A stretch of 61,739 bases of DNA, the filler included. It is 5 parts of 5 records of this genome, joined end to end, with 100 filler letters (N's around TTAATTAATTAA, not from the genome) between each part and the next. Parts side by side here need not be neighbours in the genome. Positions count along the whole stretch, not along the records: positions 7,917 to 28,280 come from SRR31156797_5758; 4 more parts are not named here. One strand, given 5' to 3'. Below the pieces are notes generated by a model that saw nothing but the letters and a program-made list of their open reading frames with translations, searched no databases and had not been told where the DNA came from. Of this stretch, positions 1 through 61,739 are shown piece by piece; the first letter of the stretch is position 1, and the number at the start of each line of letters is the position of its first letter. The translations under genes were made by a program, and so were the position numbers.

Positions 1-1
1 G

Positions 2-592
2 GATGATGAGTTTATTGAAGAGTTTGCAAAAAATCCAAAAATATCTAAATGTATTCATATGCCTTTACAAAGTGGTTCTACTAAAGTATTAAAAGCTATG
101 AAAAGAGGATATACAAAAGAGTGGTTTTTAAATAGAGCTAAGAAAATTAGAGATTTAGTTCCTAATGTTAGAATTACAACAGATATTATTGTAGCTTTCC
201 CTGGTGAGTCTCAAGAAGATTTCGAAGATACAATTGATGTAATCAAACAAGTTCGTTTTGATCAAATCTTTAACTTCAAATACTCTCCAAGACCAAACAC
301 TAAAGCTTTAGAATTTAAAGATTTAGAAATTGAAGATGAGATTGGAAGTGCAAGACTTACAGAAGTAATTGAACTTCACAAGTTACATCAAAGTGAATTA
401 ATGGATTCAAATGTTGGAAAAACTGTAGAGGTTTTATTTGAATCATTAAAACCAAATGGTGAGATTGCTGGATTTACAGATAACTATTGTCAAGTGTTTG
501 TAAAAGGTAGTGATGAGCTATTAGGAAAAATTGTAAAAGTAAAAATAACTGGTGCAACTAGAACTGCACTTAAAGGTGAAATTGTAGAATAA
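2..592 (+). CDS. miaB: tRNA-2-methylthio-N6-dimethylallyladenosine synthase MiaB, C-terminal part (5'-truncated by window edge)
   Basis: Frame is open from base 2 (DDEFIEEFAKNPKISKCIHMPLQSGS). Motifs HMPLQSGS, TTDIIVAFPGE and FKYSPRPNT, plus a C-terminal TRAM domain. Confidence 0.93.
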   Translation, partial: DDEFIEEFAKNPKISKCIHMPLQSGSTKVLKAMKRGYTKEWFLNRAKKIRDLVPNVRITTDIIVAFPGESQEDFEDTIDVIKQVRFDQIFNFKYSPRPNTKALEFKDLEIEDEIGSARLTEVIELHKLHQSELMDSNVGKTVEVLFESLKPNGEIAGFTDNYCQVFVKGSDELLGKIVKVKITGATRTALKGEIVE

Positions 593-1215
593 TGAAAAGT
601 TTAAAGAACTATTTTCTTACTAAAATAGCACCTTCTTTTTTACAACTTATAGTTAGGTTTATCTATCTAACATCAAAGAAAAACTTTCATTATAGTAAAG
701 TTTCTGAAGATGAGACATTGATAATTGCCATGTGGCATGGGGATTTATTAATGCAACCATTAAACTACAGAAACTTTAGAAAAAATGGAAAAGTAAAAGT
801 CATTGTTAGTGAACATAAAGATGGATTAATAATAAAAAAAGTATGTGAGTATCTAGGAGTAGGTGGTATTCCTGGATCTTCATCAAAGGGCGGAATTAAA
901 GCTTTAAAAAATGCTCTAAAAGAGTTAAAAGCTGGAACTGATGTTGCAATTACTCCTGATGGACCACGTGGTCCTAGGTTTTCTATCGCAGATGGGATTG
1001 TAGCTATTTCAAAGAAAACAAATACTAGAATAGTATCTTTAAATGCTGTTCCAAAATCTTATTGGCAATTAAAATCTTGGGATAGATTTGTTATACCTAA
1101 ACCTTTTGGTATAATAGATTTTTATGTATCTGAACCATTTTCTGTAAATGATTTAGAAATGGATGAAGCAAAAGAGTATATAAAAGAAAAAATGTTAGTA
1201 AATGCCATGAGATAG
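592..1215 (+). CDS. lpxJ: DUF374 lysophospholipid acyltransferase family protein (LpxJ-like lipid A acyltransferase)
   Basis: MWHG, SEHKDG, GSSSKGG, AITPDGPRGP and SWDRFVIPKPF motifs. Coupled to miaB (TAATG overlap), the synteny seen in Campylobacterota. Confidence 0.75.
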   Translation: MKSLKNYFLTKIAPSFLQLIVRFIYLTSKKNFHYSKVSEDETLIIAMWHGDLLMQPLNYRNFRKNGKVKVIVSEHKDGLIIKKVCEYLGVGGIPGSSSKGGIKALKNALKELKAGTDVAITPDGPRGPRFSIADGIVAISKKTNTRIVSLNAVPKSYWQLKSWDRFVIPKPFGIIDFYVSEPFSVNDLEMDEAKEYIKEKMLVNAMR

Positions 1216-1230
1216 GGGTTAAAGTTTAAA

Positions 1231-2826
1231 ATGTTTTCTAAAGAGTCATTATATATAAATGCAATAAAATATACTAATCAATTAAAAATCAATTATAAGA
1301 AGCTAAACAATAATGATATTATTGAAACAAACAGCTCTACTTTTATTGCAAAAGATGATATCTTAGGAAGAGACATTGCCACAAAACTTAATAATCATGC
1401 CTCTGAGATAAACAACACTTATATTTCAACACTATTAATTGCAGATGATACTGTATTATTAAAAAAGAAAAGTCCTAAACCAAAAGACTGCGAAGTAACA
1501 GTATTAAACAATGACTATAATATTGCTGTTTCTAAAAACAATCTTTTTGAAACAAGAAACTATTTTGAAAAGTGTGGAGTTGATTATATATTCTCTGCTT
1601 ATCATGTTTTAAATCTTCATATTGAACAAAACCCTTGCAACAATAATCTAGTAATACTTCTATTTAATGACCAAGCTTTTTGTGTAGTTTTAAATGAAAA
1701 AAATGAAATTATATTTAATAAGAAGATTACATTATCTGCCTTTGATGATATAAAACAAAGTAAGTTTTATGAAAATGAAGTATTAGGTCAAAAGCTTTTT
1801 GATGAAGTATATGCTTTAGAGCTACATGAGGCTATTCAAAATACAATTGAAGAGTTTTATGCAAATAGTAAAAACATATTTATAGAAAGAATTTCACTAT
1901 TATATAATATTAAAATCTTAACAAATGAACAGATACAGCAAATGAGTGATGAGTTTATGATTGATACAACTTATCATCCAATCTCTGTTGATGAAGAGTT
2001 ATTTGAGTTATCAAAAGATACACATAGTCATAAAAGTTTTATAAAGCCAAGGTCAAAACCTACAAACACATTTAGAAACTTTGTTTTAGCTCTAGCTGTA
2101 TTTGCTGTAATTTTTGCAGGAAGTGCTTTTGTTTTACCATATAAAAAATGGCTAGGAATGGAAGATAAGAAGGTAACAACTCCGACTCAAACTGTTTCAA
2201 AAAAAGTTGAAGAAGCAAAACCTATCAAACGAGAAATAATACTTCCTAATCATATGGAAATAAACTCTCAGTTAGAGTTTAAAGTATTAAAAGCTTTAGA
2301 AGTTATTCCTTATGATATGGTTTTAACTGAATTAACAGTTGATACAGATAGATTACTATTTGATGTAAATATGTTAAATAAAGACACTTATATCAAAGTT
2401 ATAAAACCTGAACTGCAAAAAGATTATGAAAAAGTAAATATAACTTTTAAAGAGAGTAAAAAGCCTGTTTTAAAAGCAACTATTGATGTAGAAGGTTTCA
2501 AAGATAAAAAAGAGACTGGAACAAAAGAGTATAAAGATGTTTATTTATCAAATGAGTTTATGTCAATTATTACTGTTACAGAGCAAATAAAAATGCTATT
2601 TCCTAAAGGAACAAGCATAAACTTTAAATCAAGTTCTAAAGAGACTAATGTAAGCTTTGATTATCTTGTAAATATGCTAATACAATCTCCATTAGAGTTC
2701 TTTAAAGTAATAGAAGTATTAAATAATGAGATGTACTCTATAAACATTAATTATCCAGTTAATTTTGTAAAAACAGAAGCTGGAATTGAAGTAGAGTTTA
2801 TTTTACAGTTTAATCAACCAAAGTAG
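1231..2826 (+). CDS. Single-pass membrane protein, possible PilM/PilN/PilO-like fusion
   Basis: 531-aa ORF with ~280-aa soluble N-region, one TM (FVLALAVFAVIFAGSAFVLPY) and a periplasmic region with PilN-like and PilO-like patterns. The function is inferred. Confidence 0.5.
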   Translation: MFSKESLYINAIKYTNQLKINYKKLNNNDIIETNSSTFIAKDDILGRDIATKLNNHASEINNTYISTLLIADDTVLLKKKSPKPKDCEVTVLNNDYNIAVSKNNLFETRNYFEKCGVDYIFSAYHVLNLHIEQNPCNNNLVILLFNDQAFCVVLNEKNEIIFNKKITLSAFDDIKQSKFYENEVLGQKLFDEVYALELHEAIQNTIEEFYANSKNIFIERISLLYNIKILTNEQIQQMSDEFMIDTTYHPISVDEELFELSKDTHSHKSFIKPRSKPTNTFRNFVLALAVFAVIFAGSAFVLPYKKWLGMEDKKVTTPTQTVSKKVEEAKPIKREIILPNHMEINSQLEFKVLKALEVIPYDMVLTELTVDTDRLLFDVNMLNKDTYIKVIKPELQKDYEKVNITFKESKKPVLKATIDVEGFKDKKETGTKEYKDVYLSNEFMSIITVTEQIKMLFPKGTSINFKSSSKETNVSFDYLVNMLIQSPLEFFKVIEVLNNEMYSININYPVNFVKTEAGIEVEFILQFNQPK

Positions 2827-2830
2827 TTGA

Positions 2831-3949
2831 TTAAAACTGCATTATAAACCTAACACCATCTGTAGAATTTTCTATTTTTAAATTTCCATTGTAACTATTT
2901 TTAATCACTAATTTCACCATATATAATCTTACTCCTGTACCTTCTTCTTTTGTTGTATAGTATGGGTCAAATATTTTTTCTAGATTCTCTTCTTTTATTC
3001 CACCTGCATTATCACTAATGATTAGATAGTTTTTTTCATCTTTAGAAAAAGTTATAATTTCAATCTTTCTATTTTCTATCTCTCTTTCTTCAAAGGCTTG
3101 CATTGAGTTTGTAATTAAGTTGATTAAAACTTGTGATAACTCCATTTCTATACCATTTAATTGATAGTTTGAAAGTAGTTGTGTTTCAAGTTCTACATTA
3201 GCTTTTTTTATTTGTGAGCCAAGTAACTCTTTTGTACTTTCGATAACTTTTTTTATTTCAAATTGATTTTTATGTTTATCTGGGTTAAAAAAGCTAAGAA
3301 AGCCATCAATTGTATCTCTCATATAATGAATTTGTTTTTTAGTATTTTGAGAGAATTCATCAACCATTTCATCATTTAATTCATTAAATTGATATGCAAA
3401 TTTTATATCATCACAATAAATAGAAAGTACATTAAGAGGTTGTTTTAGTTGGTGTGAAATTACACCTATCATTTCACCGATACTGGCCATTTTTGTATTA
3501 TGTACTGCAAGTTTATTTGCTTTTTCAAGGGAAGATTTAATTTGTTTATTTTTATTAAAAAGCTCAATATAGGCTTTAAGTTTTGAAGTTAGAAGAACAT
3601 CATCTATAGGTTTAGAGATATATTCAATAGCTCCTAAATCATAACCTTTTTTTTGATATAAATCTTTATCATAAATACCAGTAATAAAAATAACAGGAAT
3701 ATCTTTTAGTTTTTCTATTCTTTTAATATATTCAACAAATTGAAATCCATCAATATCTGGCATTTGAATATCACAAAGTATTAAATCAACACTCTCTTGC
3801 ATAAGGATATTAATAGCAGCATTTGCATTAAGTGCAGAGTGAATATTGATATCTAAATCTTCAATAAGTAGTTCTAGCGAATATATATTATCTTGAACAT
3901 CATCTATTATTAAAACAGAAAATTTATTTTCCATAATATATCCTTTCAT
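2831..3949 (-). CDS. Hybrid response regulator / histidine kinase (REC-HisKA-HATPase)
   Basis: IIDD..DLILCDIQMPDIDG receiver, H-box ISHQLKQPL, N-box NLITNS, DNAGGI, FDPYYTTK. The G2 box reads GTGVRL. Confidence 0.9.
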   Translation of the reverse strand: MKGYIMENKFSVLIIDDVQDNIYSLELLIEDLDINIHSALNANAAINILMQESVDLILCDIQMPDIDGFQFVEYIKRIEKLKDIPVIFITGIYDKDLYQKKGYDLGAIEYISKPIDDVLLTSKLKAYIELFNKNKQIKSSLEKANKLAVHNTKMASIGEMIGVISHQLKQPLNVLSIYCDDIKFAYQFNELNDEMVDEFSQNTKKQIHYMRDTIDGFLSFFNPDKHKNQFEIKKVIESTKELLGSQIKKANVELETQLLSNYQLNGIEMELSQVLINLITNSMQAFEEREIENRKIEIITFSKDEKNYLIISDNAGGIKEENLEKIFDPYYTTKEEGTGVRLYMVKLVIKNSYNGNLKIENSTDGVRFIMQF

Positions 3950-4017
3950 TTTATATCATCTAAAATTATATTCTAAAATGATACTATAATAGTATTTTTT
4001 ATCTATATAATAACTGT

Positions 4018-5925
4018 ATGGATATTTTAAAGGAGTGGAACATTAAGGTTCTTAAGAAAATGCTAAATATTTTTGATAGATTTAGAAATAGTATTGGCTC
4101 AAATTTATTTAATAGAGTTTATCTTACTTATTTTGTTTTTGTATTTTTATTTGTACTTTTTCAAATCTTTACTGAGTATAAAAATGAAAAACGAAAACTT
4201 GAAAGAGTATTTACAAAAATAGAAACTGTATATAAAAATATTTTAATAAAGAATACAAAAGAAAAAAATATAAAAGAGTTAAATAGTATTTCCCATGCAA
4301 TAGTACAAACTACAGATATCTCAGGTATTTCTATTATTGAAGAGAAACAACGATTTATATATTTAAATGGAATGGTTTCTAGTGATATTGAAAATATTAA
4401 ATCAATAATTAGATTACCAAATTTGAATTATAGATTTTCTAATAGTTTATTAACTCATGGAATGGAATTTACTATTGAAGATAGGAACTACTTTATTTTT
4501 TTATTCATAGATGAAAATAAAATCTATAAAAATATGGAAGAGTCTATCTTCTTAATACTTTTAAATATTTTAGCAAGTATGATTATTCTAGGAATCTTAT
4601 TTCTGATTTTTTCAACAAAATATTTAATCAAACCACTTAACAAAATAATTGATGCAACTAAAAAGTTTGATGTTGTTGGTCATGAAGTAATAGAAATAAA
4701 GTTAGATAAAGTAGAAAAAAATGAGTTACATACTCTAGCTAGAACATTTAATAAAATGTCAAAAAGAATTAATGAAGCCTATATCAATATGCAGCAGCTA
4801 ACAATGATTAGAGAGATTCAAAAAGATAAACTAGAGTTACAAAAAAAAGAACTAGAAGATGCTAATAAATCAAAAGATGATTTTATGGCAAATATGAGCC
4901 ATGAGTTAAAAACACCCCTAAACTCTATAAATGTAATTAGTAATGTAATGATGAAAAATAAAAGAGGAGTTTTGAATGAAAAGGATATTAAAAATTTAGA
5001 AATAATAAATAAGTGTGGTAAAGACTTACTGTTTTTAATAAATGATGTTTTAGATCTTTCTAAACTTGAAGCTGGTGAGATTATATTAAACAATGATAAA
5101 CTTGATTTAAGAGAGTTAAGTGATAGTATCTATGATATGTTTAACTTGCAAGTAAAAGAGAGAAATATAGAGTTTAAATATCATATAGATGATTCTTTAG
5201 ATTTTATTTTTAGTGATAAAGATAGAATTAGTCAAATTATAAAAAACCTTCTAAGTAATGCTGTTAAATTTACTGAAAAAGGTCAGGTTAAATTTTTAGT
5301 TTTTGATGAAGAACCAAATGTTAAAATTGTTGTTGAAGATGATGGAATAGGAATCTCAAAAGATAAGTTAGAGCACATCTTTGATAGGTTTAAACAAGTT
5401 GATGGTAGTACAACTAGAAAATATGGTGGAACAGGATTAGGTTTAGCTATTTGTAAAGAGTTAAGTAAGCTATTAGAAGGTGATGTATTTGTTGAAAGTG
5501 AAGTTGATAAAGGCTCAACATTTACTTTAGTAATTCCAAAAAACAAACATCTTTTAGAGGGAATGAATTTCTTAGAAATAAGTTCAAATAAAGAAGATTT
5601 ACTTGAATTAAATAGAGCAAAAGAAGAGGTTATTGTATTTAATAATGACCCTATAGTCTTTTTCAATCTAGTAATTGAATTAAATAAAAAGTATAAAGTG
5701 ATACAAGCTTTCTCTTTTGATGAGTTGAAAACTTTTATTGAAAGAAAAGAGAAGATTATTATTGATATAGATAATTTACCAAAAGATGAAATAGAGTTTT
5801 TGATAGCAAACTTTGAAGGTAAGTTAATATTTATATCTGAGAATGATTTAGAAGATGAGTATAAAAAGCAAGTATTTGATTTTGTCAAAAAGCCATTAAC
5901 AGAAGAGTTAATTGCAAAGATATAG
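4018..5925 (+). CDS. Membrane sensor histidine kinase (2 TM, HAMP, HisKA, HATPase, degenerate C-terminal receiver-like domain)
   Basis: FMANMSHELKTPLN, NLLSNAVKFT, DDGIGI, YGGTGLGLAI and HAMP (ELHTLARTFNKM). The start may be at a downstream Met. Confidence 0.92.
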   Translation: MDILKEWNIKVLKKMLNIFDRFRNSIGSNLFNRVYLTYFVFVFLFVLFQIFTEYKNEKRKLERVFTKIETVYKNILIKNTKEKNIKELNSISHAIVQTTDISGISIIEEKQRFIYLNGMVSSDIENIKSIIRLPNLNYRFSNSLLTHGMEFTIEDRNYFIFLFIDENKIYKNMEESIFLILLNILASMIILGILFLIFSTKYLIKPLNKIIDATKKFDVVGHEVIEIKLDKVEKNELHTLARTFNKMSKRINEAYINMQQLTMIREIQKDKLELQKKELEDANKSKDDFMANMSHELKTPLNSINVISNVMMKNKRGVLNEKDIKNLEIINKCGKDLLFLINDVLDLSKLEAGEIILNNDKLDLRELSDSIYDMFNLQVKERNIEFKYHIDDSLDFIFSDKDRISQIIKNLLSNAVKFTEKGQVKFLVFDEEPNVKIVVEDDGIGISKDKLEHIFDRFKQVDGSTTRKYGGTGLGLAICKELSKLLEGDVFVESEVDKGSTFTLVIPKNKHLLEGMNFLEISSNKEDLLELNRAKEEVIVFNNDPIVFFNLVIELNKKYKVIQAFSFDELKTFIERKEKIIIDIDNLPKDEIEFLIANFEGKLIFISENDLEDEYKKQVFDFVKKPLTEELIAKI

Positions 5926-5950
5926 CACAATCTTGTAAAAAGGATTTATT

Positions 5951-7228
5951 ATGGTTGAAAAAAATGAAGAGATTAGAAGTTTAAAAGTTTTATATGTAGA
6001 AGATGAAGATTTAGCTAGGGAAAAACTAGGAAAGTTTTTGCAAAGAAAGTTTGATAATGTAGAACTATGTGCAAATGGTTTAGATGGTTTTTTAGCTTTT
6101 GAAAAAGCTTTTCATAGCAATCAAAAGTTTGACTTAGTAATTAGTGATATAAACATGCCTAAGATGGATGGTCTTGAAATGTTTGAAAAGATTAAAGAGG
6201 TTGATACTCATATTCCTTCGATGTTAATTACAGCTAGAACTGAAACTGAGCAATTATTAAAAGCTATCTCTTTACATATAGATAGTTATATTTTAAAGCC
6301 AATAGATTTAACGGTAATAGATGAAAAGTTAAATAGACTTTGTAGTGATATTTTCTATAAAAAGAATTATGAAAATCAAAAGAAAGAGTTACAAACTTAT
6401 TTAGATATCTTAAATCAAGAAGCAATAGTTTCAAAAACTGATTTAAGTGGAAAGATAACTTATGTAAATGATGGTTTTTGTGTTGTTACAGGATATGAAG
6501 AGAGTGAATTAATTGGTAAGTCTCACAAACTAATAAGACACCCAGAGGTTCCTAAAGAGTTTTTTAAAACTCTTTGGGAAACTATACAAGCAGGAAAAAT
6601 CTGGAGTGGTACTTTTAAAAATCTAGCAAAAGATGGTTCAACTTTTTTTGTTAACACAAAGATTATTCCTATTTTTGACTCTTCTAGTAAAGAGATTTTA
6701 GAGTATATTGCTGTAAGATTTTTAGTTACAGAAGATGAACTTAAAAAAAGAGAGAGTTATAAGAAGTATTTAGAACAAGTAGCTCAATATAAAAGAGCTA
6801 TAAGTGGCTTAAATAAAGAGAAAGAAAATTTAGCAAAAAGAGTTATTGACTTAACAAATATAAATGCTACATTGGAGACAAAAGCACAGCAAACAGAAGC
6901 CAAAAGAAAGCAACTTTTAAATCAATTAGAAGCCTATGAAAAAAACAACCTAGAGTATGACAAAGTAAATCTTATGACGAAGCAAGATAAGAGTAAGCAG
7001 TTTGAACAAATGTATAAAGCTTTAAATACTTTAAAGGGTGTAAATAAAAGACAAGAAAAAAGTATAAGAGATTTAGAAGCTATGTTACTTTCAAAAAAAG
7101 ATGAGTTAGATGATTTTATAAAAAAAGATTTAGAGAATAAAAAAAGAATAAATGATTTAAAAGATTTAGTTACAAATTTACAAAAAGAGAATGAAGAGTT
7201 AAAAACTCATAAGAAAACTCTATTTTAA
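5951..7228 (+). CDS. Response regulator with REC-PAS and long C-terminal coiled coil
   Basis: LYVEDE..DLVISDINMPKMDG..KP receiver and PAS (SKTDLSGKITYVN..IRHP..WSGTFKNLAKDG), followed by ~165 aa of K/E/Q/L-rich heptads. Confidence 0.85.
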   Translation: MVEKNEEIRSLKVLYVEDEDLAREKLGKFLQRKFDNVELCANGLDGFLAFEKAFHSNQKFDLVISDINMPKMDGLEMFEKIKEVDTHIPSMLITARTETEQLLKAISLHIDSYILKPIDLTVIDEKLNRLCSDIFYKKNYENQKKELQTYLDILNQEAIVSKTDLSGKITYVNDGFCVVTGYEESELIGKSHKLIRHPEVPKEFFKTLWETIQAGKIWSGTFKNLAKDGSTFFVNTKIIPIFDSSSKEILEYIAVRFLVTEDELKKRESYKKYLEQVAQYKRAISGLNKEKENLAKRVIDLTNINATLETKAQQTEAKRKQLLNQLEAYEKNNLEYDKVNLMTKQDKSKQFEQMYKALNTLKGVNKRQEKSIRDLEAMLLSKKDELDDFIKKDLENKKRINDLKDLVTNLQKENEELKTHKKTLF

Positions 7229-7239
7229 TAAGATAAAAG

Positions 7240-7815
7240 TTACCAAACTTTTATCTCATTATAGATTGAATCTCTTTCAACTGGTGTAAAGCCAGAGTTT
7301 TTGATTAAATCAACAAACTCTTCAAGTGGCATACCATTTGCACTTTTTGCTCCTGCTGCACTTTGAATAGACTCTTTTTCAATTGTTCCATCTAAATCAT
7401 TTGCACCAAACTCTTGAGCTAAAAGAGCTAGTTTTACAGTTGATGTTACCCAATAAGCTTTTATGTGAGGAATATTATCTAAAAGGATTCTAGCAATAGC
7501 CATAGTTTTTAATATCTCTTGACCAGTTAAAAAATCTTTTACTTTTAGATAGTTATTCTCTTTTTGATAAACAAGTGGAATGAAAGCATTAAATCCATTT
7601 GTTTCATCTTGTAAATCTCTAAGTCTTAGCATATGGTCGATTCTGTGTTCTCTTGATTCAACATGTCCAAATAGCATTGTTGCATTACTTTCATGTCCTG
7701 CTTTATGCCAAAGTTTATGAATATCAAGCCATTGTTGTGAAGTAACTTTTCCACCACAAATTCTTTTTCTAACCTTTTCATCAAAGATTTCAGCTCCACC
7801 ACCTGGCATTGAATC
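7240..7815 (-). CDS. mqnE: Aminofutalosine synthase MqnE (radical SAM), C-terminal part; 5' end lost at contig break
   Basis: DSMPGGGAEIF, NATMLFGHVE, LRDLQDET, HIKAYW, FGANDLDGTIEKESIQSAAGA and PVERDSIY motifs of the MqnE/MqnC family (futalosine menaquinone pathway). Confidence 0.82.
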   Translation of the reverse strand, partial: DSMPGGGAEIFDEKVRKRICGGKVTSQQWLDIHKLWHKAGHESNATMLFGHVESREHRIDHMLRLRDLQDETNGFNAFIPLVYQKENNYLKVKDFLTGQEILKTMAIARILLDNIPHIKAYWVTSTVKLALLAQEFGANDLDGTIEKESIQSAAGAKSANGMPLEEFVDLIKNSGFTPVERDSIYNEIKVW

Positions 7816-7816
7816 A

Positions 7817-7916
7817 NNNNNNNNNNNNNNNNNNNNNNNNNNNNNNNNNNNNNNNNNNNNTTAATTAATTAANNNNNNNNNNNNNNNNNNNNNNNNNNNN
7901 NNNNNNNNNNNNNNNN
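7817..7916. other. Artificial contig linker N44-TTAATTAATTAA-N44
   Basis: Seen directly. The 12-mer gives stops in all six frames, and genes on both sides are truncated. Confidence 0.99.
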
Positions 7917-7917
7917 G

Positions 7918-8304
7918 GATTTTACTGCAATCGAAAAAGAAGAAGCCAAAGCTTTAAAAGGTGGTTGGTTAAGAGATCAACAAAGTTGGTTTAATTTACT
8001 AGTTTATCATGGTTGGAGACCTACGCCAGATCAGCCAATCTCGTATTTAGGATCTTATTCAGCAAGTAAAACTTTTTATGCAGGAGTTAAAATTTATGAT
8101 CCTTATTCAGGGGTAGAAGAAATATGTCATATGGGAGATGTGGCTGGTTATATAAGCCCGAGTGCAGCAAGAAATTCGCATATTTTATGGGAAAAAGATT
8201 CTAATAGTAATACTTGGCGTAGTACAGCTTTAGGTGCTGATGCATATGCTGCAGGTGTTGCTGAAGGAACTACATTATATACCACAACAGGTAGTTGGAC
8301 TTAA
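7918..8304 (+). CDS. Double-glycine-leader precursor peptide/protein (5'-truncated; not in the supplied ORF track)
   Basis: Manual translation gives 128 open codons, DFTAIEKEEAKALKGG|WLRDQQSWFNLLVYHGWRPTPDQPISYLGSYSASKTFYAGVKIYDPYSGVEEICHMGDVAGYISPSAARNSHILWEKDSNSNTWRSTALGADAYAAGVAEGTTLYTTTGSWT, with TAA at 8302-8304. The leader matches the F/L-x-x-L/I-x-x-E-E-x-x-x-L-x-G-G pattern, and a C39 transporter lies 1.2 kb downstream. Confidence 0.85.
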   Translation, partial: DFTAIEKEEAKALKGGWLRDQQSWFNLLVYHGWRPTPDQPISYLGSYSASKTFYAGVKIYDPYSGVEEICHMGDVAGYISPSAARNSHILWEKDSNSNTWRSTALGADAYAAGVAEGTTLYTTTGSWT

Positions 8305-8314
8305 TAAACAAATG

Positions 8315-8337
8315 GTTCGGGGAATTATTCCCCGAAC
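8315..8337 (+). terminator. GC-rich stem-loop after the precursor gene (partial terminator or mRNA stabiliser)
   Basis: Perfect 10-bp stem GTTCGGGGAA-TTA-TTCCCCGAAC, with no real U-tract following. Confidence 0.65.
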
Positions 8338-8372
8338 GTTAAAATGCTATAGATACTAAAATACCTAATTTT

Positions 8373-9419
8373 ATGATGGAGAATGCCATTCGCCAAACGG
8401 CAGAAATTTTAAAAGCACAAATATTTAATTATTCAAACACAGGCTTGTTAAGTGGACAAATGGGGGCTAGTTTATTTTTATATTTTGCTTCCAGAATATT
8501 AGATGAAAAAAGATATGAAGATGTTGCCGATACATTAATAGATAATATATACGATAAAATTTCGGATGAGCAACAGCCTTATCATTTTGATGATGGTTTG
8601 TCCGGTATTGCCTGGGGATTTCATTACCTAAATAAAAATGGTTTTTTAGAAGGTGATTTAAACGAAGTACTAGAGGATTTGGATGATAAAATATACCATT
8701 ATATCACATTTAGTGAGAATATGGAAAATGCGGGTGTTCAAACTCTGGTAGGATTTGGATTTTATTTGATTGAAAGAATTAAATACTGCAATGAGTCATT
8801 CAAATCCGATCGTAAACTTTGTTTTGAACGTTTATTAATTTTTATTGTAAATAGGTTGTCTTTTTTATTAGAAAAAGATAAACGTATAATTCAGGAGTTA
8901 CATGGTTTTAGTTTGTTATATGGTTTGCCTTTGTGTATAGTATTTTTAGCTAGTGTTTATAGTCTTAATATATATAATCGAAAAATAGAAAGGACATTTG
9001 AGAATATTTCTTCTTCTGTTACCTCAATAATTCCAAATAGTAGTGCAAACAGGTTTTATTTGGTATTTGCCTTAAAATTTGCTTTACAAAATTATAAGCA
9101 GGATGATTGGAAGAAACACTGTGAACTATTAATAAATACAATTGATATTAATACAATTATTGAAGAGGACTTTTTGAATATTGAAATTCCCTTTTTAAAT
9201 GGTAAAGCAGGATTTGCTTTTTTATTAGATAAATATGCTGAATTATTTGAAGATGATCATCTTTCCTATGACCATGAGTTATTGGTCAATTCAATTATAC
9301 ATTCATCCTTTTGGGATATTAAACCTGATAAATTAAACATTAATACTTTAAATGTAGCAACTGGTATCGCAGGTATCGGTTTGGTATTATTAAAAACGAA
9401 ACAACCAGTTGCGTATTAG
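8373..9419 (+). CDS. Lanthionine synthetase C-like (LanC-like) alpha/alpha-toroid protein lacking canonical Zn-binding motifs
   Basis: Repeated GxxG helix-cap motifs GLLSGQMG, FDDGLSGIAW, FLNGKAG and VATGIAGIG. No WCxG, CHG or GxAHG motif. Confidence 0.72.
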   Translation: MMENAIRQTAEILKAQIFNYSNTGLLSGQMGASLFLYFASRILDEKRYEDVADTLIDNIYDKISDEQQPYHFDDGLSGIAWGFHYLNKNGFLEGDLNEVLEDLDDKIYHYITFSENMENAGVQTLVGFGFYLIERIKYCNESFKSDRKLCFERLLIFIVNRLSFLLEKDKRIIQELHGFSLLYGLPLCIVFLASVYSLNIYNRKIERTFENISSSVTSIIPNSSANRFYLVFALKFALQNYKQDDWKKHCELLINTIDINTIIEEDFLNIEIPFLNGKAGFAFLLDKYAELFEDDHLSYDHELLVNSIIHSSFWDIKPDKLNINTLNVATGIAGIGLVLLKTKQPVAY

Positions 9420-9515
9420 TATCACATTTTGGAGTATAAAAATTCTATCCATTTAATAAACCATCATTTCAAATAGTATGATTAACGGATGGTTGCAAAA
9501 AATTAAAAAAAGAAA

Positions 9516-11699
9516 GTGTTAAAAGATCGTTTAATTTTCCCTAGTTATATTCAGCACGATCAGATGGATTGTGGCCCTGCATGCTTAAAAATTATTGCCA
9601 AATACTATGGAAAAACCTTATCTATGAAGTATTTGCGTGATAGGTGTTATATCACGCGTGAAGGTGTTTCGTTATTTGATATTGGACAAGCTGCAGAAGT
9701 TGTTGGTTTTAGAACTCTGGCTCTAAAATTAAATTTTGAAGACTTGAGAGATAAAATGCCTTTGCCATTAGTCATCCATTGGAAAGAAAAGCATTTTGTT
9801 GTTGTATACAAGATTACGAGAAATAAGGTTTATGTTTCTGATCCAGCTTCAGGTTTGTTGATTTATACGCATGAGGAGTTTAAAAATGCCTGGTTATATG
9901 ATAATAATATTGGGGCTGCTTTGTTATTAGAAACAACTCCTGAGTTTGATAATATTACAGATAATGAAACAACTGCATCTTTGACATACTTTAGGCGGTA
10001 TCTGAAACCGTATCATAAGTATTTGTTTCAGGTTATTTTAGGGATGTTTGTTGGAATCCTGATTGGAGTTATAAGCCCTTTTATAAATCAATCTGTAGTT
10101 GATTTTGGAATAATGGGAGGTAATATGAGCTTTATTGAAGCTATGATGATAGCCGGTATTGTTCTGGCATTTAGTTCGTTAATCTCAGGGTTTATACAAA
10201 GTCGTTTAATGCTCTATGTTTCTGAAAGAATCAATATGAGTATGGTAAGTGATTTTGTTCGAAAAACACTAAAGTTACCCATTGCCTTTTTTGAACGGAA
10301 GACTGTGAGTGATTTGCTAACACGTATTGGAGATCATGGACGTATACAGTCGTTTGTAATGTCAACTTTTCTTGGCATCTTCATCAATGTACTGCTGTTA
10401 GTTATTTATACCGTGTTAATGTTGTACTATGAACCAACAATGTTTTATATATTTTTTGTTGGTAACTTAGTTTATTTTGGTTGGATACTGTTGTTTCTTA
10501 AAAGAAGAAAAAAGTTAGATAACATACTCTTTGAGTTAAGGACAACTAACCAAAATGCCATGCTTGAGATATATAATAGTGTTCAGGATATTAAGGCAAA
10601 TGGTATTGCAAACAGCAGAAGATGGCGTTGGGAGTTGAGTCGCTTTAAAATATATGGCTTACATGTTAAAAATATGGATCTGGATCAGATTGAGGCAGCA
10701 GGAGCTTCTTTAATCTTGAAGTTACAAGGTGTATTTTTAACATACATAGCCGCATATAATGTTATTGAAGGAAATATGACTTTAGGTATGATGACTGCAG
10801 CTCAATATATACTTGGTCAATTGTCAGGTCCTTTAAGCAGTATGATAGGGTACATCACATCTTATCAATTTGCCCAATTAAGTTTAAAGCGTGTAAATGA
10901 AGTAATTCATGAAGAAAAGCCGGAGGAATCAAAATCTTCGAATGATGTGCCAGAAAATAAGACCATAAAATTAAATGGTGTTAGCTTTCATTATAATCCC
11001 AATTTAGGAGATGTAATTAAAGATATTTCACTCACAATACCTCAAAATAAAGTTACAGCTATAGTAGGAGAAAGTGGAAGTGGCAAAACTACTTTAGTTA
11101 AGCTCTTAATGCGATTCTATGATCCTAATAATGGAGAGATAGAGGTAGGTAATATTGGTGTTGATAGTATAGATTTAGATAAATGGAGAAGGAGTTGTGG
11201 TGTAGTATTGCAAGATGGAAGATTATTTAATGAAACCATTATGTATAATATTACGCTTCAGGATGACGAGAAAGATATAGATACAGAACAACTCAAGAAG
11301 GCCATTATATTGGCTAACCTAACTGATTTTATTAACGAGCGACCACTGAAAGTGTATACGATGTTAGGTGAGAATGGATTAGGATTAAGTCAGGGGCAAA
11401 AGCAAAGAGTATTGATAGCTAGGGCTATATATAAAAACCCTGATTTTATATTTCTTGATGAAGCAACCAATTCCTTAGATGCCAATAATGAAAAAATAAT
11501 TTCAGAGAATCTAAATCAGATTATGGAAAATAAAACAGCTGTTGTTATTGCACACCGATTGTCTACAGTAAAAAATGCGGATAATATAGTTGTTATGGAA
11601 AAAGGTACAATTGCAGAACAAGGGACTCACGAGGAATTAATATCCAGAAAGGGAATGTATTACAAACTAGTGTTTAATCAACTGAATTTAGGAAATTAG
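9516..11699 (+). CDS. Peptidase C39-containing ABC transporter (PCAT, SunT/LanT-like)
   Basis: QHDQMDCGPACL (catalytic Cys), HWKEKHFVV (His), VSDPA (Asp), TM domain, Walker A GESGSGKTT, LSQGQKQR, FLDEAT and IAHRLST. GTG start. Confidence 0.96.
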   Translation: MLKDRLIFPSYIQHDQMDCGPACLKIIAKYYGKTLSMKYLRDRCYITREGVSLFDIGQAAEVVGFRTLALKLNFEDLRDKMPLPLVIHWKEKHFVVVYKITRNKVYVSDPASGLLIYTHEEFKNAWLYDNNIGAALLLETTPEFDNITDNETTASLTYFRRYLKPYHKYLFQVILGMFVGILIGVISPFINQSVVDFGIMGGNMSFIEAMMIAGIVLAFSSLISGFIQSRLMLYVSERINMSMVSDFVRKTLKLPIAFFERKTVSDLLTRIGDHGRIQSFVMSTFLGIFINVLLLVIYTVLMLYYEPTMFYIFFVGNLVYFGWILLFLKRRKKLDNILFELRTTNQNAMLEIYNSVQDIKANGIANSRRWRWELSRFKIYGLHVKNMDLDQIEAAGASLILKLQGVFLTYIAAYNVIEGNMTLGMMTAAQYILGQLSGPLSSMIGYITSYQFAQLSLKRVNEVIHEEKPEESKSSNDVPENKTIKLNGVSFHYNPNLGDVIKDISLTIPQNKVTAIVGESGSGKTTLVKLLMRFYDPNNGEIEVGNIGVDSIDLDKWRRSCGVVLQDGRLFNETIMYNITLQDDEKDIDTEQLKKAIILANLTDFINERPLKVYTMLGENGLGLSQGQKQRVLIARAIYKNPDFIFLDEATNSLDANNEKIISENLNQIMENKTAVVIAHRLSTVKNADNIVVMEKGTIAEQGTHEELISRKGMYYKLVFNQLNLGN

Positions 11700-11710
11700 A
11701 TTTTGATAAT

Positions 11711-13042
11711 ATGTTTGATGTTAGATTAAGAAGATCGTACGAAGAAACTATATATAATTATCGTCCGCCTTGGATTCATAGGTGGGGTAATACGTATGTA
11801 TTCATTTTTTTATTAATTGTGGTTGGTGGAAGTCATTTTGTAAGATATCCTGATGTAATTGCTGGGGAAGTAGAAATAACAACTATAAATCCTCCAGTCC
11901 ATCTAAAGGCTAAAGTATCAGGTAAAATACAAAAGTTATTGGTAAAAAATAATTCACAGGTAGTTACTAATACTCCGCTTGTGTTACTTGAGTCTTCTGT
12001 GAGCTGGGAGGATTTTTTAGAGGTTAAAAAAAATGCACAGGAATTATTATCGTACACTTTAACGGAAGGGAATAATGAGATTTTTGAACAAATGAATTTC
12101 TCGCGGCATTTGACGCTAGGTTCATTACAAGCAAGCTATGAAGACTTTATTGGAAGTTATTATGAATTGGCAGACTATTATTTTTATCAATTTAATCAAA
12201 AAGAAATTGTAGCTAAAGAGCAGCAGTTGAAAGATTTAAATGAGCTGACTGATATTTTAAATCAGCGTAAGCAAATTGTTGATGATCAATATGAAGTAGG
12301 TTTAAATCAGCTGTCAATGGATTCTCTCGATTATGAAGTGTCTGGCGTGTCGAAGTATTCATATTACGAGAAAAAATATAATTTACTGAATTCAAAAAGT
12401 AATGTTCTTGATGTCAATAAACAGGTTGCTACAAGTACCTCAACAATTTCACAACTTAAATTTGAAATACAGAGCCTTAGGGTAAAGGATGAGATTGAGA
12501 AAAAACGTTTGTGGATTAATTTTAAGCAAAAATTACAGATTCTCTATTCTAGAATAAATGAATGGGAAGATGATTATGTTTTATGTTCTCCTATTAAGGG
12601 AGTTGTAAATTATGCCTCTTTCTGGGCCGAGAATCAAAATGTTAATGCTGGTGAGATTGTGGTTTCTGTTTTACCAGATTCGCAAGCAGAAGTTAAAGCT
12701 CGGATTAGGTATCCAATACAGAAGTCAGGAAAAGTAAAAATGGGGCAGAAAGTGCATATTAAACTAGATAACTTTCCTTACAACGAATTTGGTTTACTGA
12801 GAGGTGTAATTGAAAATAAGTCAACCGTACCTAATACAATAGTTTCCGGAATTAGTGGTAATGTGATGATGTATAGTGCAGATGTATTGCTGGATAAGGG
12901 TTTGGTAACAAGTTATAAAGATACATTACCTGTAGTGCAGGAATTATATGGATCAGGAGAGATATTAACAGATGATATTAGTTTATTGATGCGCTTTTTT
13001 AGCCCTCTTAAAGCAGTATTTGAAGAAAAAATTGAAAAATAA
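11711..13042 (+). CDS. HlyD-family membrane fusion (periplasmic adaptor) protein
   Basis: PPWIHRWG plus TM, YPDVI.G, long coiled coil, SPIKGVV, GKVKMGQKVHIKLDNFPYNEFGLLRG. Directly follows the PCAT. Confidence 0.93.
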   Translation: MFDVRLRRSYEETIYNYRPPWIHRWGNTYVFIFLLIVVGGSHFVRYPDVIAGEVEITTINPPVHLKAKVSGKIQKLLVKNNSQVVTNTPLVLLESSVSWEDFLEVKKNAQELLSYTLTEGNNEIFEQMNFSRHLTLGSLQASYEDFIGSYYELADYYFYQFNQKEIVAKEQQLKDLNELTDILNQRKQIVDDQYEVGLNQLSMDSLDYEVSGVSKYSYYEKKYNLLNSKSNVLDVNKQVATSTSTISQLKFEIQSLRVKDEIEKKRLWINFKQKLQILYSRINEWEDDYVLCSPIKGVVNYASFWAENQNVNAGEIVVSVLPDSQAEVKARIRYPIQKSGKVKMGQKVHIKLDNFPYNEFGLLRGVIENKSTVPNTIVSGISGNVMMYSADVLLDKGLVTSYKDTLPVVQELYGSGEILTDDISLLMRFFSPLKAVFEEKIEK

Positions 13043-13048
13043 AATAAA

Positions 13049-13828
13049 ATGGAAAAGATAGATTTAAAAGATACAACTTTTATAATTCCAGTTAGGCTTG
13101 ACTCAATAAATAGACTTGAAAACCTAATGATGGTTGTGGATTTTTTAATTGAGAAATTTCATACAAATATAATCATATTAGAAGCTTCAACCTTTTGTAA
13201 TGGATTAGTTAAGCGTTTACTCCCTCAGACTGTTAATTATATGTTTTATGAAGATTTAGATCCTATTTTTCATCGAACATTTTATATCAATGAAATGATG
13301 AAGTCATGCCAAACTCCTTTTGTTGCGGTATGGGATTCGGATGTAATTCTTGGATCAAGGCAAATATTGGAATCAATCACTTTATTGAGAGAAAAAAAGT
13401 CTGATTTTGTTTATCCATATAAGGATAAGTTTCTTGATACCAGTAAAACAATTCGTGAATTATATTTTTTAAGCAGGAATTTTGAATTGTTAATAAAGCA
13501 TAGGAACAAAATGAATGAAATGTACCCGCCAAATCCTGTGGGAGGTGCTTTTATTGCCAATTGTGAATCATACATTAATTCAGGTCTTGAAAATACGGAT
13601 TATTATGGGTGGGGTCTCGAAGATGGTGAAAGGTATTATCGTTGGGATAATCTCGATTATAAAGTTATGCGTGTAGAAGGTCCTATGTTTCACTTATCAC
13701 ATGATCGTGGTATAAATAGTAGCATACATTCTTCAGATTCAGCCAAAATTAAAGAAAATGATATCACACGCACCAGGATGATGAATAAGAGTGAAATGGA
13801 AAAAGTTATTACAAATTGGAAAAAGTAA
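13049..13828 (+). CDS. GT-A fold glycosyltransferase (GT2 / galactosyltransferase Glyco_transf_7C-like)
   Basis: TFIIPVR, DxD motif (WDSD), GGAF, GWGLED acceptor/base motif and FHLSH. Confidence 0.85.
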   Translation: MEKIDLKDTTFIIPVRLDSINRLENLMMVVDFLIEKFHTNIIILEASTFCNGLVKRLLPQTVNYMFYEDLDPIFHRTFYINEMMKSCQTPFVAVWDSDVILGSRQILESITLLREKKSDFVYPYKDKFLDTSKTIRELYFLSRNFELLIKHRNKMNEMYPPNPVGGAFIANCESYINSGLENTDYYGWGLEDGERYYRWDNLDYKVMRVEGPMFHLSHDRGINSSIHSSDSAKIKENDITRTRMMNKSEMEKVITNWKK

Positions 13829-13848
13829 AGCCAAGAGATATTTGTTTT

Positions 13849-15342
13849 ATGCGTTTAGTGAGGAATTTAGGAAAATTTTTGTTGCTGCTAATAATGTTTG
13901 TTGGAGTACAGATTAAATTGTATTCGCAAGAATTAAAAAGTGAATATACTTTAGAAGAATTTATAAAATTAGCTGAAAAATTGTCTTTAGTAAGTATTGA
14001 AGCCAGGAATGAATATATTAGCAGTTGCTACACATATCAGGATTTCAAAACAGGTTATCTGCCATCAGTTTCGTTAAGTACAACAATTCCTAATTTCAAT
14101 CGGTCTATATCTTGGAATGATGATTTGCAGAGTTTTATAGAAAAAAATAATGTTTCCAGTACAGCTAATCTAAGTATGAGTCAAAAGGTGGCTCCAATGG
14201 GTGGAACACTGACAATGTCAAGTAATTTGCAACAAATCGTTTTGTTAGGAGATGATGGGAGTACCACTTACTTTTCTTCGCCATTAAGTTTGTCATATAG
14301 CCAGCCGATATTTGCTATAAATAGCATGAAATGGGAACGAAAAGTTTCTCCAATAGAGTTTGAGAAAGCAAAAAGAACTTATGTTTCATCTATTGAAGAT
14401 AACTCAGTAACTGCAATAAGGCGTTTCTTCTCATTTATCTCCAAGCAAAATACCTTGGATATGGCAAGGTTTAATTATAGTAATCTCGACACCTTATACC
14501 AGATGACGAAAGAGAGGTGTACTTATGGAGCTGTGTCAGAGATAGACTTATTGAAAATGCAAGAGTTGCTTTTAAATGCGAAGGAAAGGCTTATTAATGC
14601 AGAATTAAATTTTAAAAGTGAAAACAATTCAATGATGGATTTTCTTGGACTAAGTTCACATTTTTCATTTAAACTTATGGTTCCTGACAGGCCTAATGCT
14701 CCAGATGTAAATTTCGATGATGTATTAGAGAAAGCAATTCAATATAATCCAGGTTCATTAAGTCGCGAGTTAAATATTCTGAAAGCAAAAAAGGAATTAA
14801 TACAAGCCAAAAAAGAGAGATTTTCTATGGATCTAAGCATTACATATGGTTTAGACCATTCTTCAGCAAGTTCATTAGCTGCTTTATATGAACCGCCATA
14901 TTCAGACAGGCAACAGGTTTCGTTGGGGCTTTCTGTTCCTATAGTTAACTGGGGGCAGCAAAATAGAAAAGTAAAACTAGCTCAGGCAAAAGAAGAACTG
15001 GCTCAGGAAGTTTATGAAAGAGAAGAACGAAAGTTTGTACATGAGGTTGATATGCAGGTACAAAAATATAATGCTCATAAGTCAATCTTAGACTTGACTT
15101 CTTTATTGGATTCAATTGCAATTAAAAAATTTACAATGAGTAAAGAACGTTTTAAGATTGGAAAAATTAGTGTCAGAGAATTAAATGATGCACTAATCGA
15201 AAAAGACAATGCTAATGCTAGATATTTAACAAATCTAAAAAACTATTGGATTTATTTTTTTTCAATGAGACAGTTGACGCTATATGATTTTAATAAAGAC
15301 AGACCATTGTTAGAAGTTTATGAAGAGTATCTAAAGCCTTAA
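13849..15342 (+). CDS. TolC-family outer membrane efflux protein
   Basis: Signal peptide from ATG 13849 (the track's 13816 start is a TTG), YLPSVSL, LSYSQPIF, LSVPIVNWG, ERFKIGKIS and LTLYDF, typical of Bacteroidota TolC. Confidence 0.88.
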   Translation: MRLVRNLGKFLLLLIMFVGVQIKLYSQELKSEYTLEEFIKLAEKLSLVSIEARNEYISSCYTYQDFKTGYLPSVSLSTTIPNFNRSISWNDDLQSFIEKNNVSSTANLSMSQKVAPMGGTLTMSSNLQQIVLLGDDGSTTYFSSPLSLSYSQPIFAINSMKWERKVSPIEFEKAKRTYVSSIEDNSVTAIRRFFSFISKQNTLDMARFNYSNLDTLYQMTKERCTYGAVSEIDLLKMQELLLNAKERLINAELNFKSENNSMMDFLGLSSHFSFKLMVPDRPNAPDVNFDDVLEKAIQYNPGSLSRELNILKAKKELIQAKKERFSMDLSITYGLDHSSASSLAALYEPPYSDRQQVSLGLSVPIVNWGQQNRKVKLAQAKEELAQEVYEREERKFVHEVDMQVQKYNAHKSILDLTSLLDSIAIKKFTMSKERFKIGKISVRELNDALIEKDNANARYLTNLKNYWIYFFSMRQLTLYDFNKDRPLLEVYEEYLKP

Positions 15343-15353
15343 ATACACATGTT

Positions 15354-16889
15354 ATGAAATCAGCTTATTTAATACACGCAGATAAAAATCCCAAGCAGCT
15401 TATAAGATTGATAGAAACACTGGATTCAGACCAAAGTGTCTTTATAATTCATGTGAATGGTTTTACCAATTTAAAAGCTTTTAAAAGATGTTCGCAAAAT
15501 TTTCAAAAAGATAACATTCACTTTGTTGAATCCAGAATAGAGTACAAGGATGCAGGATTTCGAAAGGTGGAAGCAATCATGTTTTTAATAAAGTTTCTAT
15601 TTATAAATAATATAGAATTTGATTATGCTCATTTAATTAGTTCGGTAGATGTTCCTCTTGTAAATTCAAAGGAAATTCAAGAGTTTTTGTTAAATAATAA
15701 TGAGCAAAATTTCTTAGCCTGGCAAGAAGTAAAAGAGGGCGACCTGACAAGTGCAGGATTTGATAGAGTAAAGTATAAGTGGAACCTAAATAATCAGGAT
15801 AATTGTCGATATTCAGATTTAGAATATAAAAAATCTAATCAATTTTGGAATGAGGATTGTGTAATGCCAATATATACAGGTAGTATGTATTGGAGTCTTA
15901 ATTACAATTGCCTTAAGTTTCTATACAAAGAGTGTAATGAGAAGAATAAAATATATCGTTTTTTTAGATATGCATATAAGCCTGAAGAGATGCTCTTTCA
16001 TACAATGATTATGAATTCATCTTTTAGAGATAGTGTTGTAAATAATTCTCTTAGGGTTGAAAAAAAGAATAATAAAAAGGTTATATCTAAGGGTTTTTCT
16101 ATTGGAGACAAGCCTATGTTGTGGGCTAGCTCTATTGATCATATTCAGGATAATCATAATGGAAGAGTAAATACGGACTTATTTAAAGAACGAGTATCAT
16201 TAAAATCATCAAAAAATTGTGTGATTTCGCCTGTAGGAAAACAAAGTTTGCATAAAAATTGGATTGGTGAAGATGCAGATTATGATCTACATTTAATCGT
16301 TTACGATGATTCATTTGAAAATTATAAAGCAGATTCAAAATACGTTATAGAAGATAGGGGGTTTAAGTTTAAGCTTTTATACAGGTATTTGATAAAGAAT
16401 CAATGGATTTTAAAGAAATACGATTATTTCTATTTTCCAGATGATGATATTGATATTGATTTGAACAATGTGAATAAATTGTTTAAATATATGAAGGAAT
16501 ATAGTTTAGATATAGCACAACCAGCTGTTGCAAATTCCTATATTATTTTTCCAATAACTACCAGGGCATTGGACACCGTGTTACGATATACCAACTTTAT
16601 TGAAGTTATGCAACCATGTTTTTCGCTAGAAGCTTTAAAAAAAATATTGTTCACGTTTAACGCCAATAACAGTGGTTGGGGAATTGATTATCATTGGGGA
16701 AATCTGGTGGATTTTAGAAATTATAATATGGCTGTTATTGACGATGTGTACTCTGTTCATACAAGGCCTGTTTCGTCTAATCATGTTCAGGATCTAAAGG
16801 ATTATATAAAGCTGTATGACTTAAGTCTGGAAGTGTTTCAATTATCAAAAATTACAAAGGATAACCTAGCTTATGAAAACTTCAACTAA
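15354..16889 (+). CDS. Two-domain glycosyltransferase: GT14 (Core-2/I-branching)-like N-domain fused to DUF707-like GT-A domain
   Basis: N-part: AYLIHADKNPKQL, FIIHVN, LISSVDVPL, GSMYWSL, PEEMLFHT. C-part: YDYFYFPDDDI, DIAQPA, TNFIEVMQPCFS, GWGIDYHW. Confidence 0.75.
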   Translation: MKSAYLIHADKNPKQLIRLIETLDSDQSVFIIHVNGFTNLKAFKRCSQNFQKDNIHFVESRIEYKDAGFRKVEAIMFLIKFLFINNIEFDYAHLISSVDVPLVNSKEIQEFLLNNNEQNFLAWQEVKEGDLTSAGFDRVKYKWNLNNQDNCRYSDLEYKKSNQFWNEDCVMPIYTGSMYWSLNYNCLKFLYKECNEKNKIYRFFRYAYKPEEMLFHTMIMNSSFRDSVVNNSLRVEKKNNKKVISKGFSIGDKPMLWASSIDHIQDNHNGRVNTDLFKERVSLKSSKNCVISPVGKQSLHKNWIGEDADYDLHLIVYDDSFENYKADSKYVIEDRGFKFKLLYRYLIKNQWILKKYDYFYFPDDDIDIDLNNVNKLFKYMKEYSLDIAQPAVANSYIIFPITTRALDTVLRYTNFIEVMQPCFSLEALKKILFTFNANNSGWGIDYHWGNLVDFRNYNMAVIDDVYSVHTRPVSSNHVQDLKDYIKLYDLSLEVFQLSKITKDNLAYENFN

Positions 16890-18018
16890 AGAATATGATT
16901 ATTTAATAGTGGGTGCCGGTTTATTTGGGGCAGTGTTTGCTTATTTGCAATCTCAAAAAGGCAAGAAATGTCTGGTAATAGACAAACGAGATCATATCGG
17001 AGGAAATATATATTGTGAAGAAATAGAGGGAATAAATATGCATAAATATGGCCCTCATATTTTTCATACGGATAAAAAATACATTTGGGATTTTGTTAAT
17101 TCATTAGTAGAGTTTAATCATTTTAGATATACACCTTTAGCATACTATAAGGGTAAATACTATAATTTGCCTTTTAATATGCATACTTTCTACCAAATGT
17201 GGGGAACCGCAACTCCAATGGAGGCCAAGCAAATCATCAATGAGCAAGTAGAAAAATTTGGGTGTGAAGTACCTGGTAATTTAGAAGAACAGGCCTTAAG
17301 TTTAGTAGGAAAAGACCTGTATCAAAAACTGATAAAAGGTTATACCGAAAAACAATGGGGGATGGATGCTACGCAGGTTCCTGCTTTTATTATTAAACGT
17401 ATTCCCCTAAGATTTATTTACGACAATAATTATTTTAATGATCCATATCAGGGAATACCAATAGGAGGATACAATAAATTAATAAATAAGTTGTTGGATG
17501 GTATTGATGTTAGATTAAACGTTGAGTTCTTGGGAAATAAATCATATTTTGAATCTATTGCAGATAAGATTCTATATACAGGTTGTATAGATGAATTTTA
17601 CGGATTTACATATGGCCAATTAGATTACAGGAGCTTAAGGTTTGAAACAACATTGCACGAGTGTTCAAACTACCAGGGTAATGCGGCAGTAAATTATACA
17701 GATAGAGAAATACCTTATACTAGGATAATAGAACATAAGCATTTTGGGTTTGGGAATCAGGAAAATACAGTAATAACGAAAGAGTTTTCTACTGATTTTA
17801 CAAAAAAAGATAATGAACCCTTTTATCCAATTAATGATCATAAGAATAATGAAGTCTATAATAAATATAGGGCTCTTTCTGAACAGCAATCAAAATATAT
17901 TTTCGGAGGAAGATTAGGGAGTTATAAATACTTTGATATGGATGATACAATAGAGGCAGCTATGCAATTAGATATGGAATTGGAAAAAAATTTAACTAAG
18001 GAGATATGCAATCTATAG
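16873..18018 (+). CDS. glf: UDP-galactopyranose mutase
   Basis: YDYLIVGAGLFG, HIGGNIY, HKYGPHIFHT, GYTEKQWG, YFNDPYQGIP, TRIIEHKHF, EPFYPIND, GRLGSYKYFDMD. Confidence 0.97.
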   Translation: MKTSTKEYDYLIVGAGLFGAVFAYLQSQKGKKCLVIDKRDHIGGNIYCEEIEGINMHKYGPHIFHTDKKYIWDFVNSLVEFNHFRYTPLAYYKGKYYNLPFNMHTFYQMWGTATPMEAKQIINEQVEKFGCEVPGNLEEQALSLVGKDLYQKLIKGYTEKQWGMDATQVPAFIIKRIPLRFIYDNNYFNDPYQGIPIGGYNKLINKLLDGIDVRLNVEFLGNKSYFESIADKILYTGCIDEFYGFTYGQLDYRSLRFETTLHECSNYQGNAAVNYTDREIPYTRIIEHKHFGFGNQENTVITKEFSTDFTKKDNEPFYPINDHKNNEVYNKYRALSEQQSKYIFGGRLGSYKYFDMDDTIEAAMQLDMELEKNLTKEICNL

Positions 18019-18845
18019 TAACAGGAAAAGTAGAAAATAATAAAATGTTTCTGTTGACACCGAATCAGGGAGGGATCGAGTCTCGATGCGATAGCGTCAT
18101 GGCATTATTTACAGAGGCATTTAATAAAATTAAAGGAAGCTTTAATTTTAAAGATACTATGTTTTTTATCAACACCTGGGATGCATCTTTTAATATAAAT
18201 AATCAATTAACATTTGGTTTTACTCAAGGGGAGAATGTTGTTACATGTCCAGATTTTACTTTTGATAAATGGGTAGAAACCGGAATTGAGAATTTTGAAT
18301 CAGTTGTAGATAATATAATAAAGAGAGGAAAAGAGCCTTACTCCGTAAATAAATTATTTTGGATAGGTACTTTATCTACTCAGCAATTGAGATACAAATT
18401 GCATGATTTAGGGCAATTATATAAAGATGATTTTGAGATTATATCCATGGAATGGATAAAGGAACATGCTAAAGGCCATAAGCATAAGCAAACACAATAT
18501 GTTAGTTTACCTGATCATTGTAATTATAAGTATTTAATTGATTGTGGTGCAGGAGGCTGGAGTGCGCGACTAAAGTTTTTGTTGTTCACAAACAGACCTT
18601 TGTTTTTAGTAGAAAGAGATATCAATAAGCAAGATTATTTTTATCATCAACTTAAACCATATGTGCACTATATTCCACTTTGGCAAGATCTAAGTAACCT
18701 TAGGTCACAATATGAATGGGCTGAAAATAATTATGATAAAGCATGTGAGATAGCAAAAAATGCACAAAAGTTTGCCGTTGAAAATTTAAATAAAGAAGAA
18801 GCATTAATGTATTTGGCAAACCAAATGCTACTACAATTTACTTAA
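18006..18845 (+). CDS. Glycosyltransferase family 90 (CAP10/Rumi-like) protein
   Basis: CPDFTF..W, KLFWIG, YKYLIDCGAGGWSARLKFLL, YHQLKPYVHYIPL..DLSNL and EIAKNAQKFA form the CAP10/Glyco_transf_90 signature. Confidence 0.82.
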   Translation: MQSIVTGKVENNKMFLLTPNQGGIESRCDSVMALFTEAFNKIKGSFNFKDTMFFINTWDASFNINNQLTFGFTQGENVVTCPDFTFDKWVETGIENFESVVDNIIKRGKEPYSVNKLFWIGTLSTQQLRYKLHDLGQLYKDDFEIISMEWIKEHAKGHKHKQTQYVSLPDHCNYKYLIDCGAGGWSARLKFLLFTNRPLFLVERDINKQDYFYHQLKPYVHYIPLWQDLSNLRSQYEWAENNYDKACEIAKNAQKFAVENLNKEEALMYLANQMLLQFT

Positions 18846-18855
18846 AAAACGAATT

Positions 18856-19617
18856 ATGCAGGAAGTAAAACAAAAACAGGCTTTTTTATTATTAAGCAAT
18901 AATCCTTCAGATAAAATTATTTCGCTCTACAAAGATATTCAAGAGGCAACAAAGGGTATGGGCGATGCTTATTTTTTATTTCATTCTAACTTAGGTATTA
19001 TTCCAGATAAGATAAGTAAGCTAAACTATTTTTCGTTTTCAAATAAAGATTTATTTGATCTAAAGTACATTCCTTTAGAACCCAAGTTTATGCCAATTAG
19101 CTCCCATTTTCCTTTATTCTATTTTTACTTAAACCATAGAAATTATAGCCAATATTGGCTCATTGAAGATGATGTAAGGTTTAATGGAGATTGGTTCGAT
19201 TTCTTTAGTTCTTTTATTAATGATCAATCAGATTTTATTTCAAGTCATATAAAACATTTTTCAGAAAATAAACAATGGGATTGGTGGAATTCATTACGAC
19301 ATAGTAAAATAAATATTCCTCATGAAAGTAGAATTAGGTCTTTTAATCCAGTATGCAGGTGTTCAAATAAAGCGCTTCATTTACTTCATAATGAACTTCG
19401 AAATGGATGGATCGGACATCATGAAGTGCTGCTACCCACTTTGCTGAAGCAAAAAGGATTAAAGTTATTAGATATTAGTGGAGAAGGTGATTATAAAAAT
19501 ACAGATGTAAATATCAAGTTTTGTTCGGATGAAACCATGAGGTTCAGGCCTGCTTTTAAACAGGTCGGAGATGAACAAAATGTATTGTATCACCCTATTA
19601 AAGAATCTCTGGTTTGA
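18856..19617 (+). CDS. DUF3405-like putative glycosyltransferase
   Basis: YSQYWLIEDDVRFNGDW, WDWW, RSFNPVCRCS, GHHEVLLPTL and LYHPIK. The ExD motif suggests a GT-A-like fold. Confidence 0.55.
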   Translation: MQEVKQKQAFLLLSNNPSDKIISLYKDIQEATKGMGDAYFLFHSNLGIIPDKISKLNYFSFSNKDLFDLKYIPLEPKFMPISSHFPLFYFYLNHRNYSQYWLIEDDVRFNGDWFDFFSSFINDQSDFISSHIKHFSENKQWDWWNSLRHSKINIPHESRIRSFNPVCRCSNKALHLLHNELRNGWIGHHEVLLPTLLKQKGLKLLDISGEGDYKNTDVNIKFCSDETMRFRPAFKQVGDEQNVLYHPIKESLV

Positions 19618-19663
19618 TTATCTATTAATATTTTAAGAATACATGTAATCCTTTGTAATTTTC

Positions 19664-19671
19664 TATATTTG
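19664..19671 (+). promoter_or_regulatory. Bacteroidota -7 promoter element (TAnnTTTG) for yaaA
   Basis: TATATTTG lies 47 bp upstream of ATG 19718. Confidence 0.55.
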
Positions 19672-19717
19672 CTTGAATCCGAACAAAAGTTGTCTATTAC
19701 AGTTTATTCTTATAAAA

Positions 19718-20488
19718 ATGCAAATCGTAATTTCTCCGGCTAAGTCTCTCGATTTTGAGACTCCACATCAAATAAAAACACAAACATCTTATCGACTTGT
19801 TGAAGAATCAAAAGAACTAGTTAAAGAACTGAATAAGTTCAATGTCTCAGATTTAGAAAAGCTAATGAAAATTAGTACAAAACTTGCTGAGCTTAATTAT
19901 ATGCGTTTTAAGGAGTGGAAATATCCATTTGAACAAGAAGAAAGTAAGCAGGCTGTATTTGCATTTAAAGGCGATGTTTTTACAGGATTAGATGTGTATT
20001 CTTTATCAGAGAACGATGTGGATTATTTGCAAGATAAATTAAGAATTCTATCGGGTTTGTATGGTATACTTAGGCCTTTAGATATGATTTTACCTTATCG
20101 TTTAGAAATGGGAACTAAACTACCTCTTTTAAAAAATAATGGTTTGTACGGTTTTTGGGGTAGTAAAATTACAAACTTGTTAAAAAAGGACATGGAGGAA
20201 AATGGGCATAAAGTTCTGGTAAACCTGGCATCCAATGAATATTTTAAATCGATAAAGGTTAAAGAATTAAATGTGCCGGTAGTAACGCCTGTTTTTAAGG
20301 ATTTGAAAAACGGAGAATATAAGATGATCAGTTTTTATGCTAAAAAAGCACGTGGACTTATGACCAGATTTATTGTCCAAAATAAAATTAATAATCCAGA
20401 AGACTTAAAAGCTTTTGATTCTGAAGGCTATTATTATAACAATCAATTATCTAAGCAAAATCAGCCTGTTTTTACAAGAGATCATTAA
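19718..20488 (+). CDS. yaaA: Peroxide stress protein YaaA (UPF0246)
   Basis: MQIVISPAKSLD, LRILSGLYGILRPLD..PYRLEMG, NLASNEY and SFYAKKARG. ATG 19718 is preferred over the upstream TTG. Confidence 0.95.
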   Translation: MQIVISPAKSLDFETPHQIKTQTSYRLVEESKELVKELNKFNVSDLEKLMKISTKLAELNYMRFKEWKYPFEQEESKQAVFAFKGDVFTGLDVYSLSENDVDYLQDKLRILSGLYGILRPLDMILPYRLEMGTKLPLLKNNGLYGFWGSKITNLLKKDMEENGHKVLVNLASNEYFKSIKVKELNVPVVTPVFKDLKNGEYKMISFYAKKARGLMTRFIVQNKINNPEDLKAFDSEGYYYNNQLSKQNQPVFTRDH

Positions 20489-20620
20489 TACATAAAAGGT
20501 TAGCTAAAATATTTGCAGCCATAAAAATAATTGAAGACCTCGAGGTAGTTTATTGATTTATTAAAGAATTTTCGTAACTTATTTGATGCGATTATTAACC
20601 TAAATCAAAAATCTATTGTC

Positions 20621-21334
20621 ATGGCAGAAAATCATATTATAGAACGTTATGGTAATCTTTTGAAGGAAGAACAATTGGTTACTATGAATGATAAAATAAT
20701 GCCCAATACATTTGTGTTGGAGGCACGTGAACCTTTTCCTGGTTTTTTTAATTATTACAGTGACCGGCCTAATGAAACAACGCCACTGTATATATATTTA
20801 GTTGTTGATCAGTTGTACACGCTGGAGGAGGTTACCAGAGCTCGCCAGAATATTAAAAAATATTTCCCTTCTAATTTTCATGCTGATGCAGGGACAGTTA
20901 CTGTTTATAATAAAATGTATCATGTTATTAGAATTAGGCATCTGGAAAAATATGATCAGATTAAAGGTTTACAAACTGCATTTATGGACGAAGGAATTGT
21001 ATTTAAAAAGAAACCTGGGAAAAAGATTGAAGCACCCGGAATAATTCGACTTAAGAAGTTCTTTCATCTGAAAAATGTAGGAGAAGGTTTATATTTAGAT
21101 CAGGTAGAAGAAGATCATGGCTATATTGTTTTACCTCGTCATGTAAAATGGGCTGAATTTGAAGAACTAACCAGGAAGGCCAAGTATAATTGGGATGGAA
21201 ATATGTTTGATGCTGCCTTAGGTCACTTTCACCACAACTTTGATATTCAGGATATGATTAGAATTTATAATCCTAATATTGATTTAGATTTGTTGAAGAA
21301 TATTCAAAAAGTATACATGGAACAAATCAAATAA
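20621..21334 (+). CDS. Conserved hypothetical protein (Bacteroidota)
   Basis: 237-aa ORF with normal composition, followed by a terminator. No motif recognised. Confidence 0.75.
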   Translation: MAENHIIERYGNLLKEEQLVTMNDKIMPNTFVLEAREPFPGFFNYYSDRPNETTPLYIYLVVDQLYTLEEVTRARQNIKKYFPSNFHADAGTVTVYNKMYHVIRIRHLEKYDQIKGLQTAFMDEGIVFKKKPGKKIEAPGIIRLKKFFHLKNVGEGLYLDQVEEDHGYIVLPRHVKWAEFEELTRKAKYNWDGNMFDAALGHFHHNFDIQDMIRIYNPNIDLDLLKNIQKVYMEQIK

Positions 21335-21337
21335 ACG

Positions 21338-21359
21338 AAAGCTCCTTTTAGGAGCTTTT
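21338..21359 (+). terminator. Intrinsic terminator
   Basis: AAAGCTCCT-TTT-AGGAGCTTTT immediately after the stop at 21334. Confidence 0.75.
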
Positions 21360-21440
21360 GAACTACTTGGTCTAATAAGTTTTTTAAATTAATTAACATA
21401 TAAATGAACTATAATTGTCGGAATATTAAGAGGGAATAGT

Positions 21441-21448
21441 TAGGTTTG
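21441..21448 (+). promoter_or_regulatory. Bacteroidota -7 promoter element
   Basis: TAGGTTTG just upstream of the 5'-nucleotidase gene pair. Confidence 0.5.
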
Positions 21449-21468
21449 TACATGTAGTAATTTATAAT

Positions 21469-22236
21469 GTGAGCTTAATGAATTTACATAATTATTTTCT
21501 CGTATTCTTTTGTGTTTTGTTGTTCAGTTCCTGTCAGCAAAAATATAAAACCCAAGGCTATACTGGCCAAAATATTTCCATAGATAAGCAACTTCCTGTA
21601 GATTCAAGTATGGATTCTGTCATATACCCCTTCAAACATAAGATTGATGAACAGATGGACAGGATAATTGGTCACAGTACAATCGAATTACTTGCATATA
21701 AACCAGAGAGTCCTCTTTCAAACTTTGTGTCAGATGTTATTTACAGCAAAGCACAACGATATTTAAAAGACAATAAAGCAGATTCACTTTCATTAATAGC
21801 TTTAATGAACATTAAAGGAATTAGAGCACCAATTCCAAAAGGAGAAATTACTGTACGTAATATTTTTGAATTGATGCCCTTTGAAAATGAGCTTGTTATA
21901 TTAAAACTTTCTGGGGATAGCATTGTTTCCTTATTTAAAACCATAGCAACATCCGAAGGAGATGGAATTGCTGGAGCCAAGGTAGTTTATAGCAATTCGA
22001 ATATTAAAGGTATTTGGCTTAACAATAAACCATTGGATTTATCTAAAAACTACTATTTGGCTACTTCTGATTATTTAGCTAATGGAGGTGATAATTACAG
22101 TATGATATTAAATCCATTGCGAAGAGATAATGTAGGAATCCGATTGCGAGAGGCAATTATAGATTATATTGAAGAGCTTACAGCCAAAGGAAGAAAAGTG
22201 GAAGCTGAAATTGAGAATAGAATTGTGTTTAATTAG
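21469..22236 (+). CDS. 5'-nucleotidase C-terminal-domain lipoprotein
   Basis: Lipobox-like LLFSSC, PESPLSNFVSD, GIRAPIPKGEIT, MPFENEL and ATSDYLANGGD. The start may be ATG 21478. Confidence 0.88.
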   Translation: MSLMNLHNYFLVFFCVLLFSSCQQKYKTQGYTGQNISIDKQLPVDSSMDSVIYPFKHKIDEQMDRIIGHSTIELLAYKPESPLSNFVSDVIYSKAQRYLKDNKADSLSLIALMNIKGIRAPIPKGEITVRNIFELMPFENELVILKLSGDSIVSLFKTIATSEGDGIAGAKVVYSNSNIKGIWLNNKPLDLSKNYYLATSDYLANGGDNYSMILNPLRRDNVGIRLREAIIDYIEELTAKGRKVEAEIENRIVFN

Positions 22237-22248
22237 ACTAAGAGATCA

Positions 22249-23154
22249 TTGATGAAAAGAAGAAGTTTTATAAAGACAGTTGGATTAGGTTCTGCAGCAG
22301 GTGTAGTTGGTTTATCTTCGTGTATTGGAAATGCAGCTCAATATAAAATTACCATTTTACATACCAATGATGTTCATAGTCATATCGATCCATTTCCGGA
22401 GAATCATCCTTCCTATGCGGGAAAAGGAGGATATGCAAGAAGGTCGGCACTTGTAAAAAAAGTGCGAAACGAAGAAGAGCATGTTTTACTATTAGATTCT
22501 GGTGATATCTTTCAGGGAACACCTTATTTTAATTTTTATAAGGGAGAATTAGATATTCGTCTTATGGGAGATATGCAATATGATGTGGCAACTATCGGTA
22601 ATCATGAATTTGATAATGGAGCAGAGGAATTAGCTAAACAAATCAAAAAGGCAAAATTTCCTTTTGTTAATTCAAATTATAATTTAGAAAAATCTGCTTT
22701 AAATGGACTTTTAAGCAAGTATAAAGTCATTGAAAAAGGTCCTGTAAAAATTGGAATAATTGGTTTGGGAATTCAACTTCAAGGTTTAGTAACACCACTA
22801 AACTGCGAAGGAGTTATTTATAACGATCCGGTTATGGAGGGAGATAAAACTGCAAAATATCTTAAAAAGCAAGTAGGTTGTCATTTAGTTATTGCTTTAT
22901 CTCATTTAGGATATGAGTATAAAAATGATTTTTTAAGTGATATAGATGTGGCAAAAAATACCTCCGGTATAGATGTTATTCTGGGGGGACATACGCATAC
23001 CTTTCTTGATATTCCTACAGTAGTTAAAAACAAAGTTGGTAAAGAAGTGATCATTAATCAGACAGGCTGGGGAGGAATAAATCTGGGGCGTTTAGATTTT
23101 ACTTTTAGCAATAATAAAAAAGAGCGCCAATTGGTTTATAACGCCCAATTATAG
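22249..23154 (+). CDS. 5'-nucleotidase metallophosphoesterase N-terminal-domain protein with Tat-like signal
   Basis: KRRSFIK twin-Arg, ILHTNDVHS, LDSGDIFQG, GNHEFD, LSHLG and GGHTH. Confidence 0.92.
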   Translation: MMKRRSFIKTVGLGSAAGVVGLSSCIGNAAQYKITILHTNDVHSHIDPFPENHPSYAGKGGYARRSALVKKVRNEEEHVLLLDSGDIFQGTPYFNFYKGELDIRLMGDMQYDVATIGNHEFDNGAEELAKQIKKAKFPFVNSNYNLEKSALNGLLSKYKVIEKGPVKIGIIGLGIQLQGLVTPLNCEGVIYNDPVMEGDKTAKYLKKQVGCHLVIALSHLGYEYKNDFLSDIDVAKNTSGIDVILGGHTHTFLDIPTVVKNKVGKEVIINQTGWGGINLGRLDFTFSNNKKERQLVYNAQL

Positions 23155-23230
23155 TTATTGCCAATAAAGTAAAAAGTGTTTATAAAGAAGTAATCGTCCT
23201 ATCTTTGAAAATAAAATAAATAGATAAGAT

Positions 23231-23803
23231 ATGAAGATTCCGATAATAGATCTTACCCTTGAAAATCTGATTGAATTAAAAGAAAAACATGATTACAGTG
23301 AGCATTTTAAACTGGTAGTCTGGCCCAGAGCATTGGTTTGGTTAGGATTAAAGGAGCAGTTTAAAGAGTTTGATACCCTTCATTGGAAAATACATTATAC
23401 TCCGGAAAATATGCATAATAATATGATATCGATGCATATCGGAGATCCAGATGAACAAAAGTTTAATTTTTATTTCCAGATTCCTTTGGTTCAAAAACTT
23501 AGTTTTAATTTGTATCTGGGAGATAGCACCTATAACTTTTTTGAAATACATCCTTTGCTTATTGAAAAAGGCGTTATTAAAAAAGAGGAAATTCCTATTC
23601 AAGCTACTTCTACAATTTTACCACATCTTGTTTTATCTGACTCAAATAGTAAGTATCAAAAGGCTGTTTTGTGGAAAATAAATGAGGAGAATTACAAGGA
23701 ACAAGTTAAAAATGATCCTCTAATTAATTTGCTACTAATAAATTTTAAAAGATTTATACCTCCCTTACAGAATATTATTAATGGAGAATGGATGTTAGGC
23801 TAG
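23231..23803 (+). CDS. Hypothetical protein
   Basis: 190-aa ORF with its own TATCTTTG -7 element (23200-23207) and a downstream terminator. Confidence 0.7.
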   Translation: MKIPIIDLTLENLIELKEKHDYSEHFKLVVWPRALVWLGLKEQFKEFDTLHWKIHYTPENMHNNMISMHIGDPDEQKFNFYFQIPLVQKLSFNLYLGDSTYNFFEIHPLLIEKGVIKKEEIPIQATSTILPHLVLSDSNSKYQKAVLWKINEENYKEQVKNDPLINLLLINFKRFIPPLQNIINGEWMLG

Positions 23804-23830
23804 TTTTTATATCTGGTATGTTTAAATAAA

Positions 23831-23859
23831 AAGCTCTGTATAAATAAAATACAGAGCTT
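23831..23859. terminator. Bidirectional terminator between convergent genes
   Basis: AAGCTCTGTAT-AAATAAA-ATACAGAGCTT, flanked by A- and T-runs. Confidence 0.75.
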
Positions 23860-23866
23860 GAATTTT

Positions 23867-24328
23867 TTATTCGATTGGTAATTGTCGTTTAAAAGTTTCT
23901 TCTAAAGAAATTATTGTTTCTGTAGAAGAGATACCAGTAATAGATTGTAAGCGATCGTGCAACATTTGTTTTAAATCTTCGTTGTTACGAGCGTAAATTT
24001 TAATAAAAATAGCATACTGTCCGGTAGTATAGTGACATTCAGTAACCTGAGGTATCTCTTTTAGCATTTCTACCACCTTGTCAAAAAGACTGGCTTTCTT
24101 TAAAAAGATGCCCATAAAAGCACATGTTTCGTAACCAATTTTAGCAGGACTAATTACGAATTCAGATCCTTTGATTACACCTATGTTCATTAAACGCTGT
24201 ATTCTTTGGTGAATAGCAGCACCAGATACCTTACATTCTCTGGCTACCTCTAAAAAAGGTATACGTGCATTTTTTGTTATAAGAGATAATATCTTTTTAT
24301 CTAAACTATCAATTTGTAGATTGTCCAT
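23867..24328 (-). CDS. asnC: Lrp/AsnC family transcriptional regulator
   Basis: IDSLDKKIL..NARIPFLEVARECKVSGAAIHQRI HTH and ECHYTTGQY. TAATTTTG -7 element on the minus strand at 24387-24394. Confidence 0.88.
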   Translation of the reverse strand: MDNLQIDSLDKKILSLITKNARIPFLEVARECKVSGAAIHQRIQRLMNIGVIKGSEFVISPAKIGYETCAFMGIFLKKASLFDKVVEMLKEIPQVTECHYTTGQYAIFIKIYARNNEDLKQMLHDRLQSITGISSTETIISLEETFKRQLPIE

Positions 24329-24535
24329 TTTGTATTGTTAGCTTATAAATTGTAATAAAACTAAAGGATTTACTAATGATTTGTTGCAAAATTAACAAAA
24401 ATGCCCTGATGTTTCAACAATATTTGTCATGTTATTAAACAAATATTCATTTGAACTTATGATTTGAAATGACGAACAGTAAAAGTTCTAAATGTTGATA
24501 TTCAGTGGTTTTTTGGATGTTTTGGAAGTTGTTAT

Positions 24536-25822
24536 TTAATAAATACTTGGATTTGAGGTGGTTTCGGTTGGAAATTGAAAAACCTTTAAATTGAATTCCG
24601 GGAGTACAGCCAATATATGATCAAAAATATCAGCCTGAATAGCTTCGTAATTGGCCCACTCCTGATCGTTGCTGAATACATAAATTTCAATTGGAAGTCC
24701 TTTTTCAGTAGGTTGTAAATGTCTCACTAAAAAAGTCATGTTATTGTGAATTTTTGGGTGGTGACTTAAATAGCTTTCAAGGTATTTTCTAAAAACACCG
24801 AGATTGGTCAAGCGTCTGCCATTAATGTTGGAAGATTCGTCTATATCAAATTGTTCGTTGTATTGAGAGAGTTCCTCTTCCTTGCTTTGAATGTAATCCT
24901 GTAAAAACTTAACCTTTTTAAACTTTGAAATCATCTGATCATCACAAAATTTAACCGATGTCATATCAATATTTACCGATCTTTTAATTCTTCTACCTCC
25001 AGATTCTTCCATTCCTTTCCAATTGTGAAAGCTTTCACTTACCAAGGCATAGGTTGGAACGGTAGTAATGGTCTTGTCCCAGTTTTGAATTTTAACTGTA
25101 TTCAGTGTAATTTCCAATACAGTACCATCTGTTTTATGAGAAGGCATGGCCACCCAATCGCCCGGCTTTACCATATTATTTGCCGAGAGCTGAATACTTG
25201 CTACAAATCCAAGGATGGTATCTTTAAACACTAAAATAAGAACTGCGGCAATAGCTCCCAATCCTGTAAATACGGCTGTTAGTTTAATATCGAACAGAAT
25301 GGATATAATAATTAAAACACCAACTATTGTAAATATCAATTGTAATCCTTGTACATAACCTTTAATGGGTTTCTCTTTACTATATGGTTGCAAGTCGTAT
25401 ACATCCATTATAGCTTTAAAGAAGGAATCAATCAGAAAAAGAATAATTAAAATAAAGTACACTGCCACAAGATTGTGCATCACTTCATTAATTTCTTTAA
25501 ACTCTTTGAAAATAAAATCCAGGGAAGAGTAAATAATAATGGCCGGAACAAGCAGTGCAGCTCGTTTTATTAGTTTTCGCTTCACAAAAAAGTCATCATA
25601 CTTTGATTTTGTTTTATGCATAAAACGTTCAACTGTTTTTACCAGGTACCTTTTAGCAAAATAGTGTGCGACTTTAGCCAAAATGATAACAATAATTGAA
25701 TAAACAGCAACTTCGATATAATCGATTATTTTTTCGCTTAAACCTGTTTTTTGAAGTAGTTGCTCTAAAGAAGAGCTGATATTTTCTGTTTGGAGTTGTG
25801 TTTTGTTAATGATATCTGACAT
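24536..25822 (-). CDS. Mechanosensitive channel, MscS family (YbdG/MscM-like)
   Basis: FKDTILGFVASIQL, GDWVAMP, TVKIQNWDKTITTVPTY, NWKGMEESGGRRIKR, GLPIEIYVF. TACCTTTG element on the minus strand at 25869-25876. Confidence 0.93.
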   Translation of the reverse strand: MSDIINKTQLQTENISSSLEQLLQKTGLSEKIIDYIEVAVYSIIVIILAKVAHYFAKRYLVKTVERFMHKTKSKYDDFFVKRKLIKRAALLVPAIIIYSSLDFIFKEFKEINEVMHNLVAVYFILIILFLIDSFFKAIMDVYDLQPYSKEKPIKGYVQGLQLIFTIVGVLIIISILFDIKLTAVFTGLGAIAAVLILVFKDTILGFVASIQLSANNMVKPGDWVAMPSHKTDGTVLEITLNTVKIQNWDKTITTVPTYALVSESFHNWKGMEESGGRRIKRSVNIDMTSVKFCDDQMISKFKKVKFLQDYIQSKEEELSQYNEQFDIDESSNINGRRLTNLGVFRKYLESYLSHHPKIHNNMTFLVRHLQPTEKGLPIEIYVFSNDQEWANYEAIQADIFDHILAVLPEFNLKVFQFPTETTSNPSIY

Positions 25823-25891
25823 TAGATAGTTTTTTAAGCATCTATAATTTGTACATTGTAAACTTTTACAAAGGTATAATTTATTGATATT

Positions 25892-27166
25892 ATGAAGAAG
25901 TTTTGGATAACAGTACTATTGTTAATTCCTGTTTTAGCATATAGTCAGTTTGAAGATTTTTTTACAAAAGGAAGTTTAAGAGTGGATTTTGTGTTGACAG
26001 GAAATGATAAAAATACAACAGCTTCCCTTTTTGAATTAAAGAAAGAGCCTTTTTATGGAGGCAACCTAAAAAAAACGATTGATGAATTTGATTATGGAGA
26101 GTTTCGCTTTTCGGTTAAAGATGCTGAAAGTAATGAACTGATTTATTCAAGAGGATTCTGTTCTTTATATGAAGAATGGCAAACGACCGAAGAGGCGCCT
26201 TTGGTTCAGAAAAGTTTTTATCAGACCATCACTTTTCCTTTCCCTAAGAAGGATGTGTTTTTAACAATAGAGCGTAGAAGCAGAGATGGTCAGTTTTATG
26301 AGATTATGTACCAAAAGATAAATCCGGGTGATTTTAGTGTCAATCAATCTCACTTAACAAATGTTGAAACTCATAAAATTGTAGATAATGGAAGCAAGGA
26401 TGAATGTGTGGATATCGTTTTTATAAGTGAAGGGTATACAGCATCTCAAATGGATAAATTCCATAAGGATGTTCAACGTATGTATGATTACTTGATTACG
26501 CAAGCGCCTTTTGATAAATTAAAATCTAAGATTAATTTTTGGGCGGTAGATGCTGTTTCTCAAGATGAAGGGGTAACTGATCCCAGAAAAAATATTTGGA
26601 AGAATACGGTTTTAAAATCGAGTTTTAATACGCTAAATTCAGACAGATATTTGGAAACGGTGCATACCTTTTTAGTGAGAGATTATGCAGCATTGGTACC
26701 TTACGATCAAATTTATATTCTGGCCAATACCGAGAAATATGGAGGTGGCGGTATTTACAATCATTTTTCACTCACTTCGATTGACAATCCACGATCATTA
26801 ACCGTTTTTATTCATGAATTTGGACATGCTTTTGTTGGATTGGGAGATGAATATTTTGGACCGGACGAGATTTACAATGATTATATAAATCAAGATATTG
26901 AACCTTGGCAGGCTAACTTAACTACTTTAAAATATTTTTCTTCGAAGTGGAAGGATTTATTGGATAAAGACACACCAGTTCCAACGCCATCAAATGAACA
27001 ATATTTTAATGTAACAGGCGTTTTTGAAGGTGGAGGTTATGTATCAAAAGGAGTTTATCGACCAGCTTTTGATTGCCGAATGAAGACCAATGAGGCAGAT
27101 GGATTTTGTGAGGTCTGCCAACAGGCAATTGAAAAAATGGTGCTATTTTTAACTACTGACCAATAA
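25892..27166 (+). CDS. Peptidase M64 (IgA peptidase family) with signal peptide
   Basis: DIVFISEGY, YGGGG, HEFGHAFVGLGDEY zinc motif, FEGGGY and YRP..DCRM..FCEVC. Confidence 0.92.
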   Translation: MKKFWITVLLLIPVLAYSQFEDFFTKGSLRVDFVLTGNDKNTTASLFELKKEPFYGGNLKKTIDEFDYGEFRFSVKDAESNELIYSRGFCSLYEEWQTTEEAPLVQKSFYQTITFPFPKKDVFLTIERRSRDGQFYEIMYQKINPGDFSVNQSHLTNVETHKIVDNGSKDECVDIVFISEGYTASQMDKFHKDVQRMYDYLITQAPFDKLKSKINFWAVDAVSQDEGVTDPRKNIWKNTVLKSSFNTLNSDRYLETVHTFLVRDYAALVPYDQIYILANTEKYGGGGIYNHFSLTSIDNPRSLTVFIHEFGHAFVGLGDEYFGPDEIYNDYINQDIEPWQANLTTLKYFSSKWKDLLDKDTPVPTPSNEQYFNVTGVFEGGGYVSKGVYRPAFDCRMKTNEADGFCEVCQQAIEKMVLFLTTDQ

Positions 27167-27188
27167 TTTAAATTTAAATAAAAGCAAT

Positions 27189-28187
27189 ATGCAACACCAG
27201 GCATCTGAAAAACGATACGAGAAAATGCTTTACCAACGATGTGGAAGAAGTGGTATAAAATTACCGGCAATTTCATTAGGCTTATGGCATAATTTCGGTT
27301 CTGTTGATGTTTATGAAAATGGAAAAGCCATTATTTTTGAGGCTTTCGATAAAGGAATTACCCATTTTGATTTGGCTAATAATTACGGCCCGGAACCGGG
27401 AAGTGCCGAAGAAAATTTTGGTTCTGTTTTTAATAAACACTTAAAAGCTTATCGCGATGAATTGTTGATTTCGACGAAGGCAGGATATTATATGTGGCCC
27501 GGACCATATGGCGAATGGGGTTCCAGAAAGAACCTGTTAGCCAGTTTAGATCAAAGTTTAAAAAGATTGAATGTTGACTATGTAGATATTTTTTATTCGC
27601 ATCGCTTTGATCCGGAAACACCATTGGAAGAAACTATGATGGCTTTGGATCATGCAGTTCGATCAGGAAAAGCACTATACGCTGGAATTTCTAACTATCC
27701 GCCGGATAAAACGCGAGAAGCGGAATCTATATTGCGCGAATTAGGAACACCGTGCTTAATTCATCAGGCGCGTTACAGTATGTTTCAACGATGGGTAGAG
27801 GATGAATTATTAGATGTCTTGGAAAAGAGAGGTGTGGGTTTAATTGCTTTTTCTCCTTTAGCACAAGGTTTACTAACCAATAAATATATTAATGGAGTGC
27901 CTGATGGTTCGCGTATGACAAGAAACCATTTTCTAAAAGAAGAGCATTTAACACCTCATAAACTTGATGCCATCAAACAGTTGAACCAACTGGCTATGGA
28001 TAGAGGGCAATCCTTGGCACAAATGGCCATAGCTTGGTTGTTAAAAGATGCAAGAGTGACCTCTGTTTTGGTTGGTGCCAGCTCAGTAAAGCAATTAAAT
28101 GATAGTCTTAAGAGTTTAAAAAACCTGGATTTTGATCAGGAAGAACTATTAAAAATTAAAGAGATTATAAAGGATATTAATGCTTAG
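27189..28187 (+). CDS. Aldo/keto reductase, L-glyceraldehyde-3-phosphate reductase (YghZ/Gpr-like)
   Basis: RCGRSGIKLPAISLGLWHNFG, HFDLANNYGP, ISTKAGY.MWPGPYGEWGSRK and AFSPLAQGLLT. Confidence 0.92.
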   Translation: MQHQASEKRYEKMLYQRCGRSGIKLPAISLGLWHNFGSVDVYENGKAIIFEAFDKGITHFDLANNYGPEPGSAEENFGSVFNKHLKAYRDELLISTKAGYYMWPGPYGEWGSRKNLLASLDQSLKRLNVDYVDIFYSHRFDPETPLEETMMALDHAVRSGKALYAGISNYPPDKTREAESILRELGTPCLIHQARYSMFQRWVEDELLDVLEKRGVGLIAFSPLAQGLLTNKYINGVPDGSRMTRNHFLKEEHLTPHKLDAIKQLNQLAMDRGQSLAQMAIAWLLKDARVTSVLVGASSVKQLNDSLKSLKNLDFDQEELLKIKEIIKDINA

Positions 28188-28222
28188 AGGATGATTTAAA
28201 TATCTCAGAATAAAGAAAAATG

Positions 28223-28254
28223 AAACCCGAATTGTTATTTGCAATTCGGGTTTT
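28223..28254 (+). terminator. Intrinsic terminator
   Basis: AAACCCGAATTG-TTATTTG-CAATTCGGGTTTT after the reductase gene. Confidence 0.8.
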
Positions 28255-28280
28255 ATTGGTCTCAGAAGTTGGATGAATTT

Positions 28281-28380
28281 NNNNNNNNNNNNNNNNNNNN
28301 NNNNNNNNNNNNNNNNNNNNNNNNTTAATTAATTAANNNNNNNNNNNNNNNNNNNNNNNNNNNNNNNNNNNNNNNNNNNN
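28281..28380. other. Artificial contig linker
   Basis: N44-TTAATTAATTAA-N44. Confidence 0.99.
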
Positions 28381-28411
28381 AGACACAGCAAATGGTTACC
28401 TATAATTAAAA

Positions 28412-28556
28412 CCCGGATTGCAAATCCTTATATTGTACTGCGTCAGTTATATTTTTCTAATTGATAGGTTTCATTAGATTTACAATGTGCTTATTGCACG
28501 GATTACGCTAAGCTAAATCCGCGCAAACGTGGGGTGGGTCACAGATCTGCGCTGGC
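28412..28556. repeat. Cluster of degenerate REP-like palindromes
   Basis: CGGATTGCAAATCC (~28414), TTGCACGGATT-N11-AATCCGCGCAA (28494-28526, 10/11 paired) and GTCACAGATCTGCGC (~28538). Confidence 0.5.
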
Positions 28557-28579
28557 TAGTATAATGCCGTTTTAAACCT

Positions 28580-28653
28580 TATAAGCATAGGAATTTTTAT
28601 ATAGGTATAAGAAAAAATTCTATAGGCATAAAAATAAATTCTATGCCTATAGG
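28580..28653. repeat. ~21-bp-period degenerate repeat with terminal inverted copy
   Basis: TATAAGCATA (28580), TATAGGTATA (28600), TATAGGCATA (28621) and inverted TATGCCTATA (28642). Confidence 0.65.
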
Positions 28654-28681
28654 ATTTTAACAGTTTGTTTAATGATTTAAC

Positions 28682-31090
28682 TTAAAACCTTCCGGTAATG
28701 GAAAAGATAAAGTTTCGGCCTGGGGCACTGATGCCTGAGGCAAAGGCTTTATAGTGTAAATCAAAAATATTTTCGATGGAGGCTTGCAAGCTTATTTTAT
28801 TCAGCAATTGATATTGCGCGGCTATATTGTACGTTTGCCAAGCCGGAAACCCTGATACCGGAGCTTCATCTTCATTGTCTTCTCCGTAGGGAGACATATC
28901 AGCCAGCTTTTTTTCTCCCTGGTATTGCATATAAAATTCTGCTTTTATTCTTTGGTAATGATAGGTGGCTCCTACTTTTCCAAATAAAGGAGTGATGTGT
29001 CCCATAGGTTCTCCGGTAGAACTAATTTTTCCTTCGGTATAGTTAATGGTGGATGCTAGTGAAAGGTTATGGGTCGGCTGAATATGAACTCCGGCAGATA
29101 CTCCTCTTACAATAGCCTTTTGTGCATTTTCATTGATAAAAACTCTGTATTTGTCACCATCATATAATATGGAGTCTGCATATAAGTCTGTATCAAAGGT
29201 TCTCACGATGGCATCATGTAACCAGGTGTTGAAGAAAGTCAGATTTAAAACTAGTCCTTCGTTCCAAAAGCTTTTGGTAGCAGATAATTCTGTATTAATA
29301 GCGTATTCAGGTTTTAAAAAAGGGTTGGGCTGACTAATTTCATCATTCTTTGCCCTTATTTTACCGTAGTCATCCACATTGGGAACCCGATATCCAGTAG
29401 CAGTAACGGCTGAAATTTTCCAGGTTTCTGAAGGGAGGTAAACCAAACCAATACTGGCCGAAGGTGCTTTGTTTTTCATCACTACCTTTTCTTTTATTGG
29501 CTCAAATAAGGCTGTTTTTTCAAACTTCGATTCGTATCTAAAATAACCATACCTCAAACCTGTATTGGCAGAAAACTGATCACTGAATTTTTTATTGTAA
29601 TTTAGGTAAAGTGAATAAGAATGAAAAAAACTACCTCCATTGGGATAACGACTTGTAGCAGGAGAAATTAATCCGGATGCAATATTTGTTTCGTGCGCAT
29701 TGGAAGTCATATCGTTGATTAAGAACTCTGCACCATAATTTAGTTTAGCATTATCATTAAATACCTTTGAAAAATCGAAGTTTGCACTGTAAATATCCAG
29801 ACTTTCATTTTGTGACAGTTTACTGCTGCTATTAAACTTTCGGCTGTTTCGTGATTCTTTTACATTTTGATAAGCCACAATTGTATTCAGCTGAGTAAAC
29901 CATTTACTGTCACTTTTAAAGTTGTTGTTGGCACTTATAAATAACCTTTCCTGCGGACCATAGTAATATTCGGCAAACTTTAGGTAATCTCCTTTGTAAT
30001 CATTGAGTTGGTCAAAACGATCAACATTGGAGGAGGTTGAATATTGAATATTTAAAACAGCTGTATGTTTAGATGAGGTATATTTAAACTTTTGTAGCAC
30101 ATCGTATTGTTCGTAGCCGGTATTAGGCTGGGTATACGGATCGTTATTTACCATCATACTATCCTTGCCGTTTATTCTTTGGGCATAATGAAAAACTTTT
30201 CCCCAATCGTCGGGAGAATTTTTTCTGTTTTTACCCATGGTAATATCGCCAAATTTGGAATACGTAAAAGCACTTAATGAAGCCCAGTTTTTAAATCCGG
30301 CATTTATATTTACATGATATTTATTGCTATGAGTGGCACTCATATGTTGGTAGGCCACTTCGGGTGTAATAACCACCATGGTATCGTTCGATAGCACCGG
30401 ATCTTTACTGAAATAACTGACCACACCGCCTAACGCATCGCTTCCATAAATTACAGATGATGGACCAAACAGCACTTCTGTTTTCTCTAATATATTGGGA
30501 TCAATGGTGATACTATTTTGTAAATGACCACTTCGATAAATACCATTGTTCAATCTTACGCCATCCATCACCAGTAAAACGCGATTGGCTTCAAAACCCC
30601 TAAGAATAGGGCTTCCTCCGCCTCCCTGACTTTTCTGTACAGAAACATATCCGCTACCGGTTAAAATATCGGCACTTGTTGCTGCATTTTTAAATTCAAT
30701 GCTTCGGGGTTTGATCGTTTCAACCACATAAGGAACTCTTTTTTTACTTTCCTCCATTCGGGATGCAGAAACCACAAACTCATCAATGGTAAATATTTTG
30801 GGGCTGATAAAAACATGTTTATCTGCGTCTGCTTTTCGCGATAGCATGTAAAGTTTATAGGCGGGATGACTAAACCAAAGCACTTCATCATCCTTAAAAA
30901 CAGATAGGTTAACAATGCCATCCTCGTCGGATTGTACCATTTCGTTTTCAGATTCGCTAAATACGACAACGTGAGACACCGGCAAATGTGTTTCCAGATC
31001 AAACACTTTAATTTTTTGGGCTGGTAAAGAAAGAGTTAAGAGAAATGAAAATATAAATAAGTACTTTTTTAATTGCATTGGGTATAACAT
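28682..31090 (-). CDS. TonB-dependent outer-membrane receptor (heme/iron-protein receptor-like)
   Basis: Signal peptide, EFVVSASR, plug motifs GGGSPILRGFEANRVLLVMDGVRLNN and EVLFGPSSVIYGSDALGGVV, and C-terminal ENIFDLHY..APGRNF..GRF. Confidence 0.93.
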   Translation of the reverse strand: MLYPMQLKKYLFIFSFLLTLSLPAQKIKVFDLETHLPVSHVVVFSESENEMVQSDEDGIVNLSVFKDDEVLWFSHPAYKLYMLSRKADADKHVFISPKIFTIDEFVVSASRMEESKKRVPYVVETIKPRSIEFKNAATSADILTGSGYVSVQKSQGGGGSPILRGFEANRVLLVMDGVRLNNGIYRSGHLQNSITIDPNILEKTEVLFGPSSVIYGSDALGGVVSYFSKDPVLSNDTMVVITPEVAYQHMSATHSNKYHVNINAGFKNWASLSAFTYSKFGDITMGKNRKNSPDDWGKVFHYAQRINGKDSMMVNNDPYTQPNTGYEQYDVLQKFKYTSSKHTAVLNIQYSTSSNVDRFDQLNDYKGDYLKFAEYYYGPQERLFISANNNFKSDSKWFTQLNTIVAYQNVKESRNSRKFNSSSKLSQNESLDIYSANFDFSKVFNDNAKLNYGAEFLINDMTSNAHETNIASGLISPATSRYPNGGSFFHSYSLYLNYNKKFSDQFSANTGLRYGYFRYESKFEKTALFEPIKEKVVMKNKAPSASIGLVYLPSETWKISAVTATGYRVPNVDDYGKIRAKNDEISQPNPFLKPEYAINTELSATKSFWNEGLVLNLTFFNTWLHDAIVRTFDTDLYADSILYDGDKYRVFINENAQKAIVRGVSAGVHIQPTHNLSLASTINYTEGKISSTGEPMGHITPLFGKVGATYHYQRIKAEFYMQYQGEKKLADMSPYGEDNEDEAPVSGFPAWQTYNIAAQYQLLNKISLQASIENIFDLHYKAFASGISAPGRNFIFSITGRF

Positions 31091-32991
31091 TATTTAAACA
31101 TGCTTAAAGCCGTATTCATCATTCCTTTTTTATCAAATCCACATTCGTGAATCAGCTCGGTTTGTGTTCCGTGGTCAACAAATCGATCAGGAACACCTAA
31201 TTTTTTCACCTGAGCCTGATAACCATTTTCAACCATGAATTCGATTACGGCGCTGCCTAACCCTCCAATTATCGTACCATCTTCAACCGTTATTACTTTT
31301 TTAAATTTCTTAAATACTTCATGCAGTAAATCTTCGTCCAGAGGCTTAGCAAAACGCATATCATATAATGCCGAAGAGATTCCCTGCTTATCCAAACTGT
31401 TACAAACCTGAAGTGCTTTGTTGGCAATAGGTCCTATAGTGATAAAGGCCAAATCGGTCCCTTCTTTTAAGTTTTCCCCTTTTCCAATTGGAATCTCTTT
31501 CATGGGTGTTTGCCAGTCTATCGATGTTCCAATTCCACGAGGATAACGGATGGCAAAAGGTCCCTGATCCGGCAGTTGAGCCGTAAACATCAGGTTGCGA
31601 AGCTCTTCTTCGTTTCGGGGTGATGAAACAATGACGTTAGGAATTGGTCTGAAAAAGGCAATATCGTATATACCATGGTGTGTTGCACCGTCAGCACCTA
31701 CTAATCCACCGCGATCTAAACACAACACCACGTTTAAGTTTTGTATGGCAACATCATGAATAACCTGATCATAGGCGCGTTGCATAAACGAGGAATAAAT
31801 ATTACAAAAAGGAACCATACCTTCGATAGCCAGTCCTGCTGCAAAAGTAACCGCATGTTGTTCGGCAATACCCACATCAAATGCACGATCAGGCATCTTC
31901 TCCATCATAATATTTAAGGAACAACCAGATGGCATAGCAGGAGTGATGCCTACTATTTTTTCATTTTTCTCAGCCAATTCTACAATAGTATGACCAAAAA
32001 CATCTTGGTACTTTGGAGGTTTAGGATTAGAAGGCGCTTCTAACTTTTCACCGGTTGTTTTATCAAACTTAGCTCCGGTGGCATGCCAGGCTGTTTGGTT
32101 TTCTTCGGCCAGTTTAAACCCTTTGCCTTTTTTTGTAATGCAGTGTAAAACCTTAGGTCCCGGTATATCTCTTAAATCATTTAATACTTTTACCAGATGA
32201 TTTACATCGTGTCCATCCACAGGACCAAAGTAGCGAATGTTTAAACCTTCAAATATATTTGTCTGCTTAGTAAGCAGTGATTTAATACTGTTGTTAATAG
32301 AAACAATCTTATCCTGAGAGTTGGGGCCGGTAATTTTCAATTTTTCCAATCCTTTAATGATCTCAGAACGAATTTTATTGTAAGTGTGCGAAGTACTAAT
32401 ATCTACTAAATAATCACTCAGTCCACCCACATTAGGATCGATAGCCATATTGTTATCATTTAAAACAATCAGCACATTCGATTTAGTAATGCTTAGGTTA
32501 TTTAAACCTTCAAAGGCAAGACCGGCAGTCATACTTCCGTCGCCAATAACAGCAACGACCTGCTTATCTTTGTCCTTGTTTCTTTGTGCGGCAATAGCTA
32601 TGCCTAAAGCTGCCGAAATGGAAGTAGAAGAGTGTCCGACGCCAAAGGCATCGTATTCACTTTCGAATATATTAGGAAAACCACTTAAGCCTTTGTATTT
32701 ACGATTGGTATGGAAGCGTTCTTTTCTGTTAGTAAGTATTTTATGGCCGTAAGCCTGATGGCCAACATCCCAAATAATCTTATCATAAGGTGTATTAAAA
32801 ACATAATGCAAAGCTACGGTAAGTTCCACCACACCCAAGCTCGCACCAAAGTGTCCGGGATTACAGGATACTGCGTCAATAATAAATTCTCTTAATTCAC
32901 TGCAGATTTGAGCTAAGTCTTTTTCGCTAAACTTTTTTAAATCATCAGGGGTATTTATTTTTTGTAGCAAACTGTTCCCTATGTCTTCCAT
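31090..32991 (-). CDS. dxs: 1-deoxy-D-xylulose-5-phosphate synthase
   Basis: [56 protein letters not shown] and IRYPRG. TATATTTG element on the minus strand at 33024-33031. Confidence 0.97.
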
Positions 32992-33309
32992 TCTTTGTTA
33001 TTGGGGTGAAAATTTGTTGGGCACAAATATAATATAATAAGCTGAGTTGAATATAAATTTTGGATTCAGAACGCATATAAATAGCAAGATTCAAATCAAT
33101 AGTAAGATTGAGCTGTGCTAGACTTTAAGTTGCATATTAAGAAATGATTGAGATATTGATTGTAAGGTGGTAAAATTTAAATTGGTCTTTGGTTAGGTGA
33201 AGAAATCATGTTAGGAACATGATTTTAATTGTGGATATTTTACTGCTGATGTAGTTTCAATCTTTTAAAATTATAAGCATATTTGAATGCAAATTAAACA
33301 GATTGAATT

Positions 33310-34317
33310 ATGTGGTATAAAAAATATTTGCCTTTGGCATTGGTCGCTTTTTGTTCATGTGTTCCTCTAAAGCAATTTCAGGATTTACAAGATCAGGATA
33401 AAGAAAATCGTGCTGAATTAAGAAGAGTTGAATCAGACTTCCGTGAGATGGAAGTAGAAAATAATGAATTGAAGGCTGATGTAAAACACTTAAAAGAAGA
33501 AGTGGCTTCTCTAATAAAAGACACAGTTCGTTTAGCAAAGCAAAACTGGTCACTTAAAAACAGGAATAAGGAATTGTTAAATCAGTATAATGAATTCTTA
33601 AGTGGGACTAAACAAACGGGAAGTTCTGAATCGAGTGAATTGTTAGAGCATTTACAAACTTTGCATGAACAATTGCAACAAAGAGAAGACGCATTGTTTG
33701 ATGCAGAGAAAGAGTTAGCTCTAAAAAAGCAACGACTCGATGATGCTTCGGCTTCGTTAAAAACAATGGAAAGCGAGTTGGCACAGCGTAATAAACGATT
33801 ATATGAACTAGAGAAAGCCCTGTCTGAAAAGGATTCTTTGATGACGTCATTAAAGAATACAGTTGCAAATGCTTTAACTGATTTTGGGAGTGACGAACTG
33901 GAAGTACATATCAAAAATGGTAAAGTGTATGTATCTATGGAGGAAAAGCTGCTTTTTAAATCAGGAAGCTATGAGGTTAGTCCAATTGGTATCGGAGCAC
34001 TAAAAAAGATTGCGGGGGTGTTGGAACAAAAGAGAGATATTCATGTTTTAGTGGAAGGACATACCGATGATGTTCCTTATAAAAGTGCTGTTTTGCTGGA
34101 CAACTGGGATTTAAGTGTTAAAAGAGCGACTTCGGTAACTCGGATTTTGTTACAAAGTGCTCAAATTACTCCTTCACGTATTACCGCTTCGGGTAGAAGT
34201 GAATATGTGCCGGTAGATAAAGCAAAAACAGCAGATGCCAGAAAGAAAAACAGAAGAACAGAAATTATTTTATCTCCAAATCTTGATCAGGTATTTGAAT
34301 TGCTCGAAACAAATTAA
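33310..34317 (+). CDS. OmpA/MotB-family lipoprotein with long coiled coil
   Basis: Lipobox-like FCSC, coiled coil, LLFKSGS, VEGHTDD, NWDLSVKRA and NRRTEIILSP. Confidence 0.9.
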   Translation: MWYKKYLPLALVAFCSCVPLKQFQDLQDQDKENRAELRRVESDFREMEVENNELKADVKHLKEEVASLIKDTVRLAKQNWSLKNRNKELLNQYNEFLSGTKQTGSSESSELLEHLQTLHEQLQQREDALFDAEKELALKKQRLDDASASLKTMESELAQRNKRLYELEKALSEKDSLMTSLKNTVANALTDFGSDELEVHIKNGKVYVSMEEKLLFKSGSYEVSPIGIGALKKIAGVLEQKRDIHVLVEGHTDDVPYKSAVLLDNWDLSVKRATSVTRILLQSAQITPSRITASGRSEYVPVDKAKTADARKKNRRTEIILSPNLDQVFELLETN

Positions 34318-35338
34318 AGCAATAAAAGTCGGGTGTATACTTTTTAGTGCATACATAACCACATTTAGTTGGCTAAGAATAAGCAATCTTATAAAGCTAA
34401 GGTTGGCATATTTGCTAAGTTATATTTTAAAAAGGGCTGTAGTTTTGGGGCAGCCCATGGCCGTTAGCATTGAGCCAATAAATGTATGTAATTTAAAATG
34501 TCCTGAATGCCCTACGGGTTTGGGACAGATTACACGTCCAAAGGGCATGGTTGAGATAACTCAGTTTCAAACCATATTGGAGAAATTACCCAAAGAAACC
34601 TGGCATGTCAATTTATATTTTCAGGGAGAACCCTTTATGCACCCTGATTTTTTTAAACTAGTTCAGCTTTCCAAACGAAAGGGCTTGGTAACGGAGACTT
34701 CAACGAATGCCCATTATCTAAATATGGAACAAGCAAAAAAAACGGTAGATTCCGGGTTAGATCATCTGATTGTTTCGATGGATGGGGTTAGTCAGAAAGT
34801 ATACGAGCAATACAGAGTTGGTGGTATATTGATTAAAGTATTGGAGGGAATTGATAATTTGCTTGAGGCCAAAAGAAATGCTCATTCAAAAAAACCGATC
34901 ATCACATTGCAATTCTTAGCCTTCTCATTTAATGAAGATGAAATTGATGCCTTTAGGAAAAAGGCGATGACTTTAGGAGTAGATCAGGTTCAAATTAAAA
35001 CAGCTCAAATATATAATATAGAGGATAAGAAGCATTTGTTGCCTAAAGCTGATCACTTATCACGTTATAGCTTACAAAAGGACGGTTCTGTTTTGTTGAA
35101 AGGATCATTAAAGAACAGATGCTGGAAGCATTGGCACTCTTCTGTCATAACCTGGAATGGAGATGTAGTGCCTTGTTGTTTTGATAAAGATGCCAGCCAT
35201 CATTTAGGAAACATCATGAAGAATCCTTTGAGTAAAATATGGAGCGATAAACCCTATAACGATTTTAGAAATGCTGTTTTAAAAAGTCAAGCCTTTATTG
35301 AAATATGCAAAAATTGCCCAATAAGTCGTAATAATTGA
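34295..35338 (+). CDS. Radical SAM protein with SPASM/twitch domain (start uncertain)
   Basis: CNLKCPEC, FQGEPFMH, STNA, SMDG, CWKHW..ITWNGDVVPCCFD and C-x-x-C at the C-terminus. The start is placed at a plausible TTG overlapping the upstream gene end. Confidence 0.85.
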   Translation: MNCSKQIKAIKVGCILFSAYITTFSWLRISNLIKLRLAYLLSYILKRAVVLGQPMAVSIEPINVCNLKCPECPTGLGQITRPKGMVEITQFQTILEKLPKETWHVNLYFQGEPFMHPDFFKLVQLSKRKGLVTETSTNAHYLNMEQAKKTVDSGLDHLIVSMDGVSQKVYEQYRVGGILIKVLEGIDNLLEAKRNAHSKKPIITLQFLAFSFNEDEIDAFRKKAMTLGVDQVQIKTAQIYNIEDKKHLLPKADHLSRYSLQKDGSVLLKGSLKNRCWKHWHSSVITWNGDVVPCCFDKDASHHLGNIMKNPLSKIWSDKPYNDFRNAVLKSQAFIEICKNCPISRNN

Positions 35339-35478
35339 TCAATGGATGAAAAATTATGTGGATAATTCAATATTTTTGGGCAATTTAAATTTGTTATAGG
35401 GTCGAAAATTCTACCTTTATAGCGGTATTGGGCAAGTTTTGTTAACGGCAGGTAATTTTTAACCTGCATTTTAAACAT

Positions 35479-37299
35479 ATGACACACGAACAAAGTAAAA
35501 TTACTCGGAAATTTAACATCTGGCTTAGAAGAAGGTTGGGACCAACAACGCTTACTTCTGGAGGTGGATTTCAGTATTGGCGCGAGCGGGTTTTCCATTA
35601 TTTTACTTTAGCCTTAATTGCAATTGGCCTGATAGCCTATTTATACTACGCAGTAACCTTTTTGCAGCAAAACGACTTTGTTTCTACTATTTTTAGCACT
35701 CTTATTTTCGGAAGTGTCTTGTTTGTTGGTGTTGTAAAAAGCTTTCCTTTTCGATTTCGTGCGATTTGGATTCTTAGTTCGGTTTATCTGTTAGGATCGT
35801 TCTTATTTATTAAAAGTGGTCCGGCATCTCTGGGCTTGGTCATGCTTTTATCTTATTCTGTTCTTGCCGGAATGCTATTAGGGAAGAAAGCAGGAATTTC
35901 ATCTATTGTATTAAATCTGTTTTCCATTGGTGTTGGAGCCCTGTTGCACTATACTTCATTTATAACTACAGCATACATGTTAAGTCTGGATTTTTCGGTG
36001 TATCTGAATCTCGTTGTATTGTATGCTTTTATCAATGTAGTTACGCTCTTTCCTTTAGTTTCGTTTATTAACGGGATGAATTTTAGTTTTCAAAAGGAGC
36101 TGCGATATCAGAATATTTTGGCAAAAGAAAGAGAAAAACTGATGCGCGCTGTAGTTAAGGCTGAGGAGTCAGATGTACTTAAAAATTCTTTCTTATCTAA
36201 TATGTCTCACGAGGTTCGTACACCTATGAATGCCATATTGGGTTTTAGTAATTTGTTATCTCACAAAGAAATTAGTCCATCAGAAAAGGATGAATTTGTG
36301 AATCTGATCAATCTTAACGTTCGAAATCTATTAACGATAGTAGAAGATTTAATTGATATTTCTAAAATAGATAGTGGTCAGCTGCAAATCCGAAATACAG
36401 CGTCTAATCTTCATGAGATTTTGAATGAAGTTTATGAAACATTTTCCAACGATATAAAAAGAAGAGGTCAGTTAAATATAAAGCTCTATAAAAAGGAAGG
36501 TATTGCTGATAAGTCAACTATGATCTTAACAGATGCTCAACGATTAAAGCAGATATTGGCAAACTTGGTTGGCAATGGTATTAAGTTTACAGACAGGGGA
36601 TTTGTAGAGTTTGGTTGTGAGTTAAAGAATGAGGAGTTACTGCAGTTTTATGTAAAAGATACGGGTATTGGCTTGCCAATTGGAAAAGAGCAAAGAATTT
36701 TTGAGCGCTTTTATAAATTCTCAGAAGGAAGGCAAACTTTATATGGAGGAACCGGAATTGGGTTGTCCTTGGTTAAAGATCTATTGGCGTTAATGGGCGG
36801 TAAAATCTGGATAGAATCAGAACCTAAAGTCGGTACCACATTCTTTTTTACTATTCCTTATCACAAAGTTAGCAATGTGGCAGGTAGTGAATATGCTACA
36901 GAGGAAAAAGCTAAGGTTTACAATTGGGAAGGAAAAACATTCCTGATTGCAGAAGATGAGGAAGATAACTTTAGATACCTTGAGGTGGCTTTATCTATTT
37001 CTAATGCCAGTTTAATATGGGCCAGAACGGGAGTTGAGGCAGTAGATATCTTTGAACGTATAAAAGACATTGATCTGGTATTAATGGATATTAAAATGCC
37101 AGAAATGGATGGATATGATGCTACTCAAGCCATCAAAAAGCTTAATAGTAAGGTGCCCGTAATTGCCCAAACAGCCTATGCTATGTCCGAAGAGCGTGAA
37201 AAGTCATTAAGAGCAGGATGTGATGATTATATTGCGAAGCCGATTGGTTATGAGGATCTGCTTTGCAAAATTCACAAATTTGTTCCTGGAACCAATTAA
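35479..37299 (+). CDS. Membrane-bound hybrid histidine kinase / response regulator
   Basis: About 6 TMs, FLSNMSHEVRTPMN, NLVGNGIKFT, GGTGIGLS, and receiver DLVLMDIKMPEMDG. TAAATTTG element at 35386-35393. Confidence 0.93.
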   Translation: MTHEQSKITRKFNIWLRRRLGPTTLTSGGGFQYWRERVFHYFTLALIAIGLIAYLYYAVTFLQQNDFVSTIFSTLIFGSVLFVGVVKSFPFRFRAIWILSSVYLLGSFLFIKSGPASLGLVMLLSYSVLAGMLLGKKAGISSIVLNLFSIGVGALLHYTSFITTAYMLSLDFSVYLNLVVLYAFINVVTLFPLVSFINGMNFSFQKELRYQNILAKEREKLMRAVVKAEESDVLKNSFLSNMSHEVRTPMNAILGFSNLLSHKEISPSEKDEFVNLINLNVRNLLTIVEDLIDISKIDSGQLQIRNTASNLHEILNEVYETFSNDIKRRGQLNIKLYKKEGIADKSTMILTDAQRLKQILANLVGNGIKFTDRGFVEFGCELKNEELLQFYVKDTGIGLPIGKEQRIFERFYKFSEGRQTLYGGTGIGLSLVKDLLALMGGKIWIESEPKVGTTFFFTIPYHKVSNVAGSEYATEEKAKVYNWEGKTFLIAEDEEDNFRYLEVALSISNASLIWARTGVEAVDIFERIKDIDLVLMDIKMPEMDGYDATQAIKKLNSKVPVIAQTAYAMSEEREKSLRAGCDDYIAKPIGYEDLLCKIHKFVPGTN

Positions 37300-37306
37300 T
37301 AATAAA

Positions 37307-37336
37307 AAAGAGCCAGTTAAAATTAACCAGCTCTTT
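37307..37336. terminator. Probable bidirectional terminator between the kinase gene and frr
   Basis: AAAGAGCCAGTTAA-AA-TTAACCAGCTCTTT (imperfect stem) with an A-run on the left. Confidence 0.6.
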
Positions 37337-37362
37337 GATATTCTTTAAAACGGAAACTCCCG

Positions 37363-37926
37363 TTAGATTGTCATAATATCAGCCTCTTTCTTGTTTACGT
37401 GCTCATCTACACTTTTAGAATACTTATCAGTAAGCTTTTGAACTTCAGATTCGGCGTCTTTTTCCATATCTTCAGCAAGACCATCTTTTAGCATTTTCTT
37501 TAATTCATCGTTACAATCACGACGAGCATTTCTTATACTAACCTTGGCATCTTCACCTTCCTTTTTAACCTGTTTTACAAGGTCTTTACGGCGCTCCTCT
37601 GTAAGTGCAGGAACATTAATTCTAACTAATTCACCGTTATTCTCTGGATTTAGTCCAAGGTTTGCAGCTAAGATTGCCTTCTCAATAGGTTCAATCATTG
37701 TTTTTTCCCAAGGTTGAATGGCGATTGTTCTTGGATCAGGTGTATTGACATTGGCTACCTGTTGTAAAGGAGTCATTGATCCGTAGTAATCAACCATAAC
37801 GCCTTCAAGCATTCCGGGGCTGGCTTTTCCAGCTCTGATTTTTACCAATTCGTGCTCAAGGTGTTTGATAGTATTATCCATCTTATCCTTGGTCATTTCC
37901 ATTAATATTTGAATTTCTTCAGTCAT
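37363..37926 (-). CDS. frr: Ribosome recycling factor
   Basis: IRAGKASP, VDYYG, IQPWEK, NLGLNP, PALTEERRKDLVK and VSIRNARRD. TATTTTTG element on the minus strand at 37993-38000. Confidence 0.97.
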   Translation of the reverse strand: MTEEIQILMEMTKDKMDNTIKHLEHELVKIRAGKASPGMLEGVMVDYYGSMTPLQQVANVNTPDPRTIAIQPWEKTMIEPIEKAILAANLGLNPENNGELVRINVPALTEERRKDLVKQVKKEGEDAKVSIRNARRDCNDELKKMLKDGLAEDMEKDAESEVQKLTDKYSKSVDEHVNKKEADIMTI

Positions 37927-38054
37927 GGCCTTGTTATTTACCTAGTGAATGTAATAAATATGCGTATTATTTTCAAACGCAGTGAATGAACGCAAAAATA
38001 TAAAACTTTGTTTGAAATTAAAATGGCTAATTTACTCTTTAGTGAGCACCAATA

Positions 38055-39581
38055 TTAACATGATTTAAATGCTCGTCGGGGAAGCGTAAAGTAAAAAGCA
38101 GCACCGGCACCTTCTTCTGAAATAACCCAAATGTCACCATCCAGCAGATCAATCATTTTTTTAGTAACAGATAATCCAATGCCAATTCCATTGTGCTGTT
38201 TAGTTAACGAACCATCTTGTTGGGTCAGTTTATCAAAGATTTTATCCTGAAATTCTTTTTTTATGCCTATTCCGCTGTCCTCAACATAAAACAGTAGGTT
38301 TTCAAAGCCATATGGCTTGCAGCCAAATTTTACATATCCATCTTTTGTGAACTTAATTGCATTGGCAATTAAATTTTCAAAAATCATAGCAAAAATCGAT
38401 CTGTCAGAATAGATTATTTTAGTGCATTCCTCGTTTTCTACCGAACATTTAATCTCAATATTAGGATAATTTTGAGGTAGGAATCTTTGGGTAATGGATT
38501 TTTTTAAATTCCTAAAAAACTTGTTGATATGAAAAGGAGTGATGTTTGGTGAAAGTTCTGATTTTTCTATTTGAGAGAAGTTGAGCAGATTGTTCACCAT
38601 ATCCAATAACTGCATACCACTCACTTCAATATTATGCTGATAGGTATTCAGAGGTTCCTCTTCATAACTTTTCTGAATAATTTTAGAAAAACCAATGATG
38701 GCATTTAAAGGAGTTCTAAATTCATGGGAAACAGAGGCCAAAAAATGATTTTTTAATCGATTGGCACTTTCTGCTGCTTTTTGCGATCGCAATAATTGTT
38801 GTTCTGTCTTTATACGCTCACTTGCATCGTGCAGATATAAAGCATAATTCGTGATGGAGTTGAATTCATCTTTAATTACCTTGGTAAGCGCTTCAACATA
38901 TAAATAGTAGCCTTCTTTGTGCAAAGCTCTAAATACAACTACGGTTTGTCCTTTTACAGTTGCTATCCGAAAGGATTCCCATATTTTATCTAAATCATCG
39001 TAGCAAACGTAATTATACAAATCCTTATCTAAAAGTTCGGTGTAATCATACCCTAAGAGAGATTTACAACTCGGACTGATATATAAACTATTTAAATCAG
39101 AATCGAATAGAACCTGTACTTCTTTGGTGTTCTCACTTAGAATCCGAAGTTTCTCCTTTTTCTCAAATAGGTGAGAATATTTCTCCTGATGTGTTCCTGA
39201 TTTTCTAAAAATAGCAAATATCGGAGCATTCTTTTTAAGCGAAGTAAGGGTTAAATATAGTTCTGTATAAATAGGAGTATTGTCTGCTGCAACCAATTTC
39301 AATTTTGTTTGAACAAACGGGTTGTCAGCGGATAGTTCTTTAAGTAAAACAGCCACCGCACTTTTTCGGGTTTTAAAAATAAGGGTAGAGATGTTTTTAC
39401 CTTTAAGATTCTTTTTATTATAACCCGTTAAATGACAAAATTCTTCCGATACATTTTTAATAAAACCTTTAGGGTCAAGGTGCAAATGTGAACTATTATT
39501 CTTTGGCTTAATGGAACGAGCCTCAGAATCTGCACCTGACTTATTGGTGATGTTATTTAATATGGGTGAAAGAATCTTCAT
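38055..39581 (-). CDS. Cytoplasmic PAS-PAS histidine kinase
   Basis: Two PAS-like regions, FLASVSHEFRTPLNAI, NLIANAIKFT, DSGIGI and GIGIGLS. TATTTTTG element on the minus strand at 39604-39611. Confidence 0.9.
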   Translation of the reverse strand: MKILSPILNNITNKSGADSEARSIKPKNNSSHLHLDPKGFIKNVSEEFCHLTGYNKKNLKGKNISTLIFKTRKSAVAVLLKELSADNPFVQTKLKLVAADNTPIYTELYLTLTSLKKNAPIFAIFRKSGTHQEKYSHLFEKKEKLRILSENTKEVQVLFDSDLNSLYISPSCKSLLGYDYTELLDKDLYNYVCYDDLDKIWESFRIATVKGQTVVVFRALHKEGYYLYVEALTKVIKDEFNSITNYALYLHDASERIKTEQQLLRSQKAAESANRLKNHFLASVSHEFRTPLNAIIGFSKIIQKSYEEEPLNTYQHNIEVSGMQLLDMVNNLLNFSQIEKSELSPNITPFHINKFFRNLKKSITQRFLPQNYPNIEIKCSVENEECTKIIYSDRSIFAMIFENLIANAIKFTKDGYVKFGCKPYGFENLLFYVEDSGIGIKKEFQDKIFDKLTQQDGSLTKQHNGIGIGLSVTKKMIDLLDGDIWVISEEGAGAAFYFTLPRRAFKSC

Positions 39582-39985
39582 TCAAAAATTTTAAAATTGC
39601 AGGCAAAAATAACTAATGATTAATTAATATTTAAATAAATGGGTGTTAAATATTGATTGTGTTGGACTGATTCTTTTTGAATGAAGTTGAATGCATTAAT
39701 TTAATGCGTCTCATTATATTCTAGATTTCATTAATAATAATGAGGTGTTTTGTAAAAAACCTTCTTTTGACATATGACAATATTTCAAAATTAAATAGTC
39801 TTATTAGATGATTTGGTTTACTTTTGAAGTGTTAAATAATGTTACGAATTAGTTTTATTTCGTTAGTTAGCCACTTTTGTTATGAGGTAAAGTGTTAATC
39901 TTTAGTTATTTTAATGTGAATGCTTAGACCGATTTTAAATAAAGATTTTTTTCTTTATTCCCATTGCAAAAATACCTTTACCAAC

Positions 39986-39993
39986 TACCTTTG
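39986..39993 (+). promoter_or_regulatory. Bacteroidota -7 promoter element for the sdh/frd operon
   Basis: TACCTTTG 54 bp upstream of ATG 40047, with a TTG ~20 bp further upstream. Confidence 0.6.
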
Positions 39994-40046
39994 CAAACGC
40001 AAAACCTGCACAGAATATAATTTTAGAGTTTTTAAATATTAACTGT

Positions 40047-40745
40047 ATGAGTAATCTATTTAGTTCCTCAATCGGGAGAAAGCTGGTGATGAGTTTGTCA
40101 GGGCTTTTTCTGATTACCTTTTTGGTAATTCACCTGTCATTGAATTTCTTATTGTTAGTCAATGATGGTGGTGATTTGTTTAATGCGGCGGCTCATTTTA
40201 TGGCCACCAATCCTATGATCAAAATAATGGAGCCTTTATTAGGACTTGGTTTTTTTGTTCATATTATTTTTGGAGGGTTACTTACGGCTCAAAATAACAG
40301 AGCTCGTGGTAACGATAAGTATCGTTCAGGTAACAACACTAAAGAAGTGATGTGGGCCTCAAAAAACATGTGGATACTTGGTTTAACTATTTTAGCTTTC
40401 TTAATTGTTCACGTTGGACAGTTTTGGGTTAAAATGAAAGTAACAGGAGACCCTCTTTTAAGTCATACTCATATTCATGTGGGTGGAGTAGAAACTGAAG
40501 TTGAGAACGCTTATGCATTAGTAAATGCAACATTTGCACAACTTTGGGTAGTTATTCTTTATGTTATTGGTTCTTTAGGATTGGCTTTACACTTAACTCA
40601 CGGGTTCTGGTCAGCATTCCAAACAATTGGAGCTAGTAATGGTATTTGGAGAAAAAGATTAACAATTGCAGGTACTGTATTTGCTTGGGTTGTTGGTATT
40701 GGTTTTTCAGTAATTGCAGTTGTGCAATATTTGTTTTTTCAGTAA
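40047..40745 (+). CDS. sdhC: Succinate dehydrogenase/fumarate reductase cytochrome b subunit
   Basis: SSIGRKLVMSLSGLFL..HL, five TMs with heme-ligand His residues, HLTHGFWSAFQTIG. Precedes the flavoprotein gene. Confidence 0.92.
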   Translation: MSNLFSSSIGRKLVMSLSGLFLITFLVIHLSLNFLLLVNDGGDLFNAAAHFMATNPMIKIMEPLLGLGFFVHIIFGGLLTAQNNRARGNDKYRSGNNTKEVMWASKNMWILGLTILAFLIVHVGQFWVKMKVTGDPLLSHTHIHVGGVETEVENAYALVNATFAQLWVVILYVIGSLGLALHLTHGFWSAFQTIGASNGIWRKRLTIAGTVFAWVVGIGFSVIAVVQYLFFQ

Positions 40746-40769
40746 TCTTTTAAAGTAAAAAGGAAAGAT

Positions 40770-41822
40770 ATGAAGTTAGATTCAAAGATACCTGAAGGGC
40801 CATTGGCTCAAAAATGGGACAATTATAAGGCTAGCCAAAAATTGGTTAACCCAGCAAATAAAAGAAATCTTGATATAATAGTAATTGGTACTGGTTTAGC
40901 CGGAGCATCTGCTGCTGCATCATTTGGGGAAATGGGATTTAAAGTAAAGAACTTTACAATCCAGGATTCACCTCGTCGTGCACACTCAATTGCAGCTCAG
41001 GGTGGTATCAATGCCGCCAAAAACTATCCAAACGACGGTGACTCAATTCATCGTTTATTTTATGATACAGTGAAAGGTGGTGATTATCGTGCTCGTGAGG
41101 CAAATGTATACCGTTTAGCTTCTGTTAGTAATGATATTATCGACCAATGTGTGGCTCAGGGAGTACCTTTTGCTCGTGAGTACGGAGGTCTTTTAGATAA
41201 CCGTTCTTTTGGTGGTGCACAGGTTAGTCGTACTTTTTATGCAAAAGGACAAACAGGACAACAGTTATTAATTGGAGCTTACCAGGCTTTAATGCGTCAG
41301 GTAAATGCTGGTACTGTTGAAATGCATACACGAACAGAGATTGTTGATTACGTAATTGTTGATGGAAAAGCACGTGGTGTTATTGCTCGCGACCTTGTAA
41401 CAGGTGAATTTTCTCGTCACTTTGGTCATGCGGTTGTAATGGCTACTGGTGGATATGGAAACACATTCTTCCTTTCTACCAATGCAATGGGATCGAATGG
41501 TTCTGCAGCAATTAAAGCTTATGAAAAAGGAGCTGCTTTTGCCAACCCATGTTACGCACAGATTCACCCAACTTGTATTCCGGTACATGGTGAATTTCAA
41601 TCAAAGTTAACTTTGATGTCAGAATCATTACGTAATGATGGACGTATTTGGGTTCCTAAAAAGAAAGAAGATTCAGAAGCTATCCGTGCAGGAAAATTAA
41701 AAGCTTCAGATATCAAAGAAGAAGATAGAGATTATTACTTAGAAAGAAGATACCCTGCTTTCGGTAACTTAGTACCTCGTGACGTTGCTTCACGTGCTGC
41801 TAAAGAAAGATGTGATGCAGGT
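40770..41822 (+). CDS. sdhA: Succinate dehydrogenase/fumarate reductase flavoprotein subunit (3'-truncated)
   Basis: [22 protein letters not shown] (FAD-His), [15 protein letters not shown] and [11 protein letters not shown]. Confidence 0.95.
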
Positions 41823-41922
41823 NNNNNNNNNNNNNNNNNNNNNNNNNNNNNNNNNNNNNNNNNNNNTTAATTAATTAANNNNNNNNNNNNNNNNNNNNNN
41901 NNNNNNNNNNNNNNNNNNNNNN
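41823..41922. other. Artificial contig linker
   Basis: N44-TTAATTAATTAA-N44, with a sharp rise in GC content across it. Confidence 0.99.
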
Positions 41923-41923
41923 G

Positions 41924-43558
41924 ACCTACCAGGAAATTTTCGGTTTGTGGCTGCTTCGCGGGCTTTTACTGACCGTCAAGATCTCAGTACTTTCCGCGTT
42001 TTTCGCCCTGGTTCTGGGAACCATCTTCGGAATAGGGCGGCTCTCGCTGTTCAAGCCTTTCAACTGGCTTGCCACCTGTTATGTGGAGCTGTTCAGAAAC
42101 ACCCCCCTCCTTGTGCAGATGTTCTTCTGGTATTTTGCCTTCCCCCTGATGCTGCCGGATGCCTGGGTTACCTTTCTCAACGAGCACAATTTTGAATTTA
42201 CCGCCGCCGTCCTCGGTTTGTCCATCTATACCGGCGCTTATATCGCGGAGATCGTGCGGGCAGGGATTCAGTCCGTGCCCAAGGGGCATACGGAAGCGGC
42301 CGTGGCCTCGGGGCTTTCCACCGTGCAGTCCTTGCGGTACGTGATTCTTCCCCAGGCGTTCCGGGTGATCATTCCCCCCCTTGGCAGTGAATTCCTGAAC
42401 AACCTCAAAAACTCCTCCCTTGCCATGACCATCGGCGTGGGGGAGTTGTGCTGGCAGTTCCAGCAGATCGAATCCTTTACCTTCAAGGGGTTTGAAGCAA
42501 CCACCGCAGCAAGTGTGATCTATCTTGCCCTCTGCCTGTCAATCAGTCTTGTGATGAACTCCGTGGGGCATCATCTCAAGATCGGACCGGCAAAGCAGCT
42601 CAACCTCTTTGACATCTTCCTGAGTAAAATGGTCGCTCCGGTTCTTTTGCTTATCCGGATTCTGCCCGGCGCCATGGAGTATTTTACCCAAAAGCTCCGC
42701 ACCCGGGCCGAAGAAGATCAGGAGCTCTCGGCAACGGTCTCCCCGTTGCAACTTTTATTTGACCGATCCGTTACCGTTCTGACCGTGGCCTTTAAGGGCA
42801 TTTTACTTGCTGTTATCATTTCCGCCCTGTTTCTTTGCGTCAAGGGATTGCTCAACTTCAACTGGGGCGTGATCAAAAGTAATTTCATCCCCCTGCTGAT
42901 CTGGATCTATCCCGAGGGTGCCGAAACCGGTGAGTTCTTCAACGGACTGGGCGGTCTTTCCATCAGTTTTCTCCTGGCCGTCATTTCCATCTCCGCAAGT
43001 TTTTTCATCGGCCTTGCCGTAGGAATTGCCAGGCTGTCCAAGAATCCTTTCATCAACACCCCCGCGGTTCTCTATATCGAGATCATCCGCGGCAACCCCC
43101 TGATCCTGGTGATTTTCTGGGTATACTTTTTCTCACCCATCATCACGGGCATGGACATTAACGTGTTCTGGAGCGCAACCCTCGCCTTTATCATCTTTTC
43201 CGGCGCCTATCTTGCCGAGATCGTAAGAGCCGGCATCCAGGCGATTCCCCCCGGCCAGACAGAGGCGGCAAAGGCATCCGGGCTTTCCGAATTTCAGACC
43301 ATGCGTTATATTGTGCTGCCCCAGGCCCTTAAACTGATGATTCCCGCCATTGTAGGGCAGTTTATCACCATTTTCAAGGATACCTCCCTGGCCTATATCA
43401 TCGGCGTATTCGAGTTGACCACCGTGGCCCAGACCATCAGCAGCAGGCTCATGATCTATCCCTTTGAGTTCTATATCTCCATCGGGTTCCTCTACTTTGT
43501 CTGCTGTTACAGCATGAGCCTTGGAGCAAAAAGACTCGAAATGAAATATGCCTCTTAA
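41924..43558 (+). CDS. Polar amino-acid ABC transporter permease with two fused HisM/GlnP-type domains (5'-truncated)
   Basis: Two copies of YxExxRxxPLL, AYxAEIVRAGIQ and EAAxASGLS..QxxRYxxLPQA. The frame is open back to the contig edge. Confidence 0.92.
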   Translation, partial: TYQEIFGLWLLRGLLLTVKISVLSAFFALVLGTIFGIGRLSLFKPFNWLATCYVELFRNTPLLVQMFFWYFAFPLMLPDAWVTFLNEHNFEFTAAVLGLSIYTGAYIAEIVRAGIQSVPKGHTEAAVASGLSTVQSLRYVILPQAFRVIIPPLGSEFLNNLKNSSLAMTIGVGELCWQFQQIESFTFKGFEATTAASVIYLALCLSISLVMNSVGHHLKIGPAKQLNLFDIFLSKMVAPVLLLIRILPGAMEYFTQKLRTRAEEDQELSATVSPLQLLFDRSVTVLTVAFKGILLAVIISALFLCVKGLLNFNWGVIKSNFIPLLIWIYPEGAETGEFFNGLGGLSISFLLAVISISASFFIGLAVGIARLSKNPFINTPAVLYIEIIRGNPLILVIFWVYFFSPIITGMDINVFWSATLAFIIFSGAYLAEIVRAGIQAIPPGQTEAAKASGLSEFQTMRYIVLPQALKLMIPAIVGQFITIFKDTSLAYIIGVFELTTVAQTISSRLMIYPFEFYISIGFLYFVCCYSMSLGAKRLEMKYAS

Positions 43559-43594
43559 CCTTTGTGCGTACGCTCCGTGTCCGGGACCTCTTTG

Positions 43595-44074
43595 ATGGCG
43601 GATCTGATTCTGTTTACCGATGGAAGCGTGAATCCCCATTCAAATGTCGGATATGGGGCGTACCTGGCGGTGCCTGAAGGGGACCATTCCCCGGATGCCT
43701 TGCGGACGAGGGTGAAGGTGAAACGGTTTGAGCAGACCTCGTCGACAAAACTGGAATTGCAGACCTTGCTGTGGGCCCTGGGCGATATCCCCGCTTTGGG
43801 GTCCAGGGTGATTGCCTATACCGATTCCCAGAATATCATTGGGTTACCGGGACGACGGAACCGGTTTGAGCGGAATGGTTACCGGTCAAGGAAAAACAAA
43901 CGCCTCGGCAATTATGAGCTGTATCGGGAATTTTTCAGCATGACCGATTTGCTGGACTGCGAATTCGTTAAAGTGCGCGGCCATAAAGTTTCAAATCAAA
44001 AAAATGGAATAGACAGACTCTTCACCCTTGTGGACAGGGCATCAAGGAATGCCCTGCGGCAAGAGCCCCTGTGA
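43595..44074 (+). CDS. rnhA: Ribonuclease HI-family protein
   Basis: FTDGS (D), STKLEL (E), YTDSQ (D), VKVRGHK and VDRASR: the RNase H catalytic set. ATG 43595 preferred. Confidence 0.82.
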   Translation: MADLILFTDGSVNPHSNVGYGAYLAVPEGDHSPDALRTRVKVKRFEQTSSTKLELQTLLWALGDIPALGSRVIAYTDSQNIIGLPGRRNRFERNGYRSRKNKRLGNYELYREFFSMTDLLDCEFVKVRGHKVSNQKNGIDRLFTLVDRASRNALRQEPL

Positions 44075-44080
44075 CCTGCC

Positions 44081-44128
44081 AGCATGAGTCTCGTGGCCAA
44101 AAAGCTTGAACGGAAATATGCCGCTTAA
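44081..44128 (+). pseudogene. Orphan duplicate of the permease 3' end
   Basis: Encodes SMSLVAKKLERKYAA* versus permease end SMSLGAKRLEMKYAS* (43511-43558). 37/48 nt identical, ungapped. Confidence 0.8.
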
Positions 44129-44140
44129 GAATGGGTAAGA

Positions 44141-44171
44141 GCGGGAGCAGTTTCCGGAAACCTGCTCCCGC
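44141..44171. terminator. GC-rich hairpin between convergent genes
   Basis: GCGGGAGCAG...CTGCTCCCGC perfect 10-bp outer stem. Confidence 0.65.
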
Positions 44172-44179
44172 GGTAGGAT

Positions 44180-44515
44180 TTATATTTTGTAGTCTACGGC
44201 CCGCCTTTCGGCGATGACCTCCTTGCCGAAGGCAAGAACCTTTTGGTGCTCGGGGTGGGCATTATAAGTGTTAAGGTCTTCAACCTTTTTGAACCGGGAG
44301 TTGAGGACCAGGTCGGAGGCGGTGTCGTTTTCAATGACGTTAATGCCCACTTCCAGGCTCACGATTTCGTCGATTTTGCCCACCAGGTTTTCCAGCATGG
44401 ACTTGAACCGGGCAATGTTTTCAGCTTTGGTGTTTCCGGCGGCGTTTTCCTTGAAACGCCACATGACAATATGGTTCAGCATCGCATTTCCTTTATTTTT
44501 ATCAGGGGTAAACAT
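44180..44515 (-). CDS. Dabb family (stress-responsive A/B barrel) protein
   Basis: MLNHIVMWRFK, LEVGIN, DLVLNSRF, YNAHPEHQ and RRAVDY. The true start is probably the second Met. Confidence 0.88.
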   Translation of the reverse strand: MFTPDKNKGNAMLNHIVMWRFKENAAGNTKAENIARFKSMLENLVGKIDEIVSLEVGINVIENDTASDLVLNSRFKKVEDLNTYNAHPEHQKVLAFGKEVIAERRAVDYKI

Positions 44516-45942
44516 CAGGCATGGAGGGCCTGTTTTGAAGCTTTCCAGGCCGTTTCCACCAGGACTTCCGAAACCGTGGGGGGAGCGTGAATCGTATCGG
44601 CCAATTGGTTGACGGTCAAACGATTTGCGACGGCCAGGCCGGCTTCGGCAATAATTTCGGTGGCATGGCAGCCTACCAGTTGAACGCCCAGGATGCGTCC
44701 GGATCCGGTCTCGGAGGTGATCCGCGCCTCTCCGTCCAGTTCGCCCATGACCTGGACTTTACCGATGATCCGGAAGAGCAGGGTGTCCGACCGGACGTCA
44801 TGGCCCTTGGCCCGGGCTTCTTCTTCTGTCAGGCCGACCCAGGCGGCTTCCGGGGAGGTGAACACGGCCGAGGGTACGGCATCATAGGAGACACTGTCCC
44901 CGGCACCACCGGCATTGGCCACGGCGATCTTGGCGTCGTAAACCGCAGTGTGGGCCAGCATGGGCTTGCCGAACCCGGCGGCATCACCGATGGCGTAGAT
45001 GCCCGGAGCCGAGGTTTCCAATTGGTCATTGGTCATGATATATCCGCGGTTATCGGTGTGAACGCCGGCGCGGTCAAGCCCCAGGTCGTCCGTGGCCGGC
45101 GTCCGGCCCACCACCACCAGGACCTGTTCCGTTTCCAGGACCTGTTCCTTGGCTGCCTTTTTCCTGTTTTCACAAAAGGGGGAGGGGCCTATCCGGATTC
45201 GGCATCCGGTGCCGCCGGTGTCCACCGAAGTCACCAGGGCCCGGGTCAGGCATTTGATTTTGGCCTTTTTCATGGACCGTTCCATGAGCCTGGACCCCTG
45301 GGCGTCAAATCCGGGGATGGACAGAACCCGGTCCATGGCCTCCACCACGGTGACCTTGACGCCTGCCTCGCTGAGGATAAAGGCAAATTCGCAGCCGATC
45401 ACGCCCCCGCCGATAATGGCCATGGATTCCGGAAGCCGCTCAAGGTTCAGGACATGGTCCGAGGAAAGAATCCGTTCTCCGTCAAAGGGAATGCCCTGTA
45501 ACTGGGCGGGCCGGGTGCCCACGGCGATGATGAGCCGGTCAAAATCCAGGATTTCACTGTCGTCTTCCCGGGCCACGGCAACCTGGTTGGGGCTGTGGAG
45601 GGTGCCCCGGCCCTTGACTATCCGGACCTGATTTTGCTCCATGAGGCCCTGGATGCCCTTTCTCTGTGCGGTCAGGATGGTTTCCTTCCTGGCCTGGATT
45701 TTTTTCATATCCAGGCCACGGGGGACGTCAGAGTCAATACCGAAGCTGTCTGCTTTTTTCATTTCCCCCAGCAGCTGGGCCGACCGGCGGATGATTTTGG
45801 ACGGGATGCACCCCCGGTTAAGGCAGGTACCCCCCAGTTCGTCGGCTTCTACGAGTGTGGTGTCGAATCCGGCCCGGGCGGCCCGGGCCGCAGCGGCATA
45901 GCCCCCCGGACCGCCTCCCAGGACAATGAGTGTTTCTGTCAT
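44515..45942 (-). CDS. lpdA: Dihydrolipoamide dehydrogenase (catalytic His apparently replaced by Pro)
   Basis: GGGPGGY, GGTCLNRGCIPSK redox disulfide, IIGGGVIGCE, AIGD and MLAH. The C-terminal motif reads HAPPTVSE instead of HAHPTxSE. Confidence 0.92.
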   Translation of the reverse strand: MTETLIVLGGGPGGYAAAARAARAGFDTTLVEADELGGTCLNRGCIPSKIIRRSAQLLGEMKKADSFGIDSDVPRGLDMKKIQARKETILTAQRKGIQGLMEQNQVRIVKGRGTLHSPNQVAVAREDDSEILDFDRLIIAVGTRPAQLQGIPFDGERILSSDHVLNLERLPESMAIIGGGVIGCEFAFILSEAGVKVTVVEAMDRVLSIPGFDAQGSRLMERSMKKAKIKCLTRALVTSVDTGGTGCRIRIGPSPFCENRKKAAKEQVLETEQVLVVVGRTPATDDLGLDRAGVHTDNRGYIMTNDQLETSAPGIYAIGDAAGFGKPMLAHTAVYDAKIAVANAGGAGDSVSYDAVPSAVFTSPEAAWVGLTEEEARAKGHDVRSDTLLFRIIGKVQVMGELDGEARITSETGSGRILGVQLVGCHATEIIAEAGLAVANRLTVNQLADTIHAPPTVSEVLVETAWKASKQALHA

Positions 45943-45958
45943 CGTTGTTCTCCAGAAT

Positions 45959-46345
45959 TTATTTGAGTCCTATGGCTTCCAGGTAATGGTCCCGGGAAAG
46001 GAGGTTTTCTCCGTCGCCGGTGAGTTTGACCTTGACCATCCAGCCTTGGCCGTAGGGATCGGCGTTCACCGTTTCCGGGGTATCTTCCAGGGCGGTGTTG
46101 ATTTCCACGATTTCGCAGTTCACGGGACAATAGAGTTCCGATACGGATTTCACCGATTCCACACTGCCGAATTCTTCGCCTGCGGAAAAAGTATCCCCGG
46201 TTTCGGGGAGTTCCACAAAGACCAGGTTTCCCAGTTGATCCTGGGCAAAATCGGTAATGCCGATGGCGGCGGAGTCCCCTGTCCGGGCCACCCACACGTG
46301 GTCACTGGAATAGGCCAGTTCCTCCGGAAATTTCAGTTCCGTCAT
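45959..46345 (-). CDS. gcvH: Glycine cleavage system H protein (lipoyl carrier)
   Basis: HVWV, IGITDFAQDQLG, VESVKSVS (lipoyl-Lys) and VNADPYGQGW. Confidence 0.95.
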   Translation of the reverse strand: MTELKFPEELAYSSDHVWVARTGDSAAIGITDFAQDQLGNLVFVELPETGDTFSAGEEFGSVESVKSVSELYCPVNCEIVEINTALEDTPETVNADPYGQGWMVKVKLTGDGENLLSRDHYLEAIGLK

Positions 46346-46375
46346 AATGGTTCTCCTGATTCATACTGCCCATTT

Positions 46376-46404
46376 AAAAAGGACAGCTGGAGAGGCTGTC
46401 CTTT
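46376..46404 (-). terminator. Intrinsic terminator-like hairpin between the lipA remnant and gcvH
   Basis: Minus strand reads AAAGGACAGC-CTCTCCA-GCTGTCCTTTTT. Confidence 0.65.
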
Positions 46405-46490
46405 CCGGGTCAGATTAATGTTAAGAGGGTTTGTTATATTGGGGAGATTATATATCTGACCAACATTGATTTGAGTCGAATAAATACGGG

Positions 46491-46793
46491 TTATACCTGG
46501 CGGTCCTTTTCCAGTTTAGTACCCGCACCGTTGCGGATCATCTGGGCATAGACCAGCATGGAGATTTCAATGTTTCCCAGGTTGAGTGAGCCCATGATCA
46601 TGAATGTGGCCGTGTTCCTGGAAAAACATTCCCACATATTTGGGCATTTGGCTTCCTGGCACACCGTGTTGAGATTGTTTTCCCGGAGGAGCTTTCTGAC
46701 GCTTTCATAGTCCGGTCCCGTGGGAAGTGTGCGCTTCAACCAAGCAGGTTTACAGTGCTTTTTGTCTTTTGTTTCCAATAGATCAGTGTTCAT
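46491..46793 (-). pseudogene. lipA: Truncated lipoyl synthase (N-terminal ~69 aa fused in-frame to 31 unrelated residues)
   Basis: [22 protein letters not shown] and TATFMIMG are LipA. Homology stops just before the CxxxCxxC radical-SAM motif. Confidence 0.85.
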
Positions 46794-47449
46794 GCTGTTT
46801 TTTTTCCGTGGAATTTATTTGTAAAATGTCTGGTTAAATACCGCTTGACCTGTGCCGTGTCAGGACATATTGGATTTCCCGGGTGCCCCTCAAGCTCTTT
46901 TTTTAAAGATGTCATGGAAATATCGGTCATGCCGCAGGGATTAATCCATGAAAACGGTTCAAGGTCAATATTAACATTAAGGGCAAGTCCGTGGAAGGAT
47001 ATGCCTCTTTTTACAGCGAGTCCGATGCTTCCTATCTTTTTAGCATTGACCCAAATGCCATGGCCTTTGGTGTCACGATGGGCGTTTACGCCGAACGCTT
47101 TACATGTTTCAATCATAACTTCTTCAAGCAGGGTTACAAAATCAGCAACGCCCGTGGTTTGTTTTTCCAGGTCTACAATGGGGTAAAAAACCACCTGGCC
47201 CGGGCCGTGGTAGGTAATATTGCCGCCTCTACGGGTTTCAATGACGGGAATTTTTTTCGATGCCAGAAATTTTTCAGAAACAGTCAGGTTTTCCCAGCCG
47301 CCCCTCCTGCCCAAGGTAAAGACAGGTGGATGTTCAAGAATCAACAGGGCATCTTCCCTGTCCCTGTTTGTTATTTTTTCCGATACTATTTTTTTTTGAA
47401 GCGCAAAGGCTTCCGGATAAGCGATTTCAGAGAGGTCATGTATTCTCAT
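46790..47449 (-). CDS. lipB: Lipoyl(octanoyl) transferase
   Basis: [36 protein letters not shown] and INPCG. Confidence 0.95.
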
Positions 47450-47577
47450 ATTTTTATTCCCTGGAGTGGTTTTCTTTTTCAGTTGAACATCCTGTTAAGA
47501 ATGAGAGATCTCAGAGTGGCTGTGCAGAGATTAAATATCTTTGGTCGCGTCAAGTACCGCAGTTTTTCCGGAGAAGA

Positions 47578-47594
47578 AGCGTTTGATGTGCCAA
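47578..47594 (-). promoter_or_regulatory. Possible sigma-54 (-24/-12) promoter upstream of lipB
   Basis: Minus strand TTGGCACATCAAACGCT gives GG-N10-GC with a perfect TGGCAC. The -12 half deviates from TTGC. Confidence 0.4.
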
Positions 47595-47740
47595 ATGTGA
47601 TCGTCTGGGGAGTGTTTAATAAATATGAAATTGATTTTTGTCAAGAACAATCAGGAATGTCCTGTCGTTCATGCCATAAGCACCGGCAAGGAAAATTGAA
47701 ACCCGGTTCCCGGCTTTGAAAGGCCGGGAACATTAACTGC

Positions 47741-49207
47741 TCAAGCGCGTGTCGCAAGTTTTTTCTTCAGCCGTTGATACGCTGTCAGGGCCCACATGGC
47801 CCGGGCGCCCCGTTCCGGGCTTGGCAGGACCACCACCCCGGCATCCTGGAGCGCCCGGATAAGCCTTGAGTTATCCCGGGTCAGGAAGGAATAGCCAATG
47901 ACCGGTTTGGGACAGTTTTTCCCCAGGTTTGCCATGGCCTGGGCCTGCTGGGTGATGATGTTGTCCGCCTGCTCTTCCACCTGGTCTTCCGGTATTCCCA
48001 GTCCCTGCAAGGCCATCCGGATCATGCGGGCCGAGGCCAGGAAATAGGTCAGCAGCGCGTCCGCGTTTTCATCCCCGAGCAGTATGCCGGGGATGGTCTG
48101 GAAAAAATCCAGCGGATTTTTCGTAAAGGTCAGATCCACCGGGTTGGCCACACTGGCCGTGTGGGGGACAAAGGGCTTTAATTTCTTGAGGGTTTTGGGG
48201 GACAGGGGGGGCAGCTTCAGCCCGTTTCGGCCGCAGGCATCGGCGGCCACGGCTCCCGGGCCGCCGGAATGGGTCTGGATGATGACCCGGTTGCCCGGGG
48301 CAGGGGGGCAGATCCCCAGTGCATAGCAGAAATCAAACAGCTCTTCAATGGAGCGGGCCCGGATGATGCCGCTCTGGCGAAACACGCCGTTGTACAGGGG
48401 ATCGGGCCCGGCAAGGGCGCCCGTATGGGAAAAACCGGCCCGTGCCCCTTCTTCCGATCCCCCCACATAAAAGGCAACGATGGGCTTGCGGGGGGTGATG
48501 GCCCTGGCCGCGTCGATGAAGTCGCGTCCCCGCCTGATGGATTCGATGTAAAGGGCGATCACCTTTGTGTCGGGGCAGGCCCCCAGGTATTCCATGCAGT
48601 CCACAATATCCACATTGGCTTCGTTGCCCACACTGAATCCCGTGCTGAAACCGATACCGTACCGTTTCAGGTAGGAGAACATCTGGGTGATGAAGCTCCC
48701 GCTCTGGGAGGCCATGCCGATAAATCCCCTGGAGGCTTCATAGGGTAAAAAGGTGGCATTGAGGTCCTGATGGGAATTGACCACGCCGATACAGTTCGGG
48801 CCGAGAAATCGGATGCCGTACTTGTCCGCAATGGCGGTCAGCTTGTTTTGCAGTTTTCTGCCGTCCCCGCCCACCTCGTTGAATCCCGCGGAAACGATGA
48901 TGGCATGGCGGATTCCCTTCTGGCCGCAGGCCTCCAGGGTCTGGCAGACAATTTTGGTGGGAAGCACGATAAATGCCAGATCCGGGGTGTGATCAAGGTC
49001 CGAGACCTGTTTAAAGGCCCGGATGCCCTGTACCTTCTCCTCTTTGGGATGGATGGGGGTGAGGGCGCCCTTGTAACCCAGGGACAGTATGGATCCCATG
49101 ATGCTGGATCCCATGGCGCTGAAGTTGTTTGAGGCGCCGAAAAAGGCGATGCTCCTGGGATTTGCGATGGGATGGATCACGCTTTCCTGGATGGATGAGG
49201 GTATCAT
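47741..49207 (-). CDS. ADP-forming acyl-CoA synthetase (acetate-CoA ligase) alpha-type subunit
   Basis: PRSIAFFGAS, RFLGPNCIG, SQSGS, SVGNEA, SHTGALAG (phospho-His), SGGPG and NPVDL. Confidence 0.9.
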   Translation of the reverse strand: MIPSSIQESVIHPIANPRSIAFFGASNNFSAMGSSIMGSILSLGYKGALTPIHPKEEKVQGIRAFKQVSDLDHTPDLAFIVLPTKIVCQTLEACGQKGIRHAIIVSAGFNEVGGDGRKLQNKLTAIADKYGIRFLGPNCIGVVNSHQDLNATFLPYEASRGFIGMASQSGSFITQMFSYLKRYGIGFSTGFSVGNEANVDIVDCMEYLGACPDTKVIALYIESIRRGRDFIDAARAITPRKPIVAFYVGGSEEGARAGFSHTGALAGPDPLYNGVFRQSGIIRARSIEELFDFCYALGICPPAPGNRVIIQTHSGGPGAVAADACGRNGLKLPPLSPKTLKKLKPFVPHTASVANPVDLTFTKNPLDFFQTIPGILLGDENADALLTYFLASARMIRMALQGLGIPEDQVEEQADNIITQQAQAMANLGKNCPKPVIGYSFLTRDNSRLIRALQDAGVVVLPSPERGARAMWALTAYQRLKKKLATRA

Positions 49208-49887
49208 TTTACGGGTTCCTGAAGTACGACCAGGGCGTCCACGGCTGTGACACGGCCCTGGGGATCGATTATCAGCGGGTTGATATCTATTTCCGGGATT
49301 TCACTGTGTGTCAGTCCGATTGTGCCCAGGGCCAGGAGGCAGTCGCAGATGGTGGCGATATCCGCCCCCTCCTGTCCCCGGAACGGACCCAGCATGGCCT
49401 TTGACCGGAATTCTTCGGTCATGTCCAGGGCTTCGGCCCGGTCAAAGGGGGCGACCCGGAAAACGGAGTCCTTGAAAATTTCCGTTGCGGTTCCACCCAG
49501 CCCCAGCATGACGCAGGGCCCGAACCGGGGATCCCGGGTGAGGCCCATCACCAGCTCCCGCCGGCCCCGGATGGTCTCCTGCACGAGGATGCCGTCGATC
49601 TCCACATCAACGGTATCGGTGATGTCATGGCAGGCCTGCTGAACCTGCCTCGGAGACGTCAGGTTGAACCGTATACAGCCTTTTTCGCTCTTGTGCATCA
49701 GGTATGGGGAGCAGGCCTTCAGTACCACGGGATAGCCGATGGTGTCGGCCGCCGCCACCGCCTCCCTGGCGCCCCGGACAAGTTTTTCCCGGGTGGTTGG
49801 AATCCCGTAGGCGTTCAGCACGGCCTTTGACTGATGTTCCGAAAGGGCGGGGACGCCCCGCTCCAAAGCGGTTTGAATCACTTCCAT
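49204..49887 (-). CDS. ADP-forming acyl-CoA synthetase beta-type (ATP-grasp) subunit
   Basis: LSEHQSKAVL.YGIP, IGYPVVLK, HKSE, DPRFGPCVMLGLGG, EIDINPL and AVDAL. Confidence 0.9.
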   Translation of the reverse strand: MEVIQTALERGVPALSEHQSKAVLNAYGIPTTREKLVRGAREAVAAADTIGYPVVLKACSPYLMHKSEKGCIRFNLTSPRQVQQACHDITDTVDVEIDGILVQETIRGRRELVMGLTRDPRFGPCVMLGLGGTATEIFKDSVFRVAPFDRAEALDMTEEFRSKAMLGPFRGQEGADIATICDCLLALGTIGLTHSEIPEIDINPLIIDPQGRVTAVDALVVLQEPVK

Positions 49888-50099
49888 TGTTTCCCCTTTA
49901 ACCTTATTTTACGATTGGATATCACGCACCAGGGATAGGTGACGTGTCTGGGTAAGGTCGGATTCGTATACATAGGAATGTTCGTTAGCAAACGAAAAAT
50001 GGAATGTCAAGGAGAATAATAACGATGTTCCGGTGTCCGAATTATTGTTTGAATCTAATAGTTGTTTACTCTTTTCAAGAATAACAGTATGGATATGCC

Positions 50100-50873
50100 A
50101 TGGAAACGTATTACTATCTGGTGCATATCCAATACCTGGGGTTTCGATACCACGGGTGGCTCAAGCAACCAAAATTAAAAACCGTTGAGTCCATGGTCGA
50201 GAAAACCGTTGAATATATCCTTGGCAATTCCGATTTTAAAATCCTCGGAAGCAGCCGAACCGATTCAAAGGTCTCGGCCAATCATTCCGCATTTGAGCTT
50301 TTTGTCCCCGGGCCGCTGGATCCGGAAAAGCTGCGCACGGATTTCAATCTCAATCTGCCCAACGATATCAGGGTGCTGAAAATTGAAGAAAAGGACCGGC
50401 ACTTCAGTATCATCAACGCCCCGAGAACCAAGGAGTACATCTATCTGTTCGCCTTTGGGGAAAAGTGTCACCCCTTTTGCGCGCCCCTGATCTGCTCCTT
50501 CCGGCATCACCTTGATATCGGGCTGATGAAACAGGGGGCCCTGCTGTTCCAAGGCAGGCACAATTTCAGGAATTACTGCACCAAACCAAAACCCGGAACA
50601 AAATTCGACAGGGAAATATTGGTCAGCAGGATTGAAGAAAATACGATGTATCAGGCCAATTTCTTCCCCCAAAAAAGCTATGCCTACCGTATCCGTTCAA
50701 AAGGGTTCATGCGGTACCAGGTGCGGCTGATCATGGGGCAGCTGCTCTCCCTTGGACGGGGGGAGATCGGCCTGGACGGGATCCGGGCGTCCCTGACGGG
50801 GGAGAGTCATAAACCCCTGAGGCATATTGCCCCATCCTCCGGGTTGATGTTGAATAAAATCGAGTTCCAGTGA
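50100..50873 (+). CDS. truA: tRNA pseudouridine(38-40) synthase TruA family
   Basis: YLGFRYHGW..QP, GSSRTD (catalytic Asp), LPNDI, GRHNF, GFMRYQVR and APSSGL. Confidence 0.88.
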   Translation: METYYYLVHIQYLGFRYHGWLKQPKLKTVESMVEKTVEYILGNSDFKILGSSRTDSKVSANHSAFELFVPGPLDPEKLRTDFNLNLPNDIRVLKIEEKDRHFSIINAPRTKEYIYLFAFGEKCHPFCAPLICSFRHHLDIGLMKQGALLFQGRHNFRNYCTKPKPGTKFDREILVSRIEENTMYQANFFPQKSYAYRIRSKGFMRYQVRLIMGQLLSLGRGEIGLDGIRASLTGESHKPLRHIAPSSGLMLNKIEFQ

Positions 50874-50913
50874 TTTTTTTACTCTCGATGTAACGGAAAG
50901 GAAAAGGTGTTTG

Positions 50914-52056
50914 ATGGCAAAAGTTGCGCTTATTCGATGTGAGTCCTACGACCGTGATGAAGTAAAAAAAGCCGTGGAAAGAGGGCTTGGGCTTTTGGGG
51001 GGCATCTCTTCCCTGGTCCGGGAAGGCGAAAATATTTTACTCAAACCCAACCTCCTTGCCGGGGAGGCGCCTTCAAAGTGCGTCACCACCCATCCCATGG
51101 TGTTTGAGGCGGTGGCGGAAGCGTTGATCCGGGCCGGAGCAAATGTCTCCTATGGGGATTCCCCTGCATTGGGAACCACCTCAAAAGTCGCCCGAAAGGC
51201 GGGTGTCGCCGAAACGGCGGACCGGATGGAGGTGCCGCCGGCGGATTTCAAGAACGGGGTCGATATCTTTTTTGACAAGGGCATTCAAAACAGGAAATTC
51301 ACCATTGCCAAAGGGGTCCTCGATGCCGACGGGGTGATCAGTCTGCCGAAATTGAAGACCCACGGCCTGGAGAAATTTACAGGGGCCGTCAAGAATCAGT
51401 TTGGTTGCATTCCCGGGGTTCTCAAGGGGGAGTTCCATATGCGGCTGCCGGATGCCGAAGCGTTTGCTAAGATGCTGGTGGATCTGAATACCCTTGTAAA
51501 CCCCAGACTCTATGTCATGGACGCGGTCTATGGAATGGAAGGAAACGGCCCCAGGGGCGGGCGTCCCAGGAAAATGAACCTGCTTCTTTTCTCAACCGAT
51601 CCGGTGGCCTTGGATGCAACGGCCTGCCGGCTGGTGGATTTAAACCCGGAATATGTGCCAACCACCCAATGCGGCATGGCGGCCGGTGCCGGCACCTTCC
51701 TGGAGACGGAGATCGAACTCCTTGGAGATGATTTCAACGGGTTTGTGGTCAAAGACTTTGATATCGACAGGACGCCTTTAAAACCCTACAAGCCCAACGG
51801 TTTTACAGGATATTTGAACAACCGGCTGGTGCCCAGGCCCTATATTGTCACGGAGAAATGTGTGAAATGCGGGATCTGCGTGAACATCTGCCCTGCACAA
51901 CCCAAGGCGCTGGGGTTCAGGGAGGATGATAAATCCAACCCGCCGGTTTATGATTATGATTATTGCATCCGGTGCTTCTGTTGCCAGGAGCTCTGTCCGG
52001 AAAGCGCCATTCAGTTAAAAACACCCTTGTTGAGGAAAATGATAAATTTCTTTTAG
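50914..52056 (+). CDS. DUF362 protein with C-terminal 2x[4Fe-4S] ferredoxin domain
   Basis: LLKPNL, TTHP, LPKLKTH, GAVKN.FG, GMEGNGP and DPVALD, then CVKCGICVNICP and CIRCFCCQELCP. Confidence 0.9.
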   Translation: MAKVALIRCESYDRDEVKKAVERGLGLLGGISSLVREGENILLKPNLLAGEAPSKCVTTHPMVFEAVAEALIRAGANVSYGDSPALGTTSKVARKAGVAETADRMEVPPADFKNGVDIFFDKGIQNRKFTIAKGVLDADGVISLPKLKTHGLEKFTGAVKNQFGCIPGVLKGEFHMRLPDAEAFAKMLVDLNTLVNPRLYVMDAVYGMEGNGPRGGRPRKMNLLLFSTDPVALDATACRLVDLNPEYVPTTQCGMAAGAGTFLETEIELLGDDFNGFVVKDFDIDRTPLKPYKPNGFTGYLNNRLVPRPYIVTEKCVKCGICVNICPAQPKALGFREDDKSNPPVYDYDYCIRCFCCQELCPESAIQLKTPLLRKMINFF

Positions 52057-52213
52057 CGATCATGGTTTTGCTTATTAAATTTTGATTTGTATTGGTCTAC
52101 CAGATGTTGTATGTTGTTTTTTTTGAACGGACCGGGATACCAAAGATCTCCCCGGTTATTTTTGGACTTGAGACTCAGGGCAAGCAACGTGATGTAAAAA
52201 AAGACAAATCAGG

Positions 52214-54406
52214 ATGTTTATGAGAAAAACGAGTGCCGGTAAATTCAGAATTCTTGTGGCTGATGATGATGAAACGATTTTGGATCTGTACAGGGAGGTA
52301 TTCGATCAGGATTATCTCTCCGGTCCCTGTCTCCCTGGAATGGATTCCATTTGTGCTGAGCTTTCCAACGGGGAAAATCGGGAAGCCGGATTCGGCCCTG
52401 CTTACTTGTCCTATGATTTGACTTTCTGCCGGCAGGCAAATGATGCCGTTGAAGCGGTCCGGTCCGCTGTTGCCGCCGGGCATCCCTTTTCGGTGGCTTT
52501 TATCGACGTTCTCATGCCGCCCGGAAAGGATGGGATCCGGGCGGCCGGGCAGATACGAAAGATAGACCCATATGTTGATATCGTATTAGTAACCGGGGGG
52601 GCTGATATTGACCCGGCAGATGTTTCCCTGAAAATTCCTCCTGCCCACAGACTGTTATACCTTAGAAAACCATTTTGTAACCCTGAAATAACACAGCTTG
52701 TCGCGGCGTTGAGTGTGAAATGGCAAATGGGAAATGAACTCAGGCGGTCCAAAGCGGTATTGGAGGATGAACTCCGGGAACGTACAAGGGAACTGGCTGA
52801 AATCAATCACAAACTGATTCAGGATATAGAGCATCGCAAACAAACTGCAAATGAGCTGAGGGAGAGCAGGGAAAGGCTTGAACTGGCACTGGATGCGAGC
52901 AATTCCGGTGTGTGGGAATGGGAGCTCAAAAAGGAGGAACTCTATCTCGATGACAGGACATTGAAAATCCTGGGATATGAAAGGGATGAACTTCCCACGG
53001 GACCTGAGGGGACCGCATATCTCCATCATCCGGAAGATTTTCCCTTTGTTCAGGAACAAATGCTTTCCCATATCCGGGGAGAAATTCCGGTCTTCGACAG
53101 CGAATACAGGGTGCGGACAAAAAATGGAACGTGGTGCTGGCTGCGCTCCTGCGGGAAAATATCCAAACGGGATGAAGCGCAAAAGCCTGAAATAGTATCC
53201 GGTACAACCGTGGATGTAACGGAACGGGTGCATGCCAAAGAGGACAAGAAGCGGCTGGAAAATTCCTTGAGGCAGGCCCAGAAGATGGAGGCCATCGGCA
53301 CATTGGCGGGTGGCCTTGCCCATGATTTTAACAACGTTCTCAGTGCGATAAATGGATATATGGGCATCCTGCGGAATCACTGTTCCCAGGACGCCAAAGT
53401 ATCCCATTATATCGACCAGGTGCTGGGGGCAAGCAATCGCGCAACGGATCTTATTCGGAATATGATGGCTTTCAGCAGGCAGGCAAAGGCTGAAAAGGTC
53501 CCCCTGGATATTGGGTCCATCGTTGAGGAGGTATTGAAATTGCTCCGCCCTTCAATTCCCCCGACCATTGAAATCAGTCATGACATAAGGACCGGCCTGG
53601 ACCGTGTCCTGGCGGACCCGTCCCAGATACATCGGGTGGTGATGAATTTGTGTACCAATGCGTATCAGGCAATGGACCATACCGGGGGCCGGATTGAAAT
53701 AACCCTGGAACCGGAAACCATCTCTTTGGATCGGGCCAATATTCACAGGAATATAACCCGGGGCCGGTATTTGAAATTATCCGTAACAGATACGGGTCCC
53801 GGTATTGAACAGGATAAAATTGAACGTATCTTTGAACCCTATTTTACCACCAAAAGGGCTGGAGAAGGCACGGGACTGGGATTGGCAATGGTTCATGGCA
53901 TCGTGGAAGAGCATATGGGCGCCATCCTTGTGGACAGTGCGCCGGGTCTTGGCACCCGTTTCCATGTCTACCTTCCCGCGACGGATACAAGTGAAGCCGG
54001 GACAGGGGGTGACGACATCCCTGACTCCGTACTCCCGGGGAATGAAAGAATTCTTTTCGTGGATGATGAAAAGTGTCTCGCGGATTTAGGCAAAGAAATG
54101 CTCGAAGATTATGGTTACGAGGTTGAAAGTGTGACAAATCCCGAAGTCGCCCTTGCAATGTTTAAAGAGAATCATGACCGATTTGATATGGTGATAACCG
54201 ACTATATCATGCCTGAAATGACAGGGGACCGGCTTGCCGGAAAAATTTTGGAGATCCGGCCGGAAATTCCGATCATTATGTGTACCGGCTTTAACCGATC
54301 TTTAACCCCTGAAATAGTAAAGGCGGCAGGCATAAGAAAGTTAATAACAAAACCCCTTGAGCTGGAGGCGTTTGTCAAAACCATCAGGGATATATTTGAA
54401 GAATAA
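52214..54406 (+). CDS. Hybrid sensor kinase REC-PAS-HisKA-HATPase-REC
   Basis: ILVADDD..FIDVLMP, PAS (GVWEW..HPED), QAQKMEAIGTLAGGLAHDFNN, GTGLGL and C-terminal DMVITDYIMP. Confidence 0.93.
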   Translation: MFMRKTSAGKFRILVADDDETILDLYREVFDQDYLSGPCLPGMDSICAELSNGENREAGFGPAYLSYDLTFCRQANDAVEAVRSAVAAGHPFSVAFIDVLMPPGKDGIRAAGQIRKIDPYVDIVLVTGGADIDPADVSLKIPPAHRLLYLRKPFCNPEITQLVAALSVKWQMGNELRRSKAVLEDELRERTRELAEINHKLIQDIEHRKQTANELRESRERLELALDASNSGVWEWELKKEELYLDDRTLKILGYERDELPTGPEGTAYLHHPEDFPFVQEQMLSHIRGEIPVFDSEYRVRTKNGTWCWLRSCGKISKRDEAQKPEIVSGTTVDVTERVHAKEDKKRLENSLRQAQKMEAIGTLAGGLAHDFNNVLSAINGYMGILRNHCSQDAKVSHYIDQVLGASNRATDLIRNMMAFSRQAKAEKVPLDIGSIVEEVLKLLRPSIPPTIEISHDIRTGLDRVLADPSQIHRVVMNLCTNAYQAMDHTGGRIEITLEPETISLDRANIHRNITRGRYLKLSVTDTGPGIEQDKIERIFEPYFTTKRAGEGTGLGLAMVHGIVEEHMGAILVDSAPGLGTRFHVYLPATDTSEAGTGGDDIPDSVLPGNERILFVDDEKCLADLGKEMLEDYGYEVESVTNPEVALAMFKENHDRFDMVITDYIMPEMTGDRLAGKILEIRPEIPIIMCTGFNRSLTPEIVKAAGIRKLITKPLELEAFVKTIRDIFEE

Positions 54407-54602
54407 TGGGTTAAATAAACTCAACGTAAGTGGCCCTATCCCACTGTATAAAACGAAGGAAGCCCTGTCTTTCTTTGTTGCTCTCTTTCCCGCATGCATG
54501 AATTTTTTTATCCGACCGAGATGCTGGCATCAGGCATGGGCCTATGTTACAATATGTTTTCCGTGTTTCAAGCTGGAACCTCATTCCAAATTCGGGAAAC
54601 AA

Positions 54603-56225
54603 ATGGACGGATCAATGACTTTCAAAATTCCGTTTCTAAAACCGGCCATCGCCACCAGATTACTGAGCTGGTTTCTATTGGCGGCATTGTTGCCCCTGTT
54701 TGTGTTTGGGTATATCGCCTACAATCATTCCGTTGAAACCTTGAGAAAGGTCGTAACAAACGATCTTGAAACCATCGCCCAAAGAAAAGTCGACTACATA
54801 AACAATTTTTTTAAGGGAATCGAAAAAGATCTGGCCGTGCTGGCGCACAGTTCACAGGTGGCGGATTCCATGGCCCTGTTGACTTCGGCCCTGAAGGGCG
54901 AAGGCGGGAATTCGTCCGGCCATATGACGGTTGATAAGGAACTTGAGGCGTTTTTGACATATTTTATGAAGACCTACGGATATTATGACCTGTTCCTTAT
55001 TACCACCTCGGGCGATATTTTTTTTACCGTGCTCCGCGAAGACGATTTCGGGACCAACCTGGTGGCGGGCCCCTATAAGGATTCTCCCCTGGCCGATGTT
55101 TTCAATAATGCCGTCTCCTCATTGGCAATAGAGCCATCCGGTTTCTATTATTACAGTCCTTCCCAGGTGTCTGCTGCGTTTATCGCATTGCCAGTCTTTA
55201 AAAACGGGGGAATGATCGGGGTTGTGGCGGTGCAGGTGGGGCCCGGGGCGATCTACCGGGTGGCGCTGGACTATACGGGGCTGGGGGAAACAGGCGAGGC
55301 CCTGATCGCTTCGGAAATGGATGGCTGCGCCGTATTCCTGACCCCTCTCCGGTATGACGCGGAAGCCGCGTTAAAGAGAAAGGTGGCTATCGGGTCCCGA
55401 AAAGCATTGCCCATTCAGAAGGCCGTGCTTGGCGAAAATGGCGCCGGCGTATATGCGGATTACCGGGGGGAAAAGGTGCTGGCCGCCTGGAGATACCTGC
55501 CCCTCTTAAAGATAGGCATGGTTGTGAAAAAGGACCTTGAAGAAGCCTTTGCGCCGGTGGTCAAGCTGACAAGATGGTTCTTGTTGATGGGAATCGTAAT
55601 CATGACAGCAGGGATCATGATCGCCCTGTTCTTGTCCAGAACCATTTCCCGCCCCATTGTGAAATTGACTGAAACCACGAAAAAAATGGCCGGCGGCGAT
55701 TTGACGGTAAAGGCGAAGATCGAAACCGATGACGAGATAGGGAATCTTGCCAGGACCTTCAATAAAATGATCGTCCAGCGGGGCCGGGCGGAGGAAGAAC
55801 TGCGCCGTTTGAGGAACCTTTTGCAAAACATTGTTGATTCCATGCCCTCGGTGCTTGTGGGGGTTGATCCGGACGGCCGGGTCATGCAGTGGAACCGTGG
55901 GGCTGAGAAGGCCACCGGGATCACCTCTGACCAGGCCCGGGGCGAATTGCTCACAAGGGTGTTTCCGCAACTGGCCCGGGAGATGGACAAGGTGCGGAAG
56001 GCCATCCGGGACAGAGAGTCAAGGACGGCTGAAAAGATTCCCTGGCAAACAGACGATGAACAGCGCTACGCCGATCTGACCATCTATCCCCTGATCTCCG
56101 ATAAAGTTCAGGGCGCCGTTATTCGTGTGGATGACGTGACCGGGCGGGTCCGCATGGAAGAACTCGTGATCCAGACGGAGAAAATGATGTCCGTGGGGGG
56201 GCTTGCCGCGGGCATGGCCCATGAG
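54603..56225 (+). CDS. Cache-HAMP-PAS sensor histidine kinase (3'-truncated)
   Basis: TM, dCache (YYDLFLI, GLGETGE, DYRGEKVL), TM, HAMP (DEIGNLARTFNKM), PAS, and EKMMSVGGLAAGMAHE cut by the linker. Start at ATG 54603 or 54615. Confidence 0.9.
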
Positions 56226-56325
56226 NNNNNNNNNNNNNNNNNNNNNNNNNNNNNNNNNNNNNNNNNNNNTTAATTAATTAANNNNNNNNNNNNNNNNNNN
56301 NNNNNNNNNNNNNNNNNNNNNNNNN
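56226..56325. other. Artificial contig linker
   Basis: N44-TTAATTAATTAA-N44. Confidence 0.99.
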
Positions 56326-57037
56326 GATAAACACTTCGGGCCAACTCGCTTTTGACGATATCCGCCGGCGCACCCTGTTCAATAATTCGTCCCTGATTGA
56401 TAATGTAGGCTTTGTCGCAAACATTCAATGTTTCACGTACATTATGGTCCGATATGATAACGCCCAGGCCCCGATCCTTTAACTGGCGTATGATCTGCTG
56501 AATATCGTTGATGGCCAGAGGATCAATGCCTGCAAAGGGCTCATCTAAAAGCATAAACCTGGGCTCAGTCACCAAAGCCCTGGATATTTCCAGCCTTCGT
56601 CTCTCCCCTCCCGAAAGGGACAAAGCTTTCTGTTTGGCCAGGTGATCGATGCTCAACTCCCTGAGACCCCGCTCCAGACGCTCTCTTCGTTCCTGTACCG
56701 GCACGCGCAGCATCTCAAGTATGGCGAGCAGGTTCTGTTCAACGGTCAATTTACGGAACACCGAAGGCTCTTGAGCCAGATAACTGACACCCTTCCTGGC
56801 CCTTTGAAACATGGGGTCCTGGGTGATGTCCATGCCGTCCAGGAAAACCCGCCCTTCGTTGGGTCGCGTAAGCCCCACCACCATGTAAAAAGTGGTCGTT
56901 TTTCCCGCCCCATTGGGGCCCAGAAGCCCGACAATCTCCTGTCTGTTGACCATTACATCTACACGATCAACCACCCGTTTACCGCCATAGGCCTTGACAA
57001 GGCCTATGGCCTCCAGCATTTCGGATGCCGTATTCAC
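56326..57037 (-). CDS. lptB: LPS export ABC transporter ATPase LptB (last codons lost at contig break)
   Basis: GLLGPNGAGKTTTFYM, YLAQEPSVFRKL, LSGGERRRLEI, LDEPFAGIDP and DHNVRETL. Confidence 0.96.
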
Positions 57038-57588
57038 GGCCCCTTTCCCTTCTCCTGTTTTGGAAAAATGACCGCCCGGACTTTCTTGTCCTTGGCACTT
57101 TCCACAATGCTCCGGTCCTCTTTCAGGAAAAGCGTAATCACATCTCCTTCTACAAAATCCTCTCCCTGCTTCACAACCGGCTTTCCCGTAAGAACCAGTT
57201 TTTCACCCTTTTGATAATAAACGGCCTTTTCCCCGGTGGCCACCCCGCCCTCTGCACGAATAATTTTTACGGCCCCGGTGGCAACAATTTTATCGATACT
57301 GGCGGAAACATTTTCAGTCTTTTTTTGCGCTGAAGATTTTTCATAAAGGACCACCAATTTATTACAAAATACGGTGAAATCATCCCGTTTGGCCTCCACA
57401 CTGCCTTCAAAGATAATCCTCTTTCTTTTATCATCGGCTTCCAGGGTCTTGCTTTTGATCACCATTGGACCCTGGCTCTTTTTTTGGGTCTTCGTAAGAG
57501 GACCGGCCGGCAGGGCCGGACCGGAAAACATCCACATCAGAAGCAGTCCCGTCAACACAAAAACCGGGTAAGTCGTTAACCGTTTCAT
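57034..57588 (-). CDS. lptA: LPS transport periplasmic protein LptA
   Basis: Signal peptide and OstA-like beta-jellyroll (IVATGAV, GEKAVY, LTGKP, GDVI, RVRAVI-like). Lies between lptC and lptB. Confidence 0.88.
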   Translation of the reverse strand: MKRLTTYPVFVLTGLLLMWMFSGPALPAGPLTKTQKKSQGPMVIKSKTLEADDKRKRIIFEGSVEAKRDDFTVFCNKLVVLYEKSSAQKKTENVSASIDKIVATGAVKIIRAEGGVATGEKAVYYQKGEKLVLTGKPVVKQGEDFVEGDVITLFLKEDRSIVESAKDKKVRAVIFPKQEKGKGP

Positions 57589-58169
57589 GGGGTTGCCGAT
57601 GCCTCCGCTTCCCGGTCAATGGTTGTCACCACATTTGACAAAATCTTGATCCTGTTCTCTGAAAGATCGGCAAAAAGGCCCTTTCCCTTCACCGTAAAGA
57701 GTGGACCGAATATCTCCACCGGCTCTTCATTATTCACAGTGCCCTTTTTTTCGTTAATCAACACATACTCCGTAAGGAACCGATATTCAGTTCCATAAGT
57801 ACCGTCCAATTTGCCCCACAGCTCAATCTTTCCATCATCCTTAAAGTAAATCCCTTTTTCGCCCCTCAGGGAAAATCCGGGCCTCCCCTCGGCTTCCACC
57901 TTCAGATAGAAATCAAAAAACCTGATGATCTTTCGATCCTCCGAGAAACGGACTTCCTTGGCGTCCAGAACCCATTTTATCTTTTCATCCGGATCATTCT
58001 GGCGATAATGAATGTCTTTAAGCTTTACACCTTCTCCCGAGATAACGTCCTTCAAAAGGGCGGCGGTTTTAACAAAATCCTTACCGGCTTTTGCAAAATA
58101 GAAGACCACCACCAAAAGCAAAATACCGACTCCCACAAGGGGCCAATGTCTTTTTACAAAACTTTTCAT
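57585..58169 (-). CDS. lptC: LPS export protein LptC
   Basis: N-terminal TM, W.L.A..A-like motif, and GKGLFADL..IKILSNV. Position in the kdsC-lptCAB operon. Confidence 0.8.
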   Translation of the reverse strand: MKSFVKRHWPLVGVGILLLVVVFYFAKAGKDFVKTAALLKDVISGEGVKLKDIHYRQNDPDEKIKWVLDAKEVRFSEDRKIIRFFDFYLKVEAEGRPGFSLRGEKGIYFKDDGKIELWGKLDGTYGTEYRFLTEYVLINEKKGTVNNEEPVEIFGPLFTVKGKGLFADLSENRIKILSNVVTTIDREAEASATP

Positions 58170-58187
58170 GGGACGATTCGCAGTATA

Positions 58188-58709
58188 TCAACCCCTGCTT
58201 TGTTCTGTAAAGGCAATTCTAGGCCACCGTCCACGGCATTTCAGTATCCATTCGGAAATCTCCCTGACGGCGCCCATGCCACCTCTCTTGCTGGTTATGA
58301 AATCCGCCTGTTCCCGAACTTCCCTGGCGGCATCCGAAACCGTAATACACAAACCGGATTCCCGGAACATGGCCAGATCGGGCAAATCATCCCCCACGGA
58401 ACCCACCTGTGACTTGTCAAAGCCCCTTTTCTCAATCAGGCGCCTGCAGACAAGGCCTTTGTCCGATACCCCTTGATACACCTCACGGATTCCCAACTCC
58501 CCGGCGCGATGGGCAACCACCCGGGACTTACGACCGGTAACGATAACGACTTCTATGCCATCGCTCATGAGCAGTTTCAACCCGAACCCGTCTTTAACAT
58601 CAAAGGATTTTATCTCTTCCCCGTTTTCATTCAATGTAATACGACCATCCGTCAGAACCCCGTCAACGTCCAGGAAAAGCAGTTTTATTGCGGCAGCCTT
58701 GTCTTCCAT
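58188..58709 (-). CDS. kdsC: KDO 8-phosphate phosphatase
   Basis: LDVDGVLTDG, FDVKDG, GDDLPD and GGMGAVRE. Confidence 0.94.
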   Translation of the reverse strand: MEDKAAAIKLLFLDVDGVLTDGRITLNENGEEIKSFDVKDGFGLKLLMSDGIEVVIVTGRKSRVVAHRAGELGIREVYQGVSDKGLVCRRLIEKRGFDKSQVGSVGDDLPDLAMFRESGLCITVSDAAREVREQADFITSKRGGMGAVREISEWILKCRGRWPRIAFTEQSRG

Positions 58710-58750
58710 TTTTTTCTACTCCACCCTTGGGCCTTGTTGGGCGATGAAGC

Positions 58751-59578
58751 CTACGATCGTACCGTCCCATGCAAGCGCTTGAGCATTTTCACAAGGGGTT
58801 TCACATCGGTGAGAGGCAATGAATTGGGTCCATCGCAGAGGGCACAATCCGGATCAGGGTGGATTTCCATAAAAACGCCGTTGGCGCCCGCCGCCACAGC
58901 CGCCTTTGCAAGACACCCCACAAACTCCCGCTGTCCTCCGGAACGGTCCCCCGCACCACCCGGTAACTGCACGCTGTGCGTGGCGTCAAACACAATTGGG
59001 AAGCCCAGCCTCTCCATGATGGACAACGACCTCATGTCAACCACCAGGTTATTATAACCAAAAGAAAACCCTCTCTCCGTAATGAGGATATTCCGGTTTC
59101 CGGCGGCGATGACTTTCTCTGTGATGGGCCCCATCTCAAAAGGGGAAATAAACTGGCCTTTTTTAATATTCACGGGGATTCCGAATTTCGCCACATGCCC
59201 GATGAAATCGGTCTGGCGGCACAAGAATGCCGGGATCTGAATCACATCCAGAACCCGGGCGGCTTTCTCCACCTCACTTTTGTGATGCACATCCGACAAA
59301 ACAGGTAATCCCATCTGCTGTTTGACCTTTTGAAGGATATGGAGACCTTCTTCAAGACCGGGACCTCGGTAGGACGTCAAAGAGGTCCGGTTGGCCTTAT
59401 CGTAAGAGGCCTTAAAAATAATCGGTATCCGGAGTTCATCACCCATTTCCTTCAAAAAACCGGCGATTTCCAGCACTCTGGATTCACTTTCAATGACGCA
59501 GGGTCCTGCTATCAAAAAAAATGGCCCCGCTGCTTCAATGGACAAATTGCCCGTATTAAATTTTTCTTCCATGTTCAT
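58751..59578 (-). CDS. kdsA: KDO 8-phosphate synthase
   Basis: [45 protein letters not shown] and EIHPDP..CDG. Confidence 0.97.
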
Positions 59579-59837
59579 GATTCCAACAAACCTGAAAAGT
59601 ATTTACTGAGGACAGATGATACGGATGGTTTTGAGGCCCCGGCTGATTCCTTCAAGGACTGTATGATGACATTGTTATCGCAAGGTCTCGGGAAAGTCAA
59701 GATTCCCAAACGCGAAACAACTTTTTCTTGTCATGTGAGACAAGAAGCCTTATCATGATTTTTTAAGCTTTTTTACAGTCTCCCGAGGTTGAAACTTCGC
59801 GTGACTGCTTATTTTCGGGGGGGAGGTCAATTACAAA

Positions 59838-61010
59838 ATGGCGAGAAAAAAAGTTTCCAAAACCATCGATGACATCAACAGGAAGATTAAAGAGGGAAAG
59901 GTTGTTGTGGTCACGGCCGATGAAATGGTCGGCATTGTCAAAAAAAATGGTGCTGAAAAAGCCGCGCAGGAAGTGGATGTGGTCACCACGGGAACCTTTT
60001 CGCCCATGTGTTCTTCCGGCGCCTTTATTAATTTCGGGCACACCAAACCCGGCATAAAAGCCGGCCGCACATGGTTGAACGACGTCCCTGCTTATGGGGG
60101 CCTGGCAGCGGTGGACTGTTATATGGGGGCCACGGAACCCAGGGAAGATGATCCATTGAACGGGGTTCACCCGGGACAATTTAAATACGGCGGCGGTCAC
60201 GTACTCCACGATCTGGTGGCGGGTAGGAAAGTGGAACTGCGTGCCAACGCCTATGGCACCGATTGCTACCCCAAAACCCAGGTAAAGAAAAAGCTTACCC
60301 TTTCAGACCTCCCCTACGCCATGATGCTCAACCCCAGAAACGCTTATCAAAACTACAATTGCGCCATTAACCTGACCAAAAAAACCATCTATACCTACAT
60401 GGGGGTTTTAAAGCCCAACGGGGGGAATGCCAATTACGCCACGGCCGGTGAGCTCAGTCCTCTTTTTAACGACCCCTACTATCGAACCATCGGTCTGGGA
60501 ACCAGAATATTTCTGGGCGGCGCCCAAGGATATGTCATTGCACCGGGTACACAGCATAATCCAAACGCTGAAAGGCATGAAAACGGCGTCCCTTTAACCC
60601 CTTCCGGCACCCTCATGGTGAGTGGAAATATGAAAGAGATGGATCCCAGATGGGTTGTGGGGGTCAGCATGCTGGGGTACGGCTGTTCCCTTGCCGTGGG
60701 ACTTGGAATTCCCATCCCCATTCTGGATGCGGAAATGGCTCAATATACCGGTGTTTCGGATGAAAATCTTTATACCCAGGTCATTGATTATGGAAATGAT
60801 TATCCAAAGGGAGAAGGAAAAAGCCTGGGCCAAGTCAGCTACGCGGATCTCAAAAACGGTATGATTCGGGTTAACGGGCAGGAAGTACCGGCAATTCCCA
60901 TTTCGTCCCACAAAAGATCCCTGGAGATTGCCAATATCCTCAAGGAGTGGGTGGAAAATGGAGAATTCCTGTTGACCCAACCCCAGGAAACCTTACCCAC
61001 TAAGGGTTGA
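59838..61010 (+). CDS. Homocysteine biosynthesis protein (DUF39; L-aspartate semialdehyde sulfurtransferase-like)
   Basis: INRKIKEGKVVVVTADE, VDVVTTGTFSPMCSSGA, YGGGHV, TDCYP, PRNAYQNY, TYMG, SPLFNDP and GTQHNP. Confidence 0.88.
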   Translation: MARKKVSKTIDDINRKIKEGKVVVVTADEMVGIVKKNGAEKAAQEVDVVTTGTFSPMCSSGAFINFGHTKPGIKAGRTWLNDVPAYGGLAAVDCYMGATEPREDDPLNGVHPGQFKYGGGHVLHDLVAGRKVELRANAYGTDCYPKTQVKKKLTLSDLPYAMMLNPRNAYQNYNCAINLTKKTIYTYMGVLKPNGGNANYATAGELSPLFNDPYYRTIGLGTRIFLGGAQGYVIAPGTQHNPNAERHENGVPLTPSGTLMVSGNMKEMDPRWVVGVSMLGYGCSLAVGLGIPIPILDAEMAQYTGVSDENLYTQVIDYGNDYPKGEGKSLGQVSYADLKNGMIRVNGQEVPAIPISSHKRSLEIANILKEWVENGEFLLTQPQETLPTKG

Positions 61011-61737
61011 GAACCTTGGCCAAAACCCTTTCCAGATCTTCCTTTTGATACGGTTTTGGCATTGCCCCGCAAAACCCATGGTTTTCGTAAAACGTCAGGA
61101 CCGGGTCATTAAAATAGCCGCTGGATACCACGGCTTTGACCCGGGGGTCCATGCGAAGCAATGCTTTTACCGCCTCGCGCCCTCCCATCCCTCCCTTTAC
61201 CGTCAAATCCAGGATGACGGCATCGAAGGGATTGCCCGATGCCATTGCCCTCTCATATTGCCGAATCGCTTCATTGCCGTCCTTTACGGCAACCGCCTCA
61301 TACCCCAAACGATTCAGCATATGTTCAGCCAACTGCCGCAACATTTCCTCATCATCCATGACCAGGATCCTTTTGCCTCTTAGCCGTTCACTGACGTTCG
61401 GCTGCACCCTCGCTTTGGAAATACGAATTGCCTGCGCTGATTTTTTTTCGGCATGTGCATGTACCGCCTCGTGCACCTGACCCTTTGAAGGTTTCGCGGG
61501 CAAATAGATCTGCACGGTTGTGCCGGCTCCCGGTTTCGAATCAATGGCAATATGCCCGTCATGCTTATCCACAATGGCGTGCGCAATGGCCAACCCCAAA
61601 CCCATCCCTTTCTGCGCCCCCATTTCCTTTGTTGAAAAATAGGGATCAAATATCTTCACAAGGTTCGCCTTGGATATCCCCACCCCGTGGTCGCTGATGG
61701 AAATCTTCAGGTATTGACCCGCATTCCCAAGTAAACC
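61000..61737 (-). CDS. Hybrid histidine kinase, C-terminal HATPase + receiver (5'-truncated by window edge)
   Basis: Frame is open to the edge (YLKISISDHGVGI), with IFDPYFSTK, GMGLGL, ILVMDDE and DAVILDL. Confidence 0.9.
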   Translation of the reverse strand, partial: GLLGNAGQYLKISISDHGVGISKANLVKIFDPYFSTKEMGAQKGMGLGLAIAHAIVDKHDGHIAIDSKPGAGTTVQIYLPAKPSKGQVHEAVHAHAEKKSAQAIRISKARVQPNVSERLRGKRILVMDDEEMLRQLAEHMLNRLGYEAVAVKDGNEAIRQYERAMASGNPFDAVILDLTVKGGMGGREAVKALLRMDPRVKAVVSSGYFNDPVLTFYENHGFCGAMPKPYQKEDLERVLAKVLNP

Positions 61738-61739
61738 TG

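Follow-up and report, generated by a model that had tools for sequence, protein, structure and literature searches.

Genes at the locus

The window, by which we mean the whole stretch of DNA analysed (61,739 nt), consists of five contigs joined by spacers. An open frame of 128 residues and a stop occupies 7918-8304 (+), at the very start of the contig at 7917-28280, and its first residues read DFTAIEKEEAKALKGG-W. It is the 3' part of a gene for a 141-aa double-glycine precursor, with a 29-aa leader and a 112-aa core. The ORF listing of the window shows at this site solely an internal 57-aa ORF from 8131. The start codon had been predicted to lie past the contig edge, as indeed it does: the orthologue in a related genome is 140 aa long and supplies just 13 more N-terminal residues. 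Statements at the genome level rest on this genome (G001; uncultured Saccharicrinis sp. MAG, OY781921.1), a single contig that is 99% complete and about 98% identical to the window across the remainder of the contig. The features of the locus are:

7817..7916, no strand: contig-joining spacer, N44-TTAATTAATTAA-N44
7917..7965, +: 3' 16 codons of the 29-aa TIGR04149-type double-glycine leader; the 13 N-terminal codons are past the contig edge
7966..8304, +: core, 112 aa, Cys-poor, 12.4 kDa, pI 5.4; slot 3 of a three-gene array, allele divergent from that of G001
8315..8337, +: 10-bp hairpin past the stop (z -3.5); no U-tract on the + strand
8373..9419, +: stand-alone LanC-like protein, 348 aa, without WCxG, CHG and GxAHG motifs
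9516..11699, +: PCAT with C39 peptidase, ABC membrane and ATPase domains; Q13, C19, H93 and D109 present
11711..13042, +: HlyD-family membrane fusion protein
13049..13828, +: GT7C-type glycosyltransferase (PF02709 21.8 bits, cut-off 23); WDxD and YGWGxED conserved
13816..15342, +: TolC-family outer-membrane channel; start codon uncertain
15354..16889, +: two-domain glycosyltransferase, Branch (core-2/I-branching) plus DUF707
16873..18018, +: UDP-galactopyranose mutase (glf; UDP-Galf supply), sole PF03275 match in G001
18006..18845, +: GT90 glycosyltransferase; nearest solved structures POGLUT1, POGLUT2 and Rumi
18856..19617, +: DUF3405-like protein (23.2 bits, cut-off 25), probably the last gene of the cassette

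The GC content of the window's contigs ranges from 26.5 to 52.8% (26.5% for 1-7816; 32, 36, 53 and 50% for the others, which besides 7917-28280 are 28381-41822, 41923-56225 and 56326-61739). The window therefore holds DNA of more than one organism, and genes on either side of a spacer are not neighbours. The contig to the left of the spacer (26.5% GC) carries a CofH/MqnC-type radical SAM gene (7240-7809), which was rejected as a partner of the precursor gene because it sits on a different contig. A 531-aa protein without a Pfam match is encoded at 1231-2826 on the same contig.

The frame at 7918-8304 is confirmed as a real gene truncated by an assembly break. Taken by itself, the window copy could be mistaken for the C-terminus of a longer unrelated protein or for a chance ORF at a contig edge, since it has neither a start codon nor a family match of its own. 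This reading, to which we attach a negligible probability, is already refuted by the full-length orthologue and paralogues (140-141 aa) on the single-contig genome and by the run depth data: in the source run a 44-bp repeat in the leader has twice the depth and accounts for the contig break. The purifying selection on the gene also speaks against it. The two points on which the original prediction had staked itself were both checked: the gene is not the C-terminus of a long unrelated protein, the orthologue being 140 aa, and the Gly-Gly is invariant in seven of seven homologues.

The proposal of a GG-leader precursor with an unusually long core is upheld by the full-length orthologue, which scores 28 bits against TIGR04149 (cut-off 25). 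The 16-residue remnant alone matches no NCBIfam model. The other two paralogues in G001 score 23.7 and 21.3 bits and the distant homologues 19.7-22.7 bits; the three paralogues are the only TIGR04149 matches in that genome. Between paralogues the dN/dS of the leader is 0.01-0.03, which denotes strong purifying selection and, together with the score above cut-off, argues that the GG leader is not a chance motif. Cleavage before W7966, as originally proposed, is highly probable in view of the family and of the adjoining PCAT.

LanC cyclases carry the motifs WCxG, CHG and GxAHG. The LanC-like protein of the cassette lacks all three, has no conserved Cys or His column and no fused dehydratase domain; judged by its sequence it is not a cyclase, and it may instead serve as an adaptor for the glycosyltransferases. 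The GT7C-type gene, whose product weakly matches beta-4-galactosyltransferase 7 (E 0.04), is a marker of this locus type. The nearest solved relatives of the GT90 protein are protein O-glucosyltransferases (E 4e-14), and among 133 genomes of the taxonomic family only G001 has a GT90 gene. GT90 also includes glycosyltransferases of non-protein substrates, and these likenesses of the GT90 and GT7C proteins do not establish a protein substrate. A hairpin, as at 8315..8337, also lies 3' of each of the three G001 paralogues; the element may stabilise the mRNA or act as an attenuator. Promoter-like sites are at the chance level (13 seen against 14.2 expected).

Several genes that accompany peptides of this sort were looked for. 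Downstream of each of the three G001 copies, genes resembling an immunity gene or encoding a cognate lipoprotein are absent. The spaces between and after the copies contain no complete ORF of more than 40 aa; an ORF of 84 aa in a different frame overlaps copy 1. LanB (PF04738) has no match in G001 (control genome G245 positive). The best TIGR04148 match in G001 reaches E 1.5e-7 and 32 bits against a cut-off of 300 (342 bits in the control genome G087). No TIGR04157 protein is encoded in the locus; the best in G001 scores 112 bits against a cut-off of 400, and none of five genomes had one over the cut-off. Nor did we find a TIGR04150 pseudo-rSAM protein among the locus genes, a TIGR04195 (SunS-type) match among the cluster glycosyltransferases, or a VKOR-thioredoxin oxidase gene in the locus.

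A three-copy array with an exchanged core

In G001 the precursor genes form a tandem array of three (141, 141 and 140 aa), each with a 29-aa leader and a core of 111-112 aa, directly upstream of the same LanC-like gene as in the window. The window gene corresponds to the third. Neither the array nor the allele exchange described below was part of the original prediction. The run that may be the window's source holds two more contigs, of 653 and 981 bases, with paralogous leaders, and a 44-base record on the leader at twice the depth. The window's strain therefore also has the array, and the assembly broke inside the leader because the leader is repeated. Compared by eye, the 30-letter loose ends of the two contigs read as G001 copies 1 and 2; from 30 letters of each, slots 1 and 2 look unchanged in the window's strain.

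Slot 3 is different. The window core is 68% identical to the G001 slot-3 core (dS 0.76, dN 0.25, dN/dS 0.33), whereas 12 neighbouring genes show a dS of 0.013-0.113 against G001 (13 were compared; MscS was excluded, its alignment being out of register). Identity between the window and G001 falls just after the Gly-Gly and returns to near identity just past the stop. The high dS of the core combined with a dN/dS of 0.33 points to the import by recombination of an old allele under purifying selection rather than to rapid point mutation; as dN/dS is below 1, the swap gives no sign of positive selection. In run X2 the leader is followed by 296 other letters in place of 299 and then by the tail, but this is not a third strain because its variants match the G001 allele; hence only two slot-3 alleles are known. 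Run X3 covered 151 bases only. An alignment of the four close cores shows no invariant column at positions 41-50 and 2 of 11 at positions 11-20.

Two further genes show clustered differences from G001. In the LanC-like gene (window 8985-9083) five of the six amino-acid differences fall in residues 205-224, which could be a second recombination tract or could reflect co-variation with the swapped core. In the HlyD gene (11711-13042) all seven lie within 24 residues (118-141), a pattern that resembles a short recombined tract. Upstream of the G001 array (L004 about 7330-7530, minus) a short remnant of a gene resembles the C-terminus of an M3-family peptidase; it comes after a DUF6266 gene and an rRNA operon and may mark the insertion edge of the island.

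The core family and its predicted structure

A profile of the four copies searched against 1.84 billion representatives gave four matches. One is the G001 orthologue; the other three are proteins of 130-138 aa, encoded on contigs about 1 kb long. A seven-sequence profile found no further member among 711 candidates. The family is thus tiny, with seven sequences in all. It occurs in one of 133 genomes of the taxonomic family and in one of 401 of the order, both times in G001. Two metagenome scans showed no member; no longer or fused form of the core scored, which is weak evidence. Beyond the leader, W8, G16, Y38, G40, G57, S71, W84, G109 and S110 (window core numbering) are invariant, the C-terminal columns of the weakest member being uncertain because it matched profile positions 1-93 only.

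Recounting the 112-aa core from 7966 gave the composition reported earlier (13 Ser, 10 Thr, 6 Trp, 9 Tyr and 1 Cys). In composition the cores are acidic and rich in aromatic residues (14-19 W/Y/F), Ser and Thr; they have a mature size of 11.9-12.4 kDa and 0-1 Cys, two of the four close ones having none. The window core has no hydrophobic segment of membrane length (19 residues), and a soluble folded domain is likely. Its C-terminal aromatic tail, which we take to resemble outer-membrane beta-signals, was considered in that role and found unsupported.

The Thr-rich tail had been put forward as an O-glycosylation patch. In favour, TTTGSWT is invariant in the four close copies, to which the Thr run is restricted; only the Gly-Ser is kept in the three distant homologues, and the proposal is weakened to that extent. 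The Bacteroidetes O-glycosylation motif is D-S/T-A/I/L/V/M/T, and one of the seven family cores contains it.

Pfam, NCBIfam, PHROGs and PDB-sequence searches with the core returned nothing meaningful (in Pfam, a DUF5710 match below cut-off spans the leader-core boundary). The best ESM Atlas scores, 0.79-0.80, are in the chance range, a match to QH-AmDH gamma included. In AlphaFold one of five models of the G001 orthologue is confident (pTM 0.64, pLDDT about 74-85 over residues 31-120), with the order helix, three-strand meander, short helix, hairpin and last strand; the other four have a mean pLDDT of 33-48. The window core alone gives a pLDDT of 46 with much the same order of secondary structure, so that one of ten models overall is confident. 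The suggestion of a folded secreted mini-protein, here an alpha/beta domain, is thus partly supported: the orthologue's confident model favours it and the low score of the window core does not. Searches with the orthologue's model, of moderate confidence, gave a best E of 0.79 in the PDB (Foldseek), a best E of 0.24 in BFVD and a best Z of 4.6 in VIA (rmsd 3.5, 87 aligned). Absence of a fold match does not amount to a new fold. Because the core has no family or fold match, the functions named at the outset, toxin, adhesin or lectin-like protein, cannot be told apart by homology.

Related loci in other genomes

Thirteen loci elsewhere were compared, four from a LanC-like search (133 genomes), one from a leader search (401) and eight from a GT7C search (381). 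Their precursors were chosen by pattern and by eye, and some may have been missed; on this footing the cores measure 30-70 aa and contain 3-8 Cys in nine loci, measure 91-225 aa and contain 0-3 Cys in three, and in one no precursor was found. Two of the short-core loci are true lanthipeptide clusters. A VKOR-thioredoxin gene is present in five of the nine short-core loci and in none of the four long-core loci, the window type included (one of these contigs, that of G009, is just 4.6 kb). In several short-core loci each precursor is paired with a DUF5128/DUF4934 beta-propeller protein. None of the long cores (G009, G073, G152) aligns with the window core. All three of these loci, and several of the short-core ones, have a partner gene downstream of the precursor, whereas the window-type locus has none; the long-core partners are an unknown 180-aa protein, an aspartyl protease and a BspA repeat protein.

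In a tree of 13 PCAT sequences all four long-core transporters lie on the same side of one branch (support 100/99; one of 500 shuffles as low), which we treat as a lead only, the branch being short, placed between two long ones and unrooted, and the sample small and non-random. A LanC-like gene directly precedes a glycosyltransferase gene three times in G087, and also in G046, G073, G152, G244, G245, G267, G302 and G401; in the window-type locus it precedes the PCAT gene instead.

Some of these loci deserve mention in their own right. G152 (L030 12748-14772) encodes a 255-aa GG precursor whose 225-aa core contains HEYAH, an HExxH-like motif, followed by a BspA leucine-rich-repeat protein, in a locus with Branch, GT2, HlyD, PCAT, TolC, LanC-like and GT4 genes; this cargo is a candidate PCAT-exported metalloprotease with a partner. 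The same genome has three tandem paralogues of 151-155 aa after a peptide cluster (L066 3580-5031), the first of which matches DUF4488. In G073 (L024 17781-18152, 16349-17740) a GG precursor of 123 aa, its core free of Cys and rich in Gly, Asn and Thr, precedes an aspartyl-protease gene, a second similar copy of which lies further along; its PCAT is 70% identical to that of the window. In G009 (L022 652-1122, 89-631) a 156-aa GG precursor with a 126-aa core is followed by the 180-aa protein, which has no family and a signal-peptide-like start. The GG-Bacteroidales radical-SAM cluster of G087 (L020-L021) is complete and flanked by insertion sequences; it includes three LanC-like genes, each directly before a different glycosyltransferase gene. 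A sulfotransferase and an APS kinase are encoded within the GG-peptide/glycosyltransferase cluster of G046 (L023 10078-11331), suggesting a sulfated glycan or peptide. A true LanM in G302 (L041 17360-19624) and a true LanB in G245 (L047 4008-7086) lie beside a degenerate LanC-like/GT7C pair, and glycosylated lanthipeptides are thus possible in Bacteroidales.

A proposed mechanism and its alternatives

Very probably, the adjoining PCAT would bind the 29-aa leader, cut after the Gly-Gly and pass the 12-kDa core out through PCAT-HlyD-TolC in one step. This is well supported because G001 has one C39 peptidase (PF03412), the PCAT of the cassette, and all its TIGR04149 matches lie in the array; in PCAT, specificity is described as set by the leader only (PMC6959990). 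Outside the cell the core would then, rather likely, form a small, disulfide-free alpha/beta domain whose frame is conserved and whose variable patches are mainly residues 41-50 (the predicted hairpin tip) and 11-30; the one confident model in ten tells against this step. Before export, and here we see the chances as evenly balanced, the catalytically degenerate LanC-like protein would deliver the precursor to the co-encoded glycosyltransferases, which might put a short glycan, possibly with galactofuranose, on Ser or Thr. For such a step we point to the sole glf gene of G001 lying in the cassette, to the LanC-like genes that precede glycosyltransferase genes elsewhere and to the relatives of the GT90 protein. 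Against it, the LanC-like gene here precedes the PCAT gene, and proteins of this kind have been read as glucanase-like (PMC10352776). The GT7C and LanC-like genes also adjoin unrelated Cys-rich cores and true LanB or LanM clusters, so that their products may not act on the core.

The released product, probably a weapon or a recognition molecule, would with nearly even odds be an oversized class II microcin-like diffusible antagonist of related bacteria, and strains would alter its specificity by exchanging the core, with the conserved leader and 3' tail on either side left in place. We favour antagonism on three grounds: the export plan is like that of microcins, the allele has been exchanged, and similar leaders carry unrelated cargoes. 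The other long-leader loci, with unrelated cargoes, one of them HEYAH-bearing, resemble polymorphic systems in this respect. A microcin-like secreted antagonist, possibly glycosylated, is our best reading of the locus, with a probability of about 0.4. The missing immunity gene, the acidic core and a dN/dS below 1 weigh against it, as do the absence here of a partner gene that is present in three of three other long-core loci and a core that exceeds the 5-10 kDa given for class II microcins (PMC12219008). The lack of an immunity gene is not fatal, as bacteroidetocins are described without one (PMC6671954).

The closest contender retains the export route and has the cargo leave unmodified, the glycosyltransferases, glf and the LanC-like protein building or trimming a separate surface glycan and merely travelling with the exporter. 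Branch, DUF707, glf and GT90 are the usual enzymes of polysaccharide synthesis, two of the three relatives of the DUF3405-like protein sit outside peptide loci, and the lack of the Thr run in the distant homologues and the glucanase-like reading of the LanC-like proteins (PMC10352776) suit this view as well. The cassette has, however, no flippase or polymerase gene; the GT7C gene is lodged between HlyD and TolC with overlapping or near-touching genes, and relatives of GT7C lie near a GG precursor in seven of the eight other genomes examined. We hold it to be a real possibility with the odds somewhat against it, and it is compatible with an antagonist, an adhesin or a signal.

The cargo might also act on a host or a surface, as an adhesin, a lectin or a subunit of a biofilm matrix, with the swap changing binding specificity or antigenicity. 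Such a role would fit the lack of an immunity gene, the acidic, aromatic- and Ser/Thr-rich cores with their predicted beta-meander, the big glycan cassette with its Galf supply, and the hairpin after every copy, which suggests high levels of precursor message; but the core matches no lectin, pilin or adhesin fold or family, has no visible anchor and belongs to a system found in only one of 133 family genomes, and we consider the role unlikely. A strain-specific signal, i.e., a pheromone or kin-recognition ligand whose pherotype is set by the swapped allele, is quite improbable. Polymorphism at a single slot would suit pherotypes, and the beta-propeller protein paired with precursors in the short-core loci is called a putative signalling protein, a hint of a signalling role, where it is discussed in PMC10352776. 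The present locus has neither that partner nor a two-component regulator, and at 12 kDa, in three copies, the protein is large for a signal. Distinctly unlikely as a whole, but the most far-reaching, is the view that a Bacteroidales PCAT branch has given up small peptides with rings or disulfides for polymorphic cargo of protein size: a lengthened GG leader of 29-32 aa would send whole folded domains (91-225 aa, mutually unrelated, one with a metalloprotease-like motif) along a glycosylation line in the cytoplasm, which a dead LanC organises, and then out of the cell by a type I channel, and the core would be a secreted galactofuranose-bearing glycoprotein toxin of new fold, its alleles exchanged like cassettes.

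Significance

The microcin-like antagonist remains our preferred reading, and the precursor family itself is real, rare and uncharacterised; the type of locus that carries it is known but has yet to be solved. Bacteroidales abound in stand-alone LanC-like proteins, for which there is no explanation so far. One survey lists 1,392 unclassified LanC-like proteins, some of them suggested to mark an uncharacterised RiPP class (PMC7268733). The locus offers a stripped-down test case in G001, with one exporter and three cargoes. Because it has no radical SAM protein, LanB or disulfides, a mass shift on the secreted core must stem from the glycosyltransferase and LanC-like set. The size of the cargo matters too. 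The PCAT1 cavity is given as about 15,000 cubic angstrom and a 66-residue cargo as about 9,000 (PMC6959990); scaling these figures gives about 15,300 for a cargo of 112 residues and about 30,700 for that of G152 with its 225 residues, so the transporters may thread rather than enclose their cargo. If glycosylation of protein-sized cargo is indeed leader-recognised, the locus would constitute a portable glycosylate-and-secrete module.

Comparison with known systems

The nearest known system is the GG-Bacteroidales one (TIGR04149 precursor, TIGR04148 radical SAM, TIGR04150 pseudo-rSAM, TIGR04157 glycosyltransferase; BGC3-5 of PMC10352776), with which the locus has in common the leader family, a PCAT-MFP-OMP exporter, a LanC-like protein without zinc ligands or LanB, and co-encoded glycosyltransferases. 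G087, of the same genus, carries that system together with the same LanC-like, GT7C, Branch-DUF707 and glf genes. G001 differs in having no TIGR04148 protein over cut-off, and the window-type locus in having no VKOR-thioredoxin or cognate beta-propeller gene; TIGR04157 scores stay under the cut-off in G001 as in all five genomes searched. The cores here are of 111-112 aa with 0-1 Cys, in contrast to the short Cys-containing cores of that system, as also in nine of the 13 related loci. PMC10352776 describes the LanC-like proteins of its BGC3-5 as lacking cyclase motifs, and such proteins as never found with LanB and as standing outside lanthipeptide clusters. It also remarks on BGC5 precursors with "a predicted long core", the one previous remark on long cores in this group among the sources drawn on. 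A literature search, with subscription journals largely outside its coverage, returned no description of this cargo family.

With class II microcins of the MccV type the locus shares the plan in which PCAT, MFP and TolC carry a small protein with a GG leader out of a Gram-negative cell, and the precursor is below the 150-aa limit of the screen in PMC12219008; the conserved tail and adjoining tailoring cassette recall the class IIb members with their modified C-terminal tail. It departs from the microcins as outlined there (about 5-10 kDa) in its 12-kDa size, its 29-aa leader and the absence of an adjacent membrane immunity gene and of siderophore genes (PMC12219008). Bacteroidetocins, likewise from Bacteroidales, have a GG leader, a PCAT and no immunity gene, but are described with a leader of 15-16 aa, a hydrophobic basic core of about 42 aa with at least 2 Cys, a TM protein and usually a thiol oxidoreductase (PMC6671954). 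Here the leader is 29 aa, the core is 112 aa, acidic, without a hydrophobic helix and with 0-1 Cys, and neither accessory gene is present.

Glycocins have two disulfides, a SunS-type glycosyltransferase and a core typically about one third of 112 aa. The locus shares with the sublancin type a GG leader, a PCAT and a glycosyltransferase in one cluster; unlike it, there is no conserved Cys, disulfide machinery or SunS-type TIGR04195 match, and the core is about three times longer. From lanthipeptides it is set apart by the lack of a dehydratase (no PF04738 in G001), of cyclase zinc ligands and, in two of the four close cores, of any Cys. The original view that the core is neither a glycocin nor a lanthipeptide therefore stands.

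By its sequence features the locus falls outside the radical-SAM system, the lanthipeptides, the glycocins and the bacteroidetocins, and by leader and gene set it belongs to the GG-Bacteroidales group, as a variant of the known, uncharacterised Bacteroidales clusters of GG peptides, LanC-like proteins and glycosyltransferases.
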